A DNA stretch of 55,345 nt, from the IMG/VR virus record IMGVR_UViG_3300036816_000012, positions 1 through 55,345 of that record; one strand, written 5' to 3'. Origin of the DNA: a virus. The position numbers were made by a program, and so were the translations under genes. Under the pieces are notes generated by a model. That model was not told where the DNA came from. It did no database searches and saw only the letters and a list, made by a program, of their open reading frames with translations. This document shows positions 1-55,345 of this stretch, piece by piece. The number at the start of each line of letters is the position of its first letter. The first letter of the stretch is position 1.

Positions 1-127
1 TTCCCGGTACAGCGCTCAGGAGAAAAAGGACATCGAGCGAGAAGTTACGGAAGCTATTAGGGTGCAAACCAACGAGCGTCTTAATTTAGCTAGGAAGTAT
101 GAAGAAGAAAAGGCCAAAATAGACGAA
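1..127. repeat. Terminal assembly overlap, left copy (identical to 55219-55345)
   Basis: Direct comparison shows the 127-nt string ttcccggtacagcgctcagg...aaaatagacgaa at both ends. The reading frame of the tape measure gene is continuous across the join. Confidence 0.95.
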
Positions 128-1222
128 GAAGCTAAAAAGAAGACCATCGATAGTATTAATAACCTTTCCAAAGGTATACAAGATGCACTCAAGGCTAAGT
201 ACCAAGCTGAGAAAAAATTGGCCGAGGACGCCATAAAGGATCAGATCAGCGCGAACGAAGAGTGGAAGAAATCGCAACTCGACTCTATCAAGTCGGTTTA
301 TGACGCTCGCGTAGCTGCGGCACAGAAAGCGGCTGATGATGAAATAGCAGCCATCACAAGTGTAACCAACGCGCAGATTGCAGCGATACAGGCGCAGCTT
401 GACGCACTTGATAAAGCCGAGCAGCAACGGAGCCGGGCTGAGTTGGATGCAGACGATCAAAAGAAGATTGACCGTCTCAATGGAATGATTGAATACGAAC
501 ATGATGATTTCAACAAGGCACAGCTTCAGAAGGAACTAAACAAGGTCATAGCTGATCAGAACGAGCGCCATCGATTGGAACAACTCGCAGATACGAAAGA
601 AGCTCTTAAGGCAGAACAGGACGCCTTGAAAGTTAAACTCTCTGCTGAGACGCAGGCAATCAAGGATAATTTGGCTCTGAAAAAAGAAATCATGCAAGCC
701 GACTATGATGCAGATGTCGCCCGGATTAACGCTCTGTACGAGACGCAAAAAGCTTCGCTTAATGCACAGTTGGCCGAGACGCAGGCAACGTATGACAAGA
801 TGCTGGATGCCAAGAAGATCCAAGCTGAGGCTGAGAAGATGATTGTCCAAAACCAACAGGAAGACATCATTAAACTGCTTGACGGTTTTGGTGATGCGTA
901 CAACACAACTGGGCAAACACTCGGTGAAAAGATGTACCAAGGGTTTAAGGAAAAGGTTGATCAAATCCAGTCGCTTATTTCATCCATTAACGCTCAGATC
1001 GATGCTGCTAGAAGTTCGGCGGTATCTGCAATGAATGCAGTTAGTGGAGGCGGTGGTGGTGGAGGATCATCGTCAGGGGGCGGTTCATCAAGCAGCGGAA
1101 CGGAGACAAGGACTGCTGTCAAGGTTGAAGTCGTCAACCACTTTAATAGCAAGGTGACGTCTCCGAGTGATGTCTCCCGAGCTTCTCAACAAACAGCCCA
1201 ACGTCTCGCTTCGCAATTCTAA
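1..1222 (+). CDS. Tail tape measure protein, C-terminal part (continues 51983..55345 across the circular junction)
   Basis: Nt 1 is codon position 3 of the frame opened at 51983, the same frame as track ORF 62..1222. The sequence is coiled-coil Ala/Gln/Lys/Glu-rich, with a Gly/Ser tract at 1043-1099. The joined length is 4458 nt (1485 aa). Confidence 0.9.
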   Translation, partial: SRYSAQEKKDIEREVTEAIRVQTNERLNLARKYEEEKAKIDEEAKKKTIDSINNLSKGIQDALKAKYQAEKKLAEDAIKDQISANEEWKKSQLDSIKSVYDARVAAAQKAADDEIAAITSVTNAQIAAIQAQLDALDKAEQQRSRAELDADDQKKIDRLNGMIEYEHDDFNKAQLQKELNKVIADQNERHRLEQLADTKEALKAEQDALKVKLSAETQAIKDNLALKKEIMQADYDADVARINALYETQKASLNAQLAETQATYDKMLDAKKIQAEAEKMIVQNQQEDIIKLLDGFGDAYNTTGQTLGEKMYQGFKEKVDQIQSLISSINAQIDAARSSAVSAMNAVSGGGGGGGSSSGGGSSSSGTETRTAVKVEVVNHFNSKVTSPSDVSRASQQTAQRLASQF

Positions 1223-1234
1223 AGGAGGTGCATA

Positions 1235-2092
1235 ATGGAGACGGTCACGTTCACAAACTCGCGCGGGGAGAGTCTTTTTTTAGGCACTTCCAAACCGTTT
1301 TACATGACAAGTATCGAGGGCACGGGAGGCGCGCCTTCCGATCTCTTATCGACCAAATCACCGTACCAGGACGGAACGACATTTGTTGATATGATGTTGG
1401 CCAATCGACCTTTGAGTATTATTGGCGGGATCATAGCACCAACAAGGGAAAAAATGTACCAGTACCGCCGGGAATTTATGCGCATCCTCAACTCTAAACT
1501 TGGGTTGGGTACATTGGTATACACCAACTCATACCGCAGTTACGCTATACAAGCAGTGGTGGAGGGAACGCCTAATTTCGATGAACGGATTGTGACCAAT
1601 CAACCATTCACAATCAATTTTATTTGCCCGGACCCGTATTTTACGGATGTGTCTCCAATGTCTAAAGGGTTGAGGTTCGAAATAGGTGGTTTAATGTTCC
1701 CATTAGTGTTGCCTACCCAATTTGCAACAGCTTCATACGAGGCTTATTTCCAGAATGACGGGGATGTACCTACACCTGTCGAAATACATTACAAAGGTCC
1801 AGCTCTTAACCCGGTCGTAACCAATGAAACAACGGGGGAGTACATCAAAATAAAATATGATTTATCGGAAAATGATGTTCTGGTAATCAATACGGCATTT
1901 GGGCGTAAGAGGGTCGAGGTCGTCAACCCGGACGGCACAAGAACAAATGTATTCCATTGGATCGACCTCGGAAGTACGTTTTTCCAGCTCCAGGTCGGGA
2001 AAAACCTGCTCGTGTATAACAGCGACAGGGAGGGAGACAGAGCGATTGCAACAGTGGATATATTCTGGAATAACAGATACGGAGGTGGATGA
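1235..2092 (+). CDS. Distal tail protein (Dit-like, siphovirus tail family)
   Basis: A 285-aa ORF lies directly after the tape measure gene, with RBS aaaggaggtgcataATG. Its position and size fit Dit. Confidence 0.7.
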   Translation: METVTFTNSRGESLFLGTSKPFYMTSIEGTGGAPSDLLSTKSPYQDGTTFVDMMLANRPLSIIGGIIAPTREKMYQYRREFMRILNSKLGLGTLVYTNSYRSYAIQAVVEGTPNFDERIVTNQPFTINFICPDPYFTDVSPMSKGLRFEIGGLMFPLVLPTQFATASYEAYFQNDGDVPTPVEIHYKGPALNPVVTNETTGEYIKIKYDLSENDVLVINTAFGRKRVEVVNPDGTRTNVFHWIDLGSTFFQLQVGKNLLVYNSDREGDRAIATVDIFWNNRYGGG

Positions 2093-3189
2093 TCATTAAA
2101 CTACACATCCCGTCTGTTCGAGTCATAGACAGAGATTTCAACCTGCTGGCTGAGATTGACGATTACGAAAGTCTGCAATTCACCCGCCGTTTTTATAGAG
2201 CCGGGGAATTTGAGCTGCACATATCTTTGCACAAGCAAGGCGTTGATCAGCTTCAAAAAGAAAACATCATTGTGATTGATAACAAGATGCACAAGGCTGG
2301 GATAATCCAGAGCCGCAACATCGGGCAAAACGATCAAGGCATCGAAGTTTTAGTGATCAAAGGACCTACGCTTGGCGGCATATTGGATCGGCGCGTGACG
2401 GTGACGGACAACTTCGATCGGGTACGTGGCCCAGCCGAAACCGTCATGAAGCATTACGTTAACAATCATCTGATTAACAGCGACAACACACAGCGCCGCG
2501 TGCCGTTCATGAGTAATGCACCGGACTTAGGGCGAGGAAAGGTCACGCCTTGGCAGACGCGATTTGAACCACTCAATATGGTGGTGCAGGAGGTTGCAGA
2601 ATGGTGTGATATCGGTTGGCAAGTAAGGCTCGACTACAGCGCAAAGAAATGGGTATTTGACGTGCTGCCAGGACGGAACTTAACCGCCAGCCAAAATACA
2701 CTTCCGCCTGTTATTTTCTCACGCGATTTTGACAACATCATGTCGCAGTCCTTCACTGACTCCGACCAACAGTTTAAAAACGTTGGCTATGCAGGCGGGC
2801 AAGGAGAGTATGAAGATAGGCTTATCCAGATGGTTGGCGGAGGTACAGGCGCCGATAGAAGAGAAACATTCCTAGACTGTTCCAGTGCAGAGAATGCCGC
2901 CGAATTAGTCGACATAGGAAACCAGAAGTTGTCTTTACTCAAAAGTATCGTGTCCTACGATGGTCAGATCATAAACACAGGCAGCTTTATCTATGAAGTC
3001 GATTGGGACTTGGGAGACATCGTAACGATGCAAAGCAAATCATGGGGCGTAACGCTGGACAGCCGCATTACCGAAGCCAAAGAGATTTATGAGCCTGATT
3101 CTAAAATCGAAATTTCACTCGGGGAAGAATTGCCAACCATCACGCAAATAGTTCGGAAATTAACTACAGAAGTAAAAAGGAGTGATTAG
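2089..3189 (+). CDS. Tail-associated protein in the Tal position (Siphovirus Gp37-like)
   Basis: A 366-aa ORF makes an ATGA overlap with Dit. The N-terminal 'YESLQFTRRFYRAGEFELHI' resembles the ReqiPepy6 Gp37-like family signature (from memory). Confidence 0.6.
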   Translation: MIIKLHIPSVRVIDRDFNLLAEIDDYESLQFTRRFYRAGEFELHISLHKQGVDQLQKENIIVIDNKMHKAGIIQSRNIGQNDQGIEVLVIKGPTLGGILDRRVTVTDNFDRVRGPAETVMKHYVNNHLINSDNTQRRVPFMSNAPDLGRGKVTPWQTRFEPLNMVVQEVAEWCDIGWQVRLDYSAKKWVFDVLPGRNLTASQNTLPPVIFSRDFDNIMSQSFTDSDQQFKNVGYAGGQGEYEDRLIQMVGGGTGADRRETFLDCSSAENAAELVDIGNQKLSLLKSIVSYDGQIINTGSFIYEVDWDLGDIVTMQSKSWGVTLDSRITEAKEIYEPDSKIEISLGEELPTITQIVRKLTTEVKRSD

Positions 3190-3190
3190 T

Positions 3191-3910
3191 GTGCCGGAGA
3201 AATCAGGTTTTTTTGACTCTACCGCGACGGATGTCCGGGCATATCCTGTCCGAGAGTTTGCATTATACTTTTCCCGGTTTATCGGAAACGGTGTGTTTAA
3301 GGGAGGTACAGCGTTAAAAGTCGAGGCATCAGGTTTGGATTCTAATGTAACTATCAACGTTGGGTATGGGTGGATAAACGGCTATTTGTACAGGGTTTAT
3401 GATGCACCTCAATCTATTGCAATACAGTCTGCATCAACTCAGGATCGTATCGACAGGATTATACTCCGCTTGGATACAAGTACCCCTGTGAGGGCCATCA
3501 AAGCTATGGTGTTGCAGGGTGCGCCAAGTGCAAGCCCTAGTGCTCCAGTTTTGACAAGATCGGGAGATATTTACGACTTGTCTTTGGCTCAAGTGCTGGT
3601 AAAAGCTAATTCCTCCATCGTTCTTCCACAGAATATCACTGACGAACGGTTAAACACTGAGGTCTGCGGTATAGTAACTGGGTTAGTCGAGCAAGCAGAT
3701 ACAACTTTGATATTTAATCAATTCCAGGAGTGGTACAACACCAAGACGATCGAGTTCCAGAAAGAATGGGACGACTTCATGGAAGGTCTCGAAAATGACG
3801 GTTTTGCAACCACGGTGTATGTAAAGGAAAAGGCGGATGCTGCGGAAGTGAATGCGAAATCCTTCACGGAAGATTATGTGGCTAATCAACTTTTATGGGG
3901 GGCGTTATAG
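3191..3910 (+). CDS. Putative tail fibre / receptor-binding protein
   Basis: GTG at 3191 lies 8 nt after AAGGAG; the track start GTG 3182 sits inside the RBS. The N-terminal 'SGFFDS...FIGNGVF...GYGWINGYLY' pattern is seen in Firmicute prophage tail-tip proteins. Confidence 0.5.
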   Translation: MPEKSGFFDSTATDVRAYPVREFALYFSRFIGNGVFKGGTALKVEASGLDSNVTINVGYGWINGYLYRVYDAPQSIAIQSASTQDRIDRIILRLDTSTPVRAIKAMVLQGAPSASPSAPVLTRSGDIYDLSLAQVLVKANSSIVLPQNITDERLNTEVCGIVTGLVEQADTTLIFNQFQEWYNTKTIEFQKEWDDFMEGLENDGFATTVYVKEKADAAEVNAKSFTEDYVANQLLWGAL

Positions 3911-4231
3911 ATGGCAACAATAACTTCAAAGAGGTTTGCCAAGGGTTCTGCGCTAACAACACTAACCACGGTTTACACAGTTCCTGCGAATGCAACAGCA
4001 CAAATTAAGGCGGTATCACTTTGTAACACCACTGCTGCCAACGTTGAATTTAATATGAACTTAGCTGACACAAGCTTAATTTGGAAACATGTAATAAAAG
4101 CTTATGACACAATTACATTGCCATTTATGGATCAGATCATTCATGCAGGAGAAACAATTAAGGTGGCGAGTTCAATCAATACAACTGGAGGTTTAGTATT
4201 CTACATCAGCGGTAAAGAGGTGACTCCATAA
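3911..4231 (+). CDS. Hypothetical tail-module protein (106 aa)
   Basis: The ORF is tightly packed (TAG then ATG) and on the same strand within the tail module. Confidence 0.6.
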   Translation: MATITSKRFAKGSALTTLTTVYTVPANATAQIKAVSLCNTTAANVEFNMNLADTSLIWKHVIKAYDTITLPFMDQIIHAGETIKVASSINTTGGLVFYISGKEVTP

Positions 4232-4683
4232 TGCCTGTTTTAGATACTTATGCACTTGATAACTATTCTATTGATGGTAGTTCGTCTGGCATATTAAGGG
4301 CTAAAGGGTCAGTTGTAGCAGGCCCAAATATCATTTCGTTTGAGTCGACAAATGGACCTGCGAATCTTTATCCGGCAGTTGTTAATGGGCTTGCTTTCAG
4401 GCCGAATGTGATCCTTCTTCAACGGTCTAGCGATCAACGGGATGTCACTACCTATAACCGAAACCCTGCTAATAGACAGCCTACGCCAGGAGGTCTATAT
4501 TACAATACCGCGTCGATACAAAACATGTCTTACACTAATTTTGTATGGGTTTATTTGTTCGAAACACAAGCTGCAGCTTCGTCTTCAGGAAGGGCCGGGT
4601 ATATTTCTAACAACACCTTCTTTTTACCAGTAACAGCAAGCACGACTTATGATTGGGAAGCATTATTTATACCTGATAACTAG
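4231..4683 (+). CDS. Hypothetical tail-module protein (150 aa)
   Basis: It makes a TAATG overlap with the preceding ORF. Confidence 0.6.
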   Translation: MPVLDTYALDNYSIDGSSSGILRAKGSVVAGPNIISFESTNGPANLYPAVVNGLAFRPNVILLQRSSDQRDVTTYNRNPANRQPTPGGLYYNTASIQNMSYTNFVWVYLFETQAAASSSGRAGYISNNTFFLPVTASTTYDWEALFIPDN

Positions 4684-4700
4684 AAGGGTGGCGAATTGAA

Positions 4701-5102
4701 GTGGAAGTCGGAAGAAAAATATATTATGAAAAGAACACTGGCAACGTCATTTTAAACACTGGCGAACGTTCGGGTGATGTAGTTCAAACCACGGACGAAG
4801 AAGACTTCTCCACATACTCTGCACTGGCTGAACGAGTCCCTGAAACAGTGGGTGTTATCCGACTTGAATATGGTGCGTTCGCGTCTGATTATACCGAGGG
4901 TGGAGTCATCACCCGAATCGATCTGAAAACAATGGAACCGCTATTCACTTATCCAGATCCAGTCGATCCAGAGACACCGCAAGAGCCACGTCCTGCACTC
5001 AGTAAACAAGTGGATATAATGCAGCAGGATAGTGGCGAGCTTAAACAAGCTGTAGCTGAACTGAGCCTTGCTCTTGCAGCAGTCATGGGAGGAGGTGAGT
5101 AA
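4701..5102 (+). CDS. Hypothetical protein (133 aa), possibly XkdW-like
   Basis: The ORF has a GTG start and sits between the tail and lysis genes, as xkdW does in PBSX-like elements. The similarity is only impressionistic. Confidence 0.45.
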   Translation: MEVGRKIYYEKNTGNVILNTGERSGDVVQTTDEEDFSTYSALAERVPETVGVIRLEYGAFASDYTEGGVITRIDLKTMEPLFTYPDPVDPETPQEPRPALSKQVDIMQQDSGELKQAVAELSLALAAVMGGGE

Positions 5103-5104
5103 CT

Positions 5105-5248
5105 ATGACATATACAAAAGATAGCGGCTTGGTGAAAGTGTGGGTTGGCCTTGTGATGACTGGAGTATATAAGGTCGATCAGGTGCCTTCGCTGTTTAAC
5201 TTGAAAGTTGTCGTGACGGAAGTTGTCAACGGTACAACATCGGCTTAA
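5105..5248 (+). CDS. Small protein (47 aa), XkdX-like position
   Basis: ATG lies 2 nt after the previous stop, giving MTYTKDSGLVKVWVGLVMTGVYKVDQVPSLFNLKVVVTEVVNGTTSA. The ORF is below the ORF-track cutoff. Confidence 0.4.
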   Translation: MTYTKDSGLVKVWVGLVMTGVYKVDQVPSLFNLKVVVTEVVNGTTSA

Positions 5249-5339
5249 CAGGCGTTCCGAAATCGGAGCGCTATTTTTGTGCCCTCTGGAGTGGTCAGGG
5301 GGCTTTTTAAATATTCAGATAGAGACGGGGGATTGGCGT

Positions 5340-5735
5340 ATGGAAGCCATACCAGGAGGTGTGAATGACATGCAGGTGCAGGATGTAAATACGATTGTCG
5401 ATTTGAAGGTACAACTGGCCCGGATTGAGGAAGCACTAAAGCCGTTGGCTGCTTTGGCTCCCGGCTTGGCCGAGGTCAGAGAAATAGCCAAAGAAGCATT
5501 GCAGGCGGTCCAGCAGTTGAATCTGCGAATTGTTGAACTAGAAGCTGAGTCGAAAAAGACAGCCGATGTTGCACACGAAGCCAAGCGCAATTCGGCAGAA
5601 GCATTGTCACGATTGGACAAGCATGACGAGGATCAAAAGTGGCTGAAACGTACGGTGTACGGAGCGGCGTTAACTGGAATAACTGGACTTCTTATTGCGG
5701 CAGTTTGGGCCGGGATCAAATTAGGGGGAATGTAA
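5340..5735 (+). CDS. XhlA-like membrane protein (lysis accessory)
   Basis: An internal ATG follows GGGGG (acgggggattggcgtATG). The protein has a coiled-coil body and a single C-terminal TM ('VYGAALTGITGLLIAAVWAGIKLGG'), directly upstream of the holin. Confidence 0.6.
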   Translation: MEAIPGGVNDMQVQDVNTIVDLKVQLARIEEALKPLAALAPGLAEVREIAKEALQAVQQLNLRIVELEAESKKTADVAHEAKRNSAEALSRLDKHDEDQKWLKRTVYGAALTGITGLLIAAVWAGIKLGGM

Positions 5736-5737
5736 TT

Positions 5738-5953
5738 GTGAATAAGAAATGGTGGCAAGCGGCAGGCGTTCGAGCTATCAAAACAGGGGCACAGGTGGCA
5801 ATTGGTGTCATCGGTGCAACTACTGTGTTTGCAGCAGTGGACTGGCGTGTAGTGGGCGGGACAGTCGTATTATCGGTAATCACAAGTCTGCTTACTAGCT
5901 TGGCCGGATTGCCGGAAGTAAGCAAAGGAGATGATGCAGATGCAAGCGCGTAA
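5738..5953 (+). CDS. Holin (r1t-holin-like)
   Basis: GTG follows GGGGGA. The 71-aa product 'WWQAAGVRAIKTGAQVAIGVIG...SLLTSLAGLP' has two TM segments and overlaps the endolysin start. Confidence 0.7.
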   Translation: MNKKWWQAAGVRAIKTGAQVAIGVIGATTVFAAVDWRVVGGTVVLSVITSLLTSLAGLPEVSKGDDADASA

Positions 5954-6800
5954 ACAGGGGAATGCTCAGGGTATCGACGTATCACATCACAACGGTAATA
6001 TCGATTTCAAAAAGGTGGCAGCTGACGGGATTTCCTTCGTCTTCATCAAGGCCACACAGGGTAAGTCCTTCCGGTCGCCCAAGTTTCTGCAATTTGTGAA
6101 GGATGCCAAGGCGGCTGGCCTACTGATCGGTGCATACCATTACGTAGATGACTCTGCTGGCAGCTTAGATGCCGCAAAGGCAGAAGCGCAGAATTTCTAC
6201 AGGGCCATTCAGGATGCTGGTGGGATTGGCGTGTTTGATTTACCGCCCGTGATGGACTATGAATCAAATAAAAACAGCTATAGCAAAGCGACGATTACGG
6301 CCGTAGCCAAGACATTTCTTGAAGAGATCCATAAGCTGACCGGAGTTAAACCGCTGGTGTATACATACCCGGCGTTCATCGGCAACTTTACGGGCTTGTC
6401 CTCATATCCGCTCTGGATTGCCAGATACAGCACGCAAACGCCTGCTGATGCTTCCGGCTGGACACGTTGGGACTTCTGGCAATATTCAGACGGATCAGCA
6501 GGGGCTTATCTGCCACGGGGAAACCGGAAGGTTGACGGGATTAGCGGAGCGGTGGACCTGAATGAATTTAACGGCACAGTAGCCGAGTTGAAAGCCAAAT
6601 ACAACAAAACGGTAAAGGAGGACAAGCCAGTGACACAGGAAAGAGACATTAACGTGCCAAGTAAGTGGGCGGAGACAGTCTGGAAGGAAGTAACGGAGAA
6701 AGGATTCTTCGATGGTACACGTCCAGGTGCAGCGGTTACTCGGGAGGAATTGGGTGCTGTGGTGAGCAGGATATTACGCTATGTTGATCAAAAAGGATAA
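5931..6800 (+). CDS. Endolysin, GH25 muramidase domain plus C-terminal domain of unknown type
   Basis: It carries 'GIDVSHHNGNIDFKKVAADGISFVFIKATQG' and 'PPVMDYE', typical GH25 lysozyme motifs. Confidence 0.85.
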   Translation: MMQMQARKQGNAQGIDVSHHNGNIDFKKVAADGISFVFIKATQGKSFRSPKFLQFVKDAKAAGLLIGAYHYVDDSAGSLDAAKAEAQNFYRAIQDAGGIGVFDLPPVMDYESNKNSYSKATITAVAKTFLEEIHKLTGVKPLVYTYPAFIGNFTGLSSYPLWIARYSTQTPADASGWTRWDFWQYSDGSAGAYLPRGNRKVDGISGAVDLNEFNGTVAELKAKYNKTVKEDKPVTQERDINVPSKWAETVWKEVTEKGFFDGTRPGAAVTREELGAVVSRILRYVDQKG

Positions 6801-6840
6801 CTGTGGTAGATTAAAATCAAATCCGAAAGAATCGGTGAAA

Positions 6841-6881
6841 AGAGCTCCGCTGGCATATCGCTGGTGGAGCTCTTTTTTTTT
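6841..6881 (+). terminator. Rho-independent terminator after the lysis cassette
   Basis: An 8-bp stem agagctcc/ggagctct is followed by a T9 run. Confidence 0.8.
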
Positions 6882-6893
6882 GAATATCGTCCC

Positions 6894-6924
6894 AAAACCA
6901 TCCGAAACCATCCGAAAACCATCC
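6894..6924. repeat. Three tandem ~10-11 bp units (a)aaaccatccg
   Basis: The sequence reads directly as aaaaccatccg aaaccatccg aaaaccatcc. Confidence 0.8.
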
Positions 6925-7034
6925 TGTGTTCCTGCCTAATGACAACCCCGTTAACCGGTTTAAGTAATAAAATAAATCATATATCAGAAGGAGGAGAATA
7001 CATATCTATAACGAATGATACTAATTAGAATTTA

Positions 7035-7062
7035 TTGACAAAAGTATTCCTTGAGTTAAAAT
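7035..7062 (+). promoter_or_regulatory. SigmaA-type promoter for the 7111-8602 operon
   Basis: TTGACA (7035-7040), a 16-nt spacer, then TAAAAT (7057-7062). Confidence 0.6.
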
Positions 7063-7110
7063 TAGCTTAGGTATTTATTACTACTAATTTAGCTGAAAAG
7101 GAAGAGTGTA

Positions 7111-7806
7111 ATGCAATTTTCAAGAGTAATTACAGAGATTAGATTCCAATCCTCGTTCTTTTTTGAAGAAGCTCGAGTTAAAAACGACATCAGCAACATG
7201 CTAGCTTCGGATTTTGTTCATCACGGCTATGACGAAAACCAAAAAGCTCTGTATTTCCTGAATGGAACTCACAACAAGAAGCTTGTCGTTACTAAAGGAA
7301 ACATAGTGATCGATATTGATAACCCTGAAGAACTTAGCGAAGTTGTTCTAATGGGCGATCACTACATACAAAAAATACTAAACAAACTTCAAGTACAACA
7401 AACAGAGAGAATTGGTGTAAGATCTCACATTATATCCGATGAGATTGAAGGCGTAGAAAGAGTGAGTTCTAAAATCGCCGAACAATTTTTCAACCGAGAT
7501 TTAGTACAGTTTCTACGTAATCATAAAACTGACGAGCAATTTATTCCTACGTTAAGTTTTAACGCGAAACTGAACCATGAAATTTACATGACAACAAATG
7601 TTGGAGCTCATCAAGAAGCATCAGGAGTAGCCGACAGCCAAGGAAATGTTAAAAGTATAACAATTAACAAAGCTCATCCATCCCTTGATATTGATATGTA
7701 TATGGGTGTTCCTAAAAAGCCAGATCAGGTTGCTGGAGCTGTTAAAGGTTTAATCAGTCATGTCGAAGATCAACAAAATAAAATTTGGTCCTTGGGAGGA
7801 ACTTAG
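7111..7806 (+). CDS. Hypothetical protein (231 aa), soluble; N-terminus reminiscent of the TIGR04255 family
   Basis: RBS aaaaggaagagtgtaATG. The gene is AT-rich. 'VITEIRFQSS' resembles the family N-terminal motif (weak, from memory). Confidence 0.6.
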   Translation: MQFSRVITEIRFQSSFFFEEARVKNDISNMLASDFVHHGYDENQKALYFLNGTHNKKLVVTKGNIVIDIDNPEELSEVVLMGDHYIQKILNKLQVQQTERIGVRSHIISDEIEGVERVSSKIAEQFFNRDLVQFLRNHKTDEQFIPTLSFNAKLNHEIYMTTNVGAHQEASGVADSQGNVKSITINKAHPSLDIDMYMGVPKKPDQVAGAVKGLISHVEDQQNKIWSLGGT

Positions 7807-8310
7807 ATGTCGATTCCCTTGAATACCGAATTTAGGCCAAGAAACCGACTAGGGACTTCCAGCATAGACTTACAAGAAGTTTTGGGTGGAGATAATGGGA
7901 AATTAGGTATAATCAACAGCGGCAACATAGACGGCACTCCAGAAGAGATTTTCACAGGATCTTTGAGAAAATCAAACTTCTCGGAATTCGTAAATCCGCT
8001 GGAGACAGCCAGTATTGTGGTTAATAACGAACATGGATTAATGAAAGTAACAAAAGTATCGGTTGAAGAAGAAATAAGGAGGGCAAAAATGGCTATGAGT
8101 AAAGAACTTATCGCGTATCAATATTATTCATCTGTAGGTTGGATATTCGCGGTAGCACTTACTATTTTCGTGGTCTGTGGGATTGTTGGAGCTTTAGGTC
8201 CATTGTCCACTTTTACTGGTTCACTATTTTCATTAGTGGGTGCCCTTGGAGCTATCTTAAACTGGAAGGGTTGGAAAGAAAAGAATGCTGATCAATCTAA
8301 GTTTGAGTAA
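7807..8310 (+). CDS. Hypothetical membrane protein (167 aa; soluble N-domain plus 2 C-terminal TM helices)
   Basis: GGGAGG lies upstream and ATG immediately follows the previous TAG. The TM stretch is 'VGWIFAVALTIFVVCGIVGALGPLSTFTGSLFSLVGALGAIL'. Confidence 0.65.
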   Translation: MSIPLNTEFRPRNRLGTSSIDLQEVLGGDNGKLGIINSGNIDGTPEEIFTGSLRKSNFSEFVNPLETASIVVNNEHGLMKVTKVSVEEEIRRAKMAMSKELIAYQYYSSVGWIFAVALTIFVVCGIVGALGPLSTFTGSLFSLVGALGAILNWKGWKEKNADQSKFE

Positions 8311-8602
8311 CATTCCAACCGAACCATCAAACGGAAATCCTTTAGTCGAGGTAACAAAAGAAGTTGTGAAACACGCCAAATTAACTAAGAGTATGTGGCT
8401 TTTTGTACTTGGTAATCTAATAGTGCTAATAGCTTTTTTCACGGTTTTTTTCTTACCAAAACCTCTTTCTTATATTGGTATTACTCCGTTAGACGTAAGG
8501 ATTGCGTTTTTTATCTTTATAGGCATGGATGTTCTAGTCTTCTTGTCTTATGTTTTTGCGGAAATATTTATTAACCATAAACATGGCAGAGGATTTAAAT
8601 GA
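8285..8602 (+). CDS. Hypothetical membrane protein (105 aa, 2 TM)
   Basis: It overlaps the previous ORF by 26 nt. The RBS is weak and the start is uncertain (alternative ATG 8396). Confidence 0.5.
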   Translation: MLINLSLSNIPTEPSNGNPLVEVTKEVVKHAKLTKSMWLFVLGNLIVLIAFFTVFFLPKPLSYIGITPLDVRIAFFIFIGMDVLVFLSYVFAEIFINHKHGRGFK

Positions 8603-8613
8603 TGATATTAAAG

Positions 8614-8649
8614 GAGCCCAGCGACATAAGTCGACGAGCTCTTTTTGTT
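8614..8649. terminator. Hairpin plus T-run between convergent genes
   Basis: An imperfect 12-nt inverted repeat gagcccagcgac/gtcgacgagctc is followed by ctttttgtttt. Confidence 0.55.
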
Positions 8650-9015
8650 TTATCTACTCAATTTATACAGACAGTATTGATTCAGTGAAACACTCTCGGC
8701 AGCGGCCCGCTCCACCAATTGCCGGTGCAGACTCCGTGGTACGCGCAAATTGAATTTACCGCTGTACTCATCGTCACCGATCGGCTCAGGAATGACGTCT
8801 CCATATTCTAACTTTACCGCCAGGTGTCCCTCCATAGCTTCCCGAACACTCTCGTATGCTTCAGCAAAGGTATCTCCGTTGCTTTGGCACCCATCTAATT
8901 CCGCAACAGTTGCGAAGAAATAGTCACCGCTCTCGTCTTTAACGGGTCTGATCTGTATCGTATACGGGAGGGCCATGTAATACGCTAAATCCTTATTTTG
9001 GCTATGATTTGCCAT
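8650..9015 (-). CDS. hicB: HicB-family antitoxin (N-terminal HicB fold plus C-terminal RHH)
   Basis: It carries 'YFFATVAELDGCQSNGDTFAEAYESVREAMEGHL' and a C-terminal 'FNLRVPRSLHRQLVERAAAESVSLNQY', and lies downstream of hicA. Confidence 0.85.
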   Translation of the reverse strand: MANHSQNKDLAYYMALPYTIQIRPVKDESGDYFFATVAELDGCQSNGDTFAEAYESVREAMEGHLAVKLEYGDVIPEPIGDDEYSGKFNLRVPRSLHRQLVERAAAESVSLNQYCLYKLSR

Positions 9016-9060
9016 TATTATTCGGCTAGGATATCATGTGGATTAAGGAAAGGGGAGGTG

Positions 9061-9285
9061 CTACTCCCCGATCCGGTCCAGTACGTCTTTGACGTATGCC
9101 GCCTTTAGTGGTTGTTCCTTTTTGATGGTTATCAAGTCTCCTGCTTGGTTTCGGAAATGGAAGTGCGAACCGTTGCTTCTCACTAATTCATAACCGTGAT
9201 GCCGGAGTACCTTGGCAACTTCATCATATTGGATTCCACTGGGGCGGTCTTTCATTTTTTGGACCAATTTTTCTATCCTAGCCAT
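9061..9285 (-). CDS. hicA: HicA-family mRNA-interferase toxin
   Basis: The 74-aa product contains 'VLRHHGYELVRSNGSHFHFRN'. RBS AGGAGGTGAGAC precedes the ATG. Confidence 0.85.
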   Translation of the reverse strand: MARIEKLVQKMKDRPSGIQYDEVAKVLRHHGYELVRSNGSHFHFRNQAGDLITIKKEQPLKAAYVKDVLDRIGE

Positions 9286-9298
9286 GTCTCACCTCCTA

Positions 9299-9322
9299 CA
9301 TATATAGTACCATATATAGTAC
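9299..9322. repeat. Perfect 12-bp tandem direct repeat catatatagtac x2, immediately upstream of the hicA RBS
   Basis: Read directly from the sequence. It is a candidate HicB operator and/or -10 region. Confidence 0.8.
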
Positions 9323-9447
9323 TAATGAACAAGGTGCTTATTTGTCCGAGTTAATATAGCTTTAAATCGGTACTTGCATTACCCGATCTAGTCGTATTAA
9401 AATAATTTGGTAGGTTCCCGAGGAGCTACCCAAGAAGGGTTAACTTA

Positions 9448-9555
9448 ATGAAGCAACATCGTTCAAAGAGAAGTTTTATGGAGTGGGCTTGGATAAAATT
9501 GGTTACTGTGCTATCGTTTAAAGTGATTTTGGAGGTTTTAGAGTTATTTAATTAA
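9448..9555 (+). CDS. Possible small peptide (35 aa, MKQHRSKRSFMEWAWIKLVTVLSFKVILEVLELFN)
   Basis: It is the only ORF in a 470-bp intergenic gap. The SD is weak (gaaggg, 8 nt upstream) and a strong hairpin lies downstream. Confidence 0.25.
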   Translation: MKQHRSKRSFMEWAWIKLVTVLSFKVILEVLELFN

Positions 9556-9604
9556 GCCAACAATTAACCAAAGCTACCTACAAATAACTATGGGATTTTA
9601 TTTG

Positions 9605-9632
9605 GGACACTGATTTTTTATAATCAGTGTCC
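9605..9632. other. Perfect 11-bp stem hairpin ggacactgatt/aatcagtgtcc
   Basis: Read directly. The loop is 6 nt and there is no clean T-run on either side. Confidence 0.7.
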
Positions 9633-9710
9633 ACAGGTGCAATATAAAATAAATTTGATTTTTGATTTATGTTGCTTTTGTCTCAAAGAACCATGATCTT
9701 AGAAGAACCA

Positions 9711-9751
9711 AAAAGAGCAGTGAGGAATTTTTAGACCTCACTGCTCTTTTT
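9711..9751. terminator. Bidirectional rho-independent terminator
   Basis: A perfect 12-bp stem agagcagtgagg/cctcactgctct is flanked by A4 and T5 runs. It lies 5 nt downstream of the minus-strand SRAP gene. Confidence 0.8.
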
Positions 9752-9755
9752 CTGT

Positions 9756-10427
9756 TTAACCTACTTCATTAATTAAACCCTCATTGTTATTCCGTACATT
9801 GCCGACTTCCTTCGGCACTTCGTATGCTCTCATTTCAGAAGCCTGATACGGCTTAAGCAGACTGAGTAAAGACTGAACATCATCATTATCTTTTCCTAGC
9901 CATTCTGCCTCATCTTCAGGCCGTAAAATAACCGGCATACGATTGTGGATGTCTTCCATCAGACTATTTGGTTCAGTTGTAATGATAGTACATGTGCTCA
10001 GCTTGTTTCCGTCGGGATCTGTCCAGGTATCATATAGGCCAGCCAATGAAAATATGCTGTCGTCCTTCATCAGAATTCGCATAGGTCGCTTAGCAGTTCC
10101 TTCTTTCTTCCATTCGTAAAATCCATTCGTCGGGATAATACAACGTTTGGAGCTGATCAGGCGTTTAAAAGCTGGCTTCTCTGCTAGTGTCTCGGCCCTG
10201 GCGTTAATCATCTTATTTCCGATCTTGTCATCCTTGGCCCACACAGGCACCAGACCCCATCGGAGTGAGCCCAATCGATTACCGTCTTTACTACCAATAA
10301 TTGTGGGAATAAACTGCATGGGTGCTGCATTGTAATTAGGTTTGTACTCAAATCCGTCTGCAATAGATGCATAGTACCTGTCCATTATAGCCTCTATAGG
10401 GTCAGTGATCGTAAATCTACCACACAT
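9756..10427 (-). CDS. SOS-response-associated peptidase (SRAP/YedK/YoqW family)
   Basis: The true start ATG is 8 nt after AGGAGG and gives 'MCGRFT', with the catalytic Cys2. The track start is a GTG inside the RBS. Confidence 0.85.
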   Translation of the reverse strand: MCGRFTITDPIEAIMDRYYASIADGFEYKPNYNAAPMQFIPTIIGSKDGNRLGSLRWGLVPVWAKDDKIGNKMINARAETLAEKPAFKRLISSKRCIIPTNGFYEWKKEGTAKRPMRILMKDDSIFSLAGLYDTWTDPDGNKLSTCTIITTEPNSLMEDIHNRMPVILRPEDEAEWLGKDNDDVQSLLSLLKPYQASEMRAYEVPKEVGNVRNNNEGLINEVG

Positions 10428-10463
10428 ACAAAGCACCTCCTGTATTGTCTTTACAATATATAA

Positions 10464-11321
10464 TCACACGATAAATTGATCAAACACGGGTATACGTAGT
10501 AAGCCGGATTTGGTCCAGTTCCGCATCTTGACCCTGGCTTGTATCTTCGGTTCCAGGTACACATAATCATTATCTTGGCCTGTTACGAGTTGCTGGCATA
10601 CACCGCGGAATGCCTGCTTATGCTTTTGATTTGGGCCATGCTCAATTATTCCTGCTGGTCGAAGCCTGCCGGACAGATCGGGCACAGCAGCAAGCCATCC
10701 GAATTCAGTTTTTCGATACCCAGTGATATAAACATCGGCGTATGACCAGTTAATGACCTTCATCCAGTCTCGGGAACGTCTGCTAACGTACTGGCTGTCC
10801 TTACGCTTGCCGACTACACCCTCCATACCCATAGCCTCTATCTGAGCGTATAGGTCCTCTCCTGCGCCTTCTATATGGGGCACAACTCCAAAGTTAGAGG
10901 AAGGAAGAGATAGACTGTGTAGGATCATCTTGCGTTCCATAAGAGGTAGCTTACGGAGATCCTGTCCTTTGTACTGCAGAATATCGAATATGGCGAACGT
11001 GGCTGGCAATGTCTTGGTGAGCTGCTGAACCTTTGAGTGTTGCCGAGTGCTGAACCGGCTCATGACTGCCTCAAAGTCATTCAATCCTGTCAGTGGATCG
11101 GTGCAAGCGACCTCTCCGTCAAGAATGATGTCAGAGCCAAAGGGAAGCGACAATTCAGGGTACTGTTGGGTACAATCGTTATTGTGACGTGTATATAACC
11201 GGATTTCTCCAGCTTGTTGCGAATATATCAACCGGTGTCCGTCAACTTTCGGTTCGAAAATGTAATCCGAATGTGAGAAGGGAACTGGCGATGTCTCAAG
11301 TAACATTGGGGATATAAACAT
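10464..11321 (-). CDS. ATP-dependent DNA ligase (LigB/LigD-ligase-domain-like)
   Basis: It carries the KxDG adenylation motif 'EPKVDGHRL'. The start ATG is 7 nt after GAGGTG ('MFISPMLLE'). Confidence 0.8.
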   Translation of the reverse strand: MFISPMLLETSPVPFSHSDYIFEPKVDGHRLIYSQQAGEIRLYTRHNNDCTQQYPELSLPFGSDIILDGEVACTDPLTGLNDFEAVMSRFSTRQHSKVQQLTKTLPATFAIFDILQYKGQDLRKLPLMERKMILHSLSLPSSNFGVVPHIEGAGEDLYAQIEAMGMEGVVGKRKDSQYVSRRSRDWMKVINWSYADVYITGYRKTEFGWLAAVPDLSGRLRPAGIIEHGPNQKHKQAFRGVCQQLVTGQDNDYVYLEPKIQARVKMRNWTKSGLLRIPVFDQFIV

Positions 11322-11384
11322 AAAAAAACACCTCAACCCAATTATAGCGTTTTGCCATAAAGGATTGAGGCGGTAAGTTATGGG

Positions 11385-11663
11385 TTATTGATTTTCTTTC
11401 CCGTTGATGTAGGCGGATTTGATAATACTCATGCAACTATCAATCGTACATGGATCAGATCCAGAAAGCCACGCAACTGTATCTAGTTCTTCTTTTGTTA
11501 ATTCACGACCAATACAATCTTGGGTTGATCCAAGGAAGCGTTTATACTGCTCAAGCTGCCATTCTTCCATCAGTAACCCATCTGGCCTATAAGGCCTTGC
11601 TAGATCAACTACAAGCCACTCAGCACGACCGCGACTATTTATGCCTTTATATTGTAAGTCCAT
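11385..11663 (-). CDS. Hypothetical protein (92 aa)
   Basis: It is packed in the minus-strand operon. Confidence 0.55.
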   Translation of the reverse strand: MDLQYKGINSRGRAEWLVVDLARPYRPDGLLMEEWQLEQYKRFLGSTQDCIGRELTKEELDTVAWLSGSDPCTIDSCMSIIKSAYINGKENQ

Positions 11664-11667
11664 TCAA

Positions 11668-12123
11668 TCACTCTCCTTGTTCAAAAATAAATTCCACCAA
11701 CGTACCATCCGGGTAATCCTCTAACTGATTTCCTACCCAGCTGCCAGCGCCTCTGTTATCCGATGGACTTATGTATTCGATATCTGCTCCTTCTCCGCCT
11801 TCAGCACACATTGCCATAGGCCATTCATCACGATCATAGCCCTTCTTCGTGTCTATGCCTCTCAGTGACTCTTTGCGGTTCTCCTCTGCTCCTTCACGGT
11901 CAATGGTACATGTAGCGGGATGACCACTATCTACGGCGTCCTGGATGTGTTTGGCTGTCTCTGGATAGCGATCAGCAGGAAAGATAAGTTGTACAGTTGA
12001 TTTTTCCTGTTGTGTTACAGGTGCTATTTCTTTTGGTGAGTCTCCTGAATCCTGTTCATTCCAACTTAGAATCGATACAGCAATTATTATGGCTAATGCT
12101 AATGGTACAATGAGCTTTTTCAT
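11668..12123 (-). CDS. Secreted NucA/NucB-type DNase
   Basis: The ATG after GGGAGG gives an N-terminal signal/anchor 'MKKLIVPLALAIIIAVSIL'. It also carries 'DRYPETAKHIQDAV' and 'YDRDEWPMAMCAEGG'. Confidence 0.75.
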   Translation of the reverse strand: MKKLIVPLALAIIIAVSILSWNEQDSGDSPKEIAPVTQQEKSTVQLIFPADRYPETAKHIQDAVDSGHPATCTIDREGAEENRKESLRGIDTKKGYDRDEWPMAMCAEGGEGADIEYISPSDNRGAGSWVGNQLEDYPDGTLVEFIFEQGE

Positions 12124-12141
12124 TCTACAACCTCCCAATTA

Positions 12142-12426
12142 TCACTTCGGCAATTCCTTAAAATACTCCTTCACCTGACGCTCTAGAAGGATGTATTCAC
12201 GCTTAATACGCCAGTTCCTTACAATATATCGTTTCTCCTGTGTGACCACAGCAGGGGTGGTTACCCAGGCTGTACAACGGTCGTCTACATTGAACCCATA
12301 CTTTTCAAACGCCTTTATACATATTAATCGGATAGACTCAGGGTTTTGCTTACCTGTACCAGCACATTGGTAACATACATAACCAGAGGAGTAGCGGCCG
12401 GAGCCGCCACAGCGTTCACAGTTCAT
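12142..12426 (-). CDS. DnaJ-type zinc-finger protein (94 aa)
   Basis: It has two CxxCxGxG motifs: 'CERCGGSG' and 'CYQCAGTG'. Confidence 0.6.
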   Translation of the reverse strand: MNCERCGGSGRYSSGYVCYQCAGTGKQNPESIRLICIKAFEKYGFNVDDRCTAWVTTPAVVTQEKRYIVRNWRIKREYILLERQVKEYFKELPK

Positions 12427-12674
12427 CGTGTATCACCATATGTAACTTTGCCGGTGATCTGTAGCTCCTCCAGCCGAGCGCAAGTCTCATGCTGCCACTG
12501 GGTATCATCCGTCATCGATGCTAACATGGATTCATTTTGCAACCTAGCTAATTGCCAACAGTGCTTTGCGTTAAGTTCCAAACATTGATTCATCTCGGTC
12601 AATTCATCCTCATTAAGCAAACGCTTCTTTGCAATGGACCATAACTCAGCCATACGTGCATGATAAGGGAACAT
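12423..12674 (-). CDS. Hypothetical protein (83 aa), first gene of the minus-strand block
   Basis: RBS aaggaggcggttgaaATG; ATGA overlap with the next gene. Confidence 0.6.
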   Translation of the reverse strand: MFPYHARMAELWSIAKKRLLNEDELTEMNQCLELNAKHCWQLARLQNESMLASMTDDTQWQHETCARLEELQITGKVTYGDTR

Positions 12675-12713
12675 TTCAACCGCCTCCTTGATCTTATAAG
12701 CCTATTTTAAAAG

Positions 12714-12775
12714 CTTTAAAATGCTGTGTAAATATCTAAATCGAATGTTGTTAAATATTTTTAAATGCTGTAGAA
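12714..12775. promoter_or_regulatory. Divergent promoter region with direct repeat ttaaa(a)tgctgt x2
   Basis: The repeat copies are ctttaaaatgctgtgta (12714-12730) and ttttaaatgctgtagaa (12759-12775), between divergent operons. Confidence 0.45.
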
Positions 12776-12798
12776 TTGGTGGACAAGGAGTTGATGTT

Positions 12799-12960
12799 AT
12801 GGTAGGCAGACCACCGAAGAAGGAAAAGAAGGTACGGGAGGCGATTTACTTCGAACCTGAGTTAATTGAATGGTTGCGTGAGGAAGCAGAAAAACAGAAA
12901 TGTACAGTAAGCGTGGTTGTGAACCAAATCGTGGATGCGAAGAAGAGCAGCGAAGAATAA
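12799..12960 (+). CDS. Small ribbon-helix-helix (CopG-like) DNA-binding protein (53 aa)
   Basis: ATG lies 8 nt after AAGGAG. 'KVREAIYFEPELIEWLREEAEKQKCTVSVVVNQIV' fits an RHH pattern. Confidence 0.55.
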   Translation: MVGRPPKKEKKVREAIYFEPELIEWLREEAEKQKCTVSVVVNQIVDAKKSSEE

Positions 12961-13100
12961 TTGTACATAGAATGGGGTAAGATATTATTACTCTCTCTCC
13001 CATGAGATTTTCCATAAATGTACCTGGTCATTGCGACTGGGTATTTTTGTTGTTGATAAAAGAACGTACGTTCGCATATAATAAACACGAGGTGATTTAC

Positions 13101-13385
13101 ATGTTAACGGATTATCAACGAAAGGTCCTACGGATCTTGTACAACTACAAAGGTGGGCGGCGTAGGTTTCCTACAATCCACGAACTAACGGTTAAAACAG
13201 GCAAGCATAAACCGGATGTCATGGCTGCTCTGGACGCTCTTGTGGCTGCTGAATACATACATTGGGATGATAAGTCGGACACTGCCAACATCGTCATTTT
13301 AGAAGGCTGGGAGCGTGAAGGTGAACGACCTAAGGTTGACCGCACACCACCGTCTGGAAACATCGACTATTGGACTGAATATTAA
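13101..13385 (+). CDS. Winged-helix DNA-binding protein (94 aa)
   Basis: ATG follows GAGGTG. 'YQRKVLRILYNY...FPTIHELTVKTGKHKPDVMAALDALVAAEYI' is LexA-N/MarR-like. Confidence 0.5.
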   Translation: MLTDYQRKVLRILYNYKGGRRRFPTIHELTVKTGKHKPDVMAALDALVAAEYIHWDDKSDTANIVILEGWEREGERPKVDRTPPSGNIDYWTEY

Positions 13386-13398
13386 GGAGGCGTTTATC

Positions 13399-13731
13399 AT
13401 GCGTAGTAGACTTGAGGGAAACGGATTGTACGAATCGTCCAGAATGATTATGCCGGAGCACAGAGAGGCTTGGTTAGCTCAATGTGAGCAGCAGGAGAGA
13501 CGGGGAAAGCCAGTATTAGACGAGCAAGAGTATCAGCGAATTGGGGAAGTGCTGACCGACTCTTATAATAGAAGTAGTACGATTGATTTGGTATTATTTA
13601 ACCCTTTCTATGACGAACCGTTGTCGGGTGTGGTCGTAGGTTTAAATTCATCACGGCGTGAAGTCAAGTTGATGTTAGATGAAGAATTCCGTTGGATCTC
13701 TTTAGCTGAAATTATCTCTGTAAATGAGTGA
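13399..13731 (+). CDS. YolD-like protein
   Basis: ATG follows TAAGGAGG. 'MIMPEHREAW...' with a C-terminal beta-rich half resembles the YolD/YqjX family. Confidence 0.6.
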   Translation: MRSRLEGNGLYESSRMIMPEHREAWLAQCEQQERRGKPVLDEQEYQRIGEVLTDSYNRSSTIDLVLFNPFYDEPLSGVVVGLNSSRREVKLMLDEEFRWISLAEIISVNE

Positions 13732-13797
13732 ATTTGTATGAATTTGGCTATGGAATTGCCAACTAATCATCTATAATATTGGTATACGATATTATAG
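13729..13797 (+). promoter_or_regulatory. Activator-type promoter candidate for the agr-like cassette
   Basis: TGAATTTG occurs at 13729 and 13739, and TGGAATTG at 13751. TATAAT lies at 13772-13777 with no good -35 hexamer. A 9-bp inverted repeat ctataatat/atattatag spans 13771-13797. Confidence 0.45.
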
Positions 13798-13812
13798 GAT
13801 GGTGCGCGTGGG

Positions 13813-14442
13813 ATGCTTGAATCAATCGGATTCATGTTTTTTTCTACATTAGAGACATTTTCTTGGTACTTATTAAGTATGTCATTGTTTCGTTATAAGC
13901 CTTATGAGCACACTTGGTCAGCTCTCTTTGTGATTTTGCTTATGAACCTTCAAAGTTTCGTTTTAAGAAATGAATTATCAATGTCTTCATATGCACCATT
14001 GATAAGTATGTTGATATTCATATTTTTCTATGCGGTTGTGGTGAAGATTCCCCTGATTGGATCTCTCATTATAACGTTGGCTGGGTTCGCGGGATTTGGT
14101 TTAGTGCAAGCCGGTCTAGTTTTTGTTTTATTTGGTTCAATTGAAGCAGCTCAATCTTCTCTAAGCAATGGTTACGCTCTTCAGACGGCCACAGCTATAG
14201 TTGTTTTCATATTGGCTAGAGTCCCATACAGGTTTGGATATGGCATACCGCTGGAGTTTGAAAAGCTAAAATTTAAATTTGAAGAAATTTTAACAAGTGT
14301 ACTAATGATCATATTCTTATGTGTGATCTCAGGAGTCCTTTACTACAATAATTTGTGGATACTTATATTTTTGTTTGCTTGCACATTAGGATACTTACTT
14401 TACTTCTCAGCTAAAAAAGATCGGAGTACATGGAATGATTGA
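13813..14442 (+). CDS. Polytopic membrane protein (209 aa, ~6 TM), AgrC-sensor-like or LytTR-system membrane inhibitor; no kinase domain
   Basis: The protein is entirely hydrophobic helices. It is translationally coupled to agrB through the overlap ATGATTGA. Confidence 0.65.
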   Translation: MLESIGFMFFSTLETFSWYLLSMSLFRYKPYEHTWSALFVILLMNLQSFVLRNELSMSSYAPLISMLIFIFFYAVVVKIPLIGSLIITLAGFAGFGLVQAGLVFVLFGSIEAAQSSLSNGYALQTATAIVVFILARVPYRFGYGIPLEFEKLKFKFEEILTSVLMIIFLCVISGVLYYNNLWILIFLFACTLGYLLYFSAKKDRSTWND

Positions 14443-14959
14443 GAATATCTCACAACGTCTCGCTATTGGGTTGAAGAAACGTGTACCTGATCACCCTTCA
14501 TCGGCAGATATATTTCGGTTTACGATTGCTGCAATAATAAATACCGTAGCTATAATTCTCTTAACCTTACTTATTTCGTTTTTCACAAATAAGACAAATG
14601 AAATTATTATAATACTCATTTCATTTGCCGTTCTCAGAATAGTGTCTGGTGGTATACACTTAAAGTCAGGAGATAAATGTGTACTAGCAACAACAGCACT
14701 TTTCACAGGTATCTCTTTTGTGAGTATAACGTATGAATACATTTTACTATTAAATATACTGAGTCTATTGCTGGCCTTTTTATACGCTCCATCAAGGATT
14801 GAAAATCAATCTAAAATTGACCCAAAACACTATCCGAAGTTAAAGGTAGTGTCGATAATAATAATAGCAACAAACTTTTTGTTTATGTCGTCAGTACTTG
14901 CAGCAGTATTTTTTGTACAATGTCTAACTTTGATTAAGATGAAAGGGGTGAAAAAATGA
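14435..14959 (+). CDS. agrB: AgrB-family AIP-processing membrane peptidase
   Basis: 'RIVSGGIHLKSGDKC' has His and Cys 7 residues apart, as in S. aureus AgrB H77/C84. It also has a 'LYAPS...K' motif and multiple TM helices. Confidence 0.8.
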   Translation: MIENISQRLAIGLKKRVPDHPSSADIFRFTIAAIINTVAIILLTLLISFFTNKTNEIIIILISFAVLRIVSGGIHLKSGDKCVLATTALFTGISFVSITYEYILLLNILSLLLAFLYAPSRIENQSKIDPKHYPKLKVVSIIIIATNFLFMSSVLAAVFFVQCLTLIKMKGVKK

Positions 14960-15084
14960 AAACGAGTTATTTGTACAGTATAGCAACTGGATTGACTACA
15001 ATTGCTGGGTTAATTGTTTCTGCTGCGAGTGTGCTTTTTATTTACCAAGGCGATACACCAAAAGAATTGTTGGAGAAAAAGTAA
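14956..15084 (+). CDS. agrD: AgrD-like autoinducing-peptide precursor (42 aa)
   Basis: The product is MKTSYLYSIATGLTTIAGLIVSAASVLFIYQGDTPKELLEKK. It has a hydrophobic N-helix and a charged C-tail with PKEL. It makes an ATGA overlap with agrB and is preceded by RBS GGGGTG. Confidence 0.7.
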   Translation: MKTSYLYSIATGLTTIAGLIVSAASVLFIYQGDTPKELLEKK

Positions 15085-15102
15085 ATGTAATGAGGTGATC
15101 AT

Positions 15103-15519
15103 GTGTATGAACTAGAATACCTGGCCGTATCTAAAGAGAGGGATGGGGAAACAGGTGGTATGAATGTACCCGTTAAGAATGTAACCCACCTAGAAGCAGA
15201 TACATACATGGTAATTGTCCATACTGCAAAAGATCAATACTATCTAATGGGAACAATGGTTTACTGGGTAAAGACGTTAAACGCCAGTGGATACAATTTC
15301 AGAAATGCTGACCGTAGTAGTATTATTAATGTAGATAATATCGCGTCAGTCGACATGAGTTTTAAAGTGGCATACTTCGAAGATGATATAAACAAACATT
15401 CTAAGAAGTGTACTTTAACCGTGGATAGATTGAATAAGATTATAGATGAATTCCCGCAGTTGGCATATAAGTGTAATTCGAGGATGCTGCTTAAAAGAAT
15501 GTTACGTTTCAACAGATAG
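15103..15519 (+). CDS. Stand-alone LytTR-domain DNA-binding protein (138 aa, no receiver domain)
   Basis: The GTG start follows GAGGTG. 'VTHLEADTYMVIVHTAKDQYYLMGTM...GYNFRNADRSSIINVDNIASVD' matches the LytTR pattern. Confidence 0.7.
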   Translation: MYELEYLAVSKERDGETGGMNVPVKNVTHLEADTYMVIVHTAKDQYYLMGTMVYWVKTLNASGYNFRNADRSSIINVDNIASVDMSFKVAYFEDDINKHSKKCTLTVDRLNKIIDEFPQLAYKCNSRMLLKRMLRFNR

Positions 15520-15542
15520 TCGCTGATGCGGCTATTTTTTTT
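15517..15542 (+). terminator. Rho-independent terminator after the agr-like cassette
   Basis: The stem tagtcgc/gcggcta (one G-U pair) is followed by a T8 run. Confidence 0.7.
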
Positions 15543-15712
15543 AACTAGGCAAACTTACCATAAATAGGATGAAAAGTATGTCGAATCATGTTGTCGAAAG
15601 TGTTGATTTCGCCCGGCGAATTAACATTTACAAGTTATGGGATATGTTATTTAATTAAACCAGAAGGAAGTAAATTAAGGAAAGAGAGTTGAATCAAATG
15701 AAGTGGTGTTAG

Positions 15713-15737
15713 GATGAGTACTATATTAGTACTCATC
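15713..15737. repeat. Perfect 10-bp inverted repeat gatgagtact-atatt-agtactcatc
   Basis: Read directly. A second small palindrome, cgcggt-taa-accgcg, follows it. Confidence 0.8.
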
Positions 15738-15766
15738 TGACCGGGGGAGCGCGGTTAAACCGCGAC

Positions 15767-16000
15767 TTACTTCTGAACGTCCCACTCGTACAATTGCTCC
15801 ATCTGGATGCTCAATATCATTGCAGCCAAGTACATGGCTTCAACGGGCATTGAGCGTTGACTGGTGGCAAAAAACGATACCATTCGTTTGGACCAACCAG
15901 TACGAAGGGCGAACTCGGCTTGAGTCATTTCGCGGTGGTCAAGCCAGTACTGAAGTAAGCATCTCCCTCGGGTAACTTTCACCGTAGAGCGCTCCTTCAA
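15767..16000 (-). CDS. XRE-family HTH protein (77 aa)
   Basis: 'MTQAEFALRTGWSKRMVSFFATSQRSMPVEAM' is an HTH_3-like sequence. Confidence 0.6.
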   Translation of the reverse strand: MKERSTVKVTRGRCLLQYWLDHREMTQAEFALRTGWSKRMVSFFATSQRSMPVEAMYLAAMILSIQMEQLYEWDVQK

Positions 16001-16097
16001 ACAAACAATACAATATTTGTTTCAGGCCACATTATAACACGATGGCAAATTGCGGTAAACCACCAGAAAACCAAATCACACCATGGGGGAGATACAC

Positions 16098-16361
16098 ATG
16101 TTAAAAGAATGGTTAGAGCCAGCAATTGAGAAAAGGGTATGGGAAGTAGTTGGATTGTGCGAGGAAGAAAACAAAGGGCTATATGATGAATTTGCTGCAA
16201 CACTCAATAAATTGAAAAAACACGTTCCGTTCGAACTGATCGATGACTTAAATAAAATGGAGGATATCTTCCTTCAAAAAGGATCTGCAATCAAAACTGC
16301 TTATGAAGCCGGTTTTAATGATGCATTCAAGCTAAACCAAGAAATGAAGGATTTGATCTAA
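16098..16361 (+). CDS. Hypothetical protein (87 aa), divergent from the XRE gene
   Basis: ATG lies 7 nt after GGGGGAG. Confidence 0.5.
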   Translation: MLKEWLEPAIEKRVWEVVGLCEEENKGLYDEFAATLNKLKKHVPFELIDDLNKMEDIFLQKGSAIKTAYEAGFNDAFKLNQEMKDLI

Positions 16362-16366
16362 TTGAG

Positions 16367-16402
16367 GCTCTGTCATCGAAATAATGGTGGCAGAGCTTTT
16401 TT
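16367..16402 (+). terminator. Rho-independent terminator
   Basis: The stem gctctgtca/tggcagagc (one G-U pair) is followed by a T6 run. Confidence 0.65.
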
Positions 16403-16445
16403 ATTCTCTATATAATGTAGGGAAGTTTAGTTGAAGCGGTTACAA

Positions 16446-16478
16446 ACAAAAAAAGAGGCCACCCAATTTGGGTGACCT
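16446..16478 (-). terminator. Rho-independent terminator of the integrase transcript
   Basis: On the minus strand the hairpin ggtcacccaaattgggtggcc is followed by tcttttttt. Confidence 0.6.
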
Positions 16479-16500
16479 GTTGCTTACGAATGAAGCAACG

Positions 16501-16540
16501 TAGTTTTAGGATAGGAGTGGAGAGTCCTGTCCTGAAACTA
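16501..16540. other. Candidate attP core (40-bp imperfect dyad)
   Basis: tagttttaggatagga-gtggagag-tcctgtcctgaaacta has 14 of 16 arm positions complementary. It lies 34 nt from the integrase stop. Confidence 0.35.
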
Positions 16541-16573
16541 TCTTTATAACTGTACTTAGCCGCTATATAGTGA

Positions 16574-18064
16574 TCAGTAAATAATCAGTTTGTCTCTATA
16601 TTTTTTCGTCTCACTAGGTTGAATCTTTCTAACCTCTCCCCATTTGAAATGAACTTCAGCTGGTGCTCCTGGAACAATCTTTTCTACTAAGAACTCGATC
16701 GATATTCGTTTAGCATCATCTGGGATGATTTCGATAAGGTCTGAAAATTCTTGAATAGCATCTCCAAAGTCGCCAAACTTTTTAGATTGTGGAAGCGGAG
16801 CTTTACTCAAAAGGTCCATGATTTCTAACTTCCGTTTCCCGTATCGACTTGTTGACCTCTCGTATTGATCTTCTGTAATTTTGTTATGCAGATAATAATC
16901 GTCGAATATTTTTTGTTCTGCTCTGTTGATGTTCGATAATTCATCTTGTAATTTAGAGAAGGAGTTAGATTCTTGTTTTTCTCCATCCATCTCCGATAGC
17001 ACTGATTGAAATCCATATTTATTTTCTGCCATTTCACTAATTAGTTTTATGACTGCATCATTCAAGGTGTTTTGGTCGTAGTTAGGACTTTGGCATTTCC
17101 CAAGTGATGTCTTTCTGTTACAAACATATTTTCTCCGATCTTTCTTTGAAGAGAAATGACGAGAGTGCATTTTAGATCCGCACTCTGGACAAATAAGCAT
17201 AGAGGTTAACAACTGCCGCTGTTTACCTTTCCAAGCTTTTTCTTTTCCGAATAATGTAGATTGGATATAAATGAAGGTATCCCAATCGACTATAACTGGA
17301 CAATTAGCCAACGGGTAAAATTTATCTTTCCATTTCTGCTTGGCAGCATAGGTAGGATTAGTAAGCATATACCTAACCCTTCGAGCGCTCCATTCTTTCC
17401 CCGTTTCACTTGGTACCTCGTTATCATTTAACCATCGAGCTATAAGGTAAGGTCCCTTACCAGAGAGAGCCATCTCAAATGCTTTCCTCACGTAAATTGA
17501 CTTTTCAAAAACCTCTTCGAACCCATTCTCTATTTTTTTTAGACCAAATGGTGGAGGGCCGCCATTCCAGCGCCCTTTCTCAGCGTTGGTCCTTTTGTTT
17601 TCATTCATTATTTCGCTTAGGTTGTCTGAATAGTATTCGTTGAGGTCGACAAAGAAACCGGCTATAAGACGCCCGTTTGGTGTGCTGAAGTCCACAGCTT
17701 CAGAAGCTGAACAGATATCAATTTGATGTGTTTTAAGGATCTCGTATAGTTTTTGAAAGTCTTTTTTCAAACGGGTTAGCCTAGAGAGGTTGAAAAATAC
17801 AAACTTTTTGACAGAATCACGTTCTTCAATAAACTGAAGTGCTTCCATTAGTCCAGGTCGTTTGGTGTAATCAATCCTAAAACCTGAATAGTCAATATCT
17901 TTAAACACTTTGACAAGCTTATAGCCGTTAAACTCACAAAACTGCTCTATTTTTCTTAATTGAGTTAGCTCTGAAATATCCTCTTTGTCCTGTCTTTGAT
18001 CACTTTGACGGATATAAGCGATCGCTTCAACGACTTGGTTTCTTTCATCGCGGGCAGCTAACAT
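16574..18064 (-). CDS. int: Large serine recombinase (integrase)
   Basis: The 496-aa product has an N-terminal resolvase motif 'AYIRQSDQRQ', a recombinase domain, a zinc ribbon 'CPECGSKM...YVCNRK' and a coiled-coil C-terminus. Confidence 0.9.
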   Translation of the reverse strand: MLAARDERNQVVEAIAYIRQSDQRQDKEDISELTQLRKIEQFCEFNGYKLVKVFKDIDYSGFRIDYTKRPGLMEALQFIEERDSVKKFVFFNLSRLTRLKKDFQKLYEILKTHQIDICSASEAVDFSTPNGRLIAGFFVDLNEYYSDNLSEIMNENKRTNAEKGRWNGGPPPFGLKKIENGFEEVFEKSIYVRKAFEMALSGKGPYLIARWLNDNEVPSETGKEWSARRVRYMLTNPTYAAKQKWKDKFYPLANCPVIVDWDTFIYIQSTLFGKEKAWKGKQRQLLTSMLICPECGSKMHSRHFSSKKDRRKYVCNRKTSLGKCQSPNYDQNTLNDAVIKLISEMAENKYGFQSVLSEMDGEKQESNSFSKLQDELSNINRAEQKIFDDYYLHNKITEDQYERSTSRYGKRKLEIMDLLSKAPLPQSKKFGDFGDAIQEFSDLIEIIPDDAKRISIEFLVEKIVPGAPAEVHFKWGEVRKIQPSETKKYRDKLIIY

Positions 18065-18096
18065 GATTTCGCCTCCTTTCAGGCTGCCATGTATTT

Positions 18097-18843
18097 CTAA
18101 TATCTCCGTCTAACCTCCACCACTTTACCAATGATCTCTACTTTAGATGCCTCTACAATAGTTGGCTGTAATTTTGGATTGGAAGGCATCAAGATACAAA
18201 TCTCATTTTGACACTTAATTCTTTTTACTGTAGCAGTTTCACCATCAATAGCTACAACCGCAATATCGTTAGCGCTAACTTCGCTTTGTTTCACACAGAT
18301 AACAATATCACCTTCAACGATGTTATCCCCGATCATGCTATCTCCTTTAATACGCAGGCAGAAAGCTTGCTTACCTCTAACAACAGATGCATTTACATAT
18401 TCCATATCTTCTATGTGTTCGATTCTGTCAATAGGTTGTCCAGCAGCGATAGAACCAAGGACAGGCACCTTAACAAGGTTTTCAGCTATGTATTGCGCAG
18501 GTGTTTCCTCAATTACTAATGCTTGTGAATATTCCTTCTTCAGATCTTTTAGTTTCTCTAGTTTGATAAATTTTTCTTTTATCTCTTCTGGAGCTTTTTC
18601 AATAAAAGCAGCAGTCAAAAGTTTTTCGACATCGCCACCTGTTACAGCTGCGAGTGCTCTATTGAGATCCGAAGTTGCTGGGTTTTCTGTTTTCCCATTT
18701 TGCAATTGGCTAATGTAGCCTTTGCTTATTTTATATCCGTGCTCATCTGTAAGGCGCTCTGAGATCTCGGATAGGGATAACCCGGATTTTTTTATGTAAT
18801 CTTTTAGCAACTCATAGTAATTCAATTGAGACACTCCTTTCAT
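18097..18843 (-). CDS. CI-type repressor (XRE HTH plus S24 LexA-like autopeptidase)
   Basis: It has an N-terminal HTH 'SGLSLSEISERL' and C-terminal 'KGDSMIGDNIVEGDIVIC' and 'VKRI' (Ser/Lys dyad). There is no SD before the ATG. Confidence 0.9.
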   Translation of the reverse strand: MKGVSQLNYYELLKDYIKKSGLSLSEISERLTDEHGYKISKGYISQLQNGKTENPATSDLNRALAAVTGGDVEKLLTAAFIEKAPEEIKEKFIKLEKLKDLKKEYSQALVIEETPAQYIAENLVKVPVLGSIAAGQPIDRIEHIEDMEYVNASVVRGKQAFCLRIKGDSMIGDNIVEGDIVICVKQSEVSANDIAVVAIDGETATVKRIKCQNEICILMPSNPKLQPTIVEASKVEIIGKVVEVRRRY

Positions 18844-18851
18844 TTGTTTTA

Positions 18852-18967
18852 ATTTTACTAAACGTTGCAGTAAAAAGTCAACATTATTTTTGCGTTTACT
18901 ATTGACTGGAACGTTTTTAGCGTTTAGTATTTACTTAACGGCAACGTTCACTAATCACTAAACGGTG
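18852..18967. promoter_or_regulatory. Lysis-lysogeny switch: divergent promoters plus 5 operator half-sites A(C/G)T(A/G)AACGnn
   Basis: The rightward promoter is TTGACT (18902-07), a 17-nt spacer, then TAGTAT (18925-30). The leftward promoter is TTGACT (rc of 18876-81), an 18-nt spacer, then TAAAAT (rc of 18852-57). Half-sites start at 18857, 18891 (rc), 18919 (rc), 18941 (rc) and 18957. Confidence 0.6.
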
Positions 18968-18980
18968 GGAGGTGATAAAT

Positions 18981-19259
18981 GTGAAATACGCAAACCTTCT
19001 AAGAGACGCCGTCGTTCAAAGCAATTGGACTTATTCGAAGATCATTGACAAATGCAAAGCTCAAGGCGTGACTTTCTCCAGTTCCTATTTAAGCAAGCTA
19101 TGCACTGGTTTGATGCCGCCGCCGTCAGATGAGATTAATCGAGTTATAGCAGAAGTACTGGCGCCGGTTACATCAATTACCTATGAACAACTAGCTATAG
19201 CTAAATACAAGGAAATTATACCCACAGAGATATTAGAAGCAATTGCTGCTGGGCAATAA
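18981..19259 (+). CDS. Cro-like HTH protein
   Basis: GTG lies 8 nt after GGGAGG (the track start GTG 18972 is in the RBS). 'WTYSKIIDKCKAQGVTFSSSYLSKLCTG' is HTH-like. Confidence 0.6.
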   Translation: MKYANLLRDAVVQSNWTYSKIIDKCKAQGVTFSSSYLSKLCTGLMPPPSDEINRVIAEVLAPVTSITYEQLAIAKYKEIIPTEILEAIAAGQ

Positions 19260-19271
19260 AAGGAGGGCAAC

Positions 19272-19418
19272 ATGACACGCCTTGAAGAGATCATCGAAGA
19301 AATGCAGAGTCTGAATGTAGATCCGTTGCGAATCGATGAAGAAATTAGAAAACTTGAAAGTGAACTGTCGGATTTCTTAATGAATGGAGGCGTGGGATAT
19401 GAGTCAAAAAGCACTTGA
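19272..19418 (+). CDS. Small hypothetical protein (48 aa)
   Basis: ATG follows AAAGGAGGG; the ORF is below the ORF-track cutoff. Confidence 0.45.
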   Translation: MTRLEEIIEEMQSLNVDPLRIDEEIRKLESELSDFLMNGGVGYESKST

Positions 19419-19521
19419 ACCATACGAGAGGGACTTCATTAAGTTCCTCGCTAACCAAGCTAAACTGCTCATTAAAGAACAGAATCAAAAAGAATCAACG
19501 AAATCAAAGAAGATTTCATGA
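19399..19521 (+). CDS. Small hypothetical protein (40 aa)
   Basis: ATG lies 8 nt after GGAGG and overlaps the previous ORF by 20 nt. Confidence 0.4.
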   Translation: MSQKALEPYERDFIKFLANQAKLLIKEQNQKESTKSKKIS

Positions 19522-19534
19522 AAGGAGTATGTGC

Positions 19535-20308
19535 ATGAGCTTACTACAAGTGATCAACTATGCAGGGCAAAGAGTTTTAACAACAAATCAATTAGCTGAA
19601 TCATTTGGAACTGACAATAAGCACTTGTCAGACAATTACTCAAACAACAAATCGAGATATCGAGAGGGTAAACACTTCTTCTTATTAAAAGGGCAAGAAC
19701 TGAAAGAGTTTAAAGAAGGGTACCCGATTATTTCCGACACCCTAAAGTTCGCTTCTGTATTGCAGCTTTGGACTGAAAAAGGAGCTTGGATGCATGCAAA
19801 ATCTCTCAATACAGATCAAGCGTGGGAAGCATATGAACTTCTTGTTGATGATTATTACCATATGAAGCAACCTGAGTTGCAGACAGTGGAATCTTTCTTA
19901 ACTAATCCAGACACGATCATCAAGATTGCTGAAAACTGGAAAGCAGAAAAGATACTACGAATCGCTGCTGAACAAAAGATCGAAGAAGACAAACCGAAAG
20001 TCATCTTCGCAGAAGCTCTTGAAACATCTAAGGATTCAATCCTGGTAAATGACATGGCTAAACTCTTGAAACAAAACGGAATCAAAATTGGGCAAAAGCG
20101 GCTCTTCGAATGGCTACGGCAAAACGGCTACCTAATTAAAGGTGGCAGTGATCGCAACATGCCGACTCAACGTTCTATGGAGCTGGAGATCATGGAAATC
20201 AAAGTTGGTCAACGCTTAAGCACTAGCGAAGGTTCTAAGATTACCAGAACTCCTAAGATTACCGGGAAAGGCCAAGTTTACTTCATTAACAAGTTTAAAG
20301 CTGTGTAA
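19535..20308 (+). CDS. Antirepressor (ORF6N/KilA-N-like N-domain plus ANT/KilAC C-domain)
   Basis: It carries 'VINYAGQRVLTTNQLAESFGTD...GKHFFLLKGQELKEFK' and C-terminal 'ILVNDMAKLLKQNGIKIGQKRLFEWLRQNGYLI'. Confidence 0.8.
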   Translation: MSLLQVINYAGQRVLTTNQLAESFGTDNKHLSDNYSNNKSRYREGKHFFLLKGQELKEFKEGYPIISDTLKFASVLQLWTEKGAWMHAKSLNTDQAWEAYELLVDDYYHMKQPELQTVESFLTNPDTIIKIAENWKAEKILRIAAEQKIEEDKPKVIFAEALETSKDSILVNDMAKLLKQNGIKIGQKRLFEWLRQNGYLIKGGSDRNMPTQRSMELEIMEIKVGQRLSTSEGSKITRTPKITGKGQVYFINKFKAV

Positions 20309-20382
20309 CTTGATTCATATGATTATCAATACGTTGTTATAAGATTCATAGTTTCAAAAATATTCATTTTGGAGGAACACGA

Positions 20383-20877
20383 ATGGAAAGATATTTCAGG
20401 TTAACAGAAGAAAGTGCTTTGCAACATGACTTCATTGCTTACAAAAATAACACAAAAGTTTTAAGAGAACTCATTATAGAGTTCAATACGACTCATGGGA
20501 TTAAATCTGGCGCGTATTATGCAACGGATGAAGCTCTTTACATCATTCCTACAGAAAGTGATTTGGAAAAGCACTCATCAGTTCTTTGCGCACCGATTGA
20601 AGAGGGGCTTAGAAAATTCAAAGTCAATTCTAGAATTGGTAAAGCGTGGGTCAAGGGATTAAAGGATAAAAACCTGAGCGTGCTGCGGAAACCACCAGTA
20701 GCGTTTTACTTTCCTAGATTTGGTGGTGGTCGAATCCAAAGCAGAATTTTTGAAATTGATGGAGTTGTCTATTGCAGCATGAATCCCTGTGAAGAATCTC
20801 AAATTTCCGGAATGGTTGAAATGAAAGCAAGCGAGTTTTTCAAAGTCATTGAAGAATCTGAAACTAAGGAAGGGTGA
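20383..20877 (+). CDS. Hypothetical protein (164 aa)
   Basis: RBS ttggaggaacacgaATG. Confidence 0.6.
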   Translation: MERYFRLTEESALQHDFIAYKNNTKVLRELIIEFNTTHGIKSGAYYATDEALYIIPTESDLEKHSSVLCAPIEEGLRKFKVNSRIGKAWVKGLKDKNLSVLRKPPVAFYFPRFGGGRIQSRIFEIDGVVYCSMNPCEESQISGMVEMKASEFFKVIEESETKEG

Positions 20878-20882
20878 ATGAT

Positions 20883-21044
20883 ATGCCAACACCTACTGAA
20901 TCATTAACTGCAGCATTTTATAACTGCAAGGAACGTAATTGCACAAAGGAGCAGCTTGAAGGATTCATTGCTCGGGCAAAAACGCAATTTGCTGGCAATG
21001 AAGGTATGCAGTCTATTATTGCACATTTACAAGACCAAGTTTGA
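20883..21044 (+). CDS. Small hypothetical protein (53 aa)
   Basis: The ORF fills the gap between its neighbours and is below the track cutoff. Confidence 0.45.
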   Translation: MPTPTESLTAAFYNCKERNCTKEQLEGFIARAKTQFAGNEGMQSIIAHLQDQV

Positions 21045-21065
21045 GAGGGGGAAGGAGATACGACG

Positions 21066-21278
21066 ATGATCAACTTTGACCCATTTGAGGATATGTGGAA
21101 GCGGGACAGCTACGTTAGCTTACGGCAGATGATATGCATGGTACCGCTCCTGTGCTTGTTATACGCTATCATTCTTATTTGGTACTTAGGCGGTAAGATC
21201 ATCTATTTCCTAATCGATATAGGAGATGGAACGATGTATAGAAAGATGAAGCGTAAGCTTCAAAATAAGTCGAAATGA
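21066..21278 (+). CDS. Small membrane protein (70 aa)
   Basis: RBS GGGGGAAGGAG; one TM helix. Confidence 0.55.
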   Translation: MINFDPFEDMWKRDSYVSLRQMICMVPLLCLLYAIILIWYLGGKIIYFLIDIGDGTMYRKMKRKLQNKSK

Positions 21279-21298
21279 TATAAAAGGAGCGACTAACA

Positions 21299-21454
21299 AT
21301 GACTAAAAAACACTATCTGCTTAACGTAACCGCGTTCTTTACCCAACTTGAAGAACGCATGAATGCAGACTGTCGTCCTAACATCGCTAACCATGCCAAG
21401 AAGCAATATGAGAAGTACAACCGGCAATTGGAAGCACTAAAAGAGTTAGGATGA
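21299..21454 (+). CDS. Small hypothetical protein (51 aa)
   Basis: ATG follows AAAAGGAG. Confidence 0.45.
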   Translation: MTKKHYLLNVTAFFTQLEERMNADCRPNIANHAKKQYEKYNRQLEALKELG

Positions 21455-21552
21455 TGATTCCGGTGGCATTCTGGCTTGTCTGGTCACTGTTAATGTGTGT
21501 CGGTATCTTCTTGGTCATAGCAGGAGGGAGTGAAGAAGATGGACAGATTTAA
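21451..21552 (+). CDS. Possible small membrane peptide (33 aa)
   Basis: It makes an ATGA overlap with the previous stop. 'MMIPVAFWLVWSLLMCVGIFLVIAGG' is hydrophobic. Confidence 0.3.
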   Translation: MMIPVAFWLVWSLLMCVGIFLVIAGGSEEDGQI

Positions 21553-21727
21553 GCAAGGCTTACCAGATCCGCAGCAAGCAAAGGTAGTAGCGATATGTGC
21601 TAATCCTGCTTGTGATAGTGAGATATACGAAGGTCAGTATGTGGACCACTTCGATACTACGTTATATTGCTGCACACGTTGTCTGTTTGAAACAGAAGGA
21701 ACAGTAATCACAGTAGAGGGTGAATGA
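21539..21727 (+). CDS. Zinc-ribbon protein (62 aa)
   Basis: It has 'CANPACDSE...CCTRC'. ATG lies 10 nt after GGAGGG. Confidence 0.5.
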   Translation: MDRFKQGLPDPQQAKVVAICANPACDSEIYEGQYVDHFDTTLYCCTRCLFETEGTVITVEGE

Positions 21728-21728
21728 A

Positions 21729-21980
21729 ATGGAAATGCAAGTACGCATTAAGGCTAGTGAAAAATTTGAGGACATATTCGCACTTGAATTATCTGGTGGG
21801 AGATTAGTTGAAGGTAAACATCCAAAGTTTGTGTTTTCTGGTCAAGCACAGCGCGATGACTATGATCGAATCAGACGCGAAATGAAGGGAGCTAACGAGG
21901 ATGGGAGCACTGCAAAGGGCAATCCGGAAGCTAGAACAGCTTCAAGAAAATACCGCAGTTCACGGGAATTCCGCATCTAG
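21729..21980 (+). CDS. Hypothetical protein (83 aa), 3' end uncertain
   Basis: The last ~27 codons overlap the next ORF and look non-protein-like (Arg/Ser-rich). Confidence 0.4.
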   Translation: MEMQVRIKASEKFEDIFALELSGGRLVEGKHPKFVFSGQAQRDDYDRIRREMKGANEDGSTAKGNPEARTASRKYRSSREFRI

Positions 21981-22107
21981 CATCATGAGAGAGACAGGAA
22001 ACTTTCTGCAGCATGATCTGGATGAAGTCATCACATTGTTGCAAGATGCCCAAAACGAAATGGAAAGCAAAACGACTCCAAAGGTTGCACCCTCTGAAGT
22101 CGTGTAA
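21901..22107 (+). CDS. Hypothetical protein (68 aa)
   Basis: It overlaps the previous ORF by 80 nt, and its composition looks protein-like. Confidence 0.45.
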   Translation: MGALQRAIRKLEQLQENTAVHGNSASSIMRETGNFLQHDLDEVITLLQDAQNEMESKTTPKVAPSEVV

Positions 22108-22166
22108 TACACATTTGAAATTGAATTTACGGTCATATTACCAAATTTCTAGGAGGTTGTAAATAG

Positions 22167-22727
22167 ATGATCCCATTAAACCCATTATTTCAAGCGGAAC
22201 TGGATGAATTGGAGCAACAGGAACAGGAGGAACGCCAGCAGTTTAAGGTGGACAGTCTGGATTCTTTAAACTGGGCATTCCGTAAGCTTGCTGCATTAGA
22301 AGCTAAAGGTGCTGAGGTTAATAAGCTTGCTGATGCTGAAGTATATCGTATCGAGGATTATCGCCGTCGTGAACAAGAGAAGTTGCAGCGTAATAAGGAG
22401 TTTTTCCAATCTCTAATCTCCGAGTATGCTGCACGCCGTCGTGAGGAAGATCCTAAATTCAAAAGCGAGAAGACACCATATGGTGCAATCTCATTTAAGA
22501 AGCAACAACCTAAGTGGAATTACAATGACCAGGACTTGGTGACCTGGCTCAATGAACATGGCTATGAACAGTTGATCCGAGTGAAGTGGGAGCCGAACAA
22601 AACGGATATCAAGAAGACATTTAACTTAACTGATTCAGGGGTAGTGGTGGATGCAAACGGTGAACCGGTTGAAGGAATCCATGTGGAATATCGCGGTGAT
22701 GAAGTCGTCATCAAACCGGAGGTGTAA
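22167..22727 (+). CDS. gam: Mu Gam-like host-nuclease inhibitor
   Basis: It carries 'FKVDSLDSLNWAFRKLAALEAKGAEVNKLADAEVYRIEDY', a typical Gam-family N-terminus. Confidence 0.7.
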   Translation: MIPLNPLFQAELDELEQQEQEERQQFKVDSLDSLNWAFRKLAALEAKGAEVNKLADAEVYRIEDYRRREQEKLQRNKEFFQSLISEYAARRREEDPKFKSEKTPYGAISFKKQQPKWNYNDQDLVTWLNEHGYEQLIRVKWEPNKTDIKKTFNLTDSGVVVDANGEPVEGIHVEYRGDEVVIKPEV

Positions 22728-22730
22728 GCA

Positions 22731-23645
22731 ATGCTGATACGTAAAGCACAACGAACGGTAACTAAAGCGCGGATTGGTATGACAGGTCCGAGTGGATCAG
22801 GCAAAACTTTATCTGCTCTATTGATGGCATATGGCATGACTGGAGATTGGGAGAAGGTCGGTCTCATTGATACAGAGAATCGGAGCGCAGATTTGTATGC
22901 TGAGACTACTAAAGCAGGCGTTCACATTCCGGAGTTCCCTAAGATTGATATAGAGCCACCTTACACTACGGAGAAGTACATTGAGGCTATTAAAGCCTTT
23001 GAAGACTATGGCGTTCAGGCGATTATAGTAGATTCACTTTCTCATGCATGGGCTGGAGAAGGCGGGATCATTGAACAGAAAGATAAATTGTCTAAGACGA
23101 AAAACAGCTTTACTGCATGGGGTGAATTGACACCTAAACAGAACAAAATGGTAGAAGCTATCCTGCAATGTTCTGCTCATATATTCGTGACTATGCGATC
23201 AAAGACTGAATACGTTCTTGAGGCTAACGAGAAAGGCAAGCAGGTGCCGCGCAAGGTCGGCATGGCACCTGTGCAAAGGGATGGACTGGAATACGAATTC
23301 ACACTTGTAATGGACCTCTCAGCCCACCATATCGCATCTGTGTCCAAAGATCGTACAGGACTGTTTGATGGAGAAGAGTTTGTCCCAGGTGTTGAGACTG
23401 GTCAAAAGCTTCTTGAATGGTTGGAGTCAGGAGAGAAAGTAGCCACGGCTGAGTTGAGGGAGCAGTTACTTGAAGCATGGGCAGTTCTCGGACTAAGCCC
23501 AGATGTGATAGATGCTCAAACGAAAAAACTCTATGGTTTCCCACTCATAGGAATAACGGAAAAGCAAGGACAAGAGTTTTTAAACACGCTGAACGAACGA
23601 ATAAAAGACAAAGAACCTCAGGAGGAAAAACAAAATGTCACTTAA
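22731..23645 (+). CDS. RecA-fold ATPase (AAA_24 / Sak4-like recombination protein)
   Basis: It has Walker A 'GMTGPSGSGKTLSAL' and Walker B 'AIIVDSLSH', and lies between gam and ssb. Confidence 0.7.
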   Translation: MLIRKAQRTVTKARIGMTGPSGSGKTLSALLMAYGMTGDWEKVGLIDTENRSADLYAETTKAGVHIPEFPKIDIEPPYTTEKYIEAIKAFEDYGVQAIIVDSLSHAWAGEGGIIEQKDKLSKTKNSFTAWGELTPKQNKMVEAILQCSAHIFVTMRSKTEYVLEANEKGKQVPRKVGMAPVQRDGLEYEFTLVMDLSAHHIASVSKDRTGLFDGEEFVPGVETGQKLLEWLESGEKVATAELREQLLEAWAVLGLSPDVIDAQTKKLYGFPLIGITEKQGQEFLNTLNERIKDKEPQEEKQNVT

Positions 23646-24063
23646 TCGAATTATCCTAATTGGACGCGCCACAAAAGATCCAGAATTAAGGTATTTGCCG
23701 AACGGAACCGCTACAGCAACTTATACTCTCGCTGTAGATCGTCCCTTCACTAACGCTAACGGAAACAAGGAAACGGACTTTATCAATATTGTTGTGTGGA
23801 AGCAACTGGCTGAGACGGTAGCCAACTACTTGAGAAAAGGAAGATTGAACGCAGTAGAAGGCAGATTGCAAATTCGCCGTTGGGAGTCTGAGAACGGAAC
23901 AAAATACATCACGGAAGTTGTTGCTGATAACGTCAGATTTCTTGAATCAAACAGTAGCAATCGTGATCCTAATGAACGGGAGCCATACCAATCCAATAAC
24001 AGAGATCCATTCCAAGATGATGGTAAACCGATCGATATCTCAACCGATGATCTTCCTTTTTAA
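23635..24063 (+). CDS. ssb: Single-stranded DNA-binding protein
   Basis: It carries 'MSLNRIILIGRATKDPELRYLPNG' and an acidic C-terminal 'DDLPF' tip. Confidence 0.9.
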   Translation: MSLNRIILIGRATKDPELRYLPNGTATATYTLAVDRPFTNANGNKETDFINIVVWKQLAETVANYLRKGRLNAVEGRLQIRRWESENGTKYITEVVADNVRFLESNSSNRDPNEREPYQSNNRDPFQDDGKPIDISTDDLPF

Positions 24064-24072
24064 AGAAAGAAG

Positions 24073-24663
24073 GTGGCGATTGTGGCCCGAACAAAATGGG
24101 ATGAACAAATGATTGAGAAAGAATTATTCGCCTGTATAAACGCTTTAGATATTAGAAGAATGCCTACCGCTTCTGAATTGGTTTCTTTAGGCAGGAACGA
24201 CCTTCACATCCAAGTCGGACGGACAAAGACATATAGAGGATGGGCCGAACACTTAGGTTTGGAAATGAAAACATCCAGCACTTTAGAAGGCCAAATTAAC
24301 GAAGATGTTGTCGAGGTAATGCTCAAAGACAGAGGATACACCGTTGAAAATATGTCCACTAAATTTCCTTATGATCTCCTTGTTAATGGAGCTGTGAAAA
24401 TAGACGTAAAGATTGCTAATCCTTTTTACGTCAGAGGTTCTAGGGTGCACACATTTGGTATCAACAAGAAGAATCCAACTTGTGATATTTACATCTGCTT
24501 AGCTTTTGATGAGGAAAAGGAAGTAGAGAAACTTCTAATAATCCCTAGTCACAAATTGAGGATCAAAACCCTTTGTATCGGTAAGGAAAGCAAATACGAT
24601 CAATACAAAGATGACTGGGGATTAATTGACGAATACAACAAATTCATGAGTCGAATCCAATGA
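24073..24663 (+). CDS. Hypothetical protein, possible PD-(D/E)xK nuclease fold
   Basis: The spacing in 'PYDLLVNGAVKIDVKIA' resembles a D...(D/E)xK motif. This is inference only. Confidence 0.4.
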   Translation: MAIVARTKWDEQMIEKELFACINALDIRRMPTASELVSLGRNDLHIQVGRTKTYRGWAEHLGLEMKTSSTLEGQINEDVVEVMLKDRGYTVENMSTKFPYDLLVNGAVKIDVKIANPFYVRGSRVHTFGINKKNPTCDIYICLAFDEEKEVEKLLIIPSHKLRIKTLCIGKESKYDQYKDDWGLIDEYNKFMSRIQ

Positions 24664-25082
24664 TGGAGAACCGAGAAGAACAAATCATCCAATATGCAAA
24701 GGAAATCCGAATCTTACGGAACGCCGCAGATGAATATGACGACGACACTCCAGGCGGATTAATTTCAAAAATTCAATTACTCACTCAGGCTCATGTGCTC
24801 ATGGGCCGGGTATCCGCCTTTAAGGATGGAGAGTACAAACGAATCTACAGCCAGCGGAAACGTATCTATGCCGAAACCAAACGTGATGCAGCTAGGGGCG
24901 ATAAAACAAACGCTGCTGAACTGGCTGTATTGGAACATCGGGATCTAGAGGCAGAGGCATATGAAAAGATGCATCTTTGGCGAAATGAATTTTCATCCTT
25001 AACAGAACATTTACATGAACTACGACTCAGGTTAAGGGTGGATCTGAATACACACATTGGTGGTGGTCAGGATGGACTTTGA
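24660..25082 (+). CDS. Hypothetical protein (140 aa)
   Basis: ATGA overlap with the previous gene; helical composition. Confidence 0.55.
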   Translation: MMENREEQIIQYAKEIRILRNAADEYDDDTPGGLISKIQLLTQAHVLMGRVSAFKDGEYKRIYSQRKRIYAETKRDAARGDKTNAAELAVLEHRDLEAEAYEKMHLWRNEFSSLTEHLHELRLRLRVDLNTHIGGGQDGL

Positions 25083-25401
25083 ATTAAGAGCCGTTCCTAA
25101 ACCAAAGCACAAGCGATTCAAGCGAACCGCAAAACAGCGTGGGCAAATAACTAGCGATGTGTATGACAAAGCCTTAGAACGGTCAGGAGGCTATTGTGAG
25201 CGGTGTGGGAAAGGTGGATATCTCGAATGTGCTCACTTGATCAGACGGTGGAAAGTGGAGATTGAAACAACAGTAAACGATGTTGCTATGTTGTGTGGTC
25301 CGAGTGTAAACACAGGGACTTGCCATAACATTATTGATTATACAAGTAAGGGAAAAGAGTGGGCGGAAGAGTATCGCAAGAAACTATACAAAATGAATTA
25401 G
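25072..25401 (+). CDS. NinG/HNH-like recombination endonuclease (putative)
   Basis: The pattern 'CERCGKGGYLECAHLIRR...NDVAMLCGPSVNTGTCHNIID' gives a Cys/His arrangement like NinG/HNH proteins. Confidence 0.45.
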   Translation: MDFELRAVPKPKHKRFKRTAKQRGQITSDVYDKALERSGGYCERCGKGGYLECAHLIRRWKVEIETTVNDVAMLCGPSVNTGTCHNIIDYTSKGKEWAEEYRKKLYKMN

Positions 25402-25402
25402 G

Positions 25403-26158
25403 ATGCGTGGTGATAACATGGCTTGGTTAGAGAGTCATCAAACTCTTGGCCGGCATCGCAAGACGAAACGTTTGGCACGCAAACTTGGAATCACGGTACC
25501 AGAAGTTATCGGGCACCTCCACCTGTTATGGTGGTGGGCCATGGATAACTTGCCAGATGGTTGCTTGTCGGAGTTAGAACCTGAAGATGTTGCAGACGAG
25601 ATGATGTGGACCGGCGATGCCCAATTGCTTCTGGATAAAATGATTGAAGTTAATTTCATTGATGTAATCGATGGTCAACTTTATATCCATGACTGGCACG
25701 ACTACATTGGTAAGTTAGTTGACAAACGCAAAAAAGATGCGGACAGGAAACGGGAGTCTCGTGGTAAATCCAAAGAACGTCCGAAAGATGTCCAACGGAC
25801 GTCCGAAGGACAAGGCGAGGATGATCTTTGGGACGGCGCAGGTAACAGTACAGTACAGTACAGTACCTTACCAAGTAATACTACTACTACTGCTGACGAC
25901 CTTGAAAAAATAGAAAAAGCATATAGCCAAATACACGGATGTTTAGGTTTAAAACCAAAGGATTGGCCATTAGTATCTGGACTAGTCAATCAAGGAATAT
26001 CGGTTGATTTGATAATCGAAGTTATGACAGAACGTCATAAGAAGAAGGTGGAAGAGGGAGGAAAGGTTAACGGATTCTCCTTCTACACAAATGCTATTAA
26101 AGAAAAACATGCTCAAGGGAAGTCACAAGACCGCTTAGGGTTCTTGGACGACATGTAG
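25403..26158 (+). CDS. Replisome organiser / DnaD-domain replication initiation protein
   Basis: It has an N-terminal 'LHLLWWWAMDN' region and a C-terminal DnaD-like 'DWPLVSGLVNQGISVDLIIEVM'. It lies upstream of the loader and helicase genes. Confidence 0.6.
   Translation: MRGDNMAWLESHQTLGRHRKTKRLARKLGITVPEVIGHLHLLWWWAMDNLPDGCLSELEPEDVADEMMWTGDAQLLLDKMIEVNFIDVIDGQLYIHDWHDYIGKLVDKRKKDADRKRESRGKSKERPKDVQRTSEGQGEDDLWDGAGNSTVQYSTLPSNTTTTADDLEKIEKAYSQIHGCLGLKPKDWPLVSGLVNQGISVDLIIEVMTERHKKKVEEGGKVNGFSFYTNAIKEKHAQGKSQDRLGFLDDM
25845..25891. repeat. Microsatellites inside the organiser gene: (ACAGT)x4 then (ACT)x4
   Basis: Read directly: acagtacagtacagtacagt at 25845-25864 and actactactact at 25880-25891. 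Confidence 0.9.
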
Positions 26159-26168
26159 GAGGTGCTTC

Positions 26169-26534
26169 ATGGAAAAACAGGATGCATTAAAACTATTCAA
26201 GAAACTCGCATCCAGTTATCCAAGTTGGAAAGTGGATCGGGATATCGCAGAGAACTGGCTTGAAGAATTACTCGAAGCGGATTCGGAAAGCTGCTGGGCT
26301 AATGCTAAGGAGCACATAAGGGAAAGTAAGTTTGCTCCATCCATTGCTGAGATTGTTAAACCCAATGCCCGGATTGCAGCAGATCGAGAAAAGCAACGGA
26401 CTAGGGAGATGCTTGAGGAGCAGGACCGGTTGAGAAGCAAAGTCCCTTCACCTCCACCGTGGAAGCGTGATGGAATTAGCAAAGAAGAGTGGATGCGCCG
26501 AACGATTGCTGAACATAAGGCGAACAAGTCATGA
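26169..26534 (+). CDS. Helicase loader (SPP1 G39P-like)
   Basis: It carries 'ALKLFKKLASSYPSWKVDRDIAENWLEEL' and lies directly upstream of dnaB, overlapping it. Confidence 0.6.
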   Translation: MEKQDALKLFKKLASSYPSWKVDRDIAENWLEELLEADSESCWANAKEHIRESKFAPSIAEIVKPNARIAADREKQRTREMLEEQDRLRSKVPSPPPWKRDGISKEEWMRRTIAEHKANKS

Positions 26535-27829
26535 ACTATTACAACTTAGAAGCTGAGCAATCAGTACTTGGATCAATCATCATTCAACCGGATTTAATAT
26601 ACGAATCACTTTTGACGGAGGAAGAGTTCTTTCACTCTTCCCACCAAAAGATATTCAGCGCCATGGTATCACTCAGAGAAAAAGAAATCGGTGTTGATGC
26701 CGTAACCCTTTCGAATGAACTGAAGGATGAACTAAACGATATCGGCGGCGTCAGCTACCTACTTAAACTTAGTCAATCAGTTCCGAGTGTCAGTGACTTC
26801 ATCACACATGAACGCATTGTAAAGGATCGCTATCTTATGCGAACCGGCATGCGCACAATTCAAGATTTACAAAGTAGCGGAGTGAATGACCCAAAAGAAC
26901 TTGCTGCAGAACTGATGAACTTGTCAGAGTCATTGTCCGATCAAAGCAGGACTACAGATGGATTCAAACACATCAGCCAAGGGATTATGGAACACTCCGA
27001 TGAGATTGACCGGAAGAAGTATGAAGGGAAAGCGACAGGAGCCAACACTGTTGGTAAGGACTTGGATGATATTACTGGCAAGTGGAAAAAGCAGACGCTC
27101 AATATAGTCGCTGCAAGGCCCTCTGTGGGCAAAACGGCCTTTCTCCTTAACAATGCCGTCCGGAACGGAAAAGATGGCCTGACGGTCGCTATATTCAGCC
27201 TAGAGATGCCTGACATGCAACTCTATGACCGGATGATAGCAGCGGAGTGCAATATAGACGGTCACCGGGTCGAAGCCGGAGAATTGTACGACAACGAATG
27301 GGAGAAATACACCTTGGGATTGTCTGAGTTGGCTAGGTTGGACATTTACATCGATGACCGACCTGGATTATCCGTTCAAGAAATCAGATCTGCTGTACGT
27401 AAGCTGAAAAAGAATTGTCCTGAACTAATTGTATTCATTGATTATCTTCAACTTATTAAGGGTGGCAGTAAATTCAGCAGCAAGAACCGTAACGAGGAAG
27501 TTGGCTTCATAAGCTCCAGTTTGAAGCAGATGGCCCGTGAGAACGATTGTCCTGTAGTTGCCCTGGCTCAGCTCAGTAGGACCGTAGAACAGCGTCAGGA
27601 TAAGCGTCCGATGATGTCAGACTTGAGAGAGTCGGGAAACATTGAACAGGATGCGGATACAATCACCTTCCTATACCGGGATGACTACTACAACGCAGAG
27701 AGTGAAAAGAAAAACATCATTGAAATGATCGTATCGAAAAACCGGAATGGTAGAACCGGCACAGCTGAAATGGTGAATATGAAGAACTACGGTAAATTCG
27801 TTAACTATGATCGTGCTCATATCATGTAG
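26531..27829 (+). CDS. dnaB: Replicative DNA helicase DnaB
   Basis: It has 'NLEAEQSVLGSII', Walker A 'ARPSVGKTAF' and 'LAQLSR...DLRESGNIEQDAD'. Confidence 0.9.
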   Translation: MNYYNLEAEQSVLGSIIIQPDLIYESLLTEEEFFHSSHQKIFSAMVSLREKEIGVDAVTLSNELKDELNDIGGVSYLLKLSQSVPSVSDFITHERIVKDRYLMRTGMRTIQDLQSSGVNDPKELAAELMNLSESLSDQSRTTDGFKHISQGIMEHSDEIDRKKYEGKATGANTVGKDLDDITGKWKKQTLNIVAARPSVGKTAFLLNNAVRNGKDGLTVAIFSLEMPDMQLYDRMIAAECNIDGHRVEAGELYDNEWEKYTLGLSELARLDIYIDDRPGLSVQEIRSAVRKLKKNCPELIVFIDYLQLIKGGSKFSSKNRNEEVGFISSSLKQMARENDCPVVALAQLSRTVEQRQDKRPMMSDLRESGNIEQDADTITFLYRDDYYNAESEKKNIIEMIVSKNRNGRTGTAEMVNMKNYGKFVNYDRAHIM

Positions 27830-27842
27830 TGAGGTGATGGAC

Positions 27843-28007
27843 ATGGGTCCGCTTGAAAAAATGACGAATGATCAACTGCTTAATATAACCCAAAATGAAT
27901 CCTTGGATTACGATATACGGATTCATGCATCAAAAGAATACCTGAAGCGCATGGGAGTGATAGGGGTTGGCAACAGACTTCACGAACCGGATGGATGCGA
28001 TATTTGA
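27843..28007 (+). CDS. Small hypothetical protein (54 aa)
   Basis: ATG lies 6 nt after GAGGTG. Confidence 0.45.
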   Translation: MGPLEKMTNDQLLNITQNESLDYDIRIHASKEYLKRMGVIGVGNRLHEPDGCDI

Positions 28008-28194
28008 ACCTTGGGAACTTATCTTATTCAATCGATTGGCAGCAGCCGATGACATAGCAGCTAAAATATATCGGGAAGCTGGGATGTTCAGCATTCCTTC
28101 CAATTTCCGAAAGGAATATATGCAAGCCAAAATCATTGATATGATCGATCAAATCGCTGAACAAAGAGAAGATAAACAAGCTGGCCCAAAGTGA
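27967..28194 (+). CDS. Hypothetical protein (75 aa), start uncertain
   Basis: The start is either TTG or an internal ATG at 27991. It overlaps the previous ORF. Confidence 0.4.
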   Translation: MATDFTNRMDAIFEPWELILFNRLAAADDIAAKIYREAGMFSIPSNFRKEYMQAKIIDMIDQIAEQREDKQAGPK

Positions 28195-28208
28195 ATGGAG
28201 GAAATGGA

Positions 28209-28739
28209 ATGACACTAGCATACGGAATTGATCCAAGTACCAAAACGGGATTGGTCGGGTTGGATGAACAAGGCAGAGTAATAGAAGCTCAAGAGATTCA
28301 TTTGACGAACGGGCTACACTCTACACCATCAGAAATATGGGCTTACAGCCAGAAGATTATTGATTTGGTGCCAAAACGTAGCTTGGTAGCCATAGAGGGA
28401 TTCTCGTTTGGATCAAAAGGGCAGGGAGTAAGCACGCAGTACGGAGTAGGATTCGCACTTAGATTTGTACTGAATAACTCCGGTTTAACTGTATTGGAAG
28501 CTACACCTTCACAGGTTAAGAAGTTTGCTACAGGAAAAGGGAATACAAAGAAAGATGCAATGGTCCTTCCGATTTATCGACACTGGGGTTTCGAACATGA
28601 CTCAGACAACGTGCGTGACGCATTTGTTCTGGCTCAGATTGCGCTTTCTAAGCTAACTGGAACAACTAAAGCCAAATACCAACAAGAGGTCTTAGAAGCG
28701 ATTCTAGAAGGTCCTAAAACGAAGAAGAAAAAAGCATAG
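28209..28739 (+). CDS. RuvC-like Holliday junction resolvase
   Basis: ATG lies 7 nt after GGAGG. Motifs present: 'YGIDPSTKTG', 'IEGFSFG' and 'DNVRDAFVLAQIA'. Confidence 0.7.
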   Translation: MTLAYGIDPSTKTGLVGLDEQGRVIEAQEIHLTNGLHSTPSEIWAYSQKIIDLVPKRSLVAIEGFSFGSKGQGVSTQYGVGFALRFVLNNSGLTVLEATPSQVKKFATGKGNTKKDAMVLPIYRHWGFEHDSDNVRDAFVLAQIALSKLTGTTKAKYQQEVLEAILEGPKTKKKKA

Positions 28740-28807
28740 GTAATACAGTTGATTTTGATAGTGAATCATTCAATTAATTCATATAACAACGTATTGAGGT
28801 GGTAAAT

Positions 28808-29260
28808 ATGGATTGGGAATATGAACTTACGGAACAAGATTATCAGCAAGCTGTTGCCAATGGAATTAAGCGTGAGACTGCTCGCCAGCGATTTTATGAT
28901 CGTGGTTGGGAGAAGGAACGAGCGATTACTGAACCGGTTAACACAAAAGTTGATCGGAGGCGCTGGCACCGGATTGCTGAGGAAAACGGGATAACTAGGG
29001 ACGCTTTTAATACAAGGTTGCAAAGAGGATGGAGTGAAGAAGCAGCAGCTACAACACCAAAACAAACCTTCGCTGTTGCTCGGGAAATCAGACATGCAGA
29101 AATGCGGAAATATCCAGTTGAATATATTGAAAAGGCTTTGAAAAACGGCGTATCAAACCAAACATTCAGACGGCGTGTGCGAGAAGGCTGGGATTATGAA
29201 AAAGCATCTACAACACCAACAGATATCAAAAAAAGAAGAAAAGAGTTGACCCATAAATGA
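28808..29260 (+). CDS. Protein with three tandem HTH-like repeats (150 aa)
   Basis: There are three copies of NG(I/V)..(x)..R...GW..E.A.T(T/E)P: 'ANGIKRETARQRFYDRGWEKERAITEP', 'ENGITRDAFNTRLQRGWSEEAAATTP' and 'KNGVSNQTFRRRVREGWDYEKASTTP'. Confidence 0.6.
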   Translation: MDWEYELTEQDYQQAVANGIKRETARQRFYDRGWEKERAITEPVNTKVDRRRWHRIAEENGITRDAFNTRLQRGWSEEAAATTPKQTFAVAREIRHAEMRKYPVEYIEKALKNGVSNQTFRRRVREGWDYEKASTTPTDIKKRRKELTHK

Positions 29261-29742
29261 ACAAACAATACGAACAAGTTAGAGAGTTTCATAAAGCCTT
29301 CGACCAAACAATGCCCGATCAACCAATGGTTCTTGGATGCAACGATGACCCGGGCTCAGTTATCTATTACATGAATCAACTTGGCTCAGTTTGCAAGAAC
29401 ATGAAAACCGAAGGGTTGGGCGGAGATGTAGTCAAGCGTGCGTCTTGGATGCTTGAAGAACTCATTGAATTCATGGATGCAAATGATATTGAAGCTCAAG
29501 TGGATGCGTTAACGGATTTGATTTACTTCGCAATTGGAACCTTCACTCTATTGGGTGTTAAACCTGAAGCATTCTTCGATATCGTGCATGCGGCCAATAT
29601 GGGGAAATTGCACGAGGATGGTAAGCCGAGATTTGACGGACAAGGCAAGATCGTTAAGCCTGCAGGTTGGGAAGCAAGTTATGCTCCAGAACCCAAAATC
29701 ATTAAAGAAGTTAAGCGTCAAATAGAAGAGGCTCACAGATGA
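29257..29742 (+). CDS. MazG-like / all-alpha NTP pyrophosphohydrolase
   Basis: It carries 'QVREFHKAFDQ' and 'EELIEFMDA...DALTDLIYFAIG'. Confidence 0.6.
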   Translation: MNKQYEQVREFHKAFDQTMPDQPMVLGCNDDPGSVIYYMNQLGSVCKNMKTEGLGGDVVKRASWMLEELIEFMDANDIEAQVDALTDLIYFAIGTFTLLGVKPEAFFDIVHAANMGKLHEDGKPRFDGQGKIVKPAGWEASYAPEPKIIKEVKRQIEEAHR

Positions 29743-29855
29743 GCAGATTGAATGTATTGACCAAAATAAATCAGTTGATGGATCAGGAATGTAAAGGATG
29801 CCAGGCGCATGCTGAACTATCTAGTAAATATAAAAGTGTCTACTCGAAAACCTGA
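29739..29855 (+). CDS. Short CxxC ORF (38 aa), possibly a truncated zinc-finger gene
   Basis: It makes an ATGA overlap with the previous gene. It has a single 'CKGC' motif, followed by ~110 nt of non-coding sequence. Confidence 0.3.
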   Translation: MSRLNVLTKINQLMDQECKGCQAHAELSSKYKSVYSKT

Positions 29856-29964
29856 GTGGCCGATAAGGCGCAAAAAGGTTTGAGTTATCACCCATACAAA
29901 GACACCATTAAGAGGGAGAGATAAATATAGGTCCCCATTAGGGGATAGGGAGGGGATAGGCAAC

Positions 29965-30948
29965 ATGATAAAGATCCTCGAATTGTTCGGCGGAATAGGA
30001 GCTCCACGGAAAGCGTTGATCAATCTCGGTGTCGAACATAAGTCGATTGATTATGTGGAATGGAACGAGAAAGCTGTTCGGACCTATAACGCAATGTTTG
30101 ACCATCGTTATAAACCTGAATCGGTGGTCGGATATAGTTTGCAACCAGACATTCTAGTTCACGGTTCACCTTGCCAAGACTTTAGTATTGGAGGCAAACA
30201 GTACGGCGGGAATGTAGAGGACGGAACAAGAAGCTCTCTTATGTTTGAAACTATCAAGATTATTGAAAATCTAGGTGTATGGAAACCGAAAGTGGTCATC
30301 TGGGAAAACGTCAAAAACGCATTGTCTAAAAATATGGTGACAGCATTCAATCACTATCTGAGTGACATGGAGAAACTGGGTTACACGAATTCATATGAAG
30401 TATTAGATGCCCGGGATTTCGGTATTCCCCAAGCTAGAGAAAGATTGTTCAATATCTCGCTGCTAGATAATAAATATTTTGATTTCACCAAACTGAAGAA
30501 GCGACCAATGAAGCCTATAACAGATCTGTTGGAATCGGATGTTGACGAAAAATACGTTGTCACTCAACCAAGCATGGTTCGCAAGCTTCCAGGCAAGCCG
30601 ATAGTGAGCGGAAGTTATGGAGGACGGATGTTGGAAGAAATAAAAGAATTCGCTTATACGGTAACTACAAAACAGATGCGATGCCCAAATAGCGGAGTTG
30701 TGAAAATGCAAGATGGTCGATACCGCTATCTCACTGAGCGCGAGTGCTTCAGGCTAATGGGGTTTGACGATCAGGACTTTGAAGCAGCTTTAAGGGAACA
30801 CCCTTCAAAAGAAGGTTGCTTGAACGGTACTCTATATCACCAATCCGGCAACAGCATCGTCGTGAGTGAGTTAGAAGCGATCTTTGAGGTGTTGCTCGCT
30901 AAAGATTTTGTGGAAGCACCAGAAAAGCAGATGGAACTTGTTTTCTAG
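29965..30948 (+). CDS. dcm: DNA (cytosine-5)-methyltransferase, orphan
   Basis: Motifs present: I 'ELFGGIGA', IV 'GSPCQDFS', VI 'WENVKN', VIII 'QARERLF' and X 'GNSIVV'. No adjacent endonuclease candidate was found. Confidence 0.9.
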   Translation: MIKILELFGGIGAPRKALINLGVEHKSIDYVEWNEKAVRTYNAMFDHRYKPESVVGYSLQPDILVHGSPCQDFSIGGKQYGGNVEDGTRSSLMFETIKIIENLGVWKPKVVIWENVKNALSKNMVTAFNHYLSDMEKLGYTNSYEVLDARDFGIPQARERLFNISLLDNKYFDFTKLKKRPMKPITDLLESDVDEKYVVTQPSMVRKLPGKPIVSGSYGGRMLEEIKEFAYTVTTKQMRCPNSGVVKMQDGRYRYLTERECFRLMGFDDQDFEAALREHPSKEGCLNGTLYHQSGNSIVVSELEAIFEVLLAKDFVEAPEKQMELVF

Positions 30949-30997
30949 CACCACATATCACAGAGGCCATAGGCCCACCAAAAAGGAGCGAATGAAC

Positions 30998-31369
30998 ATG
31001 AGTGAAACAATTTTGACAGTACAGGGATATCAAAAAATGCAGATGGAAATTGAACACATCAAAACAACCATGATGCCCGATGTAAGCAAACGCTTAGAGA
31101 TTGCGGATCAATTGGGTGATGAGGAAGCGATTAAAAACATTACAGAGGAATTTGATTTCTATACGCAGCGCATCCCGTTTCTGGAGAATGTTCTGTCCAC
31201 TGCGAAAGTAGTTAAGTCGAATGATGAAAAAAAGGCCGAGGAACTGTTAAAGGAATTCAATAGAAACCACGAATTCATCGGACACACCGCCAATGAGATA
31301 TTCCAACTTGGCATGCAGCAGGCGCTTGAGACAGCAGGAATCAAGCTTCCATGGACGCGATTGAAATAA
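30998..31369 (+). CDS. Hypothetical coiled-coil protein (123 aa)
   Basis: ATG lies 9 nt after GGAG. Confidence 0.55.
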   Translation: MSETILTVQGYQKMQMEIEHIKTTMMPDVSKRLEIADQLGDEEAIKNITEEFDFYTQRIPFLENVLSTAKVVKSNDEKKAEELLKEFNRNHEFIGHTANEIFQLGMQQALETAGIKLPWTRLK

Positions 31370-31410
31370 TCAAATATGCGGGTTTAGGCCCACCAAAGGA
31401 GAGATAACAC

Positions 31411-31755
31411 ATGATACTTTTGATTGCTAAACGCAAGATAAAGCTTCCGTGCGCTATCTGTAACAAAAAGATTATCAAGGGTGATTGCTATTGGAAAGAC
31501 CGCCGATATTACAACGACGATGAAGGTTTTGGGGCTGTTGAATGGCATTACTGCCCACGTTGCAAGTACAAGGAAGAAGACAGAGCGTTCAGGATGATTG
31601 GCCTTCATACGCGCTGTTCTCACCCTCCTGGTTTCGTACATTACGAGGGAGACCCGAATGATTACAACGGCTATGTATGCGGAATATGTAATGAAAAGCA
31701 CTTAATAAAAAGAGGCGATGTCTATACTGCATCGATAGAGGATGTTGAGTTTTGA
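31411..31755 (+). CDS. Cys-rich zinc-finger protein (114 aa)
   Basis: It has four CxxC pairs: 'CAICNKK', 'CPRCKYK' and 'CGICNEK', among others. Confidence 0.55.
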   Translation: MILLIAKRKIKLPCAICNKKIIKGDCYWKDRRYYNDDEGFGAVEWHYCPRCKYKEEDRAFRMIGLHTRCSHPPGFVHYEGDPNDYNGYVCGICNEKHLIKRGDVYTASIEDVEF

Positions 31756-31786
31756 GAGGACCTCTTTCCCAGGGAGGGATATACAG

Positions 31787-31975
31787 ATGGCAGGCATACC
31801 GATCAAGAGACGGCTGGCGAGATTCTATCAGCATGCTGAGGATGGAGACGAGGTATTTGCCATCTGTGAGTGCCGAGACGGATATGTGTACTACCAGCAT
31901 ATGGACGGCTGGGGCGAGTTGGAGAAGATGCTATCCCAGCAATTTTATATGGAGTATGAGTGGATTCAAGATTAA
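31787..31975 (+). CDS. Hypothetical protein (62 aa)
   Basis: ATG lies 9 nt after GGGAGGG. Confidence 0.5.
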   Translation: MAGIPIKRRLARFYQHAEDGDEVFAICECRDGYVYYQHMDGWGELEKMLSQQFYMEYEWIQD

Positions 31976-31998
31976 TTCATTTGGGAGGAAGAACAGTC

Positions 31999-32586
31999 AT
32001 GAGTAAGCAGGAAGAAATCAAACAAGCGTTGGCGGCAGCTACACCGGGGCCGTGGGCGATTTACAAGACTGCTGTGGGCAAGTGCGAGGAAACGTTAATT
32101 GGAACGGAGTATGACCACCCTCAGTTGAAAGCTCCTGATAACATCGTTGGTCACGCATGCGGATTAGGCGGAGAGTTTGTATACATTCGTGAGGATGATG
32201 CGAATCTAATCGCCAAGGCTCCTGAATATATCGCTTATCTGGTAGAAACGTTGGAAGAGGTCCTGTTAGATCGCGATATCGCAAAGCAGAACAGCAAACA
32301 ATGGGAAAAATGCTATGACGCCGCAGAAGAAAAGTCAGATCAGCTCCGCAAGGAGCTTAAAGAGGCACGGAAAACCGAAGAAAAAATGATTAACCGTGCT
32401 GGCCTCCTTGTGTGGCTGGGTGACTTACTTCGTGAAAAAGATATTGAAATAGCTCGTGCTACTCATAGATTGGCTCGGGAAGCGGCAACTGATGAAGCGA
32501 AACTTATTAAAACGATCATTCGGAATGTGGAGGTACAGCCCTATTTTGTGGGCCAATTAGGGGAGGGTAACCACGATGCAGATTAA
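31999..32586 (+). CDS. Hypothetical protein with 'ATPGPW' motif (Ea22-like?) and coiled coil
   Basis: ATG follows GGGAGG. 'AAATPGPWAIYK' recalls the ead/Ea22-like family (from memory). Confidence 0.45.
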   Translation: MSKQEEIKQALAAATPGPWAIYKTAVGKCEETLIGTEYDHPQLKAPDNIVGHACGLGGEFVYIREDDANLIAKAPEYIAYLVETLEEVLLDRDIAKQNSKQWEKCYDAAEEKSDQLRKELKEARKTEEKMINRAGLLVWLGDLLREKDIEIARATHRLAREAATDEAKLIKTIIRNVEVQPYFVGQLGEGNHDAD

Positions 32587-32764
32587 CTTTCCGTTCTGGA
32601 TCATCCCCGTTGGGCTTGTAGCAATCGGAATTGTTGGCATGATGGTTATCACTAGACGTTCAACGTCAGATTACGACTTCATTACAGGACTGTTCGGACT
32701 GGGTTGGGCGGCAGTGTTTATTGTCGCAGCCATCGGACTGACAGTAGGAAAATACTTTTTCTAA
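32576..32764 (+). CDS. Small membrane protein (62 aa, 2 TM)
   Basis: It overlaps the previous gene and is hydrophobic. Confidence 0.5.
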   Translation: MQINFPFWIIPVGLVAIGIVGMMVITRRSTSDYDFITGLFGLGWAAVFIVAAIGLTVGKYFF

Positions 32765-32807
32765 GGATCGGGGCCTTTGGGCCTCTCCCTACTAAGGAGG
32801 TTATAAC

Positions 32808-33119
32808 ATGCCAATCATCAAACATGAAGGTCAAACACAGATCGAATTTGGAACAGGCGACATCAACGTATCGCCGGGATTGCTGCAACTGGATTACCCA
32901 TGTGGCGTGGTAGCGTTTCAGCCCAAAGAGTCGGGACCGATCGGAGAACGCCAGAAGAACGAAAGAGTCGTTGCACCACCAGCAGAAACGCCAGTTCGAA
33001 TGACTTTCGATAAGGTGGAGTCAATTGACGTGGTTATCCGGGCGCTACATGAAGCCAAGCGAATGATGCAGGAAGAGACATGGCAATCACTCATGGATCA
33101 GGTTAGGGAGGATATATAA
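32808..33119 (+). CDS. Hypothetical protein (103 aa)
   Basis: RBS TAAGGAGG. Confidence 0.6.
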   Translation: MPIIKHEGQTQIEFGTGDINVSPGLLQLDYPCGVVAFQPKESGPIGERQKNERVVAPPAETPVRMTFDKVESIDVVIRALHEAKRMMQEETWQSLMDQVREDI

Positions 33120-33464
33120 ATGTTGACCCGGGAGCAAGTGTTGAACACATCTGGCTTTGATCTGGACGTCATGGTCGCTGTACACATCTTTAACGAGCCA
33201 GTACACCCGTTGTCAGGATCTTTCATGATTAGAGAAGGTAAAAGCTACTACTTCATCCCAAGATATTCAGATGAAACCTCTGCATCATGGCAAGTGCTTG
33301 ATTGGTTAGTAGATAAATACGAGGATGCAACACTATCATATCCATGGAATGTTTCGGCTGACTACGATCCAATGAGAGAGACGACCTGGAAGATACATGC
33401 CGAAGGAAAGTCTGCACCTGAAGCAATATGTAAGGCAGCTCTATTGGCTGTACTGGACATATAG
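33120..33464 (+). CDS. Hypothetical protein, phage ABA-sandwich-domain-like
   Basis: The N-terminal pattern 'GFDLDVMVAVHIFNEP' is typical of that family (from memory). Confidence 0.45.
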   Translation: MLTREQVLNTSGFDLDVMVAVHIFNEPVHPLSGSFMIREGKSYYFIPRYSDETSASWQVLDWLVDKYEDATLSYPWNVSADYDPMRETTWKIHAEGKSAPEAICKAALLAVLDI

Positions 33465-33476
33465 GAGGGATAGACG

Positions 33477-33752
33477 ATGGATAAAGCAGGAGTGTGGATG
33501 GTATACGACTATGAATCAGGTCTCGTTTGCCTAGGATCATATGAAATGTGTAAAACCACATATGAAGATTATGCAGAGTCGGCGAGAGACCACGTTCAGA
33601 GAGAGGGAGAATTTTCTTCAGCGCTTGATGAAATTGTGGTCTTGGCGAGAGTAGAGAAAATGATACATCCTGATCAAGTCGAAGACGGTGTGTATGACTG
33701 GAAAGAAGAGAACGATGAGTTTACGGCCGAAGGCGACCAATCGACTGAATAA
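33477..33752 (+). CDS. Hypothetical protein (91 aa)
   Basis: RBS TAGGAGGG. Confidence 0.55.
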   Translation: MDKAGVWMVYDYESGLVCLGSYEMCKTTYEDYAESARDHVQREGEFSSALDEIVVLARVEKMIHPDQVEDGVYDWKEENDEFTAEGDQSTE

Positions 33753-33818
33753 ACTTAACGAAGTGGAGGCCGTATCAAGATATTTTGGTCAGTCTCCCCA
33801 AATAGGAGGATATACAAG

Positions 33819-34139
33819 ATGAATAGAAACGATATGAACGTAATTTTTGATGTAACACCGGATAGCATTAAGAATTCAATGGAGGCGAACCCGCGGGATG
33901 ATCGGATGTTCGTGGTTGCTCCGTTCGCAGGCAAAGCATCTATTCACGCACCAGTTAAGACGGGGAAATACAAGGGTTATCACCGCATCAAGTGCGAAAT
34001 TTTGATTCCTGAAGACGCCATTACGGGTGACGGAATATTAGAGGACTTTGGGGCATTCTCAGTATTGAGTGTGCCGAAAGCTCGAGTCGCAGATCATTTG
34101 AAGCGGGCTCCCAAGGAAGGAGCGGATAAGCATGGCTGA
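33819..34139 (+). CDS. Hypothetical protein (106 aa)
   Basis: RBS ATAGGAGG. Confidence 0.55.
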   Translation: MNRNDMNVIFDVTPDSIKNSMEANPRDDRMFVVAPFAGKASIHAPVKTGKYKGYHRIKCEILIPEDAITGDGILEDFGAFSVLSVPKARVADHLKRAPKEGADKHG

Positions 34140-34443
34140 AGTTCTGGCGATGCCCAAACATCCTTGTCCGTTCTGCAAAAAGAATGAGTCCACACAATTC
34201 TGTGATTTCATAATCGATTACTTTTGGACATCAGCCAAAGATGAAAAGGGAAGAATGATCGGCGGCACGCATGCTACTTGTGACAACCAGATTTGCCAAA
34301 AGTGCGCTGTGTCCGGTGGCGGAAAAGACTTCTGTCCTTCATGTGCTGAATTGTACGAATACGTGAAGAAGAATCATAAACGGATGCCGGGACGGTTAAT
34401 GGCTGAAAAAATATTTGGTGGGGAAGGAGCGGATACAGAATGA
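34132..34443 (+). CDS. Cys-rich hypothetical protein (103 aa)
   Basis: It carries 'CPFCKK', 'CQKC' and 'CPSC' motifs. Confidence 0.55.
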   Translation: MAEVLAMPKHPCPFCKKNESTQFCDFIIDYFWTSAKDEKGRMIGGTHATCDNQICQKCAVSGGGKDFCPSCAELYEYVKKNHKRMPGRLMAEKIFGGEGADTE

Positions 34444-34643
34444 TAGAGTACGAAAACGCCAAACCGGAACATGTGATAGGCAAAACGATTGAAGATGTTC
34501 GTATTACTGACGATTGCGTGGAAATCAAATTTACAGACGGCAGTGAAATGGAAGCAAAGCTGGAACCTGTGGGATACACGTGGGCTAGAATCGACAGCAC
34601 ATATTATCCACCTATCAACCTACCTGGGGAGGAAGAAGCATGA
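34440..34643 (+). CDS. Hypothetical protein (67 aa)
   Basis: ATGA overlap with the previous gene. Confidence 0.5.
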   Translation: MIEYENAKPEHVIGKTIEDVRITDDCVEIKFTDGSEMEAKLEPVGYTWARIDSTYYPPINLPGEEEA

Positions 34644-35014
34644 GAGAGATCAAGTTTCGGATGTGGGATGCAGAGGAACAACAAATGATTAGCGGTGATA
34701 CATTAGCATTTGAAGAGTATGCGCCGATCACAGATCTACTAACACAAGAGGGCATCATGCAGTACACCGGACTAAAGGACAAGAATGGAAAAGAGATATA
34801 TGAGGGAGACATCCTCTATGATTCCGTTAAAAGTATCGAAGCTTATTCAGAAGTGAAATGGGAATTGGAAATGGGCAGGTTTGAAGCTTGGGGCAGAAAC
34901 TTATGGGTTCGATGCGGCAGAACAGAAGTGATCGGCAACATACACGAGAACGCAGATCAGTTCCCACACTTACTAGAGGGTAGGGAGTCTATACCCAAGG
35001 AGGATACACTGTGA
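34640..35014 (+). CDS. YopX-family protein
   Basis: It carries 'MREIKFRMWD' and 'MQYTGLKDKNGKEIYEGDIL'. Confidence 0.8.
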   Translation: MREIKFRMWDAEEQQMISGDTLAFEEYAPITDLLTQEGIMQYTGLKDKNGKEIYEGDILYDSVKSIEAYSEVKWELEMGRFEAWGRNLWVRCGRTEVIGNIHENADQFPHLLEGRESIPKEDTL

Positions 35015-35220
35015 AATTACTGCAAGCAGCGCAAATGAGTTACGCCGGGTATGGAGTGATGTCCTGCATAGGCAGAGTTTACAGCCCTAAAATGCTTGGA
35101 GTGAAGTGGGTCGGCACTCACTACGCTTCAATTAATAATTGTGAAATGACGGATGAAGAACGTAAAGGTGAGTGGCGATCTTATCCATGTGAGGAGGATA
35201 CAAATGATGACATTCGCTAA
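35011..35220 (+). CDS. Hypothetical protein (69 aa)
   Basis: GTG start overlapping the previous stop. Confidence 0.45.
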   Translation: MKLLQAAQMSYAGYGVMSCIGRVYSPKMLGVKWVGTHYASINNCEMTDEERKGEWRSYPCEEDTNDDIR

Positions 35221-35497
35221 TACTTTTGCTTTGTATTTTTGCATTGGCACTATTTACTCCGCCTATACACTTTGGCAGATGCACAGTTTAAGCGAAGAGT
35301 TAGAAGAGACAGAGATTGAAGACGAAGAGGATTACCAAATGCGTTCGGAATTAATAAAAAACGTGGATGAAATGACCCGAATATTAAAAACACCTACAAA
35401 TGTAATTATCGCAATGTTCTTCTTTATAGCTCTATTATGGCCATACATCTTGTACTTGGATATTCGATCATATTTCAGGAAGGACGATGAGGAATGA
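35204..35497 (+). CDS. Membrane protein (97 aa)
   Basis: ATG follows GAGGAGG. It has two TM segments flanking an acidic loop. Confidence 0.5.
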
Positions 35498-36309
35498 AAA
35501 ACTATCTAGAACTACTACAAGACATATTAGACAACGGAATAGCTAAGGGAGATCGAACCGGCACAGGGACGTTATCGGTATTTGGAAGGCAGCTAAGATT
35601 CGATTTATCCGAAGGTTTCCCTCTTATAACAACGAAGAAGATACACCTTCCGTCAGTGGTTCATGAGTTGCTGTGGTTTGTTAGTGGCAGCACCAATATC
35701 AAATACCTGCAGGATAATAACATAAAAATCTGGGATGACTGGAGCGACGAATACGGAGAACTAGGCCCAATATATAGTAAGCAATGGCGAGAGTGGGAAT
35801 CTCCTCATGTTGTGAATGACTTCCCGGCTGTAATTCAAATCGATCAGTTACATGACGTGATCGAACAAATCAAATTAGACCCACATAGTCGCCGTCATTT
35901 AGTATCAGCTTGGAACCCAGGTGAACTTCATAAGATGGCATTGCCACCATGTCACTACTCGTATCAATTTTACGTTGAAGGAAACAAACTGAGCTGCATC
36001 TTTAATATGCGATCCACCGATGTTTTCCTTGGGCTCCCGTTTAATATTGCAAGCTATGCCCTATTAACCCACATGATAGCTCAACAATGTGATTTAGAGG
36101 TCGGAGAATTGGTCTACAGCGGTGCTGATGTCCATATCTACTCGAACCACATAGAGCAGGTCAAAGAGCAACTGACACGCGAACCATATCCACTCCCACA
36201 GTTACACATCAAACGCAAGCCTGAGAGCATCGACGACTACGTATACGAGGACTTTGAGTTTATCGGGTACAAACATCACCCAGCAATCAAAGCGCCTGTA
36301 TCGGTGTAA
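35494..36309 (+). CDS. thyA: Thymidylate synthase ThyA
   Basis: It carries '[13 protein letters not shown]' and '[13 protein letters not shown]' (catalytic Cys). Confidence 0.95.
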
Positions 36310-36320
36310 GGAGTGTTCGT

Positions 36321-36527
36321 ATGGGCGAGGAAAAGGTAACAGCTAAAACTATATGGGTATGGACTGAACATGCTGAGAAATTGAATCCAAACCGTTCTCG
36401 TGCCGGTGTTCCTATATGGCATCATTACCAAGAAGAAGCACCGAAAGATTGGTTGGAGAAAGGTCTTATTATCGATTCAGAAGATTTCATAAAAGAAGGA
36501 CAGACCACTATATTCGATTTTATGTAA
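36321..36527 (+). CDS. Hypothetical protein (68 aa)
   Basis: RBS TAAGGAG. Confidence 0.55.
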   Translation: MGEEKVTAKTIWVWTEHAEKLNPNRSRAGVPIWHHYQEEAPKDWLEKGLIIDSEDFIKEGQTTIFDFM

Positions 36528-36540
36528 AAGGGGTGTCAGA

Positions 36541-36918
36541 ATGGGGGCGATCAGTCAGATGGAGTTATTTCCTAAAGCTACAAAGTCGGATTATGATTCT
36601 GCCAGAAGCATGCTAAACCGATATATTCGGATGCGGAAGACTGCTGAAGCCCTGCACGACCGGGTTAACCTGACAGAAAAAGAATTCCAGGTGAAAACGG
36701 AGTATCAACAAAAAGCAGATGCGGTTGAAATGGCAGTGAATTTAATTATGGATGATGGCGTAAAAAAAGTGATGCATTACCGCTTCATACGTGGATTACC
36801 ACGATGGGGCACCGTAAATAAGTTTCACAATATTACAGATCGATCAGTTGACAGGAGAATTGTTCGTGGAGTAGAATCCGTTGCAGAAACCTTGAAACTG
36901 ATCGGGATGATAGAGTGA
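36541..36918 (+). CDS. ArpU-family late transcriptional regulator (putative)
   Basis: The 125-aa product has sigma-region-4-like C-terminal 'NITDRSVDRRIVRGVESVAETL'. It is the last early gene before the packaging side. Confidence 0.5.
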   Translation: MGAISQMELFPKATKSDYDSARSMLNRYIRMRKTAEALHDRVNLTEKEFQVKTEYQQKADAVEMAVNLIMDDGVKKVMHYRFIRGLPRWGTVNKFHNITDRSVDRRIVRGVESVAETLKLIGMIE

Positions 36919-37751
36919 AATTCGCGTCTGTACCACGTCTGTAGTGGGTCGGCACAGTGTCTGTGGTTTGGATTTAAAGTAGGGACATAGGGTTAAACAC
37001 CCGGTTGTCCCTGCTCATCCGAACATAGCAGGACTCGTCCACACTAAAAGGTATCCGCTTTGAACACAGGGGTAATGGAGCGCTAGTCGCGGTGGTTTGG
37101 AAGCGGGGTCGGCGGGTAAGATCACCGCTATTATAATATGGTCTTTTGGAGCAGATAGGTTCGATTCCTATCAAGGCCTTTAACACATAACTTTTTTCAG
37201 CCGCTGTAAAAGGCGGCCCTCCGAAGGTGAAAAGCGCATTAGCGCATCACATACGCCTGCCGGGGCACATACCGGACACATGCATATATGTGGACAAAGA
37301 AAATATGCCTCCGTGACGGAATCCAGGTCGACCGTCCGGAGTAATATGGATCTGGAGCCTGTTCGCAACTGTTTGAGGATTACGCTCAGTCGCGTGGTTT
37401 GAGGTTGTGAAGGGGCAAAGGGGAATACAGGGTTGGCTTAAAAGCCTCGGGCCTGTACGGATGGATGACATGGGGTTAGGCCATCAACTTTAAACGATCG
37501 CCTGAATAGCTTTAGGAGGCTTTAGCGAAATGGCGGTTATCATGATGTGGTGGCGAAAGATAGACGCAGGCCGATGGGCCGGAGAGTACCTAACCCATGT
37601 GCAAGTACCGTCACTCAGAAGGTCGGGAAAAGATAGGGGAAATCGTGCGAGAGTGGAAGTCCTCGCCCACATCACAAATTAAGAAATACGCCAATATTTA
37701 ATAAAGGTAGTGAGCAAGAGAGTGACGGTTAAACGCCGTTGCTCTTTTTTT
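36919..37751 (+). ncRNA. Candidate large structured non-coding RNA (~0.8 kb), class unknown
   Basis: There is no plus-strand ORF of 60 aa or more, and G+C is visibly higher than in the neighbours. The block has many local hairpins, a T-arm-like hairpin gataGGTTCGATTCCtatc, and internal repeats of agtcgcg(g)tggtttg. It ends in a terminator (37712-37751, T7). Confidence 0.45.
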
Positions 37752-37832
37752 GTGTTTTAAATTTCATTCCCTGCAGATGAACGAAATGATGATCAAACCA
37801 TAACGAGATAATGCTCGAAATGGTTATTTTAG

Positions 37833-37905
37833 ATTCCCTTAACTCAGAGGTAAGAGTAGGCGTCTTATATGCGCTCGGTCGTTGGTTCGAATCCAACAGG
37901 GAACA
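37833..37905 (+). tRNA. tRNA, anticodon UAU (Ile-type, reads AUA); no encoded CCA
   Basis: Hand-folded cloverleaf. The acceptor stem is attccct/agggaac with an A1-C72 mismatch. The D stem is actc/gagt with GG in the loop. The anticodon stem is ggcgt/gcgct (2 G-U pairs) with loop cTTATAt. The variable loop is 5 nt. The T arm is gttgg-ttcgaat-ccaac. Confidence 0.7.
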
Positions 37906-37957
37906 TACACAACAAGACATGACAGTGAGGTGGATAAAACATAAGGAGTGATAGAGA

Positions 37958-38605
37958 GTGTATGTACAGGGACACCCGGAAGGGGAAGCAGTAAGAATAA
38001 CCAGTGACTCTAAGGATCCATTAGTAATTGCTTTAGCTGAGGCGTTGAAGCTGGTAGGTGTTGATATCCAGGGTATTAGTCTGATCAACCCGGATGAATT
38101 CTTGAACGTCAAAATCGTTGGCGGTTCTACAGGCGGCGGAACTGTCACAGAGACAGACCCGGTGGACATTATCGATCTTTTGCCTAGTACAGCGCTGAGA
38201 GACAACGCATCAAAAACGGTAGCATTGCCCGATCTAAAGAGATACAAAAGGTATGTTATCCAGGTTTCCAACTACTGCGACCAAGATATTAAAGTGGTTC
38301 CGTGGAATACGTGCCCGGCTGTCCTCGAAGACAACTCAGTTGGTATTTTCTCAACTACAGCGGTCACCGACGATAGTTACAGTTGGGTAGTCCCTAAAAA
38401 AGACGCCAACACGAGCGGATTGTTTTACCTCAACATTCTGGAACCTAAATCAAACGGAGCTGGAACGAAGAAGGTGAAGGCATATGAACGGTTGTTTGAT
38501 AGTGTATACAGTATCTCAGGCACAACTATGATGCTTGCATACAAAGCTGTCGCTGCGCCTACTGGTGGTAACCTGACAATCAGGTTCATTGGATTCAAAC
38601 GTTAG
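37958..38605 (+). CDS. Hypothetical protein (215 aa)
   Basis: GTG lies 9 nt after AAGGAG. It is the first gene after the tRNA and has no recognisable motif. Confidence 0.6.
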   Translation: MYVQGHPEGEAVRITSDSKDPLVIALAEALKLVGVDIQGISLINPDEFLNVKIVGGSTGGGTVTETDPVDIIDLLPSTALRDNASKTVALPDLKRYKRYVIQVSNYCDQDIKVVPWNTCPAVLEDNSVGIFSTTAVTDDSYSWVVPKKDANTSGLFYLNILEPKSNGAGTKKVKAYERLFDSVYSISGTTMMLAYKAVAAPTGGNLTIRFIGFKR

Positions 38606-38616
38606 GTGGTGCTGAA

Positions 38617-40896
38617 ATGAGGGACTTAACCCCAAAGCGGTCACTGAAACCATTACGAAATTTAAAGCCTGGTCGGAATTTAAACTGGGATTTCAAAATT
38701 AAACGTTCTGACCCGAATTATCGGGAGACAGGCACATGGCTCTCCAGTTCATTAACGGGATTCGAAGGTGATTCGACTGTTTATTCCGCTACTGCTGGTG
38801 ATAAAGCCGAATGGAGCAGGTACGCCAGCAGGACGGGAAACTACAATGTGTATGTCTGGTATCCACTTGGACCAAGCACTGAGCAGGCTGAGTATGTTGT
38901 CACATCGTTGGGTGGTACATGGCAGCGATATATAGATCAAACCAAGAACACGGGCAAATGGGTTAAGATTGCCACGATCAGTGCGGTAGCTGGTACGGTC
39001 ATGTCGGTTACTCTAAACGTTCTCAAGGGCAACACGAGATCTGGGCAGGTTAGGTTTGAATATACAGAAGACAAGGCTGACCCTCTCGGTTCCAGTGTTA
39101 TTGATACAGAGACAATCGGAATTTTCTTGAATCAATCAGGGTTTGATACTTTGAAATCAAAACGGGCTACCATTACGAATGTACCGGATGGGACAACATT
39201 CGATGTCAAAGCCAAAGGGGATGACAAAGTTGTATTCAGCGGCAAAGTGAAAGGGCAAATTGCTGATTTTACATCGTTCCAGACACCTGGTGAATATTAC
39301 ATTGAATGCCCTGGTAAGAAATATCCTTTCACCTTCAGGATTGAGAAGTATTGGACACAGCGGGTCTCGGTTGGCCCTGCACTCCGGTTTATGGATCAGT
39401 CACGCAGTGATGTATTCTTGACCGGAGCAAACGGTGTTGCGTGGCGTGATAGTCATCAGTTCAGTTTTGAGCTAGAGAGTTTGACGCAGCAGTACCAAGC
39501 TAATCCGAGCTTATATGACCGAATGCCAATGGGTATCAGCAATTTGGCTACATGCCAGTACTCGGAACTGAGAACACAGACCGAGCCCGATATCATTTGG
39601 CTTATGAAATTCGCTGTGCTGAGATACTGGGACCTTTGGAAGAACCAAGGCAAAAAGCATCATGCTCTGATCAAGGCCCAGCTCCCGTACTTCTTACATC
39701 TTTATCCGGATATTAAGCAGTATGTGAGTGAAGAGTTTTACACCAAGATTCGGGATTTTGCCATTGCTGTATGGGCTGAACCTGAATCGAATTATCATTG
39801 GTATGAAACTGCAGCATTCCACACGCTGACTACTAACAACAACTTGCTGGAAGTACAGCCGAACATTGGTGGGATCAAGGGTGAAAAGCCTCCGGGTTAT
39901 GCAATCCGACCCAACTTGCTAATGTATGAGGTTTGCAAACGTGATGGTATAGCTGACTACATGAAGTATCAGACAGCTGCGGTGGAAAATGCGAAATGGC
40001 TGGTTAACTCGGTTAATTTGGATGATCCGGCGATGACAAAGGGCCAGCGAATGAGCGAGTATGTCACCGTTCAAGGGCTGGCTTTTATGTTGGAACAGTA
40101 TCCATCACTTGCTCCGAAAGGAACATTGGAAAAAATCAATCGCTGGGTTGATGTCATGATTGCACGCTCGAATAACCTTTGGGATTTGCGGAAATACGCC
40201 GACCCTAAAGATGGAACTGGTATCGGGCTTGATCAATGGACAGGTGGGTTGATCCAATACAATGAACCAGGCAATTTGACGGGATTCCTATCCATAGCCT
40301 ATGCGGCTGCCCGAGTAATCACTGATCCAGCCAAGAAAGCACGGATCAAAGAAATCGGTATTGCACAACTGGATAATGCCTTTGGTCGAAATCCATTCAA
40401 CCGACATTTCAGCTATGACGGACCGAGAGAAATTGAGGGCGTCGATCAGGGATGGCCAACATTTTACGTCGGCGGCGCTGGTGTGCTTCAAGACGTTGTT
40501 GGTGTAATTGATGGATCTCCAAAGGAATCAGCCTACCCATTTAACCCCAAAGCTCCAGCAGGATATACAGAGGGTTGGGTTGCGTTTAACACAGCGTGGA
40601 ATTCATCCCTTGCATACCATGCTGCAGATGACACTGAGATCAGTGCCACACGCTCAGGAACAACGATTACGGTTGTTTTGAGAGCTGCCCTCAACTTGGA
40701 CAGCACCAAGGTGGAAACGGGGCAGGTGAATGTCCTAACCAGTGCAGGCGCAGCTTCTAAACTGACTGTGACTGAGAACAGCACTGATGATTACCTGTTC
40801 AGTGGAGCATTGACAGTACCAGCAGGCGTATCGTGGGTTGAATTCTCGTATGGTTACGGGTTGTTCAGAAAGAAAGTACGAGTCACAACAGGGTAA
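38617..40896 (+). CDS. Multidomain putative glycan-active enzyme: golvesin-C-like domain + CelD_N-like Ig domain + (alpha/alpha)6 GH9-like domain + C-terminal Ig-like domain
   Basis: 'GTWLSSSLTGFEGDSTVYSA..AGDKAEW...GNYNVYVWYP...AEYVV...GKWVKIA...GQVRF' is a golvesin-like pattern. 'FLNQSGFDTLKSKRATI...DFTSFQTPGEYYIE..GKKYPFTFRI' is a GH9 N-terminal Ig-like pattern. 'ALRFMDQSRS' matches the start of a GH9 catalytic domain. The canonical DAGD motif is not seen. Confidence 0.5.
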   Translation: MRDLTPKRSLKPLRNLKPGRNLNWDFKIKRSDPNYRETGTWLSSSLTGFEGDSTVYSATAGDKAEWSRYASRTGNYNVYVWYPLGPSTEQAEYVVTSLGGTWQRYIDQTKNTGKWVKIATISAVAGTVMSVTLNVLKGNTRSGQVRFEYTEDKADPLGSSVIDTETIGIFLNQSGFDTLKSKRATITNVPDGTTFDVKAKGDDKVVFSGKVKGQIADFTSFQTPGEYYIECPGKKYPFTFRIEKYWTQRVSVGPALRFMDQSRSDVFLTGANGVAWRDSHQFSFELESLTQQYQANPSLYDRMPMGISNLATCQYSELRTQTEPDIIWLMKFAVLRYWDLWKNQGKKHHALIKAQLPYFLHLYPDIKQYVSEEFYTKIRDFAIAVWAEPESNYHWYETAAFHTLTTNNNLLEVQPNIGGIKGEKPPGYAIRPNLLMYEVCKRDGIADYMKYQTAAVENAKWLVNSVNLDDPAMTKGQRMSEYVTVQGLAFMLEQYPSLAPKGTLEKINRWVDVMIARSNNLWDLRKYADPKDGTGIGLDQWTGGLIQYNEPGNLTGFLSIAYAAARVITDPAKKARIKEIGIAQLDNAFGRNPFNRHFSYDGPREIEGVDQGWPTFYVGGAGVLQDVVGVIDGSPKESAYPFNPKAPAGYTEGWVAFNTAWNSSLAYHAADDTEISATRSGTTITVVLRAALNLDSTKVETGQVNVLTSAGAASKLTVTENSTDDYLFSGALTVPAGVSWVEFSYGYGLFRKKVRVTTG

Positions 40897-41034
40897 ATCC
40901 ATTGCCTGAAAAGCCGCAGGAGGTGACGGCGAAGTAGGGCAGACCCTTTGCAAGTTTGGAAATTAACGGAACTTGAATTGGGAAAATGCAGTATACTCTA
41001 TTATGAGAATAAATCATAAAGAGGTGTGAAGTTT

Positions 41035-41289
41035 ATGGAAACAGCGGCAAAAAAAGTTGAGTGTCCGAAATGTGGATCGGTAAGACAAGAACGATTGACA
41101 AAAACATTTTTCTTTCTGTTTTTATTAGGCGGTGGTAGTTGCTTGATATGGCTAGGGTTGATATTATGGCCTGCTCTTATTGCTGGTGGAGCAATGATAT
41201 TGTTATCTTTTGCAACACCTGCGTTCCCGAAGTCTTATAAGTGTTTGGATTGCAATAGTGGTTGGACAGAAAAACAGGAATGGCTTTAA
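41035..41289 (+). CDS. Membrane zinc-ribbon protein (84 aa)
   Basis: 'CPKCGS' ... 2 TM ... 'CLDCNS'. ATG lies 8 nt after GAGGTG. Confidence 0.55.
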   Translation: METAAKKVECPKCGSVRQERLTKTFFFLFLLGGGSCLIWLGLILWPALIAGGAMILLSFATPAFPKSYKCLDCNSGWTEKQEWL

Positions 41290-41372
41290 TGATGGATATG
41301 CATACATAGTGCCTAATGTGGAGAATATTTTATACAATTTAAAATGAATTAATGAGGGAGCGGTGATCTACT

Positions 41373-41651
41373 ATGTTAAGCAAATGCGATCATTGTCAGC
41401 ATGAGTTTCAGGTGGATGGCTTTCCCATAGAGGACATGCCGGATGGAGTAGAAAAGACATACTTCGAGTGCCCACATTGCAAGCGTGAGTACGTTGCTTT
41501 CTACACAGATCCAGAAATTAGGGAGTTACAAGCTAAAATCAGAAATACAGGGTGGAATGACGAGGAAGCAAACACACTGCTGAAAATGGTTGAGGACAAC
41601 AAACGCTTGATGAATGAACTTCGTAAACGAATGGAAATGCAAGGCGAGTAG
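41373..41651 (+). CDS. Zinc-ribbon protein (92 aa)
   Basis: It has 'CDHCQHE' ... 'CPHCKRE' and a helical C-terminus. Confidence 0.55.
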   Translation: MLSKCDHCQHEFQVDGFPIEDMPDGVEKTYFECPHCKREYVAFYTDPEIRELQAKIRNTGWNDEEANTLLKMVEDNKRLMNELRKRMEMQGE

Positions 41652-41679
41652 ATAGTATACAAGTCCAAACAAACAAACC

Positions 41680-41708
41680 AAAGCCATGCTTACATAGGTG
41701 GCTTTTTG
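41680..41708 (+). terminator. Rho-independent terminator
   Basis: The stem aaagcca/tggcttt is followed by a T-run. Confidence 0.65.
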
Positions 41709-41740
41709 TCATGCCAATAAACAAAACGGAGGGACTCATA

Positions 41741-41989
41741 ATGGTGATTAAGAAGACGGTAGCACCACCACCGACCGGAGGGAGCTCAGTGAACAAACCT
41801 TGTAGACCTGTTCAGGAAGGCATGACAACAGTTGTTATCAACCTTAACCTCATGAGCACGCAGAACATAGGAGAAGCAGTAAGGGAAGCTGAATCAGCCG
41901 TAGATTGGGATGTAAGTAAGACGGTTGTGATCAATGTGAATGTGCTTAACGATGGTTATGTTGAAAATGATGTGGTTGACTATGGATAA
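41741..41989 (+). CDS. Hypothetical protein (82 aa) with internal 'TVVINxNxx' repeat
   Basis: ATG lies 7 nt after GGAGGG. The repeats are 'TTVVINLNLM' and 'KTVVINVNVL'. Confidence 0.5.
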   Translation: MVIKKTVAPPPTGGSSVNKPCRPVQEGMTTVVINLNLMSTQNIGEAVREAESAVDWDVSKTVVINVNVLNDGYVENDVVDYG

Positions 41990-42015
41990 GTGTGAGGTGA
42001 TGACGTTTGGCAAGG

Positions 42016-42168
42016 ATGAGAATAGCCTACTCCATTAAGATCATAGCCGGGATGTTGTACGGAATCAGTGCTTTGATGTTAATCAACCATCTAACTCTGT
42101 CATCAATCTCGATATGTGTATTGGGCATGTTGATACACGATATAGCTAATGAGGTACAGGAGGGATGA
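42016..42168 (+). CDS. Small membrane protein (50 aa, 2 TM)
   Basis: The ORF is below the track cutoff. The product is 'MRIAYSIKIIAGMLYGISALMLINHLTLSSISICVLGMLIHDIANEVQEG'. Confidence 0.4.
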   Translation: MRIAYSIKIIAGMLYGISALMLINHLTLSSISICVLGMLIHDIANEVQEG

Positions 42169-42170
42169 AG

Positions 42171-42413
42171 ATGATCAAACCAATCGCTCAACAACAGAAC
42201 AATGAAAATGGGTTAACACCACCAGGTACGATACGAGATGAGTTGTATCTTGTCGATGAACTATCTGCATATCTAGCAGCCAAATATGACATCGAACGTG
42301 TAAGAGCTATGGTAGTAAAACCGCATGGGCTCACAACATGGACTAGACTGGCTCATAGTATTGGACTACCAATGACTGGAGGCGATACCAATGATCAGAC
42401 AGGAGAAGCGTAA
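42171..42413 (+). CDS. Hypothetical protein (80 aa)
   Basis: ATG lies 8 nt after AGGAGG (the track start 42165 is 2 nt after the RBS). Confidence 0.5.
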   Translation: MIKPIAQQQNNENGLTPPGTIRDELYLVDELSAYLAAKYDIERVRAMVVKPHGLTTWTRLAHSIGLPMTGGDTNDQTGEA

Positions 42414-42762
42414 GCACAGATGGTTGGAGAAGAATGGGTTTGAATTACTAACTAAAGACAATGTACATGTTGTGCGTGGGTTTTATCTTGACCATTCATT
42501 GCTTGCTCATCGTGCCGACCTTGCTCATGAAGTAGTCTTTGCTTACCGTGCGCACATCATTGACGAAAAGTTAGAACTATATGTACTCACTCACATGGAT
42601 TATGAATTTGAATTGTTTGAGATGAAGATCGACTACCGCAGATGGATGAGACAGAAGTATCCCAATAAAAACATCTGGGTTAAAGAATGTAAATTCAAGC
42701 TTAAGAGATTCAATCGACAGTGCCATGCACTCATCAGGTATGGTGTTAACCCGTGGTGGTAA
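42391..42762 (+). CDS. Hypothetical protein (123 aa)
   Basis: ATG lies 8 nt after GGAGG. Confidence 0.55.
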   Translation: MIRQEKRKHRWLEKNGFELLTKDNVHVVRGFYLDHSLLAHRADLAHEVVFAYRAHIIDEKLELYVLTHMDYEFELFEMKIDYRRWMRQKYPNKNIWVKECKFKLKRFNRQCHALIRYGVNPWW

Positions 42763-43073
42763 AGAAGAAAGTAAATCCTTTTTATAAATCAACACCGTGG
42801 TTGAAATGCAGGATATTAATCCTTGAACGGGATCACTACCTATGTCAGCCATGTATGAGAGCAGAGAAGATAACCACAGCCAATACAGTCCATCATATAA
42901 AGCCTTTAGAGGATCATCCAGAGCTTGCATTAGAAGAGGATAACCTAGAGAGCATCTGTCCAACATGCCACAACAAAGAACACCCTGAGAGAGGGAACAA
43001 ACAGAAGCGTAAGAAGACAGAACGAATGAGAGCTACTGTAGTGAAGAGTACACCAAACAGGGTTGAGTATTAG
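42753..43073 (+). CDS. HNH endonuclease (terminase-associated)
   Basis: It carries 'VHHIKPLEDHPELALEEDNLESICPTCHNKEH' and lies directly upstream of cos/TerS. Confidence 0.85.
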   Translation: MVVKKKVNPFYKSTPWLKCRILILERDHYLCQPCMRAEKITTANTVHHIKPLEDHPELALEEDNLESICPTCHNKEHPERGNKQKRKKTERMRATVVKSTPNRVEY

Positions 43074-43256
43074 AAGACGTCACTAGAAAGACCAAGAGGT
43101 GTCTCCAAAGCTTCCTTATGGAGAGAGTAACAAAAGGATGTCGGGGAACAGAACATAGCCCCCCTACCCTTTTAAATCGAGCCAGAACCCCACCGGGACC
43201 GGCGTGGGAGTTTCGTTTACACCGCGGGATAAATTTTCATGAAAGGGGGGTACCGG
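43074..43256. other. Probable cos / packaging-recognition region
   Basis: This is the HNH-TerS intergenic region. It has a G/C tract cccccctaccc and hairpins ctcca...tggag and cccac-cgggaccggc-gtggg. The assignment is by analogy with HNH-dependent cos phages. Confidence 0.35.
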
Positions 43257-43574
43257 ATGACAGCACCTACTGCGAAACAAATTAAGGAATATCTTGGTGA
43301 TTCTTATGAGGCATCAGATGAACAAATCATTCAACTGTACATTGAAACACACGCATTCTATTCGCGGCTCAAAAAAGAGATAGATAAGTCAGATCTGATG
43401 TACGAATATACCAATAAAGCAGGGGCAACTAACTTAGTTAAGAACCCCCTTTCGATAGAGCTCACCAAAACAGTCCAAACGCTAAACAATCTGCTTAAAT
43501 CTCTTGGATTAACGCCTGCTCAGCGTAAAAAGGTTGTGAATGCTGATGACGATGACGACCTTAGCGACTTCTAA
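43257..43574 (+). CDS. terS: Terminase small subunit (P27-family-like)
   Basis: ATG follows GGGGGG. It carries 'NKAGATNLVKNPLSIELTKTVQTLNNLLKSLGLTPAQRKK'. Confidence 0.7.
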   Translation: MTAPTAKQIKEYLGDSYEASDEQIIQLYIETHAFYSRLKKEIDKSDLMYEYTNKAGATNLVKNPLSIELTKTVQTLNNLLKSLGLTPAQRKKVVNADDDDDLSDF

Positions 43575-45324
43575 TGCTTTTGATTTCGAAGAGTGGTACA
43601 CAGGATGGAAGAGTGAGCAGGTAAGAGCAGGAAACATTTTGTTTGACCCTTCTGACCGACTTTTAACAATTGAGTATGCAAATAAGGTAGTTAACGGTCA
43701 AATAATCGCCAGTAAAAAGGTTGTATTAGCAGCCAAAAGGCATCTGAGGGACCTGAAAAGACAGGGTACAAAACACTTTCCGTGGATTTTCGTGGAGGAA
43801 ACAGGACATAGGCCAATTCGTTTTATCGAAAAGTTCTGTAAACCCTCACAGGGCGATTATGATCAGCTGGTGTTTCAACCATGGCAACATTTTTGTATTG
43901 GGTCTCTGTTTGGTTGGGTCCACAAGGATACGGGAGTAAGAAGGTTCCGTGAAGGAACGATTTTTCTTGGTCGGAAAAATGGTAAGACAACCATGATTTC
44001 CGGTGTATCTAACTATGCTGTATCACAAGACGGTGAATCCGGTGCTAGGGTTTACCTTCTTTCTAATGCAAAGGATCAGGCTAAACTCTTATTCGATGAA
44101 TCAAAGGCCATGGTCGAAGCATCTCCTACGCTGCGAAAAAACTTCGTAGCATTACGAGATGCGATCAAGTACAACAAAACCAAGTCGAAGATTGAAGCCC
44201 GTGCTAGTGATAGTAAAAAGCTGGATGGTTTGAATACTCACCTTGGTGTATTTGATGAAATTCATGAATTCAAGGATTACAAACTCATAAACGTTATCAA
44301 AAAGTCTCGTGGGTCCAGAAAACAACCGTTAATCCTTTATATAACCACCGCAGGGTATCAGTTAGATGGGCCGCTGATGAATTATTATGAGCAGGCAACT
44401 GATGTGCTGGATGAGGTTATTGAGGACGAACGGACATTTTACTTTATGGCAGAGTTAGATTCTGAAGTCGAGTTTGATCGGCCAGATCTATGGATCAAAG
44501 CAAATCCCAGTATGGGTGTTTCATTGCACCTGCCTACGCTTAGGGAAGATTGGGAGAAGGACAAGCGTACACCTGCAGAAAGATCCGACTTTATCACTAA
44601 ACAGTTCAATATATTCGTTGACAATGCCGATGAATCTTTCTTGGACTTTGCTACCCTAAAGAAAAACAATAAGGAACGAGATCCGGAAGCTTTTAAACAT
44701 GTTCCTTGTATCGGGGGATTTGACTTATCTGACTCAGAAGATTTTACAAGTGCGTGTTTGGAATTTCCAATCATTGAGACTGGAGAGGTTTTCGTAATAT
44801 CCCACACCTGGGTTCCAATAAAGAAAGTTAATTTGGACAACGAAAAACTTCCTTTTAGGGAATATGAAGAATCGGGTCTTTTAACCATTGTAAACGAGGA
44901 ATATATACGCAAGGAGCTCGTTTATGATTGGTTTGTAGAGCAATCGAAGAAATATATCATTGAGATGATAACATATGACCCTGCTAAGGCCTTCGGTTTG
45001 GTTGAGTCACTCAACAACTATGGATTCAAGACTGAAGTTGTGCGGCAAGGGCATTTAACATTAGGGCCGGCTGTTGACGATGTGAAAGAAAGGTTCATCG
45101 ATGGGAAAGTGATCTTTAACAATAACAGATTATTCCGTTGGTATATCAACAACGTGAAGATGGTTGAAGACAGAAATAGAAATAAACTACCTACAAAGAT
45201 AGGCCGCTACCGTAAAATTGACGGTTTTGCGGCCTTTTTGAATGCCCACACAGAGGTGATGAAACGCATGGTTACCCCGGCTGGTAGTGGGGATATACAG
45301 TTCATTTCCATCAACGACTTATAG
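43540..45324 (+). CDS. terL: Terminase large subunit
   Basis: The 594-aa product has Walker A-like 'LGRKNGKTT' and 'GVFDEIHE' (Walker B), plus a C-terminal nuclease half. Confidence 0.9.
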   Translation: MLMTMTTLATSNAFDFEEWYTGWKSEQVRAGNILFDPSDRLLTIEYANKVVNGQIIASKKVVLAAKRHLRDLKRQGTKHFPWIFVEETGHRPIRFIEKFCKPSQGDYDQLVFQPWQHFCIGSLFGWVHKDTGVRRFREGTIFLGRKNGKTTMISGVSNYAVSQDGESGARVYLLSNAKDQAKLLFDESKAMVEASPTLRKNFVALRDAIKYNKTKSKIEARASDSKKLDGLNTHLGVFDEIHEFKDYKLINVIKKSRGSRKQPLILYITTAGYQLDGPLMNYYEQATDVLDEVIEDERTFYFMAELDSEVEFDRPDLWIKANPSMGVSLHLPTLREDWEKDKRTPAERSDFITKQFNIFVDNADESFLDFATLKKNNKERDPEAFKHVPCIGGFDLSDSEDFTSACLEFPIIETGEVFVISHTWVPIKKVNLDNEKLPFREYEESGLLTIVNEEYIRKELVYDWFVEQSKKYIIEMITYDPAKAFGLVESLNNYGFKTEVVRQGHLTLGPAVDDVKERFIDGKVIFNNNRLFRWYINNVKMVEDRNRNKLPTKIGRYRKIDGFAAFLNAHTEVMKRMVTPAGSGDIQFISINDL

Positions 45325-45344
45325 CGCTAGAAGGGGGTGAGAAT

Positions 45345-46592
45345 TTGAAATGGCATCAACGATTACGAGGCGCAGTTGGAGGGGCTGTCAAGGCGGCGGC
45401 ATCAGCTTGGAAAGGCCAAGGATTCGACTTTACATCATGGGCTGGACGGACGTTTTGGGGCATTGAAAACGGGGAGTTAGCTAACAATGAAACAATTTTC
45501 AGCGTTATTACTCGCCTAGCAAACACTATTTCTGCCCTGCCACTTCGCTTGTATAGGGAATATGACGTGGTTACAGACCATATCGCAGCGGAGGTACTCA
45601 TAAACACACCAAACCCTAATATGGGAGGTGTGGAGCTTATGAACAAGCTGGAGGTATCTCGTAACGAACACGGCAATGGTTACGCCATTATCGGTAGGGA
45701 CGTACGAATGCAGCCGGAGAGCATCACACCAGTCGATCCGCTTGCAGTTACACCCATAATTAACAGTGACGACAATGTGTTGTGGTACATGATTCAAGGT
45801 GTTAGTAAGACCTATTATGTGCACAACATGGACATGATTCACGTCAAACACATTACAGGAGCCACCAGATGGCAGGGTATCAGCCCGATAAAAGTTCTCA
45901 GAAACACACTGAAGTATGATAAGGCGGTCCAAGAGTTTAGCTTGTCTCAAATGGAGAAGAAGGACAGCTTCATTTTGTCATACGGCGCAAATGTCGATGA
46001 TGAAAAACGAAAAAGAATTGTTTCTGACTTTAAACGGTTCTATAACGAAAACGGCGGAATTTTGTTTCAGGAACCCGGAGTAGAAATTGAGGATATCGAA
46101 AAGAAATACTTTTCATCAGATACGTTGGCATCCGAGCGGATTACACGCTCAAGGGTAGCCAACGTTTTTAATATCCCAGTAACCTTTCTGAACGATAACG
46201 AGAGTCAAAGTTATGCTTCTAATGAACAAATGATGATCCAATTCGTTCAAATGAAGCTTACTCCGGATGTACGCCAGTACGAGCAGGAGTTTAACCGGAA
46301 GTTACTGACGAAAGAGGATCGGCGTAACGGTTATTATTTCAAGCTCAACATGGGCGGTTTACTCCGAGGTGATATGGCGGCACGAACGGCATTTTACCAA
46401 ATGATGATGCGCGGTGCTGGCATCAAGCCTAATGAAATTCGCAGGCTGGAGGACTTCCCACCAGATAAAGATCCACGAGCGAACGAACTATGGGTTAGTG
46501 GAGACTTGTATCCTTTGAGTATGGACCCGTCCATGCGTAGATCATCTTCAGGCGGAACACCGAGTAAAAAAGACGACATTGAAAGGGGGTGA
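45345..46592 (+). CDS. Portal protein (HK97-type)
   Basis: TTG start after GGGGGTGAG. At 415 aa, it lies between terL and the protease. Confidence 0.85.
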   Translation: MKWHQRLRGAVGGAVKAAASAWKGQGFDFTSWAGRTFWGIENGELANNETIFSVITRLANTISALPLRLYREYDVVTDHIAAEVLINTPNPNMGGVELMNKLEVSRNEHGNGYAIIGRDVRMQPESITPVDPLAVTPIINSDDNVLWYMIQGVSKTYYVHNMDMIHVKHITGATRWQGISPIKVLRNTLKYDKAVQEFSLSQMEKKDSFILSYGANVDDEKRKRIVSDFKRFYNENGGILFQEPGVEIEDIEKKYFSSDTLASERITRSRVANVFNIPVTFLNDNESQSYASNEQMMIQFVQMKLTPDVRQYEQEFNRKLLTKEDRRNGYYFKLNMGGLLRGDMAARTAFYQMMMRGAGIKPNEIRRLEDFPPDKDPRANELWVSGDLYPLSMDPSMRRSSSGGTPSKKDDIERG

Positions 46593-46601
46593 GAATGAAT
46601 A

Positions 46602-47372
46602 ATGAGCGAAAAAAACAAGAAATATTGGGATTTTAAAGCCGCTGTTAATGGTGTTGGCGAGTTATATGTCTATGGGGACATCGTTTCATGGGCGTGGGAC
46701 GATGAAGATACCAGCGCGAACAGCTTCAAACGCGACTTGGACAACCTTGGCGATATCACAACCCTTAACCTCTACATCAACTCACCCGGCGGATCTGTGT
46801 TTGAGGGCGTAACAATTTACAACATCCTCAAGCGTCACAAGGCAAGAGTGATTGTCTACGTTGATGGTCTGGCAGCTTCGATAGCCTCTGTTATTGCAAT
46901 GGCAGGCGACGAAGTGCATATGCCGCGCAACGCTATGATGATGATCCACAACCCATGGACTTTCACATGGGGTAATGCCGCTGAACTGCGTAAAGCCGCG
47001 GAAGACCTAGATCGTATCGGTGGTTCGATGAAAGAAAGCTATCTCGCTAAGACAGGAAATAAGCTGGAAGACACTAAACTCACCGAATTGCTTGATGCTG
47101 AGACATGGTTGTCTGCTCAAGAGTGCTTGGACTACGGTCTGTGCGACGTTATAGAAGCGGCAAACCAAACGGCTGCATCGGTAAGTCAAGAACTGTTTGC
47201 TAAGTACCGTAATGTGCCACAAGATATCGCTGCAAAGCTCAATGAACCAGAAGCACCAAAGGCCAGTGGAAACGATGAAGAAACAGCTGCTTATCTCCAG
47301 CGGATCAAAGATACTGCTGGAATGGAAATAGAAAATATTAAATCATACCTGGGAGGTATTATTAATGGCTAA
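46602..47372 (+). CDS. ClpP-like (S14) prohead protease
   Basis: It carries 'LYINSPGGSVFEG' and 'VDGLAASIASVIAMAG'. Confidence 0.85.
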   Translation: MSEKNKKYWDFKAAVNGVGELYVYGDIVSWAWDDEDTSANSFKRDLDNLGDITTLNLYINSPGGSVFEGVTIYNILKRHKARVIVYVDGLAASIASVIAMAGDEVHMPRNAMMMIHNPWTFTWGNAAELRKAAEDLDRIGGSMKESYLAKTGNKLEDTKLTELLDAETWLSAQECLDYGLCDVIEAANQTAASVSQELFAKYRNVPQDIAAKLNEPEAPKASGNDEETAAYLQRIKDTAGMEIENIKSYLGGIING

Positions 47373-48495
47373 AACACTATTTGATGTAAAAAATGATTTG
47401 ATGACAATCGGCGCTTCGCTGAAAGCAACTAAACAAGATAAACTGGCTAAGGCGTCCGATCCTGAAGCGAAAATTGAAGATATTAAGGCGCTTGAAACTA
47501 AGGAGTCGAGCTTGCAGGCTCGTTTTGACATTTTACAAAAAGAGCATGATCAAATGGAGGCTGAGCAAAAAGCATCCTTGCAAGGTCAAAACAACCCTAT
47601 CGACAACGTCAGCGACCCTAAAGCTAAGGTTGTAGCAGCGAAAGCGTCGTTGGTTCGCTCCACAATCAAAGATGACCGCGTTAGTCCGGAGGTCCGTGCA
47701 GCTCTCGGTGACAACAATGCAACAGGCGGGGAAAACATCCTGCCAACAACCATGACTAACGAACTGCTTCATGAGCCTTTTGTTAGAAACCCATTGCGCA
47801 CCCTCTCTACATTCACAAGTGTTACAAATCTGGAAATCCCTAAAGTAACGTTTACCTTGAGCGATGATGATTTTATTGAGGATACAGAACTTGCGAAGGA
47901 AATGAAGTCTGAAGGCGGTAAAGTTACCTTTAATCGCAATAAATTCAAAGTATTCGCGCCAATCTCTGAAACTATTCTCGCTGCTACCGATACCAATTTG
48001 GTTCAAACAGTGGACAACGCACTTGCTAGTGGTTTGGCTGCCAAAGAAAAGAAAGTAGCCTTCGCAGTAACGCCTAAAGCGGGTGAAGAACACATGTCCT
48101 TCTATGGCAATGGCATCACTGAGATTCCTGGTGCATCTCTTTATATTGCAATCAAAAAAGCGATTGCCGATCTACCAGAAGATTTCCGCGAGAATGCTTC
48201 CATTGCTATGCGCTATTCAGACTACATGGATATCGTTGAGTTGCTGGCTAACGGAAATGCTACGCTTTACGGTGCTCAACCAGAGCAAATTCTAGGCAAA
48301 CCTGTTGAGTTCTCGGACGCTGCGGTTGACCCTGTTGTAGGTGATTTCCGTTACTCCCACTTTAACTATGACCCACAAATCATGTTTGACCGTGACAAAG
48401 ATGTCCTTACAGGAGTCTGGAACTTCGTATTGACTGCATGGTTTGACCACCGGATCAAACTGAAATCTGCTTTCCGTATCGCAAAAAAGTCCTAA
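47365..48495 (+). CDS. Major capsid protein (HK97 fold) with N-terminal coiled-coil delta domain
   Basis: The call rests on position, size (376 aa) and a helical N-terminal ~100 aa. Confidence 0.85.
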   Translation: MAKTLFDVKNDLMTIGASLKATKQDKLAKASDPEAKIEDIKALETKESSLQARFDILQKEHDQMEAEQKASLQGQNNPIDNVSDPKAKVVAAKASLVRSTIKDDRVSPEVRAALGDNNATGGENILPTTMTNELLHEPFVRNPLRTLSTFTSVTNLEIPKVTFTLSDDDFIEDTELAKEMKSEGGKVTFNRNKFKVFAPISETILAATDTNLVQTVDNALASGLAAKEKKVAFAVTPKAGEEHMSFYGNGITEIPGASLYIAIKKAIADLPEDFRENASIAMRYSDYMDIVELLANGNATLYGAQPEQILGKPVEFSDAAVDPVVGDFRYSHFNYDPQIMFDRDKDVLTGVWNFVLTAWFDHRIKLKSAFRIAKKS

Positions 48496-48548
48496 CCCCG
48501 AACGCAACATTCGATCCAACGGGGCGAGAGGGAGAACATAACGGTGTC

Positions 48549-48776
48549 ATGCATGCCGAGTTCGCCTTGCTGGACAAGGACGGGGTTAATTTATCCCTTG
48601 CTGCTGGAAATGTTGAATACATCAAACAGAACGGCGTGAACTTGGTACCTGATGACCAGGAGACACTATGGTTCAACGTTAGCAAGCCAGCCGGAAAGTA
48701 TGTATTTGAGGTTAAGACCAAGGTAGGAAAAGAATATGTAGCAGTCCTTGACTGGATTCCAGACCCTACGCCTTAA
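48549..48776 (+). CDS. Hypothetical head-module protein (75 aa)
   Basis: It lies between the capsid and connector genes. Confidence 0.5.
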   Translation: MHAEFALLDKDGVNLSLAAGNVEYIKQNGVNLVPDDQETLWFNVSKPAGKYVFEVKTKVGKEYVAVLDWIPDPTP

Positions 48777-48790
48777 AAGGCGGGAAAGGG

Positions 48791-49117
48791 GTGTTTGTCA
48801 TGCTTGAATTAACGCTTGATACACTCAAAAAGTATCTGCGGATTGATGGTAATGACGATGACGAGATCCTTAATCTCTTAGTCGAAGCATCCAAAGAGTA
48901 TCTGAAGGGCGCAGGCGTACCGGAGTCGAATTCGGCTCTGTACCGCCTGGCTATCATGATGCATGTGACTCTCAATTACGAGAACCGTAACCCGGCTATC
49001 AAGATTGAGAGTATTAACTTTGCGTTGCAATCCATCATCTTGCAGATTAAGGAATGGGGGAAACCGGAAGATGAAGTATCCAGTGATACAGACGTTTCGG
49101 GAGAAACCGAAGTTTAA
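48791..49117 (+). CDS. Head-tail connector (gp6-like)
   Basis: It carries 'LDTLKKYLRIDGNDDDEILNLLVEASKEYL'. Confidence 0.8.
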   Translation: MFVMLELTLDTLKKYLRIDGNDDDEILNLLVEASKEYLKGAGVPESNSALYRLAIMMHVTLNYENRNPAIKIESINFALQSIILQIKEWGKPEDEVSSDTDVSGETEV

Positions 49118-49325
49118 CCGTTATGTCAAATGTGATGTCTACGAGACTGAAGACCCTGAACGTGCTGAATACCTCCAGAAAGAGAAGTTTATTGGCCCTG
49201 AGGTTCAGGAAAAACCGAAGTCGAAAGCTAAAAACACAAGTAAAGGTAAGTCGGACGATCCAGGTGGTGATGTGGATGAATCCAGCAAAGCTGAACCGAA
49301 GGATACTCCTGCAAAAGCGGAGTGA
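49071..49325 (+). CDS. Hypothetical Lys/Glu-rich protein (84 aa)
   Basis: It fills the 158-nt gap between connector and head-closure genes, but overlaps both by ~50 nt. Confidence 0.4.
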   Translation: MKYPVIQTFREKPKFNRYVKCDVYETEDPERAEYLQKEKFIGPEVQEKPKSKAKNTSKGKSDDPGGDVDESSKAEPKDTPAKAE

Positions 49326-49623
49326 ACCAACAGAGGACGAATCTGGTTACCCTGTAGCTCCTGAGAGTGAATGGGAGAATGTATTTACCCTTTACGCATC
49401 TAGGGAGCCGCTAAGGGGCCGTGAGTTCTTTGCGGCTGCAGCTGCACAGGCCGAACTTACTATAAGGTACAAGATCAGATACAGACAGGATATTTTGCCA
49501 AGTATGCGTTTTGTAGACCTCAATAACGGTCGTATTTGCAATATATCCGCTGTTTTGGATGACCCCTTTGGCGACCGGACCGAAACGCACCTTATGGCGC
49601 TAGAGGAAAGGCTGAATGGGTAA
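49276..49623 (+). CDS. Head-closure / head-tail adaptor protein
   Basis: ATG lies 6 nt after GGTGGTG. It carries 'MNPAKLNRRILLQ...W..VFTLYASREPLRGREFF'. Confidence 0.75.
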   Translation: MNPAKLNRRILLQKRSEPTEDESGYPVAPESEWENVFTLYASREPLRGREFFAAAAAQAELTIRYKIRYRQDILPSMRFVDLNNGRICNISAVLDDPFGDRTETHLMALEERLNG

Positions 49624-49652
49624 GAGCATTCAGGCGAAAGGGTGATTATTTT

Positions 49653-50033
49653 ATGTTGATTGATTTGGAACCTGTAATACTATCAGCGCTTCGAAATGAC
49701 ACGGAGTTGAGTGCGCTCTTGGGCAAGGACCCAAAGGGTACTACAAAAGTCTACCCGCTTGCTGCGCCGGACATCTCTTTACCTCGCGTGACGTTTTTCG
49801 AATTGACCAACTTCGATAACAATTACGCCGGGGACAAGGCAGTGAGTAGTGCTATTCATTTTCATATTGACGTTTGGCACAACAGTAATCCGTCCAAGAT
49901 ATCCCTCGCAGTCAATCGTGTCATGGAAAGTATAGGCTTTGTGCGAAGTGGTACACAGAGCCTGTATGAGTCTGATACAAAGATATACCACAGAGTTTTG
50001 CGCTATAAAAAAACACAATTAGGAGTTGATTGA
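49653..50033 (+). CDS. Tail-completion protein (DUF3168-like)
   Basis: It carries 'VILSALRNDTELSALLG...KVYPLAAPD..LPRVTFFE'. Confidence 0.55.
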   Translation: MLIDLEPVILSALRNDTELSALLGKDPKGTTKVYPLAAPDISLPRVTFFELTNFDNNYAGDKAVSSAIHFHIDVWHNSNPSKISLAVNRVMESIGFVRSGTQSLYESDTKIYHRVLRYKKTQLGVD

Positions 50034-50619
50034 TTTGGCTGACAAAATCGCCGTACCTGTAGGTTTGCAGGATATCGTTTACGCAAAGTTGTTGTCGGGA
50101 GACACGATCACAGAAGCGCCAGTTTACGAAACACCAAAATACCTTTTGCCAGCAATTACAGCTAACGTTACGCCTAACGTGGAGTCTAATACGTTACACG
50201 GTAATGACGGGCCTATCTTGACCGAAAATGCCCTAAATGATATTGAAGTGGAAATTGGTATAGCTAACCTGACGCTTGAGCAACGAGCAGACTTGTTGGG
50301 TGGCACGATTGACGATGACGGATTGCTCTGGAACAATTCTGATGATCAAGCACCTGAGGTTGCTTTGGGCTACAGACGTTCGATGTCTGACGGCTCATTT
50401 ATGTACACTTGGTTGCTCAAAGGTAAATTCCAAATCCCTACCGAAGAAGCTACAACCAAACAAGGTGAGGTTGAGTTCCAAACACCTACGATCACAGGCA
50501 CGTTCTTGAAACGCATCTATGATAACCAATGGAGAGTAACAGCAGACAGCAACAACCCTGCAAGTGCGGCAAAAATCGCGACTTGGTTCACGAAGGTTCC
50601 TGACTCCCCAAAGGCGTAA
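50026..50619 (+). CDS. Major tail protein (phi13-family-like)
   Basis: The product is ~197 aa with 'VGLQDIVYAKLLSGDT'. The start is uncertain (TTG 50026 or 50035). Confidence 0.75.
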   Translation: MIDLADKIAVPVGLQDIVYAKLLSGDTITEAPVYETPKYLLPAITANVTPNVESNTLHGNDGPILTENALNDIEVEIGIANLTLEQRADLLGGTIDDDGLLWNNSDDQAPEVALGYRRSMSDGSFMYTWLLKGKFQIPTEEATTKQGEVEFQTPTITGTFLKRIYDNQWRVTADSNNPASAAKIATWFTKVPDSPKA

Positions 50620-50661
50620 CGCCACCGCCTGTAGTGCCTGATCCTCCGGTTGACGGTGGCG
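50607..50661 (+). promoter_or_regulatory. Candidate -1 programmed ribosomal frameshift signal at the 3' end of the major tail gene
   Basis: The in-frame heptamer C_CCA_AAG (50607-50613) is followed by a 6-nt spacer. Then comes a perfect 8-bp stem cgccaccg (50620-27) / cggtggcg (50654-61). Confidence 0.45.
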
Positions 50662-50680
50662 AAGAAGAGGAAGGCGGATA

Positions 50681-51067
50681 ATGGCTGGCAGAGTTGAGTT
50701 GCAAGGCGTTGAACAAATGCTTGCAGCAATCCGCCAGACGATGGGCGATGGAGCTAAAACCCTGGAGAACAAAGCTCTGAGAGAAGGCGGAGAGATATTT
50801 GCCGCTGCTCAGCGTGATAAGGTTCCGGTAAGTAACATTAACCACTTGCATATCCGAGATGATATCAAGGTGAGTGGCGTGCGCTCCAAAGACGGCGATA
50901 AGTATGTTGCTATCGGCCCGGGTAAGGCTACGGGATGGAGAGCTCACTTTCTCGAATTCGGGACAAGCAAAATGAATGCTCAACCCTTCATCTATCCGAG
51001 CTTTCACGAACAAAAGGCAAGAGTTGCGCAGTTCATGGCAGCGGAATTCAGAGCAGCACTTAGTTAA
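50681..51067 (+). CDS. HK97 gp10-family head-tail joining protein
   Basis: It carries 'AHFLEFGTSKMNAQPFIYPSF'. Confidence 0.75.
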   Translation: MAGRVELQGVEQMLAAIRQTMGDGAKTLENKALREGGEIFAAAQRDKVPVSNINHLHIRDDIKVSGVRSKDGDKYVAIGPGKATGWRAHFLEFGTSKMNAQPFIYPSFHEQKARVAQFMAAEFRAALS

Positions 51068-51068
51068 T

Positions 51069-51096
51069 GGGAGAGGGATAACCTCTCTCTTTTTTT
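51069..51096 (+). terminator. Rho-independent terminator inside the tail operon
   Basis: The stem gggagagg/cctctctc (with one G-U pair) is followed by a T7 run. Confidence 0.7.
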
Positions 51097-51122
51097 ATGT
51101 TCATAAAAGGAGGAATAAGATT

Positions 51123-51416
51123 ATGGCGGTTTCAAAAGTGACGGATGTAAAAGTTCAGTTGGATAAGCCTCGCAGATTCGTTTTTGATCTTAACGCATAT
51201 ATCGAGCTTGAAGAGTTGTACGGATCAAAAGAAGAAGCTGTAAAAGCACTCAAAACAGGCAAGTTGAAAGCTATCCGCAACTGGTTTTGGGCTGGATTGG
51301 TTCACGAAGATAGTTCACTGACCGTTGAGGATGTCGGCAGAATCTTCTCTGAAGCTGACCCGGATACATTGGTGACGATGGCTGACGAGATTCTAAAATC
51401 TGCCACTGCTGAGTGA
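51123..51416 (+). CDS. Tail assembly chaperone (G-like, 97 aa)
   Basis: ATG follows AAAGGAGG. It lies immediately upstream of the tape measure region. Confidence 0.65.
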   Translation: MAVSKVTDVKVQLDKPRRFVFDLNAYIELEELYGSKEEAVKALKTGKLKAIRNWFWAGLVHEDSSLTVEDVGRIFSEADPDTLVTMADEILKSATAE

Positions 51417-51964
51417 TCAGTATGATCAACGTTCGAATTATTAGAGTCCCAATCGAGCTAGACAAGCGGCGTAATATCGTTTTTACTCTCCGTTCATTTG
51501 TCGAGCTTGACGAGATATATGGTTCTAAGAGTAAGGCGCTGGAATCACTCCAAAGCGGAGGACTCAGGCACGTAAGGTCCTGGTTATGGGCTGGATTGAT
51601 AAACGAGGACGATAACCTGAGTGTTGAGGATGTCGGTAGCCTGATCACGGATAGTACCAAGGATGCTCTGATTGAATTAAAAGGACTAATCCTACATGCA
51701 GCTAGTATTAATTTGCCCCAGCAAAAGCCAGATGACGCGATTCATAATGAGGCGCAGGCCACAGAAGAAAACAACGGTTGGGATTGGGATTGGATGTATT
51801 ATATGGGCACAACTTTACTCGGCATGAACGAGGACGAGTTCTGGCGATGTACGGTGCGTAAGCTGTTTGCGCTGTGGGACGTACACGCAAGGGCTAACGG
51901 GTTTGAACAGAAAGAAGAGAAGAAAACGTCTGCCCCACCCGGATATATCGACCAATTCATTTAA
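51413..51964 (+). CDS. Tail assembly chaperone paralog with C-terminal extension (GT-like, 183 aa)
   Basis: Its N-terminal half aligns with the previous ORF (shared 'EL.E.YGSK..A...L..G.L...R.W.WAGL..ED..L.VEDVG'). The start is GTG 51413 or ATG 51422. Confidence 0.65.
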   Translation: MISMINVRIIRVPIELDKRRNIVFTLRSFVELDEIYGSKSKALESLQSGGLRHVRSWLWAGLINEDDNLSVEDVGSLITDSTKDALIELKGLILHAASINLPQQKPDDAIHNEAQATEENNGWDWDWMYYMGTTLLGMNEDEFWRCTVRKLFALWDVHARANGFEQKEEKKTSAPPGYIDQFI

Positions 51965-51982
51965 AGAAAGTGTGGTGAGGTA

Positions 51983-54900
51983 ATGGCAGAAGAAATAGAA
52001 GTTGCTAACCTAGTCACCAAACTAACGTTAAGTGACTCGGGCGTTGAACAGTCAATGGCCCAACTAGGTCGGCAGATGCGGGTAGTGCAGTCTGAATTCG
52101 AAGCATCATCATCCAAACTTAAAACGTTTGGTAGCGCCGAGGAACAGCTCCGAAATAAATCCGAAAGCTTGAATAGGCAAATGGAGATTCAAGGGCAGAG
52201 GATCGTCCAACTTAAACAGAGGTTTGACGAGTCTGCGGCGGCGAAGGGCAAGGACGCGAAAGAAACACAGAACATTGAGAACCAGCTAAATAGGGCTGTC
52301 GCTCAATATAACCGGATGGACGCTGCTCTCCGTAGCACTGAAGCGGAGATACAAAGACAAACCTCTGCATGGAACAGGATGTCGACTGCTCTCGATGCGG
52401 CTGCAAGAAATATGGAGGCAGCAGGCAACAAGATGCGTAACGCAGGCCAAAGCCTTACCATGATGCTGACGGCACCTTTATTGGCTGTTGCAGGCTTGGC
52501 TGGGAAAGCGTCGATTGAGTATGAGAGCGCGTTTGCTGGCGTTAGGAAAACGGTCGACGCGACAGAGGAAGAGTTGCAGAGTTTTAGTGATGGAATCCGT
52601 GAAATGTCTCGTGAAATACCGAAATCAGCCGCAGCTATTGCTGAAGTGGCTGAAGCTGCTGGACAACTCGGCATTAAAAACGATGCTTTGTTAACATTTA
52701 CCCGAACGATGTCTGATTTGGGTGTAGCCACAAACATGACAAGTACGCAAGCGGCAACCGACCTTGCAAGGCTTGCTAACATAACGCAAATGCCGCAGCA
52801 AAACTTTGATCGGCTTGGTGCATCAATTGTAGGACTCGGTAACAACTTGGCGACAACTGAATCTGAGATAGTTGCCATGTCCCTGCGCCTTGCTGGTGCT
52901 GGTAGTCAAATTGGATTAACGGAAGCACAGATTATATCTTTTGGCGGTGCATTGTCATCCGTTGGTATTGAAGCGGAAGCAGGGGGATCGGCATTTAGCC
53001 GCGTTATGATCGACATGTCTCAAGCGGCATTTACTGGTGGGAAAAACCTGAACAACTTTGCGATGGTCGCAGGTATGAGCGCCAAAGAGTTCCAACAAAA
53101 ATTTAAAACGGATGCCTCCGGCGCGCTCATTGACTTTATCGACGGATTGGGTCGAATGTCGGCTGCAGGGGAGAATACCTTTGCTGTTTTGGATGCGCTG
53201 GGATTATCTGAAATACGTGTTCGTGACTCATTGCTACGTGCGTCCGGAGCGGGTGACTTATTCCGTGAATCCCTTGAACTAGGGACAAGAGCATGGGAAG
53301 AAAACACAGCCCTGACAAACGAAGCATCTACTCGTTACGAAACAACAGCATCACAAATCCAGATTATGAAAAACAGGGTTATGGATGCCGCGATAACCCT
53401 TGGCGATTCGCTCAAACCCGCATTGTTGGCGGTTTTTGCTGCTCTAGAGCCAGTTATCCAAAAAGCTGCTGAGTTTGCCAACATGTTCGCTCAGCTTGAT
53501 CAATCCACACAGATGACAATCATCACGATTGCAGCAGTTGTAGCTGCATTGGGTCCAGCTTTACTGATAGTTGGTCAGTTAACCATCTCTATAGCGGCTC
53601 TGATACCAGTTGTACAGGCTTTAGGTACAGCACTGACATTCTTGGCAACCAACCCATGGGGATTGGCTATCACGGCGGTTGTGTCTACCTTAGCGATAAT
53701 GACTACCGGGATATTGAGTGCGAAGGCTGCAACGGAAGAATTAACCGCGGCACAGGTCGCATTGCAAGAAATACAACAAAACGGCATAGACCGCGCAGAC
53801 ATCGCTGCTACTGAAGAGAGAATAACCAAGATAAATGAACTGACAGCATCATATGAAGAGTTGATCAAAGCAGCATCTGAATCGAATGCAGGGCAGCGTG
53901 GTCAAACGATGAAGGCATTAACTCAAGCTGCGGATGAACTAGGGATCAGTATGAGTGATCTCCGGAAAAAGGCTCGCGAATTTGGTGTAGAGCTTGAATA
54001 CGTGGATGACAAAGGCAAACTGAGTGCAAAGTCCATGAAGGACTTGAAAGCAGCATCTGATACGTACTCAACTGCTGTCAAGAACGCTCAGAAAGCTACT
54101 GCATCCGAAATTAACGAGATGGCCCGTGGTGTAGCTGCGAGACAACAGCAAATTAATAGCACGCTCAACATGATAAAGGTCTACAACACCGCAAAGCAGG
54201 GAACGCAAGAGTGGCAAAATGCCCAAAAAAGCTTGATAGACCAATTCCCGCAGTTCGCTACGGCTACAGGCGTTAATACTGAGGCGGTTAAAGGACTGAT
54301 TTTGGTTAAGCAACGAGAAGTTGAGTTGGAATGGCAAAGCATCCAAGTGAAGGCAGCTGAAGCACATCAAGAAAAGATCACAGCTATCGCTAAACAGGAA
54401 GCGGCTATAACAATCGTCAACGGCATCAATAAAATTGCAGGCGCAAGTGGGATTGCTGAGGGCGCTCTGAACAAAATGAATGCTGAGTTAACTCGCCTAC
54501 GTGGTGAGGCGGCATCGTTACAAGCGCTGCTTGATATGAAACCAGGTGACTTTAAACTGCCGACTATTACAGCGGCACCTATTCCGACAACCGGATCAGT
54601 AGCAGGGCTTGACTTGCCAGGAAGTAAGAAAAAAAGCAGCGGATCGAAAGCGAAGAAAGAAAAGACTCCAAAAGAAAAAGCTTATGAAAACGCCGCTTTG
54701 GATGCTGCATACAAGCAGATGGAGCATAAAAAGAAGATGGATCAGCTCACGCTCGAAAGTGAGCTGAAGACTCTCGAAACGATCCAGGCTAAGTATGTTA
54801 AAACAGCAGACGAGCGTATGGAAATCGAAGAGAAAATCTATGCCGTTAAGAAAGCTATTGGCGATAAATCGCTAGACGGTGCCCTTAAAGATTATGAGCG

Positions 54901-55345
54901 TTCGAAGACGCTCGGCAAGCTGACGGAAGCGCAGGAAATAGAACGCCTAAAGCGCATCAAGAAACTGTACGCCGATTCAGCCGAAGAACGTGAACGTATA
55001 GACGACATGATTTTTGAGGCCACTCAGCGGAAGATCGAGAAGGAAAAGGAAGTCCGTAAGGAAGCGACCGACTATGCAAGTAAAATGCTTAGAGCAGCAT
55101 ACGAGGATAGTCTGGCCAGAGAAAACCTTGATGCTGAAAAAAAGTACGAACTTGAAGACAAACTGCTTAATGATCAAATCTATCTCAATAAAAACTATCT
55201 TGATAAGGTTATGAAAGATTCCCGGTACAGCGCTCAGGAGAAAAAGGACATCGAGCGAGAAGTTACGGAAGCTATTAGGGTGCAAACCAACGAGCGTCTT
55301 AATTTAGCTAGGAAGTATGAAGAAGAAAAGGCCAAAATAGACGAA
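51983..55345 (+). CDS. Tail tape measure protein, N-terminal part (runs off the window end and continues at nt 128 via the circular junction)
   Basis: ATG follows GGTGAGG. The frame is open for 3363 nt to the window end. The ORF is absent from the ORF track because it has no stop. The sequence is typical TMP helical/TM-rich sequence. Confidence 0.9.
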   Translation, partial: MAEEIEVANLVTKLTLSDSGVEQSMAQLGRQMRVVQSEFEASSSKLKTFGSAEEQLRNKSESLNRQMEIQGQRIVQLKQRFDESAAAKGKDAKETQNIENQLNRAVAQYNRMDAALRSTEAEIQRQTSAWNRMSTALDAAARNMEAAGNKMRNAGQSLTMMLTAPLLAVAGLAGKASIEYESAFAGVRKTVDATEEELQSFSDGIREMSREIPKSAAAIAEVAEAAGQLGIKNDALLTFTRTMSDLGVATNMTSTQAATDLARLANITQMPQQNFDRLGASIVGLGNNLATTESEIVAMSLRLAGAGSQIGLTEAQIISFGGALSSVGIEAEAGGSAFSRVMIDMSQAAFTGGKNLNNFAMVAGMSAKEFQQKFKTDASGALIDFIDGLGRMSAAGENTFAVLDALGLSEIRVRDSLLRASGAGDLFRESLELGTRAWEENTALTNEASTRYETTASQIQIMKNRVMDAAITLGDSLKPALLAVFAALEPVIQKAAEFANMFAQLDQSTQMTIITIAAVVAALGPALLIVGQLTISIAALIPVVQALGTALTFLATNPWGLAITAVVSTLAIMTTGILSAKAATEELTAAQVALQEIQQNGIDRADIAATEERITKINELTASYEELIKAASESNAGQRGQTMKALTQAADELGISMSDLRKKAREFGVELEYVDDKGKLSAKSMKDLKAASDTYSTAVKNAQKATASEINEMARGVAARQQQINSTLNMIKVYNTAKQGTQEWQNAQKSLIDQFPQFATATGVNTEAVKGLILVKQREVELEWQSIQVKAAEAHQEKITAIAKQEAAITIVNGINKIAGASGIAEGALNKMNAELTRLRGEAASLQALLDMKPGDFKLPTITAAPIPTTGSVAGLDLPGSKKKSSGSKAKKEKTPKEKAYENAALDAAYKQMEHKKKMDQLTLESELKTLETIQAKYVKTADERMEIEEKIYAVKKAIGDKSLDGALKDYERSKTLGKLTEAQEIERLKRIKKLYADSAEERERIDDMIFEATQRKIEKEKEVRKEATDYASKMLRAAYEDSLARENLDAEKKYELEDKLLNDQIYLNKNYLDKVMKDSRYSAQEKKDIEREVTEAIRVQTNERLNLARKYEEEKAKIDE
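55219..55345. repeat. Terminal assembly overlap, right copy (identical to 1-127)
   Basis: Established by direct comparison. Confidence 0.95.

Follow-up and report, generated by a model that had tools for sequence, protein, structure and literature searches.

An insulated three-gene moron beside the lysis genes of a temperate Paenibacillus phage joins a predicted double TBP-like-fold protein to two small membrane proteins: a candidate exclusion module

We identify, in a stretch of 55,345 nucleotides of viral DNA analysed at full length (the window), a three-gene module (g1, g2 and g3) of a temperate Paenibacillus phage whose genome is complete and was assembled as a circle; the module is an autonomous, mobile moron under selection. 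Its genes are coupled in translation and stand behind a housekeeping-sigma promoter close to consensus. A terminator shields the unit from the late lysis operon, and another hairpin closes it; in this anatomy we have high confidence. What the module does is a matter for more cautious wording. We propose that it quite possibly excludes or aborts superinfecting phage. The features on which the argument rests are as follows.

6605 to 8609, plus strand: DNA block common to the window and two prophages of P. amylolyticus CP121451 (L001 and L002), 88-90 % identical by blastn
6837 to 6877, plus strand: intrinsic terminator with an 18-bp stem and T9, end of the late/lysis operon and upstream insulator (terminator scan)
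6890 to 6924, plus strand: 11-nt tandem repeat TCCGAAAACCA, 3.3 copies (TRF), between terminator and promoter
7035 to 7062, plus strand: Sigma-70/SigA-type promoter TTGACA-16-TAAAAT, 11/12 match
7111 to 7806, plus strand: g1, 231 aa, acidic cytoplasmic protein with two tandem TBP-like repeats (ORF, AF2 model)
7807 to 8310, plus strand: g2, 167-aa membrane protein (ORF), start codon immediately after the g1 stop
8285 to 8602, plus strand: g3, 105-aa membrane protein (ORF), 26-nt overlap with g2
8610 to 8654, plus strand: hairpin with a bulge, then TTTTTGTTTT; probable module terminator (RNA folding)

The ORF listing of the window places the three tightly packed genes on one strand, with the lengths originally described. 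As also described, they sit between a lysis cassette, comprising an XhlA-like gene, an r1t-type holin and a GH25 endolysin, and a hicB/hicA pair that converges on the trio; the hicB stop lies at 8650 on the minus strand, back to back with the 3' hairpin of the module. The module, 1.6 kb in size, belongs to the lysis-to-integrase accessory region and adjoins hicAB. Its promoter is the top promoter-like site within 6500-9500. Shuffled versions of this region have at least as many such sites in total, and a single one is weak proof alone; it is made credible by conservation in distant loci, where TTGACA and the -10 element (TAAAAT or TGnTACATT/TGnTAAATT) align in seven of the eight loci compared (L010 has TTGACT), and where the distance from the end of the -10 to the g1 ATG is 48-55 nt in seven loci and 72 nt in L005. 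Between the window and L001/L002, promoter and 5'UTR carry one mismatch in about 85 nt and are better conserved than synonymous sites, the genes there having a dS of 0.12-0.57. A motif scan of the window found no repressor-operator-like motif in 6800-7110, and placed a cluster of CI-operator-like motifs at 18854-18964. The missing motif at the promoter speaks against control of the module by the phage repressor and suggests that host RNA polymerase would transcribe it in the lysogen.

In L001/L002 an A:T pair in the stem of the upstream terminator is replaced by G:C, a compensatory change. L004, L009, L010 and L012 have an equivalent hairpin and T-run in the gap upstream. The downstream hairpin and T-run of the original prediction is present; it was missed by a strict terminator scan because it is bulged. 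The segment 8596-8665 folds at -19.7 kcal/mol (z = -4.3), and none of 200 shuffles is as stable. A strong hairpin and T-run follow the last module gene in L001, L004, L009, L010 and L011 as well. Low G+C content, at first judged from spot counts, holds on full calculation: the trio has a G+C of 0.371 (GC3 0.30-0.36), against 0.502 for the lysin gene, 0.478 for hicB and 0.437 for the whole window, in which 2.4 % of same-size windows are as low. Across seven loci with measurable flanks the trio has 0.29-0.37 against 0.40-0.48 upstream, and in L014 it has 0.28 against 0.49. The description of a promoter-gene-terminator unit of deviant composition is therefore supported and extends to distant loci, most of which, like the window, have a promoter and terminator around the insert. 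Base composition unlike that of neighbouring phage genes and presence in some phages but not in related ones are further moron traits of the module.

The unit keeps its place as well as its form. The arrangement terminator-promoter-g1-g2(-g3) lies beside the holin/endolysin cassette in all 11 informative loci, in which other accessory genes are always further from the lysis cassette. The neighbouring lysins belong to unrelated families (GH25, Amidase_2, Amidase_3 and Phage_lysozyme), and the holin families vary too. The full layout of terminator, TTGACA promoter, leader of about 50 nt, operon and terminator recurs in L004, L005, L009, L010, L011 and L012. This anatomy, and with it the conservation of the trio as a unit on which the original prediction had staked itself, is kept although the g1 proteins of the loci share only 25-39 % identity. 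Wherever both genes of a pair are present, g1 and g2 abut or overlap, and g2 and g3 overlap by 8-26 nt. A homologous g2 lies downstream of g1 in L001/2, L004, L005, L006, L010, L011 and L012, a partner of the same architecture occupies its position in L009 and L014, and g3 homologues with the g2 overlap are found in L001/2, L004, L005, L009, L010, L011 and L012. The membrane partner varies: it is a single 263-aa multi-TM protein in L015 and a 287-aa g2 in L009, and in L013 g1 is paired with a 238-aa tail-anchored coiled-coil protein. g1 is the constant component of the module. Partner swapping around a constant component is typical of sensor/effector conflict systems.

Comparison with L001 and L002, two co-resident prophages of one genome that both keep the trio without decay, points to the module as mobile DNA. 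The block that they share with the window begins in the 3'-terminal part of the endolysin gene and ends 7 nt beyond the g3 stop, and the lysin catalytic domain is GH25 in the window and Amidase_3 in L001/L002. Positions 6605-8609 are thus an apparent unit of exchange, and by this sequence comparison the module has been swapped between prophages with different endolysins. All three genes are under purifying selection, with dN/dS values of 0.08 for g1, 0.17 for g2 and 0.12 for g3. The trio is accessory, as judged from its distribution: the head genes of the window phage match about 100 Paenibacillus phage records, and the trio is missing from sequenced Paenibacillus phages with related head genes. 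A tblastn search with g1 and three relatives against 50,697 phage records gave no match. GenBank phages and plasmids, searched at both DNA and protein level, likewise gave none, and a metagenome scan for the module was empty. IMG/VR yielded no locus beyond those already in the comparison, and a genome scan with a sub-alignment of six g1 sequences added one further locus.

The AF2 model of g1 (pLDDT 91.3, pTM 0.84) consists of two tandem beta-alpha-beta4-alpha repeats, and the protein has a pI of 5.9 (family median 5.7). G102, D195 and K202 of g1 are invariant, and R104, D193 and Q206 are among the residues that vary hardly at all; the conserved positions include a cluster of charged ones. The family was recovered by an exhaustive HMMER search and comprises about 30 cluster representatives among 1.84 billion, with 21 full-length relatives at E < 1e-20, and full-length homologues reach an E value of 1e-49 at 39 % identity; a word-indexed protein search returned only the window's own protein. 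Foldseek relates the model to TBPs of eukaryotes and archaea (E about 2e-5, prob 1.0, TM 0.27-0.38), but superposition gives an rmsd of about 10-13 A over some 230 columns at 9-12 % sequence identity. With a TM-score of only about 0.3 and an rmsd of about 11 A, the two halves of the model are arranged unlike those of TBP. Pfam TBP matched neither g1 nor 20 of its relatives. We judge TBP-like DNA binding by g1 to be unlikely, because the family is acidic, not basic, and the global superposition is poor; going by the model, g1 and TBP have a fold in common, not a family or DNA binding. A closer structural relative is BFVD entry A0A515MGR4 (E 1.6e-9, TM 0.52-0.58), and likeness to beta-sheet chaperones such as EspG is weak (E 5e-3, prob 0.33) and below the reliable level.

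The original prediction had found the N-terminus of g1 reminiscent of TIGR04255, an uncharacterised and sporadically distributed NCBIfam family. For the protein of the window itself this did not hold, the TIGR04255 HMM giving nothing at E <= 1. At the superfamily level the resemblance may hold: distant members of the g1 family score 17.7-27.2 bits, none reaching the 30-bit cutoff, with the best values for P0028 (27.2 bits, E 3e-6), P0030 (23.1) and P0023 (20.3). Such sub-threshold colinear matches occur in 2 of 20 core members, in core member P0031 and in 4 of 6 weak relatives (E 3e-6 to 2.4e-3), those of distant members cover most of the 252-position profile, and protein lengths are similar. 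This weak signal is all that the family libraries returned for 20 g1 relatives. The profile matches suggest that g1 is remotely linked to TIGR04255, at superfamily level only.

g2 and g3 have the membrane topology expected from the earlier reading. g2 has a variable cytoplasmic head, probably disordered. Behind it come a juxtamembrane helix that is conserved (EEEIRR...), the TM hairpin and, last, a W-K/E-K-N tail. Its two C-terminal hydrophobic helices span about 109-130 and 137-151, and the AF2 model, built on a two-sequence alignment, has helices at 86-130 and 133-163; this model is poor (pLDDT 47) and was for that reason left out of the fold search. g3 has a cytoplasmic N-terminus of about 36 aa with P-x-EP and AKLTK motifs, TM helices at 37-57 and 73-95, and a basic tail. 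We infer that in both proteins only 6-15 residues lie outside the cell and that both termini are cytoplasmic; with their basic tails, the two would have the topology of class II holins. In a purely descriptive sense, the whole of g3 and the last 80 aa of g2 share with these holins small size, two TM segments, N-in/C-in orientation, a charged tail and a place beside an endolysin. Unlike class II holins, they have no holin match in Pfam or PHROGs above noise, their carriers already encode recognised holins, and they have a separate promoter. The g2 and g3 families gave only TM-segment noise in Pfam (DUF2207_C in 3 of 9 g2 members, PspC in 2 of 8 g3 members) and no consistent match to holin families, a single g3 member matching Phage_holin_3_6 at E 0.083, which is noise; against SLATT and other effector families, too, nothing rose above noise. 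Profile comparison of g2 with g3 indicated no paralogy. When the window was searched by tblastn with all three proteins, neither paralogues nor a likeness to its own r1t-type holin came up. A word-indexed protein search with g2 gave a single relative, from P. amylolyticus, 92 % identical.

Searches with the whole trio place it outside described systems. Pfam, NCBIfam, PADLOC and PHROGs gave nothing above noise for the three proteins, and PDB sequence searches with their profiles gave no match. That no well-known non-defence family would be hit was borne out in Pfam and NCBIfam for the three proteins and their relatives. The earlier statement that no known defence family is recognisable agrees with PADLOC (PADLOC-DB 2.0, 5027 models), which returned no match at E <= 1 for g1, g2 or g3 and isolated matches only (E >= 0.02) for 20 g1 relatives. 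Because no known family is matched, the trio is a credible candidate exclusion module and no more. Literature searches on TIGR04255 and its synonyms and on TBP-like folds in phage defence found no paper in the library searched, and none of the papers found there on lysin-adjacent prophage genes and Paenibacillus morons describes the module.

The nearest comparison, an architectural analogy only, is with lambda RexA/RexB and Rex-like pairs such as Sbash gp30/gp31, in which a soluble protein and a small polytopic membrane protein are encoded together and expressed from the prophage, as predicted here. The proposed logic of a sensor acting on a membrane-depolarising effector would, by analogy, be that of Rex. 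RexB has four TM segments, whereas the module has two separate 2-TM proteins, and the rex genes lie in the immunity region, whereas the module follows the lysis genes. RexA, at least 279 aa long, has an RdgC-like split-domain fold and a basic patch that binds DNA (PMC11077077); g1, by contrast, is acidic and has a double TBP-like fold. Among the 50 best PDB matches that Foldseek listed for the model of g1, there is no RexA or RdgC chain. In its own promoter and terminator, deviant composition, patchy presence and place at the end of the late operon, the module resembles morons of the HK97/HK022 type and the conversion region that Firmicutes prophages carry between lysin and attachment site. 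Where most morons are single genes found at various places, this one is an operon of three genes whose position and anatomy stay the same in very divergent phages. AbiZ of Lactococcus is a holin-targeting abortive-infection membrane protein that brings about premature lysis of infected cells; as an indirect check on likeness to it, the PADLOC search of the three proteins gave nothing.

In the mechanism we favour, g1, g2 and g3 would be made together in the lysogen and form a cytoplasm-to-membrane complex. g1 would be the cytoplasmic partner, which senses a cue from the superinfecting phage or keeps g2 and g3 inactive; once triggered, g2 and g3 might damage or depolarise the membrane, an abortive infection analogous to that of RexA/RexB or AbiZ, or block DNA entry. 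A more specific version, in which the trio is the founding member of an unrecognised prophage abortive-infection or exclusion system and g1, with its double TBP-like fold on a remote TIGR04255 branch, gates or chaperones holin-like two-TM effectors, we regard as possible but somewhat doubtful. In that version, siting after the lysis cassette could let the module hijack or pre-empt the lysis clock of the superinfecting phage.

Several observations weigh against exclusion and open the way to other readings. No PADLOC model is matched by the trio or by 20 g1 relatives, g2 and g3 match no effector family above noise, expression in the lysogen is predicted from sequence, and g2 is modelled poorly. 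Few proteins belong to the family, nearly all of them from Paenibacillus-like prophages, an unusual pattern for a successful defence system. Co-occurrence of the trio in defence islands, looked for as support, was not found: the family occurs only in phage lysis-cassette neighbourhoods and never in a chromosomal defence island, so the argument from defence-island enrichment cannot be made. Strict adjacency to lysis genes equally fits a role in lysis, with the module serving its own holin and endolysin as an antiholin or timing regulator, as a second holin-like pair under g1, or as a guard against premature lysis, and with late read-through or its own promoter raising its expression as the lytic cycle ends. 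Besides the constant position next to the last gene of the cassette, whatever the endolysin or holin family, this would suit the class II holin-like size, topology and basic tails of g2 and g3, the Phage_holin_6_1 gene immediately upstream of the module and in the same orientation in L006, and the inclusion of the 3' end of the lysin gene in the block exchanged with P. amylolyticus. We nevertheless consider such a role improbable. A strong terminator and a consensus promoter separate the module from the lysis operon in most loci; in L006 it converges on the amidase gene and is thus not simply part of the late transcript; its G+C lies about 10 points off that of the lysis genes in every measured locus; and every sequenced Paenibacillus phage whose head genes are related lacks it. 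Canonical holin and endolysin genes are, moreover, already present in every carrier, and no holin or antiholin family is matched.

Lysogenic conversion or addiction apart from phage exclusion is another alternative, and one that we rate as unlikely. Here g2 and g3 would be membrane toxins of a toxin-antitoxin-like system, neutralised or chaperoned by g1, or the module would confer immunity to holin-like bacteriocins or alter the physiology of the host membrane or of sporulation. A logic comparable to the first of these is that of SpoIISA/SpoIISB, found next to PBSX in B. subtilis. The moron anatomy with its probably constitutive promoter, the co-translated soluble and membrane components, and the hicAB toxin-antitoxin pair that adjoins the module in three loci (the window, L004 and L009) are consistent with it, and the EspG likeness would be compatible with g1 holding hydrophobic helices. 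That likeness is under the reliable level, though, Pfam and NCBIfam contain no SpoIISA, toxin-antitoxin or immunity family that matches, and no independent sign of toxicity accompanies the trio; undecayed retention in two co-resident prophages fits any selected function. The failure of every database family to match the three proteins might even suggest chance ORFs in an AT-rich spacer. Selection (dN/dS 0.08-0.17) and conservation refute this reading, to which we give next to no credence: g1 has highly significant full-length homologues and a confidently predicted fold, and g2/g3 partners and gene overlaps are kept in distant loci.

If exclusion of superinfecting phage, the reading we prefer, is right, a cytoplasmic protein of TBP-like fold combined with exchangeable small membrane effectors would be a new architecture for prophage immunity in spore-forming Firmicutes, and relatives of TIGR04255, a curated family, would gain their first testable function; a lysis accessory would instead represent a new type of lysis regulator in Gram-positive phages. 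In either case the module, being short, transcriptionally insulated and fixed in position, is easy to clone and test. Rarity and a narrow host range limit its general importance. YolD/LexA-like, AgrB and Abi_alpha genes lie near the module in loci other than those with hicAB. The TCCGAAAACCA repeat between terminator and promoter is found nowhere else in the window, and by alignment it has three copies in L001 and eight in L002.

We show that g1, which encodes a soluble protein, and g2 and g3, which encode small membrane proteins, constitute an insulated, mobile and selected operon that is absent from most related phages. The three plus-strand ORFs lie where the original prediction of an AT-rich moron placed them, with their own promoter upstream.

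Elements of the operon and distal landmarks in the window
6837-6877 (+): upstream terminator, 18-bp stem and T9, closing the lysis operon
7035-7062 (+): promoter TTGACA-16-TAAAAT, matching 11/12, top-scoring site within 6500-9500
7111-7806 (+): g1, ORF of 231 aa
7807-8310 (+): g2, ORF of 167 aa, start codon immediately 3' of the g1 stop
8285-8602 (+): g3, ORF of 105 aa, 26-nt overlap with g2
16574-18064: large serine integrase, beyond the accessory genes
18097-18843: S24 CI-type repressor, beyond the accessory genes

The promoter site is little proof by itself, because promoter-like sites in 6500-9500 (7) are no more frequent than in shuffles (6.6 +/- 2.5). The predicted hairpin and T-run downstream are present at 8596-8665 (-19.7 kcal/mol, z = -4.3, 0/200 shuffles as good), with TTTTTGTTTT 3' of the hairpin; a strict terminator scan misses it because its stem is bulged. 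The reported low G+C also holds: 0.371 for the trio (GC3 0.30-0.36) versus 0.502 for the endolysin gene, 0.478 for hicB and 0.437 for the window. Just 2.4% of windows of this size reach such a low value, and a single further region (about 13.35-15.9 kb) equals it.

A 127-bp exact terminal direct repeat (1-127 and 55219-55345) shows that the window represents an entire phage genome, about 55.2 kb long and assembled as a circle, whose terminase, portal and capsid genes share ~64% DNA identity with Paenibacillus larvae phages. The trio follows an XhlA-like gene, an r1t-type holin and a GH25 endolysin, and is followed on the opposite strand by hicB/hicA, an SRAP peptidase, an ATP-dependent DNA ligase and a NucA/NucB-like gene. 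These neighbours make it the first unit of an accessory region that runs from the late operon to the integration/immunity module. The hicB/hicA toxin-antitoxin pair recurs a short way 3' of the trio, on the opposite strand, at three loci that diverge in other respects: it converges directly on the trio in the window (8650-9285, -) and lies a few ORFs away in L004 (12239-12888) and L009 (10815-11465). The peptidase, ligase and nuclease-like genes form a minus-strand block (9756-12138); ligase and nuclease-like gene also lie directly 3' of the g1 module in P. polysaccharolyticus (L015, 7518-8889, -).

Among other loci carrying g1 relatives (L001-L015), g1 adjoins the gene that ends a phage lysis cassette wherever the surroundings are readable.

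Lysis genes adjoining g1
Window: GH25
L001, L002 (prophages of Paenibacillus amylolyticus CP121451): r1t holin and Amidase_3
L004: Amidase_2 and a 186-aa ORF, by eye like the holin_6_1 ORF of L006
L005: holin_4_1 and Amidase_2, then an IS
L006: holin_6_1 upstream; Amidase_2 downstream, convergent
L009: BhlA, holin_5_2 and Phage_lysozyme
L011: Amidase_2 and a 147-aa ORF
L012: holin_4_1 and Amidase_2
L014: Amidase_3 and a 107-aa ORF with three hydrophobic segments
L015: amidase-like ORF (by eye) and a 92-aa hydrophobic ORF

The gap 5' of g1 spans 243-368 bp (nine loci measured). In most cases it includes a T-run hairpin and a TTGACA promoter, with 48-55 nt (72 nt in L005) separating the end of the -10 from the g1 ATG; the L006 promoter is weaker (9/12) and L011 has no convincing upstream hairpin. 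Unit G+C falls 7-15 points below the upstream genes in all loci with measurable flanks. The expectation that the trio is kept as a unit is borne out, with some variants: L006 lacks g3, and g1 is paired with a single 263-aa multi-TM protein in L015 and a 238-aa tail-anchored coiled-coil protein in L013. Across these variants g1 is thus the constant part, and its partner is always membrane-anchored with a cytoplasmic head. In L005 an IS with a DDE_Tnp_1 transposase (4312-5469, -) is inserted exactly between the lysin gene and the g1 promoter. L012 carries an Abi_alpha gene within its tail-fibre region (987-1796, -). On the short L013 contig, an ORF 3' of the distant g1-like pair (1913-2401) has, by eye, a GIY-YIG-like N-terminal motif and is possibly a homing endonuclease.

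Comparison with the P. amylolyticus prophages gives dN/dS of 0.08, 0.17 and 0.12 for g1, g2 and g3 (dS 0.12-0.57), signatures in the aligned sequences of real genes under selection; selection and conservation together rule out spurious ORFs. The common DNA (88-90% identity) extends from 6605, inside the lysin 3' end, to 8609, 7 nt beyond the g3 stop, whereas the lysin catalytic domains differ (GH25 versus Amidase_3), so that the block has been exchanged between phages. Promoter and 5'UTR differ at one position in about 85 nt and are better kept than synonymous sites, and a substitution in the terminator stem is compensated by a second one. Around the swapped endolysin domain (region 5025-6800) the holin region (5025-5942) is still homologous, as are the last ~65 lysin codons (from 6605), whose product looks SLH-like by eye. 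L001 (156-177 kb) and L002 (1.74-1.76 Mb) are two different prophages of one genome with identical trio proteins despite differing tail-fibre and flanking regions, which suggests that the two co-resident elements recently recombined or underwent gene conversion. Between lysin terminator and trio promoter lies an 11-nt tandem repeat, TCCGAAAACCA (6890-6924), found nowhere else in the window, with 3.3 copies there, 3 in L001 (~9085-9120) and 8 in L002 (~9030-9120); its unit length, equal to one helical turn, suggests an array of phased protein-binding sites or simple slippage.

A word-indexed protein search with g1 returned only the window's own protein. Exhaustive HMMER against 1.84 billion cluster representatives yielded 29 proteins at E <= 1e-3, 21 of them at E <= 1e-20 with 25-39% identity and about 223-250 aa (one is a 142-aa fragment); all 10 clusters looked up are singletons from metagenome or read-archive assemblies. 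A 20-sequence alignment reveals invariant G102, D195 and K202, nearly invariant positions including E13, F18, D20, R104, P146, P190, D193, Q206 and G209, and the motifs RIGVR, P-x-x-D-L-D and PK-x-P-x-Q-I-N-G. Pfam, PADLOC, PHROG and PDB-sequence searches gave no match consistent across the family, and g2 and g3 likewise fall into no known family. The suggested resemblance to TIGR04255, an uncharacterised NCBIfam family for which we found no mention in the literature searched, survives only in distant relatives: colinear matches of 18.3-27.2 bits (cutoff 30) in 4/6 weak relatives tested, but nothing at E <= 1 for the window's g1. Weak matches occur in 2/20 core members, and an additional core member, P0031, reaches 17.7 bits at its N-terminus only; g1 thus appears only remotely linked to that family.

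The AlphaFold2 model of g1 from the family alignment (pLDDT 91.3, pTM 0.84) is beta-alpha-beta4-alpha followed by beta-alpha-beta3-alpha. Foldseek against the PDB ranks TATA-box-binding proteins top (E about 2e-5, probability 1.0), then AdoMetDC, with EspG chaperones far lower. TM-scores to the TATA-box-binding proteins are just 0.27-0.38, with rmsd of about 10-13 A, so g1 shares their repeat topology and not their global arrangement; DNA binding of that kind is disfavoured by the acidic family (median pI 5.7). In BFVD, g1 comes closest to A0A515MGR4, an unnamed viral protein of 202 aa (E 1.6e-9, TM 0.52-0.58). None of the top 50 PDB fold matches listed for g1 is a RexA or RdgC chain; RexA is RdgC-like (PMC11077077).

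Both membrane proteins have the two predicted TM helices. In g2 the C-terminal hairpin spans about 109-151 (AlphaFold2 model helices 86-130 and 133-163), between a juxtamembrane motif, E-[HY]-G..K..S.E[ED]E[VI][RQ][RQ] or VKEAI..YK, and a W-[EK]-K tail. The g2 head is highly variable, total length ranging from 129 to 287 aa. In g3, P-x-EP and [AG]K[LF][TS] accompany a hairpin (about 37-57 and 73-95) and a basic tail. Basic residues before TM1 and beyond TM2, with external loops of just 6-15 residues, place both N-in/C-in, with very little of either protein outside the cell, a topology that would argue against receptor masking and fit a membrane-embedded effector or entry blocker.

An operator-like motif (CGTTTASTA and its complement) recurs five times at 18854-18964, between repressor and cro; these copies are probably CI operators, and none occurs at the trio promoter. 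That absence and the near-consensus promoter suggest that the trio is probably expressed in lysogens, and gene coupling suggests that g1, g2 and g3 form a complex. We tentatively propose that the trio serves prophage exclusion or abortive infection: g1 would detect a cue from the phage or keep g2/g3 in check and the holin-like pair would harm the membrane, a function analogous, not homologous, to RexAB and AbiZ. Alternatively, the trio could be an accessory to phage lysis, a reading favoured by its invariable place beside lysis genes and by the holin-like g2/g3 topology. We consider this quite unlikely, given the insulating terminator and promoter, the convergent layout of L006, the aberrant base composition, the canonical holins in every carrier and the dispensability of the trio in related phages. 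A toxin-antitoxin-like or other conversion function would suit the architecture and the proximity of hicAB, but has no specific evidence in its favour, and we hold it to be rather doubtful.

The trio is a candidate module that is cleanly delimited, compact and open to experiment, and its g1 fold is unusual and confidently predicted; it is also rare and taxonomically narrow. Its components are outside known families; the logic, a moron combining soluble and membrane proteins, is already known. The second AT-rich island of the window (~13351-15900), with G+C no higher than in the trio and plus-strand ORFs at 13813-14442, 14435-14959 and 15103-15519, could be another moron.

Follow-up and report, generated by a model that had tools for sequence, protein, structure and literature searches.

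A conserved four-gene agr-type operon with neither kinase nor receiver domain in a temperate Paenibacillus phage

The window analysed here, the whole 55,345-nucleotide stretch of IMG/VR record IMGVR_UViG_3300036816_000012, belongs to a temperate Paenibacillus phage and carries four same-strand open reading frames between positions 13813 and 15519 (Table 1). All four lie exactly where the preliminary description had placed them. The two gene overlaps that it reported are also present in the sequence: an 8-bp overlap, ATGATTGA, joins the first gene, which encodes a membrane protein (TM), to agrB at 14435-14442, and a 4-bp ATGA overlap joins agrB to agrD at 14956-14959. The operon ends in a hairpin whose stem, as found by the terminator scan, comprises 10 pairs at 15514-15537 and is followed by TTTTTTAACTA. 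The TM gene and the LytTR gene are located on one strand and in one operon, between the promoter block and this terminator. The cassette is cargo, with the lysis module on one side and a serine integrase and a CI-like repressor on the other, in agreement with the lysogeny-side position proposed earlier. No PADLOC defence system and no Rfam RNA family was observed in or around it. In the source's own gene call, the TM protein is cut to 166 aa.

Table 1. Genes and sequence features of the cassette (positions in the window).
Feature	Position	Strand	Basis or remark
Conserved 28-bp promoter-proximal block, TTGTATGAATTTGGCTATGGAATTGCCA	13734..13762	+	Candidate operator or activator site
TATAAT -10 element of the operon promoter	13772..13777	+	Kept in 5/5 aligned upstream regions
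TM gene, 209 aa	13813..14442	+	ORF, first in the operon
agrB, 174 aa	14435..14959	+	ORF; AgrB-family membrane peptidase
agrD, 42 aa	14956..15084	+	ORF; AgrD propeptide
Predicted AgrD ring, S25-V-L-F-I29, Ser lactone	15028..15042	+	Tail YQGDTPKELLEKK after the ring
LytTR gene, 138 aa	15103..15519	+	GTG start after GAGGTG ribosome-binding site
Intrinsic-terminator-like hairpin and T-run	15514..15545	+	Terminator scan; operon end

The signal-generating half of the cassette is of the agr type. The second protein matches the Pfam AgrB family (PF04647; E = 3e-21, 76 bits against a cutoff of 23) and phrog_10353 (E = 3e-41). Its GGIHLKSGDKC motif contains a His/Cys pair seven residues apart, His75 and Cys82, and both residues are at least 95% conserved in 40 cassette AgrBs, as are Arg68, Gly72, Gly73 and Pro119. 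The family match and the conserved pair bear out the earlier AgrB assignment. The third protein passes the NCBIfam model TIGR04223, 'AgrD family cyclic lactone autoinducer peptide', with 24.4 bits (cutoff 19), which likewise upholds its designation as AgrD. The cleavage site that bounds the predicted ring is presumably the one in register with S. aureus AgrD. In approximately 55 cassette AgrDs with a PxELL tail, the ring Ser is near-invariant, with a Cys in one, and the tail conforms to (Y/H/N)x(G/P)(E/D)xPxELL.

The last protein matches Pfam LytTR (PF04397; E = 5e-8, 33.5 bits, cutoff 22.6). With its length of 138 aa and without a match to REC, it is a stand-alone LytTR protein, as had been proposed. 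Its orthologues measure 118-141 aa across all loci, and the closest relatives are named 'LytTR family transcriptional regulator DNA-binding domain-containing protein' by NCBI. A single-sequence search against the PDB returned no match. A profile built from 46 orthologues (A5) has its best match in the LytTR domain of AgrA (PDB 3BS1; E = 1.6e-7, over the whole domain) and also matches ComE (4CBV) at E = 6e-4. The AF2 model of the protein, computed from a five-sequence alignment, has a pLDDT of 36 and is unusable. Searches for HisKA, HATPase and REC were negative for the cassette and for the other window ORFs tested, consistent with the absence of kinase and receiver noted before. Without a DHp/HATPase_c_5 module and a receiver domain, phosphotransfer is impossible.

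The first protein is predicted to span the membrane seven times (AF2 model, pLDDT 84, pTM 0.83), rather than the approximately six times estimated at first. Lys and Arg residues are concentrated in loops 1, 3 and 5 and at the C-terminus, a distribution that indicates an outside N-terminus and an inside C-terminus. Twelve of the 16 invariant residues are located in the outer half or the outer loops, and the invariant polar residues facing the outer membrane half are Ser11, Glu14, Asn45, Ser48, Arg52, Gln99, Ser109, Tyr121 and Gln124. Conserved positions that face outward in this way would be as fitting for an enzyme as for a receptor. The protein has no match in Pfam, NCBIfam or PADLOC, ten distant members of its family have no significant Pfam match either, and the match to phrog_15604 (E = 7e-6) carries the name 'membrane protein'. 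Neither the predicted fold (Foldseek, best E-value 2) nor the sequence profile matched any PDB entry. Membership in an unrelated transporter family, raised earlier as a possible objection, thus finds no counterpart in Pfam, NCBIfam or the Foldseek comparison with the PDB. Neither near-identical DNA nor a near-identical TM protein was present in the deposited phage collection.

A deep profile search with the TM protein recovered 445 protein clusters at E <= 1e-3. The best 150 of these are all stand-alone proteins of at most 242 aa, with full-length members of 188-242 aa, and no kinase fusion occurs among them. A further word-index search with a wider TM alignment contributed hardly any new members. 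Judged from these sequences, the TM protein is a stand-alone protein and not a truncated kinase. An identity with the AgrC sensor domain was considered and rejected: hhalign gave probabilities of 0.1-0.3% in local mode and 6.7% in forced global mode against phiCDHM1 AgrC and an alignment of nine AgrC sensor domains, which comprised eight sequences of phage or plasmid origin and that of S. aureus.

The promoter region contains a block that does not vary between the window, L001/L052 and L007/L053, which represent the three distinct upstream sequences in the closest clade, while the flanking bases diverge. The block includes the imperfect repeats ATGAATTTG and ATGGAATTG, and TGAATTTG is present twice in the promoter region, 10 bp apart. 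One of the two 9-nt arms of an inverted repeat (13771-13779 and 13789-13797) overlaps the -10 element, and a reading of the upstream sequence revealed no -35 hexamer at the canonical distance. These features suggest that the promoter is probably of the activator type and that the LytTR protein acts there. The repeat motif of the window occurs once in the window and otherwise only in the closest relatives. Across 48 upstream regions of the family, repeat pairs number 67, compared with 43 +/- 8 in shuffles; no repeat with a common spacing and no LytTR box is shared by these regions.

The cassette belongs to a family of over 60 phage and chromosomal loci (approximately 65 related cassettes). The same order with tight spacing was observed in about 30 of 41 Paenibacillus and Cohnella genome loci, and the four-gene order is present in 14/14 evaluable members of the 15 IMG/VR viral contigs that carry the cassette. 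The TM gene is directly upstream of agrB at every locus examined. The operon combines AgrB, AgrD and an AgrA-like LytTR domain without a kinase or a receiver, and the four genes form a conserved unit. A conventional AgrC/AgrA pair, whose constant presence beside homologous cassettes had been named as evidence against such a system, is absent: no AgrC-like kinase and no REC-LytTR protein occurs in or adjoining the cassette at any locus within flanks of 5-6 kb. The sole kinase in these flanks is an unrelated ORF of 694 aa in L044, which lies on the opposite strand, approximately 2 kb upstream. All phage copies are complete, and they are located in cargo regions. The L003 cassette is located between sporulation, lysA and ppiB genes and scpAB, and the L006 cassette is located among sugar-utilisation genes, both without prophage context. 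The cassette is thus not phage-specific, as had been assumed, but a Paenibacillaceae module that is also found among chromosomal core genes.

The preliminary description also knew of no described phage system with this architecture, which does not stand: this order of four genes already occurs in the genomes deposited for the Brevibacillus phages Abouo and Emery and the Paenibacillus larvae phage Harrison. The cassette of the window belongs to the family of Abouo (gp44-47), Davies, Emery, Harrison (gp38-41) and Paisley; for Davies and Paisley, equivalent matches were obtained at the level of AgrB and the membrane protein. In Abouo, Emery and Harrison, a membrane protein gene, an agrB gene with an 8-bp overlap, a gene for a peptide of approximately 40 aa and a LytTR gene of approximately 120 codons adjoin integrase or lysogeny genes. 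The membrane proteins of the isolated phages match the TM-family HMM at E = 1e-24 to 1e-31, and the fourth genes of Abouo and Harrison match Pfam LytTR with 29 bits. These cassettes are distant from that of the window, with approximately 21-25% identity in TM and 33-38% in AgrB. Emery has two TM paralogues, and the AgrD-like peptides of Abouo, Harrison and Emery lack a Ser or Cys at the expected ring position. AgrB, AgrD and a membrane protein without a kinase have been remarked upon in three of these phages, with no mention of the LytTR gene (Hargreaves et al., 2014). This passing remark and the gene tables of phage genomes were all that a literature search retrieved on a kinase-less agr system with LytTR. 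RefSeq phage records misname this fourth gene 'peptidase' and otherwise list it as 'hypothetical'; the 'peptidase' label is, as a practical point, a misannotation.

The cassette shares several features with canonical agr (S. aureus agrBDCA and clostridial agrA-agrC-agrB-agrD), namely the AgrB His/Cys pair, an AgrD whose five-residue ring is followed by a PxEL tail, and an AgrA-type LytTR domain in the output protein. In clostridial agr, the sensor part of AgrC is encoded directly upstream of agrB, in the same position as the polytopic TM protein of approximately 210 aa, and the two are similar in size (207-220 aa for the AgrC sensor parts of phiCDHM1 and clostridial plasmid loci, 205-222 aa for the full-length TM proteins of the fetched loci). 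In contrast, canonical agr contains a kinase and a receiver, whereas the cassette contains neither the DHp/HATPase_c_5 kinase module nor a receiver domain. The LytTR gene is also last in the cassette, and its product is the fastest-evolving component (35% mean identity) and not the most conserved one, unlike the conserved AgrA of canonical systems. The agr3 locus of the Clostridioides difficile phage phiCDHM1 (agrC-agrB-agrD) is likewise cargo between the lysis and lysogeny modules. Its agrC overlaps agrB by 8 bp, as the TM gene does here, and the Ser-containing core and the tail of its AgrD, TSVWYINQPKMPKSL, are very similar to those of the cassette. However, phiCDHM1 encodes a complete kinase of 453 aa with HATPase_c_5 as its membrane protein and has no LytTR gene.

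The location of the TM gene at the agrC position, the size that its product shares with the AgrC sensor domain and the resemblance of the LytTR protein to the C-terminal domain of AgrA could be explained by decay of an agrCBDA locus, in which TM would be AgrC minus its kinase and LytTR would be AgrA minus its receiver, with no signalling function of their own. This explanation is highly improbable. Lengths are uniform, certain residues never vary between proteins that share 30-50% identity elsewhere, the 445 clusters are stand-alone with no kinase fusion among the best 150, and every evaluable viral contig and the isolated phages have an intact cassette, which together indicate long-term purifying selection on the architecture. 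A pseudogenised canonical agr locus was rejected on these grounds of conservation.

The pattern of gene loss links the TM gene to the LytTR gene. In nine chromosomal loci (L009, L019, L032, L011, L012, L031, L014, L015 and L036), TM and LytTR are intact and AgrB is absent or fragmentary; three of the nine also lack AgrD, and L009, L019 and L032 are two-gene TM-LytTR versions. The TM proteins of all nine loci keep every invariant residue. Among all pairs of components, pairwise identities correlate best for TM and LytTR (r = 0.80, partial 0.55, over 31 loci and not corrected for shared phylogeny). The joint retention and the strongest correlation of divergence suggest that TM and LytTR are a receptor-regulator pair. 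Conversely, TM-AgrB-AgrD is kept in two species that have no intact LytTR gene. One of their loci at least, L003, contains a LytTR remnant and therefore looks decayed rather than distinct in design.

A different role for TM would be that of a biosynthetic accessory to AgrB. It would be either the second protease, which strips AgrD of its N-terminal leader, or an exporter, with a function comparable to that of MroQ in S. aureus. In that case, TM would not gate the LytTR regulator, and any sensing of the peptide would be encoded elsewhere. Such a role would suit the 8-bp overlap that couples the TM gene to agrB in nearly all loci, the invariant polar residues in the outer half, where leader removal would occur, the lack of similarity to a known receptor (Foldseek against the PDB and hhalign against AgrC sensors) and the two species without an intact LytTR gene. 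However, a dedicated AgrD-processing enzyme is not expected to persist in nine loci that have lost AgrB, and in three of them AgrD as well, with TM intact and fully conserved beside LytTR. The divergence of TM also tracks that of LytTR more than that of AgrB or AgrD, neither a CPBP/Abi, rhomboid or other peptidase signature nor a conserved His or Asp was found in TM, and the LytTR-less L003 is a decayed locus. We therefore regard an accessory role as unlikely.

A receiver-less LytTR regulator that is co-transcribed with a membrane protein, and whose signalling cannot run through phosphorylation, also characterises the LytTR regulatory systems (LRS) HdrRM and BrsRM of Streptococcus mutans. The preliminary description had proposed a hybrid with a system of this type; the resemblance is one of analogy only. 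In all surveyed LRS operons, the regulator gene precedes that of the membrane inhibitor (Zou et al., 2018; PMC6193735). This order is reversed here, with TM first and LytTR last at every locus. LRS operons contain neither AgrB nor AgrD, whereas the cassette encodes a candidate ligand. HdrM carries DUF2154 and TM has no Pfam match, a comparison made through Pfam. LRS promoters contain direct repeats that confer positive autoregulation (PMC6193735); in the cassette family, imperfect repeats occur in the clade of the window, and none is general.

The closest solved relative of the LytTR family is the DNA-binding domain of AgrA, which raises the question of interference with a host agr system. The peptide could cross-inhibit or cross-activate host AgrC, the LytTR protein could be a dominant-negative competitor of host AgrA at the promoters of the latter, like BlpS-type LytTR-only proteins, and TM could be a decoy or sink. 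LytTR-only repressors are known in streptococcal bacteriocin loci: BlpS-type proteins are small, consist of a LytTR domain only and occur in peptide-pheromone bacteriocin loci that also encode a conventional kinase and REC-LytTR protein (BlpH/BlpR), with which the LytTR-only protein competes as a repressor. The complete phage copies in cargo regions would also be consistent with a device of this type, and host-directed roles have been proposed for phage agr genes (Hargreaves et al., 2014). However, no conventional kinase/REC-LytTR pair accompanies the cassette, in contrast to the BlpS-type loci, and no conventional agrCA is present near any copy. The same cassette among core chromosomal genes without prophage context (L003 and L006) points to an autonomous system, and the LytTR protein diverges fast and in step with TM, which is not expected if a conserved host AgrA site must stay recognised. 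Interference with the host is thus improbable, slightly more so than the accessory role of TM.

The reading that we favour, with a probability of about one half, is a self-contained, phosphorylation-independent variant of agr in which TM senses a Ser-lactone peptide and gates the LytTR protein directly. AgrD would be cut by AgrB after Ile29, cyclised through Ser25 to a five-residue Ser-lactone (SVLFI) and released. As neither a kinase nor a phospho-receiver is encoded in the operon, sensing of the peptide is probably independent of phosphorylation. The membrane receptor of the peptide would be TM, given its agrC position, its outside N-terminus and the location of most of its conserved polar residues in the outer half. 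Its lack of detectable similarity to AgrC sensors, of a solved fold and of a Pfam family counts against this role. Since neither TM nor LytTR is capable of phosphotransfer, control would be by direct contact, and TM would hold or release the small LytTR protein at the membrane, like the membrane inhibitors of LRS. Gating of a stand-alone LytTR protein by a membrane protein is the best hypothesis, by analogy with those systems. The freed LytTR protein would act on DNA, probably at the promoter of its own operon (the 13734-13762 block), and at further targets. Lysogens or infected cells would thereby signal to, and sense, cells with the same element.

More tentatively, TM may represent a novel type of receptor that recognises a cyclic autoinducing peptide and operates free of phosphorylation, by binding and releasing a receiver-less, AgrA-like LytTR protein. 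The system could then be a private channel of temperate Paenibacillaceae phages that reports the density of carrier cells and feeds into prophage or host gene control.

Sensing of peptides through a histidine kinase has its textbook example in agr. A widespread, conserved agr operon that is incapable of phosphorylation would show that another mechanism can read the same signal chemistry. If this holds, peptide quorum sensing in Firmicutes would have a third wiring beside two-component systems (agr/com) and cytoplasmic RRNPP receptors, and the cassette would be the first LytTR regulatory system with an identified ligand. Since the genes for the likely ligand and the receptor are neighbours, the question of what switches on the poorly understood LRS would become directly testable, with a synthetic peptide, one promoter and the two proteins. 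The family would also add complete sender and receiver modules to temperate phages of Paenibacillus and Brevibacillus, including those of the honeybee pathogen P. larvae. Conceptually, these modules would parallel arbitrium, although their parts are those of agr.

All four ORFs of the preliminary description, with their coordinates, plus-strand orientation and overlaps (8-bp ATGATTGA and 4-bp ATGA), are present in the window sequence, and its assignments of AgrB, AgrD and LytTR were borne out by Pfam and NCBIfam profile searches. The 174-aa protein matches AgrB (PF04647, E=3e-21), and its His75 and Cys82, seven residues apart, are at least 95% conserved among 40 related AgrBs. The 42-aa peptide scores 24.4 bits with the curated NCBIfam AgrD model TIGR04223 (cutoff 19), and the 138-aa protein consists of a LytTR domain alone (PF04397, 33.5 bits; Pfam cutoff 22.6). 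The best solved relative of a LytTR profile built from 46 orthologues is the DNA-binding domain of S. aureus AgrA (3BS1, E=1.6e-7, whole domain), followed by ComE. No kinase or receiver domain was found in the window ORFs tested; the preliminary description had reported their absence from the cassette.

Coordinates of the cassette, its surroundings and features of related loci (L-numbers denote fetched related loci)
Feature	Source	Coordinates	Strand	Remark
Endolysin	window	5931-6800		structural and lysis genes
HicB antitoxin	window	8650-9015	-	cargo region
SOS-response-associated peptidase (SRAP)	window	9756-10436	-	cargo region
ATP-dependent DNA ligase	window	10464-11336	-	cargo region
NucA/NucB-like protein	window	11668-12138	-	cargo region; score just under Pfam cutoff
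DUF7667	window	12423-12674	-	cargo region
YolD-like protein	window	13315-13731		cargo region
Conserved 28-bp block, TTGTATGAATTTGGCTATGGAATTGCCA	window	13734-13762		5' of TM
Perfect 9-nt inverted repeat, CTATAATAT / ATATTATAG	window	13771-13797		9 nt between arms; overlaps -10 element
Conserved TATAAT	window	13772-13777		3' of 28-bp block
TM gene, 209 aa	window	13813-14442	+	ORF
AgrB gene, 174 aa	window	14435-14959	+	Pfam PF04647
AgrD gene, 42 aa	window	14956-15084	+	NCBIfam TIGR04223
LytTR gene, 138 aa	window	15103-15519	+	GTG start after GAGGTG; PF04397
Terminator-like hairpin and T-run	window	15514-15545		3' of LytTR gene
Perfect palindrome, 11-nt arms, GATGAGTACTA-TTA-TAGTACTCATC	window	15713-15737		between cassette and XRE gene
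GC-rich hairpin, CGCGGTTAAACCGCG	window	15750-15764		3' of palindrome
Large serine integrase	window	16574-18064	-	lysogeny genes
759-aa protein	window	38617-40896		Golvesin C-terminal and CelD_N domains
AgrD with ring Cys for Ser	L035	6913-7242		Paenibacillus strain HW567; ...GTNCFLFWYKGDIPAELLKK
AgrD-like peptide, gp46	L049	4019-4147		phage Abouo
AgrD-like peptide, gp40	L050	4013-4141		phage Harrison
AgrD-like peptide, gp56	L051	4027-4143		phage Emery
Fourth cassette gene	L049	4151-4519		Abouo; 'peptidase' in RefSeq
Fourth cassette gene	L050	4148-4504		Harrison; 'peptidase' in RefSeq
Tandem TM paralogues	L051	2107-2772; 2840-3508		Emery
TM-LytTR operon	L009	6004-7047		two genes
TM-LytTR operon	L019	6001-7053		two genes
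TM-LytTR operon	L032	5989-7092		two genes
Second LytTR gene	L026	7941-8315
Second LytTR gene	L054	7197-7661
Second LytTR gene	L064	7332-7754
Small pre-TM gene	L003	7673-7984
Small pre-TM gene	L006	7687-7989

The membrane protein encoded by the first gene (TM) has no family match in Pfam, NCBIfam or PADLOC. The source gene call (P0002, 166 aa) begins at an internal Met of the 209-aa ORF, which is taken as the real TM gene because the 43 residues missing from P0002 hold the family-invariant Ser11, Glu14 and Arg27. The confident AF2 model (pLDDT 84, pTM 0.83) has seven membrane helices rather than the approximately six first counted. Because the distribution of Lys and Arg places loops 1, 3 and 5 and the C-terminus inside, the N-terminus is predicted to be outside; loop 5, which is long and basic, faces the cytoplasm together with the C-terminus. 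Of the 16 invariant residues, which include Ser11, Glu14, Asn45, Ser48, Leu51, Arg52, Pro62, Gln99, Phe107, Gly108, Ser109, Tyr121 and Gln124, twelve lie in the outer half or the outer loops. Close homologues (~205-214 aa) lack Pfam domains and all belong to Paenibacillus or Cohnella. When 1.84 billion representative proteins were searched with a TM profile, 445 clusters scored E<=1e-3; the top 150 contain only stand-alone proteins, none longer than 242 aa and none fused to a kinase.

In phiCDHM1 and the clostridial plasmid loci, agrC lies directly 5' of agrB (8-bp overlap in phiCDHM1), and the AgrC membrane parts span 207-220 aa, compared with 205-222 aa for full-length TM in the fetched loci. 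A simple AgrC without its kinase was considered as the identity of TM; profile-profile comparison with AgrC sensor domains gave no similarity (probability 0.1-0.3%) and Foldseek with the TM model found no solved relative, both of which speak against it. The large Paraclostridium and Clostridioides plasmids, which served here only to supply AgrC sensor sequences (L067, L068, L070 and L071), carry a complete agrA-agrC-agrB-agrD set, in many cases with a radical SAM gene after it.

The reading favored here, at a probability of roughly one half, is that the cassette is an agr variant complete in itself and unable to use phosphorylation. In it, a lactone peptide would be produced by AgrB and AgrD and sensed from outside by TM; TM would gate the small AgrA-like LytTR protein through direct contact, and LytTR would then act on DNA.

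The predicted peptide was placed in register by aligning the PxEL tail of the window AgrD with S. aureus AgrD, in which the sixth residue beyond the AgrB cut is Pro and the fifth from the end of the peptide is Cys. On the basis of this register, the window peptide would be cut after Ile29 and cyclised via Ser25, giving a Ser-lactone ring SVLFI (15028-15042). Across core and tail, cassette AgrDs that end in PxELL follow the consensus ...(A/x)S-x-x-(F/Y)-(I/V)-(Y/H/N)-x-(G/P)-(E/D)-x-P-x-E-L-L-K, in which the ring Ser is nearly invariant. Because one locus (L035) has Cys at this position, the family appears to cover both lactone and thiolactone chemistries. Ring position 2 varies between V, W, I, F and P and position 3 between L, V, G and A among loci, a pattern that would be expected of specificity groups.

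Related loci were collected in a genome scan with one genome per species and a separate IMG/VR scan; ORFs were called and then searched with HMMs of the four-gene cassette's own proteins. The genome scan gave 41 loci, all in Paenibacillaceae, and the IMG/VR scan gave 15 viral contigs. Of the 41 genome loci, about 30 show the order TM-AgrB-AgrD-LytTR with tight spacing, and all 14 of the viral contigs that could be evaluated carry the same cassette. The cassette is a conserved unit rather than a one-off. Prophage-type settings, with an endolysin or holin upstream and repressors downstream, occur in L001 and L004/5, while the P. shirakamiensis copy lies among core chromosomal genes (sporulation, lysA and ppiB on one side, scpAB on the other) and a Cohnella copy among sugar-utilisation genes. 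No AgrC-like kinase or REC-LytTR protein, and hence no conventional AgrC/AgrA pair, was found beside any cassette in 5-6 kb flanks by phmmer with one AgrC and one AgrA query, the latter being weak enough to miss the cassette LytTRs too. The sole kinase match in the flanks is a 694-aa ORF in L044, ~2 kb upstream on the opposite strand.

Across 31 complete loci, TM and LytTR pairwise identities show the strongest correlation of all pairs (r=0.80, partial 0.55; shared phylogeny uncorrected), which is only suggestive regarding the role of TM. LytTR is the fastest-evolving component in these loci (mean identity 35%, versus 41% for TM and 44% for AgrB); the conserved component of canonical agr, by comparison, is AgrA. 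The fast divergence of LytTR together with TM, the chromosomal copies in core contexts and the lack of agrCA near cassettes (5-6 kb flanks; weak AgrA query) all argue against interference with a conventional host agr system through a decoy LytTR and a cross-talking peptide, which is an improbable function. A decayed agr locus has very little probability, being excluded for practical purposes by the conservation data.

Nine chromosomal loci carry intact TM and LytTR but either lack AgrB or have only pieces of it. Three of them (L009, L019 and L032) consist of clean TM-LytTR operons of two genes; L011, L012 and L031 keep AgrD and miss AgrB; in L014, L015 and L036, AgrB is present only as fragments. 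Every invariant residue is kept in the TM of these nine loci, which show the pattern of 'receiver-only' loci. The outward-facing polar residues of TM and its coupling to agrB also allow TM to be a peptide maturation or export factor, like MroQ, but the loci lacking AgrB speak against this unlikely role, and a mere AgrB helper is hard to reconcile with them. TM-AgrB-AgrD without LytTR was found in two species; at least one of these LytTR-less loci, L003, looks decayed because a short LytTR remnant persists.

Further components accompany some cassettes. Phage Emery has two tandem TM paralogues, and three other loci have a second stand-alone LytTR gene, some hundreds of bases after the first one. 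In the chromosomal loci L003, L006, L010, L017, L044, L042, L043 and L047, TM is preceded at a distance of 4-42 bp by a small gene of ~70-130 aa. Its two types (...LLGSKEVAE.L.IDPKN.HH.RKTK.FPEP... and ...SREAAE.WGLSENTVTQW.NRG.F.P.EARKS.KVWLVT...) both look like helix-turn-helix proteins, and either could be an extra regulatory component.

The family extends to isolated phages. AgrB matches were obtained by tblastn in the Brevibacillus phages Abouo, Davies and Emery and the P. larvae phages Harrison and Paisley. The genome records of Abouo, Harrison and Emery contain a membrane protein, AgrB (8-bp overlap), a ~40-aa peptide and a ~120-aa gene; the membrane proteins match the TM-family HMM (E=1e-24 to 1e-31), and the fourth gene of Abouo and Harrison is LytTR by Pfam (29 bits; cutoff 22.6). 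This gene is annotated 'peptidase' or 'hypothetical' in the three records and PHROG 15081 is also labelled peptidase; on the Abouo and Harrison LytTR genes, the label looks like a propagated mis-annotation. The three peptides retain the GSPxxPxEL tail and have neither Ser nor Cys at the ring position (e.g. ...KEKVFLGSQPLPKELKRPKQ); the product may be linear or otherwise cyclised, or the cleavage register may differ.

The phage genome papers give AgrB only in gene tables. The paper describing phiCDHM1 notes a kinase-less membrane protein beside AgrB and AgrD in three of these isolated phages, leaves the LytTR gene unmentioned and cites only Pseudomonas phages for LytTR proteins (Hargreaves et al., 2014; PMC3901668). 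Literature searches found no published description of the four-gene unit or its mechanism. The initial view of the architecture as undescribed thus needs narrowing: the unit is present in deposited phage genomes and its kinase-less membrane protein had been noticed, but the conserved stand-alone LytTR, the family breadth and the chromosomal copies were, as far as shown, previously unnoticed in the literature searched.

The 28-bp block upstream of TM, which contains the imperfect repeats ATGAATTTG and ATGGAATTG, is invariant in three distinct closest-clade sequences with diverging flanks. No -35 hexamer was found at canonical distance in the cassette promoter, which would fit an activator-dependent promoter. 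No common repeat or spacing emerged upstream of cassettes across the whole family, and LytTR autoregulation is no more than plausible for the clade of the window. The inverted repeat over the -10 element may be a repressor operator or a 5'-leader hairpin, and the palindrome and GC-rich hairpin downstream of the cassette may represent an operator or a terminator acting in both directions, or may belong to the attachment region.

The predicted genes place the cassette in a temperate phage, with genes for structure and lysis (the end of the tape measure, Dit, tail proteins and endolysin) and for lysogeny (small XRE gene, large serine integrase, S24-type CI-like repressor and anti-repressor). For replication and packaging it encodes DnaB, ThyA and a methyltransferase along with the large terminase, portal, protease and major capsid. 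The cargo stretch 8650-13731, rich in DNA-damage and nuclease-related genes, directly precedes the cassette, and its ligase, DUF7667 and YolD surroundings recur in the closest relative, L001. Between the replication and packaging genes, an unusual site for a carbohydrate-binding-type protein, lies a 759-aa protein with a Golvesin C-terminal domain and a cellulase N-terminal Ig-like domain (CelD_N) and without a PHROG match.

Compared with known systems, the cassette is a member of the same family as the Abouo/Harrison-type phage cassettes. Its sender side (AgrB and AgrD) is that of agr, whereas its receiver side misses two defining features, the kinase and the receiver domain. The proposed hybrid with LytTR regulatory systems (HdrRM/BrsRM of Streptococcus mutans) is an analogy: the cassette resembles them in logic, a receiver-less LytTR paired with a membrane protein, but differs in gene order and membrane-protein family, and the direct repeats of their promoters have no family-wide counterpart among the cassettes. 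The cassette is neither categorically new nor already explained. The receiver-only Paenibacillus loci may be eavesdroppers on peptides from other strains or phages.

Follow-up and report, generated by a model that had tools for sequence, protein, structure and literature searches.

A handful of RNA-based processive antiterminators are named in the cited sections of three sources, namely put, EAR, conAn2, canT, and RARE (PMC8191782, PMC11658703, PMC8632103). EAR was shown experimentally to be a processive antiterminator (Irnov & Winkler 2010, as reported in the cited sections of PMC7858274, PMC8191782, PMC11658703, and PMC2864571), and its descriptions in the cited sections of PMC8191782, PMC11658703, and PMC8632103 are confined to eps/cps operons of Bacilli. 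Late genes of Gram-positive phages are the setting of a second relevant system, the Ltr proteins; according to the cited section of PMC3753634, each recognizes direct repeats of 7 nt located immediately distal to the gene that encodes it.

Here we analyze a locus in which elements resembling both systems lie side by side. The window covers positions 1–55,345 of the IMG/VR virus record IMGVR_UViG_3300036816_000012, and the host family is the Paenibacillaceae, within the Bacillales. The block of interest (36919–37751) is flanked by the gene of a phage activator on one side and by the late genes (HNH, terminase, portal) on the other. Coordinates refer to the window; genes, RNA elements, the terminator, and the promoter are on the plus strand, and the DNA boxes are given without strand. 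We read the block, with a probability of roughly 60%, as the region that controls the late operon of a Paenibacillus prophage, together with the leader of that operon, and not as a single 0.8-kb RNA. The explanation as a whole would combine an activator-driven late promoter, an EAR-class antiterminator leader, and a 5′ hairpin (P1) serving as an insulator.

The initial annotation had singled out this block as ORF-free, G+C-rich, dense in hairpins, and next to a tRNA, and these descriptions are borne out; the block also lies where the late genes begin. On the plus strand, the largest ORFs between 36918 and 37958 have 50, 46, and 40 aa, and none reaches 60 aa. The minus-strand ORFs of the block, dismissed earlier as junk, are 61–74 aa long, and seven ORFs of the block (minus-strand and short plus-strand) had no significant match in Pfam or PHROG. 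The block has a G+C content of 0.498, the window one of 0.437; among 833-nt windows the block thus ranks at the 97.8th percentile, and the value rises to 0.55 at 37081–37140. The plus strand folds at −299 kcal/mol, compared with −265 ± 6 for shuffles (z = −5.5), and the minus strand reaches z = −3.0; single-sequence folds of sub-modules gave z values of only −0.75 to −2.5, which are uninformative alone. All five hairpins quoted earlier, and a T-arm at 37154–37172, were recovered in place. An internally repeated motif had also been described, and its three copies exist (36962, 37085, and 37388), but the repetition is meaningful only in part. At 36962 the motif coincides with the fourth activator box and its spacer. 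The other two copies are 18/20 identical with two indels, a score reached by 2 of 500 shuffles.

Conservation among relatives is restricted to the first ∼210–270 nt of the block (36919 to ∼37190). The remaining ∼560 nt form a lineage-specific mosaic, present or absent blockwise even among close relatives: the near-identical relative L028 lacks ∼300 nt of this non-conserved part, and in L026 an ORF is inserted within it. The earlier proposal of a large structured RNA thus stands in so far as the plus strand encodes structured RNA, but not as one unit. A search of phage genomes, suggested at that time, gave no real match when the block and three family members were compared by blastn with 50,697 cultured-phage records, and megablast of 20 kb matched solely the terminase gene of Paenibacillus larvae phages. 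Rfam covariance models, likewise suggested as a means of finding a large-RNA class, matched only the tRNA-Ile in the 55 kb at the gathering threshold, and searches at E ≤ 10 (1.3 kb, 36700–38000; 241 nt) returned no GOLLD, ROOL, OLE, intron, tmRNA, RNase P, Y RNA, or epsC. Membership in, or close analogy to, GOLLD and ROOL, as had been envisaged, is thus left without an Rfam match at either threshold. A single folded particle of ∼0.8 kb, one large ornate RNA of the GOLLD/ROOL type, would suit an ORF-free, G+C-rich, stably folding block in a prophage with an adjoining tRNA and tRNA-like pieces inside, as reported for GOLLD. It is nevertheless very unlikely, given the missing large-RNA match, the short conserved unit followed by blockwise variable sequence that tolerates an ORF in one relative, and a known ∼120-nt class that accounts for the conserved part.

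That conserved part consists of four elements: direct-repeat boxes, a −10-like hexamer, an RNA of ∼150 nt with covarying helices, and a covarying tRNA-like minihelix. Some 50 (pro)phage loci of Paenibacillaceae have it again, in each case downstream from the same small gene. A covariance model of the RNA (R1), to which the window copy scores 173 bits, found it in 38 loci, and among independently fetched loci of activator homologues it lies downstream in 35 of 46, always on the same strand.

The gene preceding the block (36541–36918, 125 aa) is a putative Ltr-like late activator with a predicted sigma-70 region-4-like C-terminal helix-turn-helix domain. Its product is assigned to PHROG 21810, and its homologues lie immediately 5′ of the conserved RNA in most loci. 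The label “ArpU-like” given to it previously found no support among the models of Pfam and NCBIfam, including the ArpU, RinA, sigma70_r4, and DUF1492 models, none of which matched, and a PDB-sequence profile search with the activator alignment produced nothing meaningful. The AlphaFold2 model (pLDDT 90) is closest to sigma-factor region 4: the best Foldseek matches, 3hug and 2h27, have a probability of ∼1 and TM-scores to target of 0.67–0.77, with weak E-values (∼0.1). As part of the whole explanation, we consider the protein, on this predicted fold, to be probably a sigma-region-4-like protein of the Ltr type. The activator gene also contains a near-consensus sigma-A promoter, whose conservation at the DNA level is absent outside close relatives; it was left out of the model.

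Four direct-repeat boxes with an 11-bp period (36926–36965) follow, the first beginning 8 nt past the activator stop codon: GTCTGTA (box 1, 36926–36932), GTCTGTA (box 2, 36937–36943), GTCGGCA (box 3, 36948–36954), and GTCTGTG (box 4, 36959–36965). Boxes and −10-like hexamer keep a strict register in all family members, and the sequence of the boxes tracks the activator subfamily (GTCTGT, GGGGGTA, GAGACTA, GACGGTA, or GGCGC); at one locus, L043, the hexamer is present and the boxes are absent. From this pattern we infer that the boxes are binding sites of the activator protein. The spacing from boxes to hexamer misfits a standard −35/−10 promoter.

The hexamer itself, TAAAGT at 36975–36980 in the window, occurs among the listed family members as TAAAGT, TACAGT, TATAGT, or TAAACT, with T1, A2, A4, and T6 invariant, and the bases adjoining it covary with the RNA that follows. 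Seven bases past the hexamer most members have an A, with C or T before it; in three members a one-base insertion shifts this A to the eighth base. Late transcription would accordingly start at about A36987. At two loci (L035 and L042) a terminator lies immediately 5′ of the boxes, and a promoter must therefore fall in this stretch.

Repeats of this kind could also be read as DNA signals. Phased direct repeats are typical of sites for terminase small subunits or initiators, and the region lies 5′ of packaging genes, so that the block might hold a pac/cos site, an origin, or a promoter only, or else a decayed protein gene, with any RNA structure incidental. This we find scarcely credible. Compensatory base changes specific to the plus strand occur in nine helices, the boxes follow the activator gene whereas terS is 6 kb away in the window, and the ORFs of the block, as noted, resemble no known protein family in Pfam or PHROG. 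The repeats are moreover accounted for by the Ltr literature (cited section of PMC3753634), and a pac/cos or iteron reading was dropped in favor of the fit between activator and boxes, for which the covariation of box and subfamily speaks as well.

Under the preferred reading of a late-operon control region and leader, the RNA that begins at this promoter is the central component, and several lines of comparison place it near EAR. Thirteen relatives pass the Rfam model RF01735 (epsC) at 50–97 bits (gathering score 42) over the full 117-position model, and they occupy the same genomic position as the window copy. One of them, L052, has an activator 75% identical to that of the window and the identical box type. 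The window copy itself had no RF01735 match, whether the gathering threshold or E ≤ 10 was applied. A second covariance model (R2), built from 11 relatives outside the clade of the window, 7 of them RF01735-positive, has its sole match in the 55-kb window at 36976–37131 (75 bits, E = 1e−18). The conserved RNA probably belongs, as part of the same overall explanation, with the ∼120-nt epsC/EAR class, the window copy being a divergent variant.

In the EAR-like core (37007–37131), hairpin P2 and a long-range helix are combined with a central domain, which is divergent, and with a 3′ hairpin. P2 pairs 37007–37014 with 37028–37034 (stem GUCCCUGC/GCAGGAC) and covaries in relatives; its loop in the window, UCAUCCGAACAUA, lacks the conserved ACCnUUAUC motif. 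The long-range helix joins CUCGUCCACACU (37034–37045) to 37094–37107 and encloses a domain whose “type B” sequence is common to L013, L022, L027, and L020 and is devoid of the EAR motifs. The 3′ hairpin, GGCGG-GUAAGAUCA-CCGCU (37111–37129), has a loop of the UUAAGAU type, and all five of its stem pairs covary. Because the P2 loop lacks the motif and the central domain differs, the function of the window copy may have been lost or changed.

The covariation analysis, another check that had been proposed at the outset, turned out clearly positive. In the RNA alignment 31 pairs show double changes, and 94.8% of cells are paired, compared with 82% in shuffles and ∼43% when pairing partners were slid.

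Upstream of the core lies P1, an “anti-EAR” hairpin (36978–37015) whose outer stem pairs AGUAGGGACA (36978–36987) with UGUCCCUGCU (37006–37015) around an inner hairpin (36990–37002) with a covarying stem. P1 and P2 are mutually exclusive, since the P2 5′ strand is contained in the 3′ strand of P1, and both the P1 outer stem and P2 are kept in L052, L004, L005, L087, and L083 despite different sequences, which for the outer stem are wholly different. The 5′ strand of P1 overlaps the predicted promoter. Read-through RNA forms P1 in 20 of 20 folds (10 + 10 members) at −22 to −42 kcal/mol, and RNA beginning at the predicted start forms the 5′ hairpin, with P2 also present in 19 of 20; the exception is L052, whose minimum-energy fold pairs GGUGU with GCACC. 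Since P1 competes with the first EAR hairpin and has its 5′ strand in the promoter, this arrangement suggests that termination resistance is limited to polymerase initiated at the late promoter.

We propose the following mechanism. The activator would bind the four phased boxes and turn on the promoter with the −10 element TAAAGT, giving a transcript that consists of a short 5′ hairpin followed by the EAR-class RNA up to ∼37131. By analogy with the eps-associated RNA of B. subtilis, this RNA would render its polymerase resistant to terminators, so that it passes the strong intrinsic terminator at 37716–37755 and later ones and transcribes the tRNA-Ile, the accessory genes inserted there, and the genes for packaging and structure. 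Transcripts reading through from the activator gene would carry the 5′ strand of P1, which would sequester P2; the polymerases making them would therefore remain unmodified and be halted at the terminator, and the late genes would thus be expressed only by way of transcripts begun at the activated promoter. Were transcription to start upstream of P1, the insulator model would fail.

The terminator, whose 14-bp stem and T run occupy 37716–37748 (T7 in the run), stands between the leader and the tRNA-Ile and late genes. Its sequence is shared with L028, L026, and L014. A terminator occurs no more than 900 nt from the promoter in at least 24 of 35 family loci, and four more were identified by eye; near the RNA of some members no terminator is obvious. 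In the window, a second terminator of the late region lies at 51069. The first gene past the leader terminator is a tRNA-Ile with anticodon TAT (37833–37905; ARAGORN, and 57 bits with the Rfam tRNA model), so that the earlier description of a T-run terminator followed by a genuine tRNA was accurate.

A P1/P2 switch ahead of a terminator is also what might be expected of a riboswitch or attenuator, that is, a leader that senses a ligand or factor and governs the nearest terminator only. The two helices are mutually exclusive and covary, a terminator follows in most loci, and the epsC motif was initially a riboswitch candidate (cited section of PMC2864571). Against this, the RNA and the terminator may be as close as ∼30 nt or >600 nt apart, and what lies between them varies too, be it unrelated modules, tRNA-like elements, or even an ORF; there is therefore no expression platform overlapping the conserved core. 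EAR, moreover, affects distal and heterologous terminators (cited section of PMC7858274), and the promoter-like nature of the P1 5′ strand provides an explanation that needs no factor. We regard a sensing leader as improbable.

Between the core and the terminator, the leader carries tRNA-like elements and variable modules. The first element, TLS1 (37140–37178), is a minihelix formed by an acceptor-like stem (GGUCUU/AAGGCC) and a T arm (GAUAGG-UUCGAUU-CCUAUC), with neither D arm nor anticodon arm. The tRNA-like element recognized earlier is real: both stems covary, with double changes at 5/5 pairs in one and 4/6 in the other. About half of the family members lack the minihelix, and in L034 a complete tRNA-Ile(TAT) takes its place. 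Neither ARAGORN nor the Rfam tRNA model (RF00005) calls TLS1 or the second element, TLS2, and TLS1 has no match to the Rfam Y-RNA or tRNA models. In its combination of acceptor stem and T arm, TLS1 resembles MALAT1 mascRNA, the minihelices recognized by RNase P and the CCA-adding enzyme, and the tRNA-like domains of bacterial Y RNAs. As in these tRNA-like processing signals, the element, with its canonical GGUUCGAUUCC T-loop, is located 3′ of another structured RNA.

Lineage-specific structured modules occupy 37186–37543, a segment common to L028 only, with partial pieces in L014, L035, and L026. They include hairpins at 37200–37217, 37234–37245, and 37277–37292, a short copy of the EAR 3′ motif (37382–37401), and a candidate H-type pseudoknot that pairs GACGG (37315–37319) with CCGUC (37332–37336) and UCCAGGUC (37322–37329) with GAUCUGGA (37349–37356). 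Its stems show compensatory changes in L014 and L035, amounting to three sequences, too few for a statistical test, and a pattern scan returned the window, L014, L028, and chance coding matches only.

TLS2 (37544–37674) is a pseudo-tRNA, delineated in alignment with L026, L015, and L014. It has an acceptor stem (GAUGUGG/CCACAUC; discriminator base A), a D arm of class-II type (GUGGCGAAAGAUAGACGC), and a T-loop-like arm; a non-canonical insert of ∼75 nt replaces the anticodon and variable arms, leaving no canonical anticodon arm. The element is apparently tRNA-Leu-like. A tmRNA or degenerate tRNA was discarded as an interpretation of TLS1 and TLS2, given the negative ARAGORN result and the fact that each element holds both of its acceptor strands within one compact unit. 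TLS1 and TLS2 are probably processing signals of the RNase P/Z type or stabilizing signals. A processing site at TLS1, directly after an antiterminator RNA, sits awkwardly with the model, and the RNA of HK022 put must reportedly, as Sen et al. are said to have found in 2001, remain tethered to polymerase.

The same elements could instead mean that the main task of the leader is to supply stable small RNAs that act in trans and not in cis on RNA polymerase. The EAR-like RNA, the modules in the middle, and tRNA-like decoys would be released by cuts at the tRNA-like elements and might serve anti-defense, hijacking of tRNA enzymes, or packaging. The minihelix covaries and may be replaced by a real tRNA, the tRNA-Leu-like element and then a tRNA follow further 3′, the terminator closes the unit much as in lambda 6S RNA, and the variable modules resemble cargo. 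We consider this unlikely, as the core is homologous to a known cis-acting RNA, the minihelix is missing in about half of the members, and no target or partner protein is evident. These counterarguments are compatible with cis and trans roles together.

Returning to the late-operon control region and EAR-class leader, EAR-type RNA at phage late operons is, judged by homology, a setting beyond the eps/cps operons of the literature cited above. Dozens of natural EAR variants appear to head phage late operons; their central domains are exchanged, a 5′ hairpin competes with the first helix, and an activator-dependent promoter is predicted. This would extend the biology of the class to the timing of phage late genes, and the rich covariation set and natural domain swaps should help to locate contacts with RNA polymerase. 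The arrangement also suggests a simple route by which a phage could confine antitermination to polymerases from one promoter. The Ltr (RinA/ArpU) model, which describes how Gram-positive phages control their late genes, would gain a layer that it has lacked, with relevance to transduction and prophage induction. More tentatively, and as a possibility that we hold with distinctly less confidence, late operons of temperate Paenibacillaceae phages might use an EAR-class antiterminator licensed by the position of the transcription start, with the −10/discriminator region encoding the anti-EAR 5′ strand, polymerases arriving from early genes halted unmodified, and the leader punctuated by tRNA-like elements. 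If start-site licensing of this kind is true, EAR would be a mobile phage-borne device and not an oddity of eps operons.

Compared with known systems, the locus shares with GOLLD and ROOL a prophage setting, tRNAs adjoining or inside, and long ORF-free structured regions, but its conserved unit measures ∼210–270 nt, not 500–800 nt. With HK022 put and the lambda Q/PR′-6S RNA-tR′ system it shares, in the proposed mechanism, a cis element after a phage promoter, a nearby terminator that is ignored, and the transcription of a long late or early operon; the lambda order of promoter, short leader RNA, terminator, and late genes is the same. The put RNA has no sequence or structure similarity to the RNA of the window, and in the lambda system a protein, Q, loads at a site on the DNA, whereas an EAR-class RNA and a conventional activator are proposed here.

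The likeness to the RinA/ArpU/LtrA–C activators (Quiles-Puchalt et al. 2013, cited section) lies in a small activator gene just before the late genes, in phage-specific short repeats right past the stop codon and then a conserved intergenic region, and in a sigma-region-4-like C-terminal domain, here indicated by predicted fold. Four boxes with an 11-bp period replace the three 7-nt repeats described there, the activator matches no ArpU, RinA, or sigma70_r4 HMM, and the cited sections of the Ltr literature make no mention of a structured antiterminator RNA. With respect to EAR, the phage family differs in its position in a late operon behind a putative activator-dependent promoter instead of an eps/cps operon, in the extra P1 competing with the first helix, and in an often present 3′ tRNA-like minihelix, and the window copy differs further in its central domain and P2 loop and falls below the Rfam score. 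In the thirteen relatives that pass RF01735 the likeness extends over the whole model, with a hairpin bearing an ACCnUUAUC-type loop, a long-range helix from CUCG to G(N)GGG, two inner hairpins (GUGGG...CCUUAGACG...GUCGUC), and, at the 3′ side, a hairpin whose loop is of the UUAAGAU type; the phage RNA, like EAR, stands at the start of a long operon containing terminators.

The window is a Paenibacillus-type prophage; among cultured phages, nucleotide similarity is limited to Paenibacillus larvae phages. The block (36919–37751) follows a thymidylate synthase gene (35494–36309) and the gene for a 125-aa protein (36541–36918, plus strand; hereafter the activator, "ArpU-like" in the initial annotation), and precedes an HNH gene, the small and large terminase subunit genes and the portal gene (42.7–46.6 kb). 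Downstream of the activator gene, as far as the next real gene (37958), the largest plus-strand ORF is ≤ 50 aa, and block ORFs on both strands had no significant match in Pfam or PHROG. The block also has a G+C content of 0.498 vs 0.437 for the window (97.8th percentile), and folds 5.5 standard deviations better than shuffles on the plus strand and 3.0 on the minus strand. The block is thus non-coding and structured, as first proposed from the sequence; the hairpins, T-arm, motif copies, terminator and tRNA quoted then are all present where they were placed, and the setting (prophage, tRNA neighborhood, late transcription) was read correctly. Between the tRNA and the packaging genes lie two accessory-looking genes (37958–40896), one for a 215-aa protein without family match, the other for a 759-aa protein whose domains are Golvesin_C and CelD_N (cellulase N-terminal Ig-like), the latter gene an unusual cargo for the start of a late operon; behind them (41026–42413) are several small ORFs that look zinc-ribbon-like.

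The initial annotation had further suggested a single ~0.8 kb RNA of the GOLLD/ROOL classes. Relative loci (numbered L004 etc.; Paenibacillaceae phages and prophages) were collected through homologues of the activator and by scanning viral contigs for exact matches to a pattern from the most conserved stretch, which gave 26 loci; loosening the pattern added further ones. Across activator-homologue loci, conservation is confined to the first ~200–280 nt of the block. The ~560 nt on the 3′ side form a mosaic: the near-identical relative L028 shares 37187–37416 and then goes directly to the terminator, other pieces recur in L014, L035, L026, and L015, and L026 carries an ORF inserted within this part. 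An Rfam 15 scan of the window returned the tRNA-Ile only, as did a search of 36700–38000 at E ≤ 10. A single GOLLD/ROOL-like RNA is therefore unsupported, in its class assignment as well as in its size.

A covariance model (R1), for which nine members were used, found one copy per locus in 38 loci, with the window copy at 36976–37185 (173 bits). In the R1 alignment, 94.8% of cells were paired, compared with 82% in column shuffles and ∼43% when partners were slid, and 185 double-change cells stood against 54 in shuffles; because the alignment was fitted to the model, these covariation figures are somewhat inflated, but the margin is still large, and RNAalifold, run without such fitting, recovered the same helices. 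In the R1 alignment, 31 of 47 pairs have changed on both sides. Rfam model RF01735 (epsC) scored above its gathering threshold, over its full length, in 13 relative loci (50–97 bits, threshold 42). This is the eps-associated RNA (EAR) of the B. subtilis eps operon, which, as outlined in the published accounts, lets RNA polymerase pass distal and heterologous terminators (PMC2864571, PMC7858274, PMC8191782, PMC11658703).

The window's own copy did not match RF01735; it differs from EAR in the loop of the first EAR helix (P2) and in the central domain, with a "type B" center common to L013, L020, L022, and L027. A second model built solely from relatives outside the window's clade (R2) matched the window at 36976–37131 (75 bits, E = 1e-18) and nowhere else in it, and L052, whose activator is 75% identical to the window's and whose box type is identical, has an Rfam-positive EAR at the same place. 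On these grounds the window RNA is a divergent member of an EAR-like family, and we hold with high confidence that the conserved RNA of the block is a structured RNA homologous to those of the EAR-positive relatives.

When loci were found through the activator protein alone, 35 of 46 viral loci carried the EAR-like RNA downstream on the same strand. The 11 loci without an R2 match (L068, L069, L085, and L088–L095) have more distant activators (28–42% identity), and RF01735 was likewise absent from the nine searched (all except L092 and L094); their late leaders may contain a different element. At blastn sensitivity, the cultured-phage collection gave no match to the EAR-like RNA. In the two most divergent members a U run begins within a few bases of the last EAR hairpin (L004 4554–4580, L005 4547–4575), so that this hairpin resembles an intrinsic terminator. 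An internal repeat, CGCU(C)AGUCGC(G)GUGGUUUG, occurs at 37080–37099 and 37382–37401 (18/20 identical; score matched by 2 of 500 shuffles), so that part of the EAR-like core, the region of its 3′ strand, is found again in a downstream module; L028 and L026 also have the downstream copy.

In nearly all loci, a ∼120–145-aa protein of one family ends 35–80 nt upstream of the conserved core. The activator had no match among Pfam, NCBIfam, or PDB sequence profiles, and the best structural matches of its confident AlphaFold2 model (pLDDT 90) were sigma-factor region 4 structures (3hug and 2h27; probability ∼1, TM-score to target 0.67–0.77, E-values weak). Directly after its stop codon stand four boxes, GTCTGTA, GTCTGTA, GTCGGCA, and GTCTGTG (36926–36965), repeating every 11 bp exactly. 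In other phages, boxes of the types GGGGGTA, GAGACTA, GACGGTA, or GGCGC occupy this register, and box type follows activator subfamily. The third box (36948–36954, about −39 to −33 from the predicted start) deviates systematically, in other loci too, tending to end in CA (GTCGGCA, GTCCGCA, GTCAACA vs GTCTGTA; GGGGGCA vs GGGGGTA). In GGGGGTA-box phages (L010, L013, L020, L027, and L034) the activator ORF lacks the usual stop and enters the first two boxes (...LGVSWG*), so coding sequence and putative binding sites overlap.

A hexamer, TAAAGT, TACAGT, TATAGT, or TAAACT, stands 16 nt from where the last box starts; its positions 1, 2, 4, and 6 are invariant, the pattern of a sigma-A −10 element, and surrounding bases vary. 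The seventh base after it is, in most members, an A preceded by C or T, shifted to the eighth by a one-base insertion in three members. The first box of L035 and L042 directly follows a terminator, so these ∼70 bp must contain a promoter. We infer a late promoter with a predicted start near A36987. A near-consensus sigma-A promoter (TTGACA-18-TAGAAT, 11/12 positions; 36848–36877) also occurs within the activator gene, at its 3′ end; transcripts from it would carry the boxes and the 5′ strand of the hairpin P1 described below, and it may be fortuitous since it overlaps the conserved VDRRIVRGVES coding sequence. L043 (3350–3560, minus strand) has the RNA and a −10-like hexamer with no recognizable phased boxes, its nearest activator-like gene ending ∼750 nt upstream, and may be a differently controlled copy.

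Behind the EAR-like RNA lies a tRNA-like minihelix (TLS1, 37140–37178), which combines an acceptor-like stem with a T arm whose loop is canonical (GGUUCGAUUCC). About half of the family members have it, and both stems covary; in L034 a full tRNA-Ile(TAT) (50–122) takes this position, joined immediately to the EAR-like RNA. A second element (TLS2, 37544–37674) is tRNA-Leu-like, with ∼75 nt replacing the anticodon and variable arms and with shorter and longer versions in L014, L015, and L026. Its acceptor stem resembles that of tRNA-Leu, the discriminator is A, the D arm is of class II, and another arm is T-loop-like; the insert is non-canonical in all four loci (55–75 nt), and downstream come a terminator and then a genuine tRNA. 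Neither element was called as a tRNA. Because leucyl-tRNA synthetase ignores the anticodon, TLS2 could conceivably be charged. We suggest that both elements are putative RNase P/Z-type processing or stabilizing signals, although cleavage immediately after a cis-acting antiterminator would call for an explanation. A candidate H-type pseudoknot (37315–37356; also in L014, L028, and L035) would form from two interleaved stems, GACGG/CCGUC and UCCAGGUC/GAUCUGGA. Compensatory changes affect both stems in L014 and L035, three sequences being too small a set for a test; a pattern scan found no further copies, and no Rfam family matched it. A strong terminator (37716–37748) is common to L028, L026, and L014, and at least 24 of 35 family loci, with a few more by eye, have a terminator ≤ 900 nt from the promoter; a further strong one lies at 51069, inside the structural genes. 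The tRNA-Ile (37833–37905; anticodon TAT, reading AUA) has a non-standard first acceptor pair in the Rfam alignment and shares its anticodon with the L034 tRNA.

The Rfam epsC model starts at GGUGA, a stretch that in the phage RNAs is the 3′ strand of an extra "anti-EAR" hairpin, P1 (AGUAGGGACA at 36978–87 paired with UGUCCCUGCU at 37006–15), formed around a covarying inner hairpin. Because this strand contains the 5′ strand of P2 (in the window GUCCCUGC with GCAGGAC), P1 and P2 cannot coexist, and both are kept despite complete sequence change in L052, L004, L005, L087, and L083. The P1 5′ strand runs from the final three bases of the −10-like hexamer to the predicted start. When 10 + 10 members were folded in two versions, P1 formed with upstream sequence (−22 to −42 kcal/mol), whereas RNA from the predicted start had a small 5′ hairpin in 20/20 folds and P2 in 19/20, the minimum-energy fold of L052 having a different pairing in its place. 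The window has no terminator between the activator gene and the boxes, so polymerases on that gene must enter this region.

The simplest reading of these folds is a P1/P2 exchange in which read-through transcripts from the activator gene would fold P1, form no EAR and stop at the terminator at 37716–37748, and those from the activated late promoter would fold EAR and pass it. If the start lies upstream, the switch would be unexplained and a factor-driven switch favored. By analogy with EAR, we have moderate confidence that the EAR-like RNA confers processive antitermination on the late operon, and lower confidence in licensing by start site. In the best-supported account, the block opens with an Ltr-type late promoter; an EAR-like antiterminator leader comes next, its competitor hairpin overlapping the promoter, and behind it lie tRNA-like punctuation, lineage-specific modules, and a terminator. 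Such an arrangement lends itself to direct tests of EAR biology and of how phages insulate their late genes.

The boxes directly distal to the activator stop codon have the arrangement published for the Ltr superfamily of late activators (RinA, ArpU, LtrA-C), whose proteins bind direct repeats immediately beyond their own gene and whose remaining intergenic region is conserved between phages (PMC3753634). Compared with the EAR of the Rfam model, the phage RNAs have the additional 5′ hairpin P1. The EAR descriptions examined place it in eps/cps operons only, and we rate its occurrence in a phage late operon as a new context for the class.
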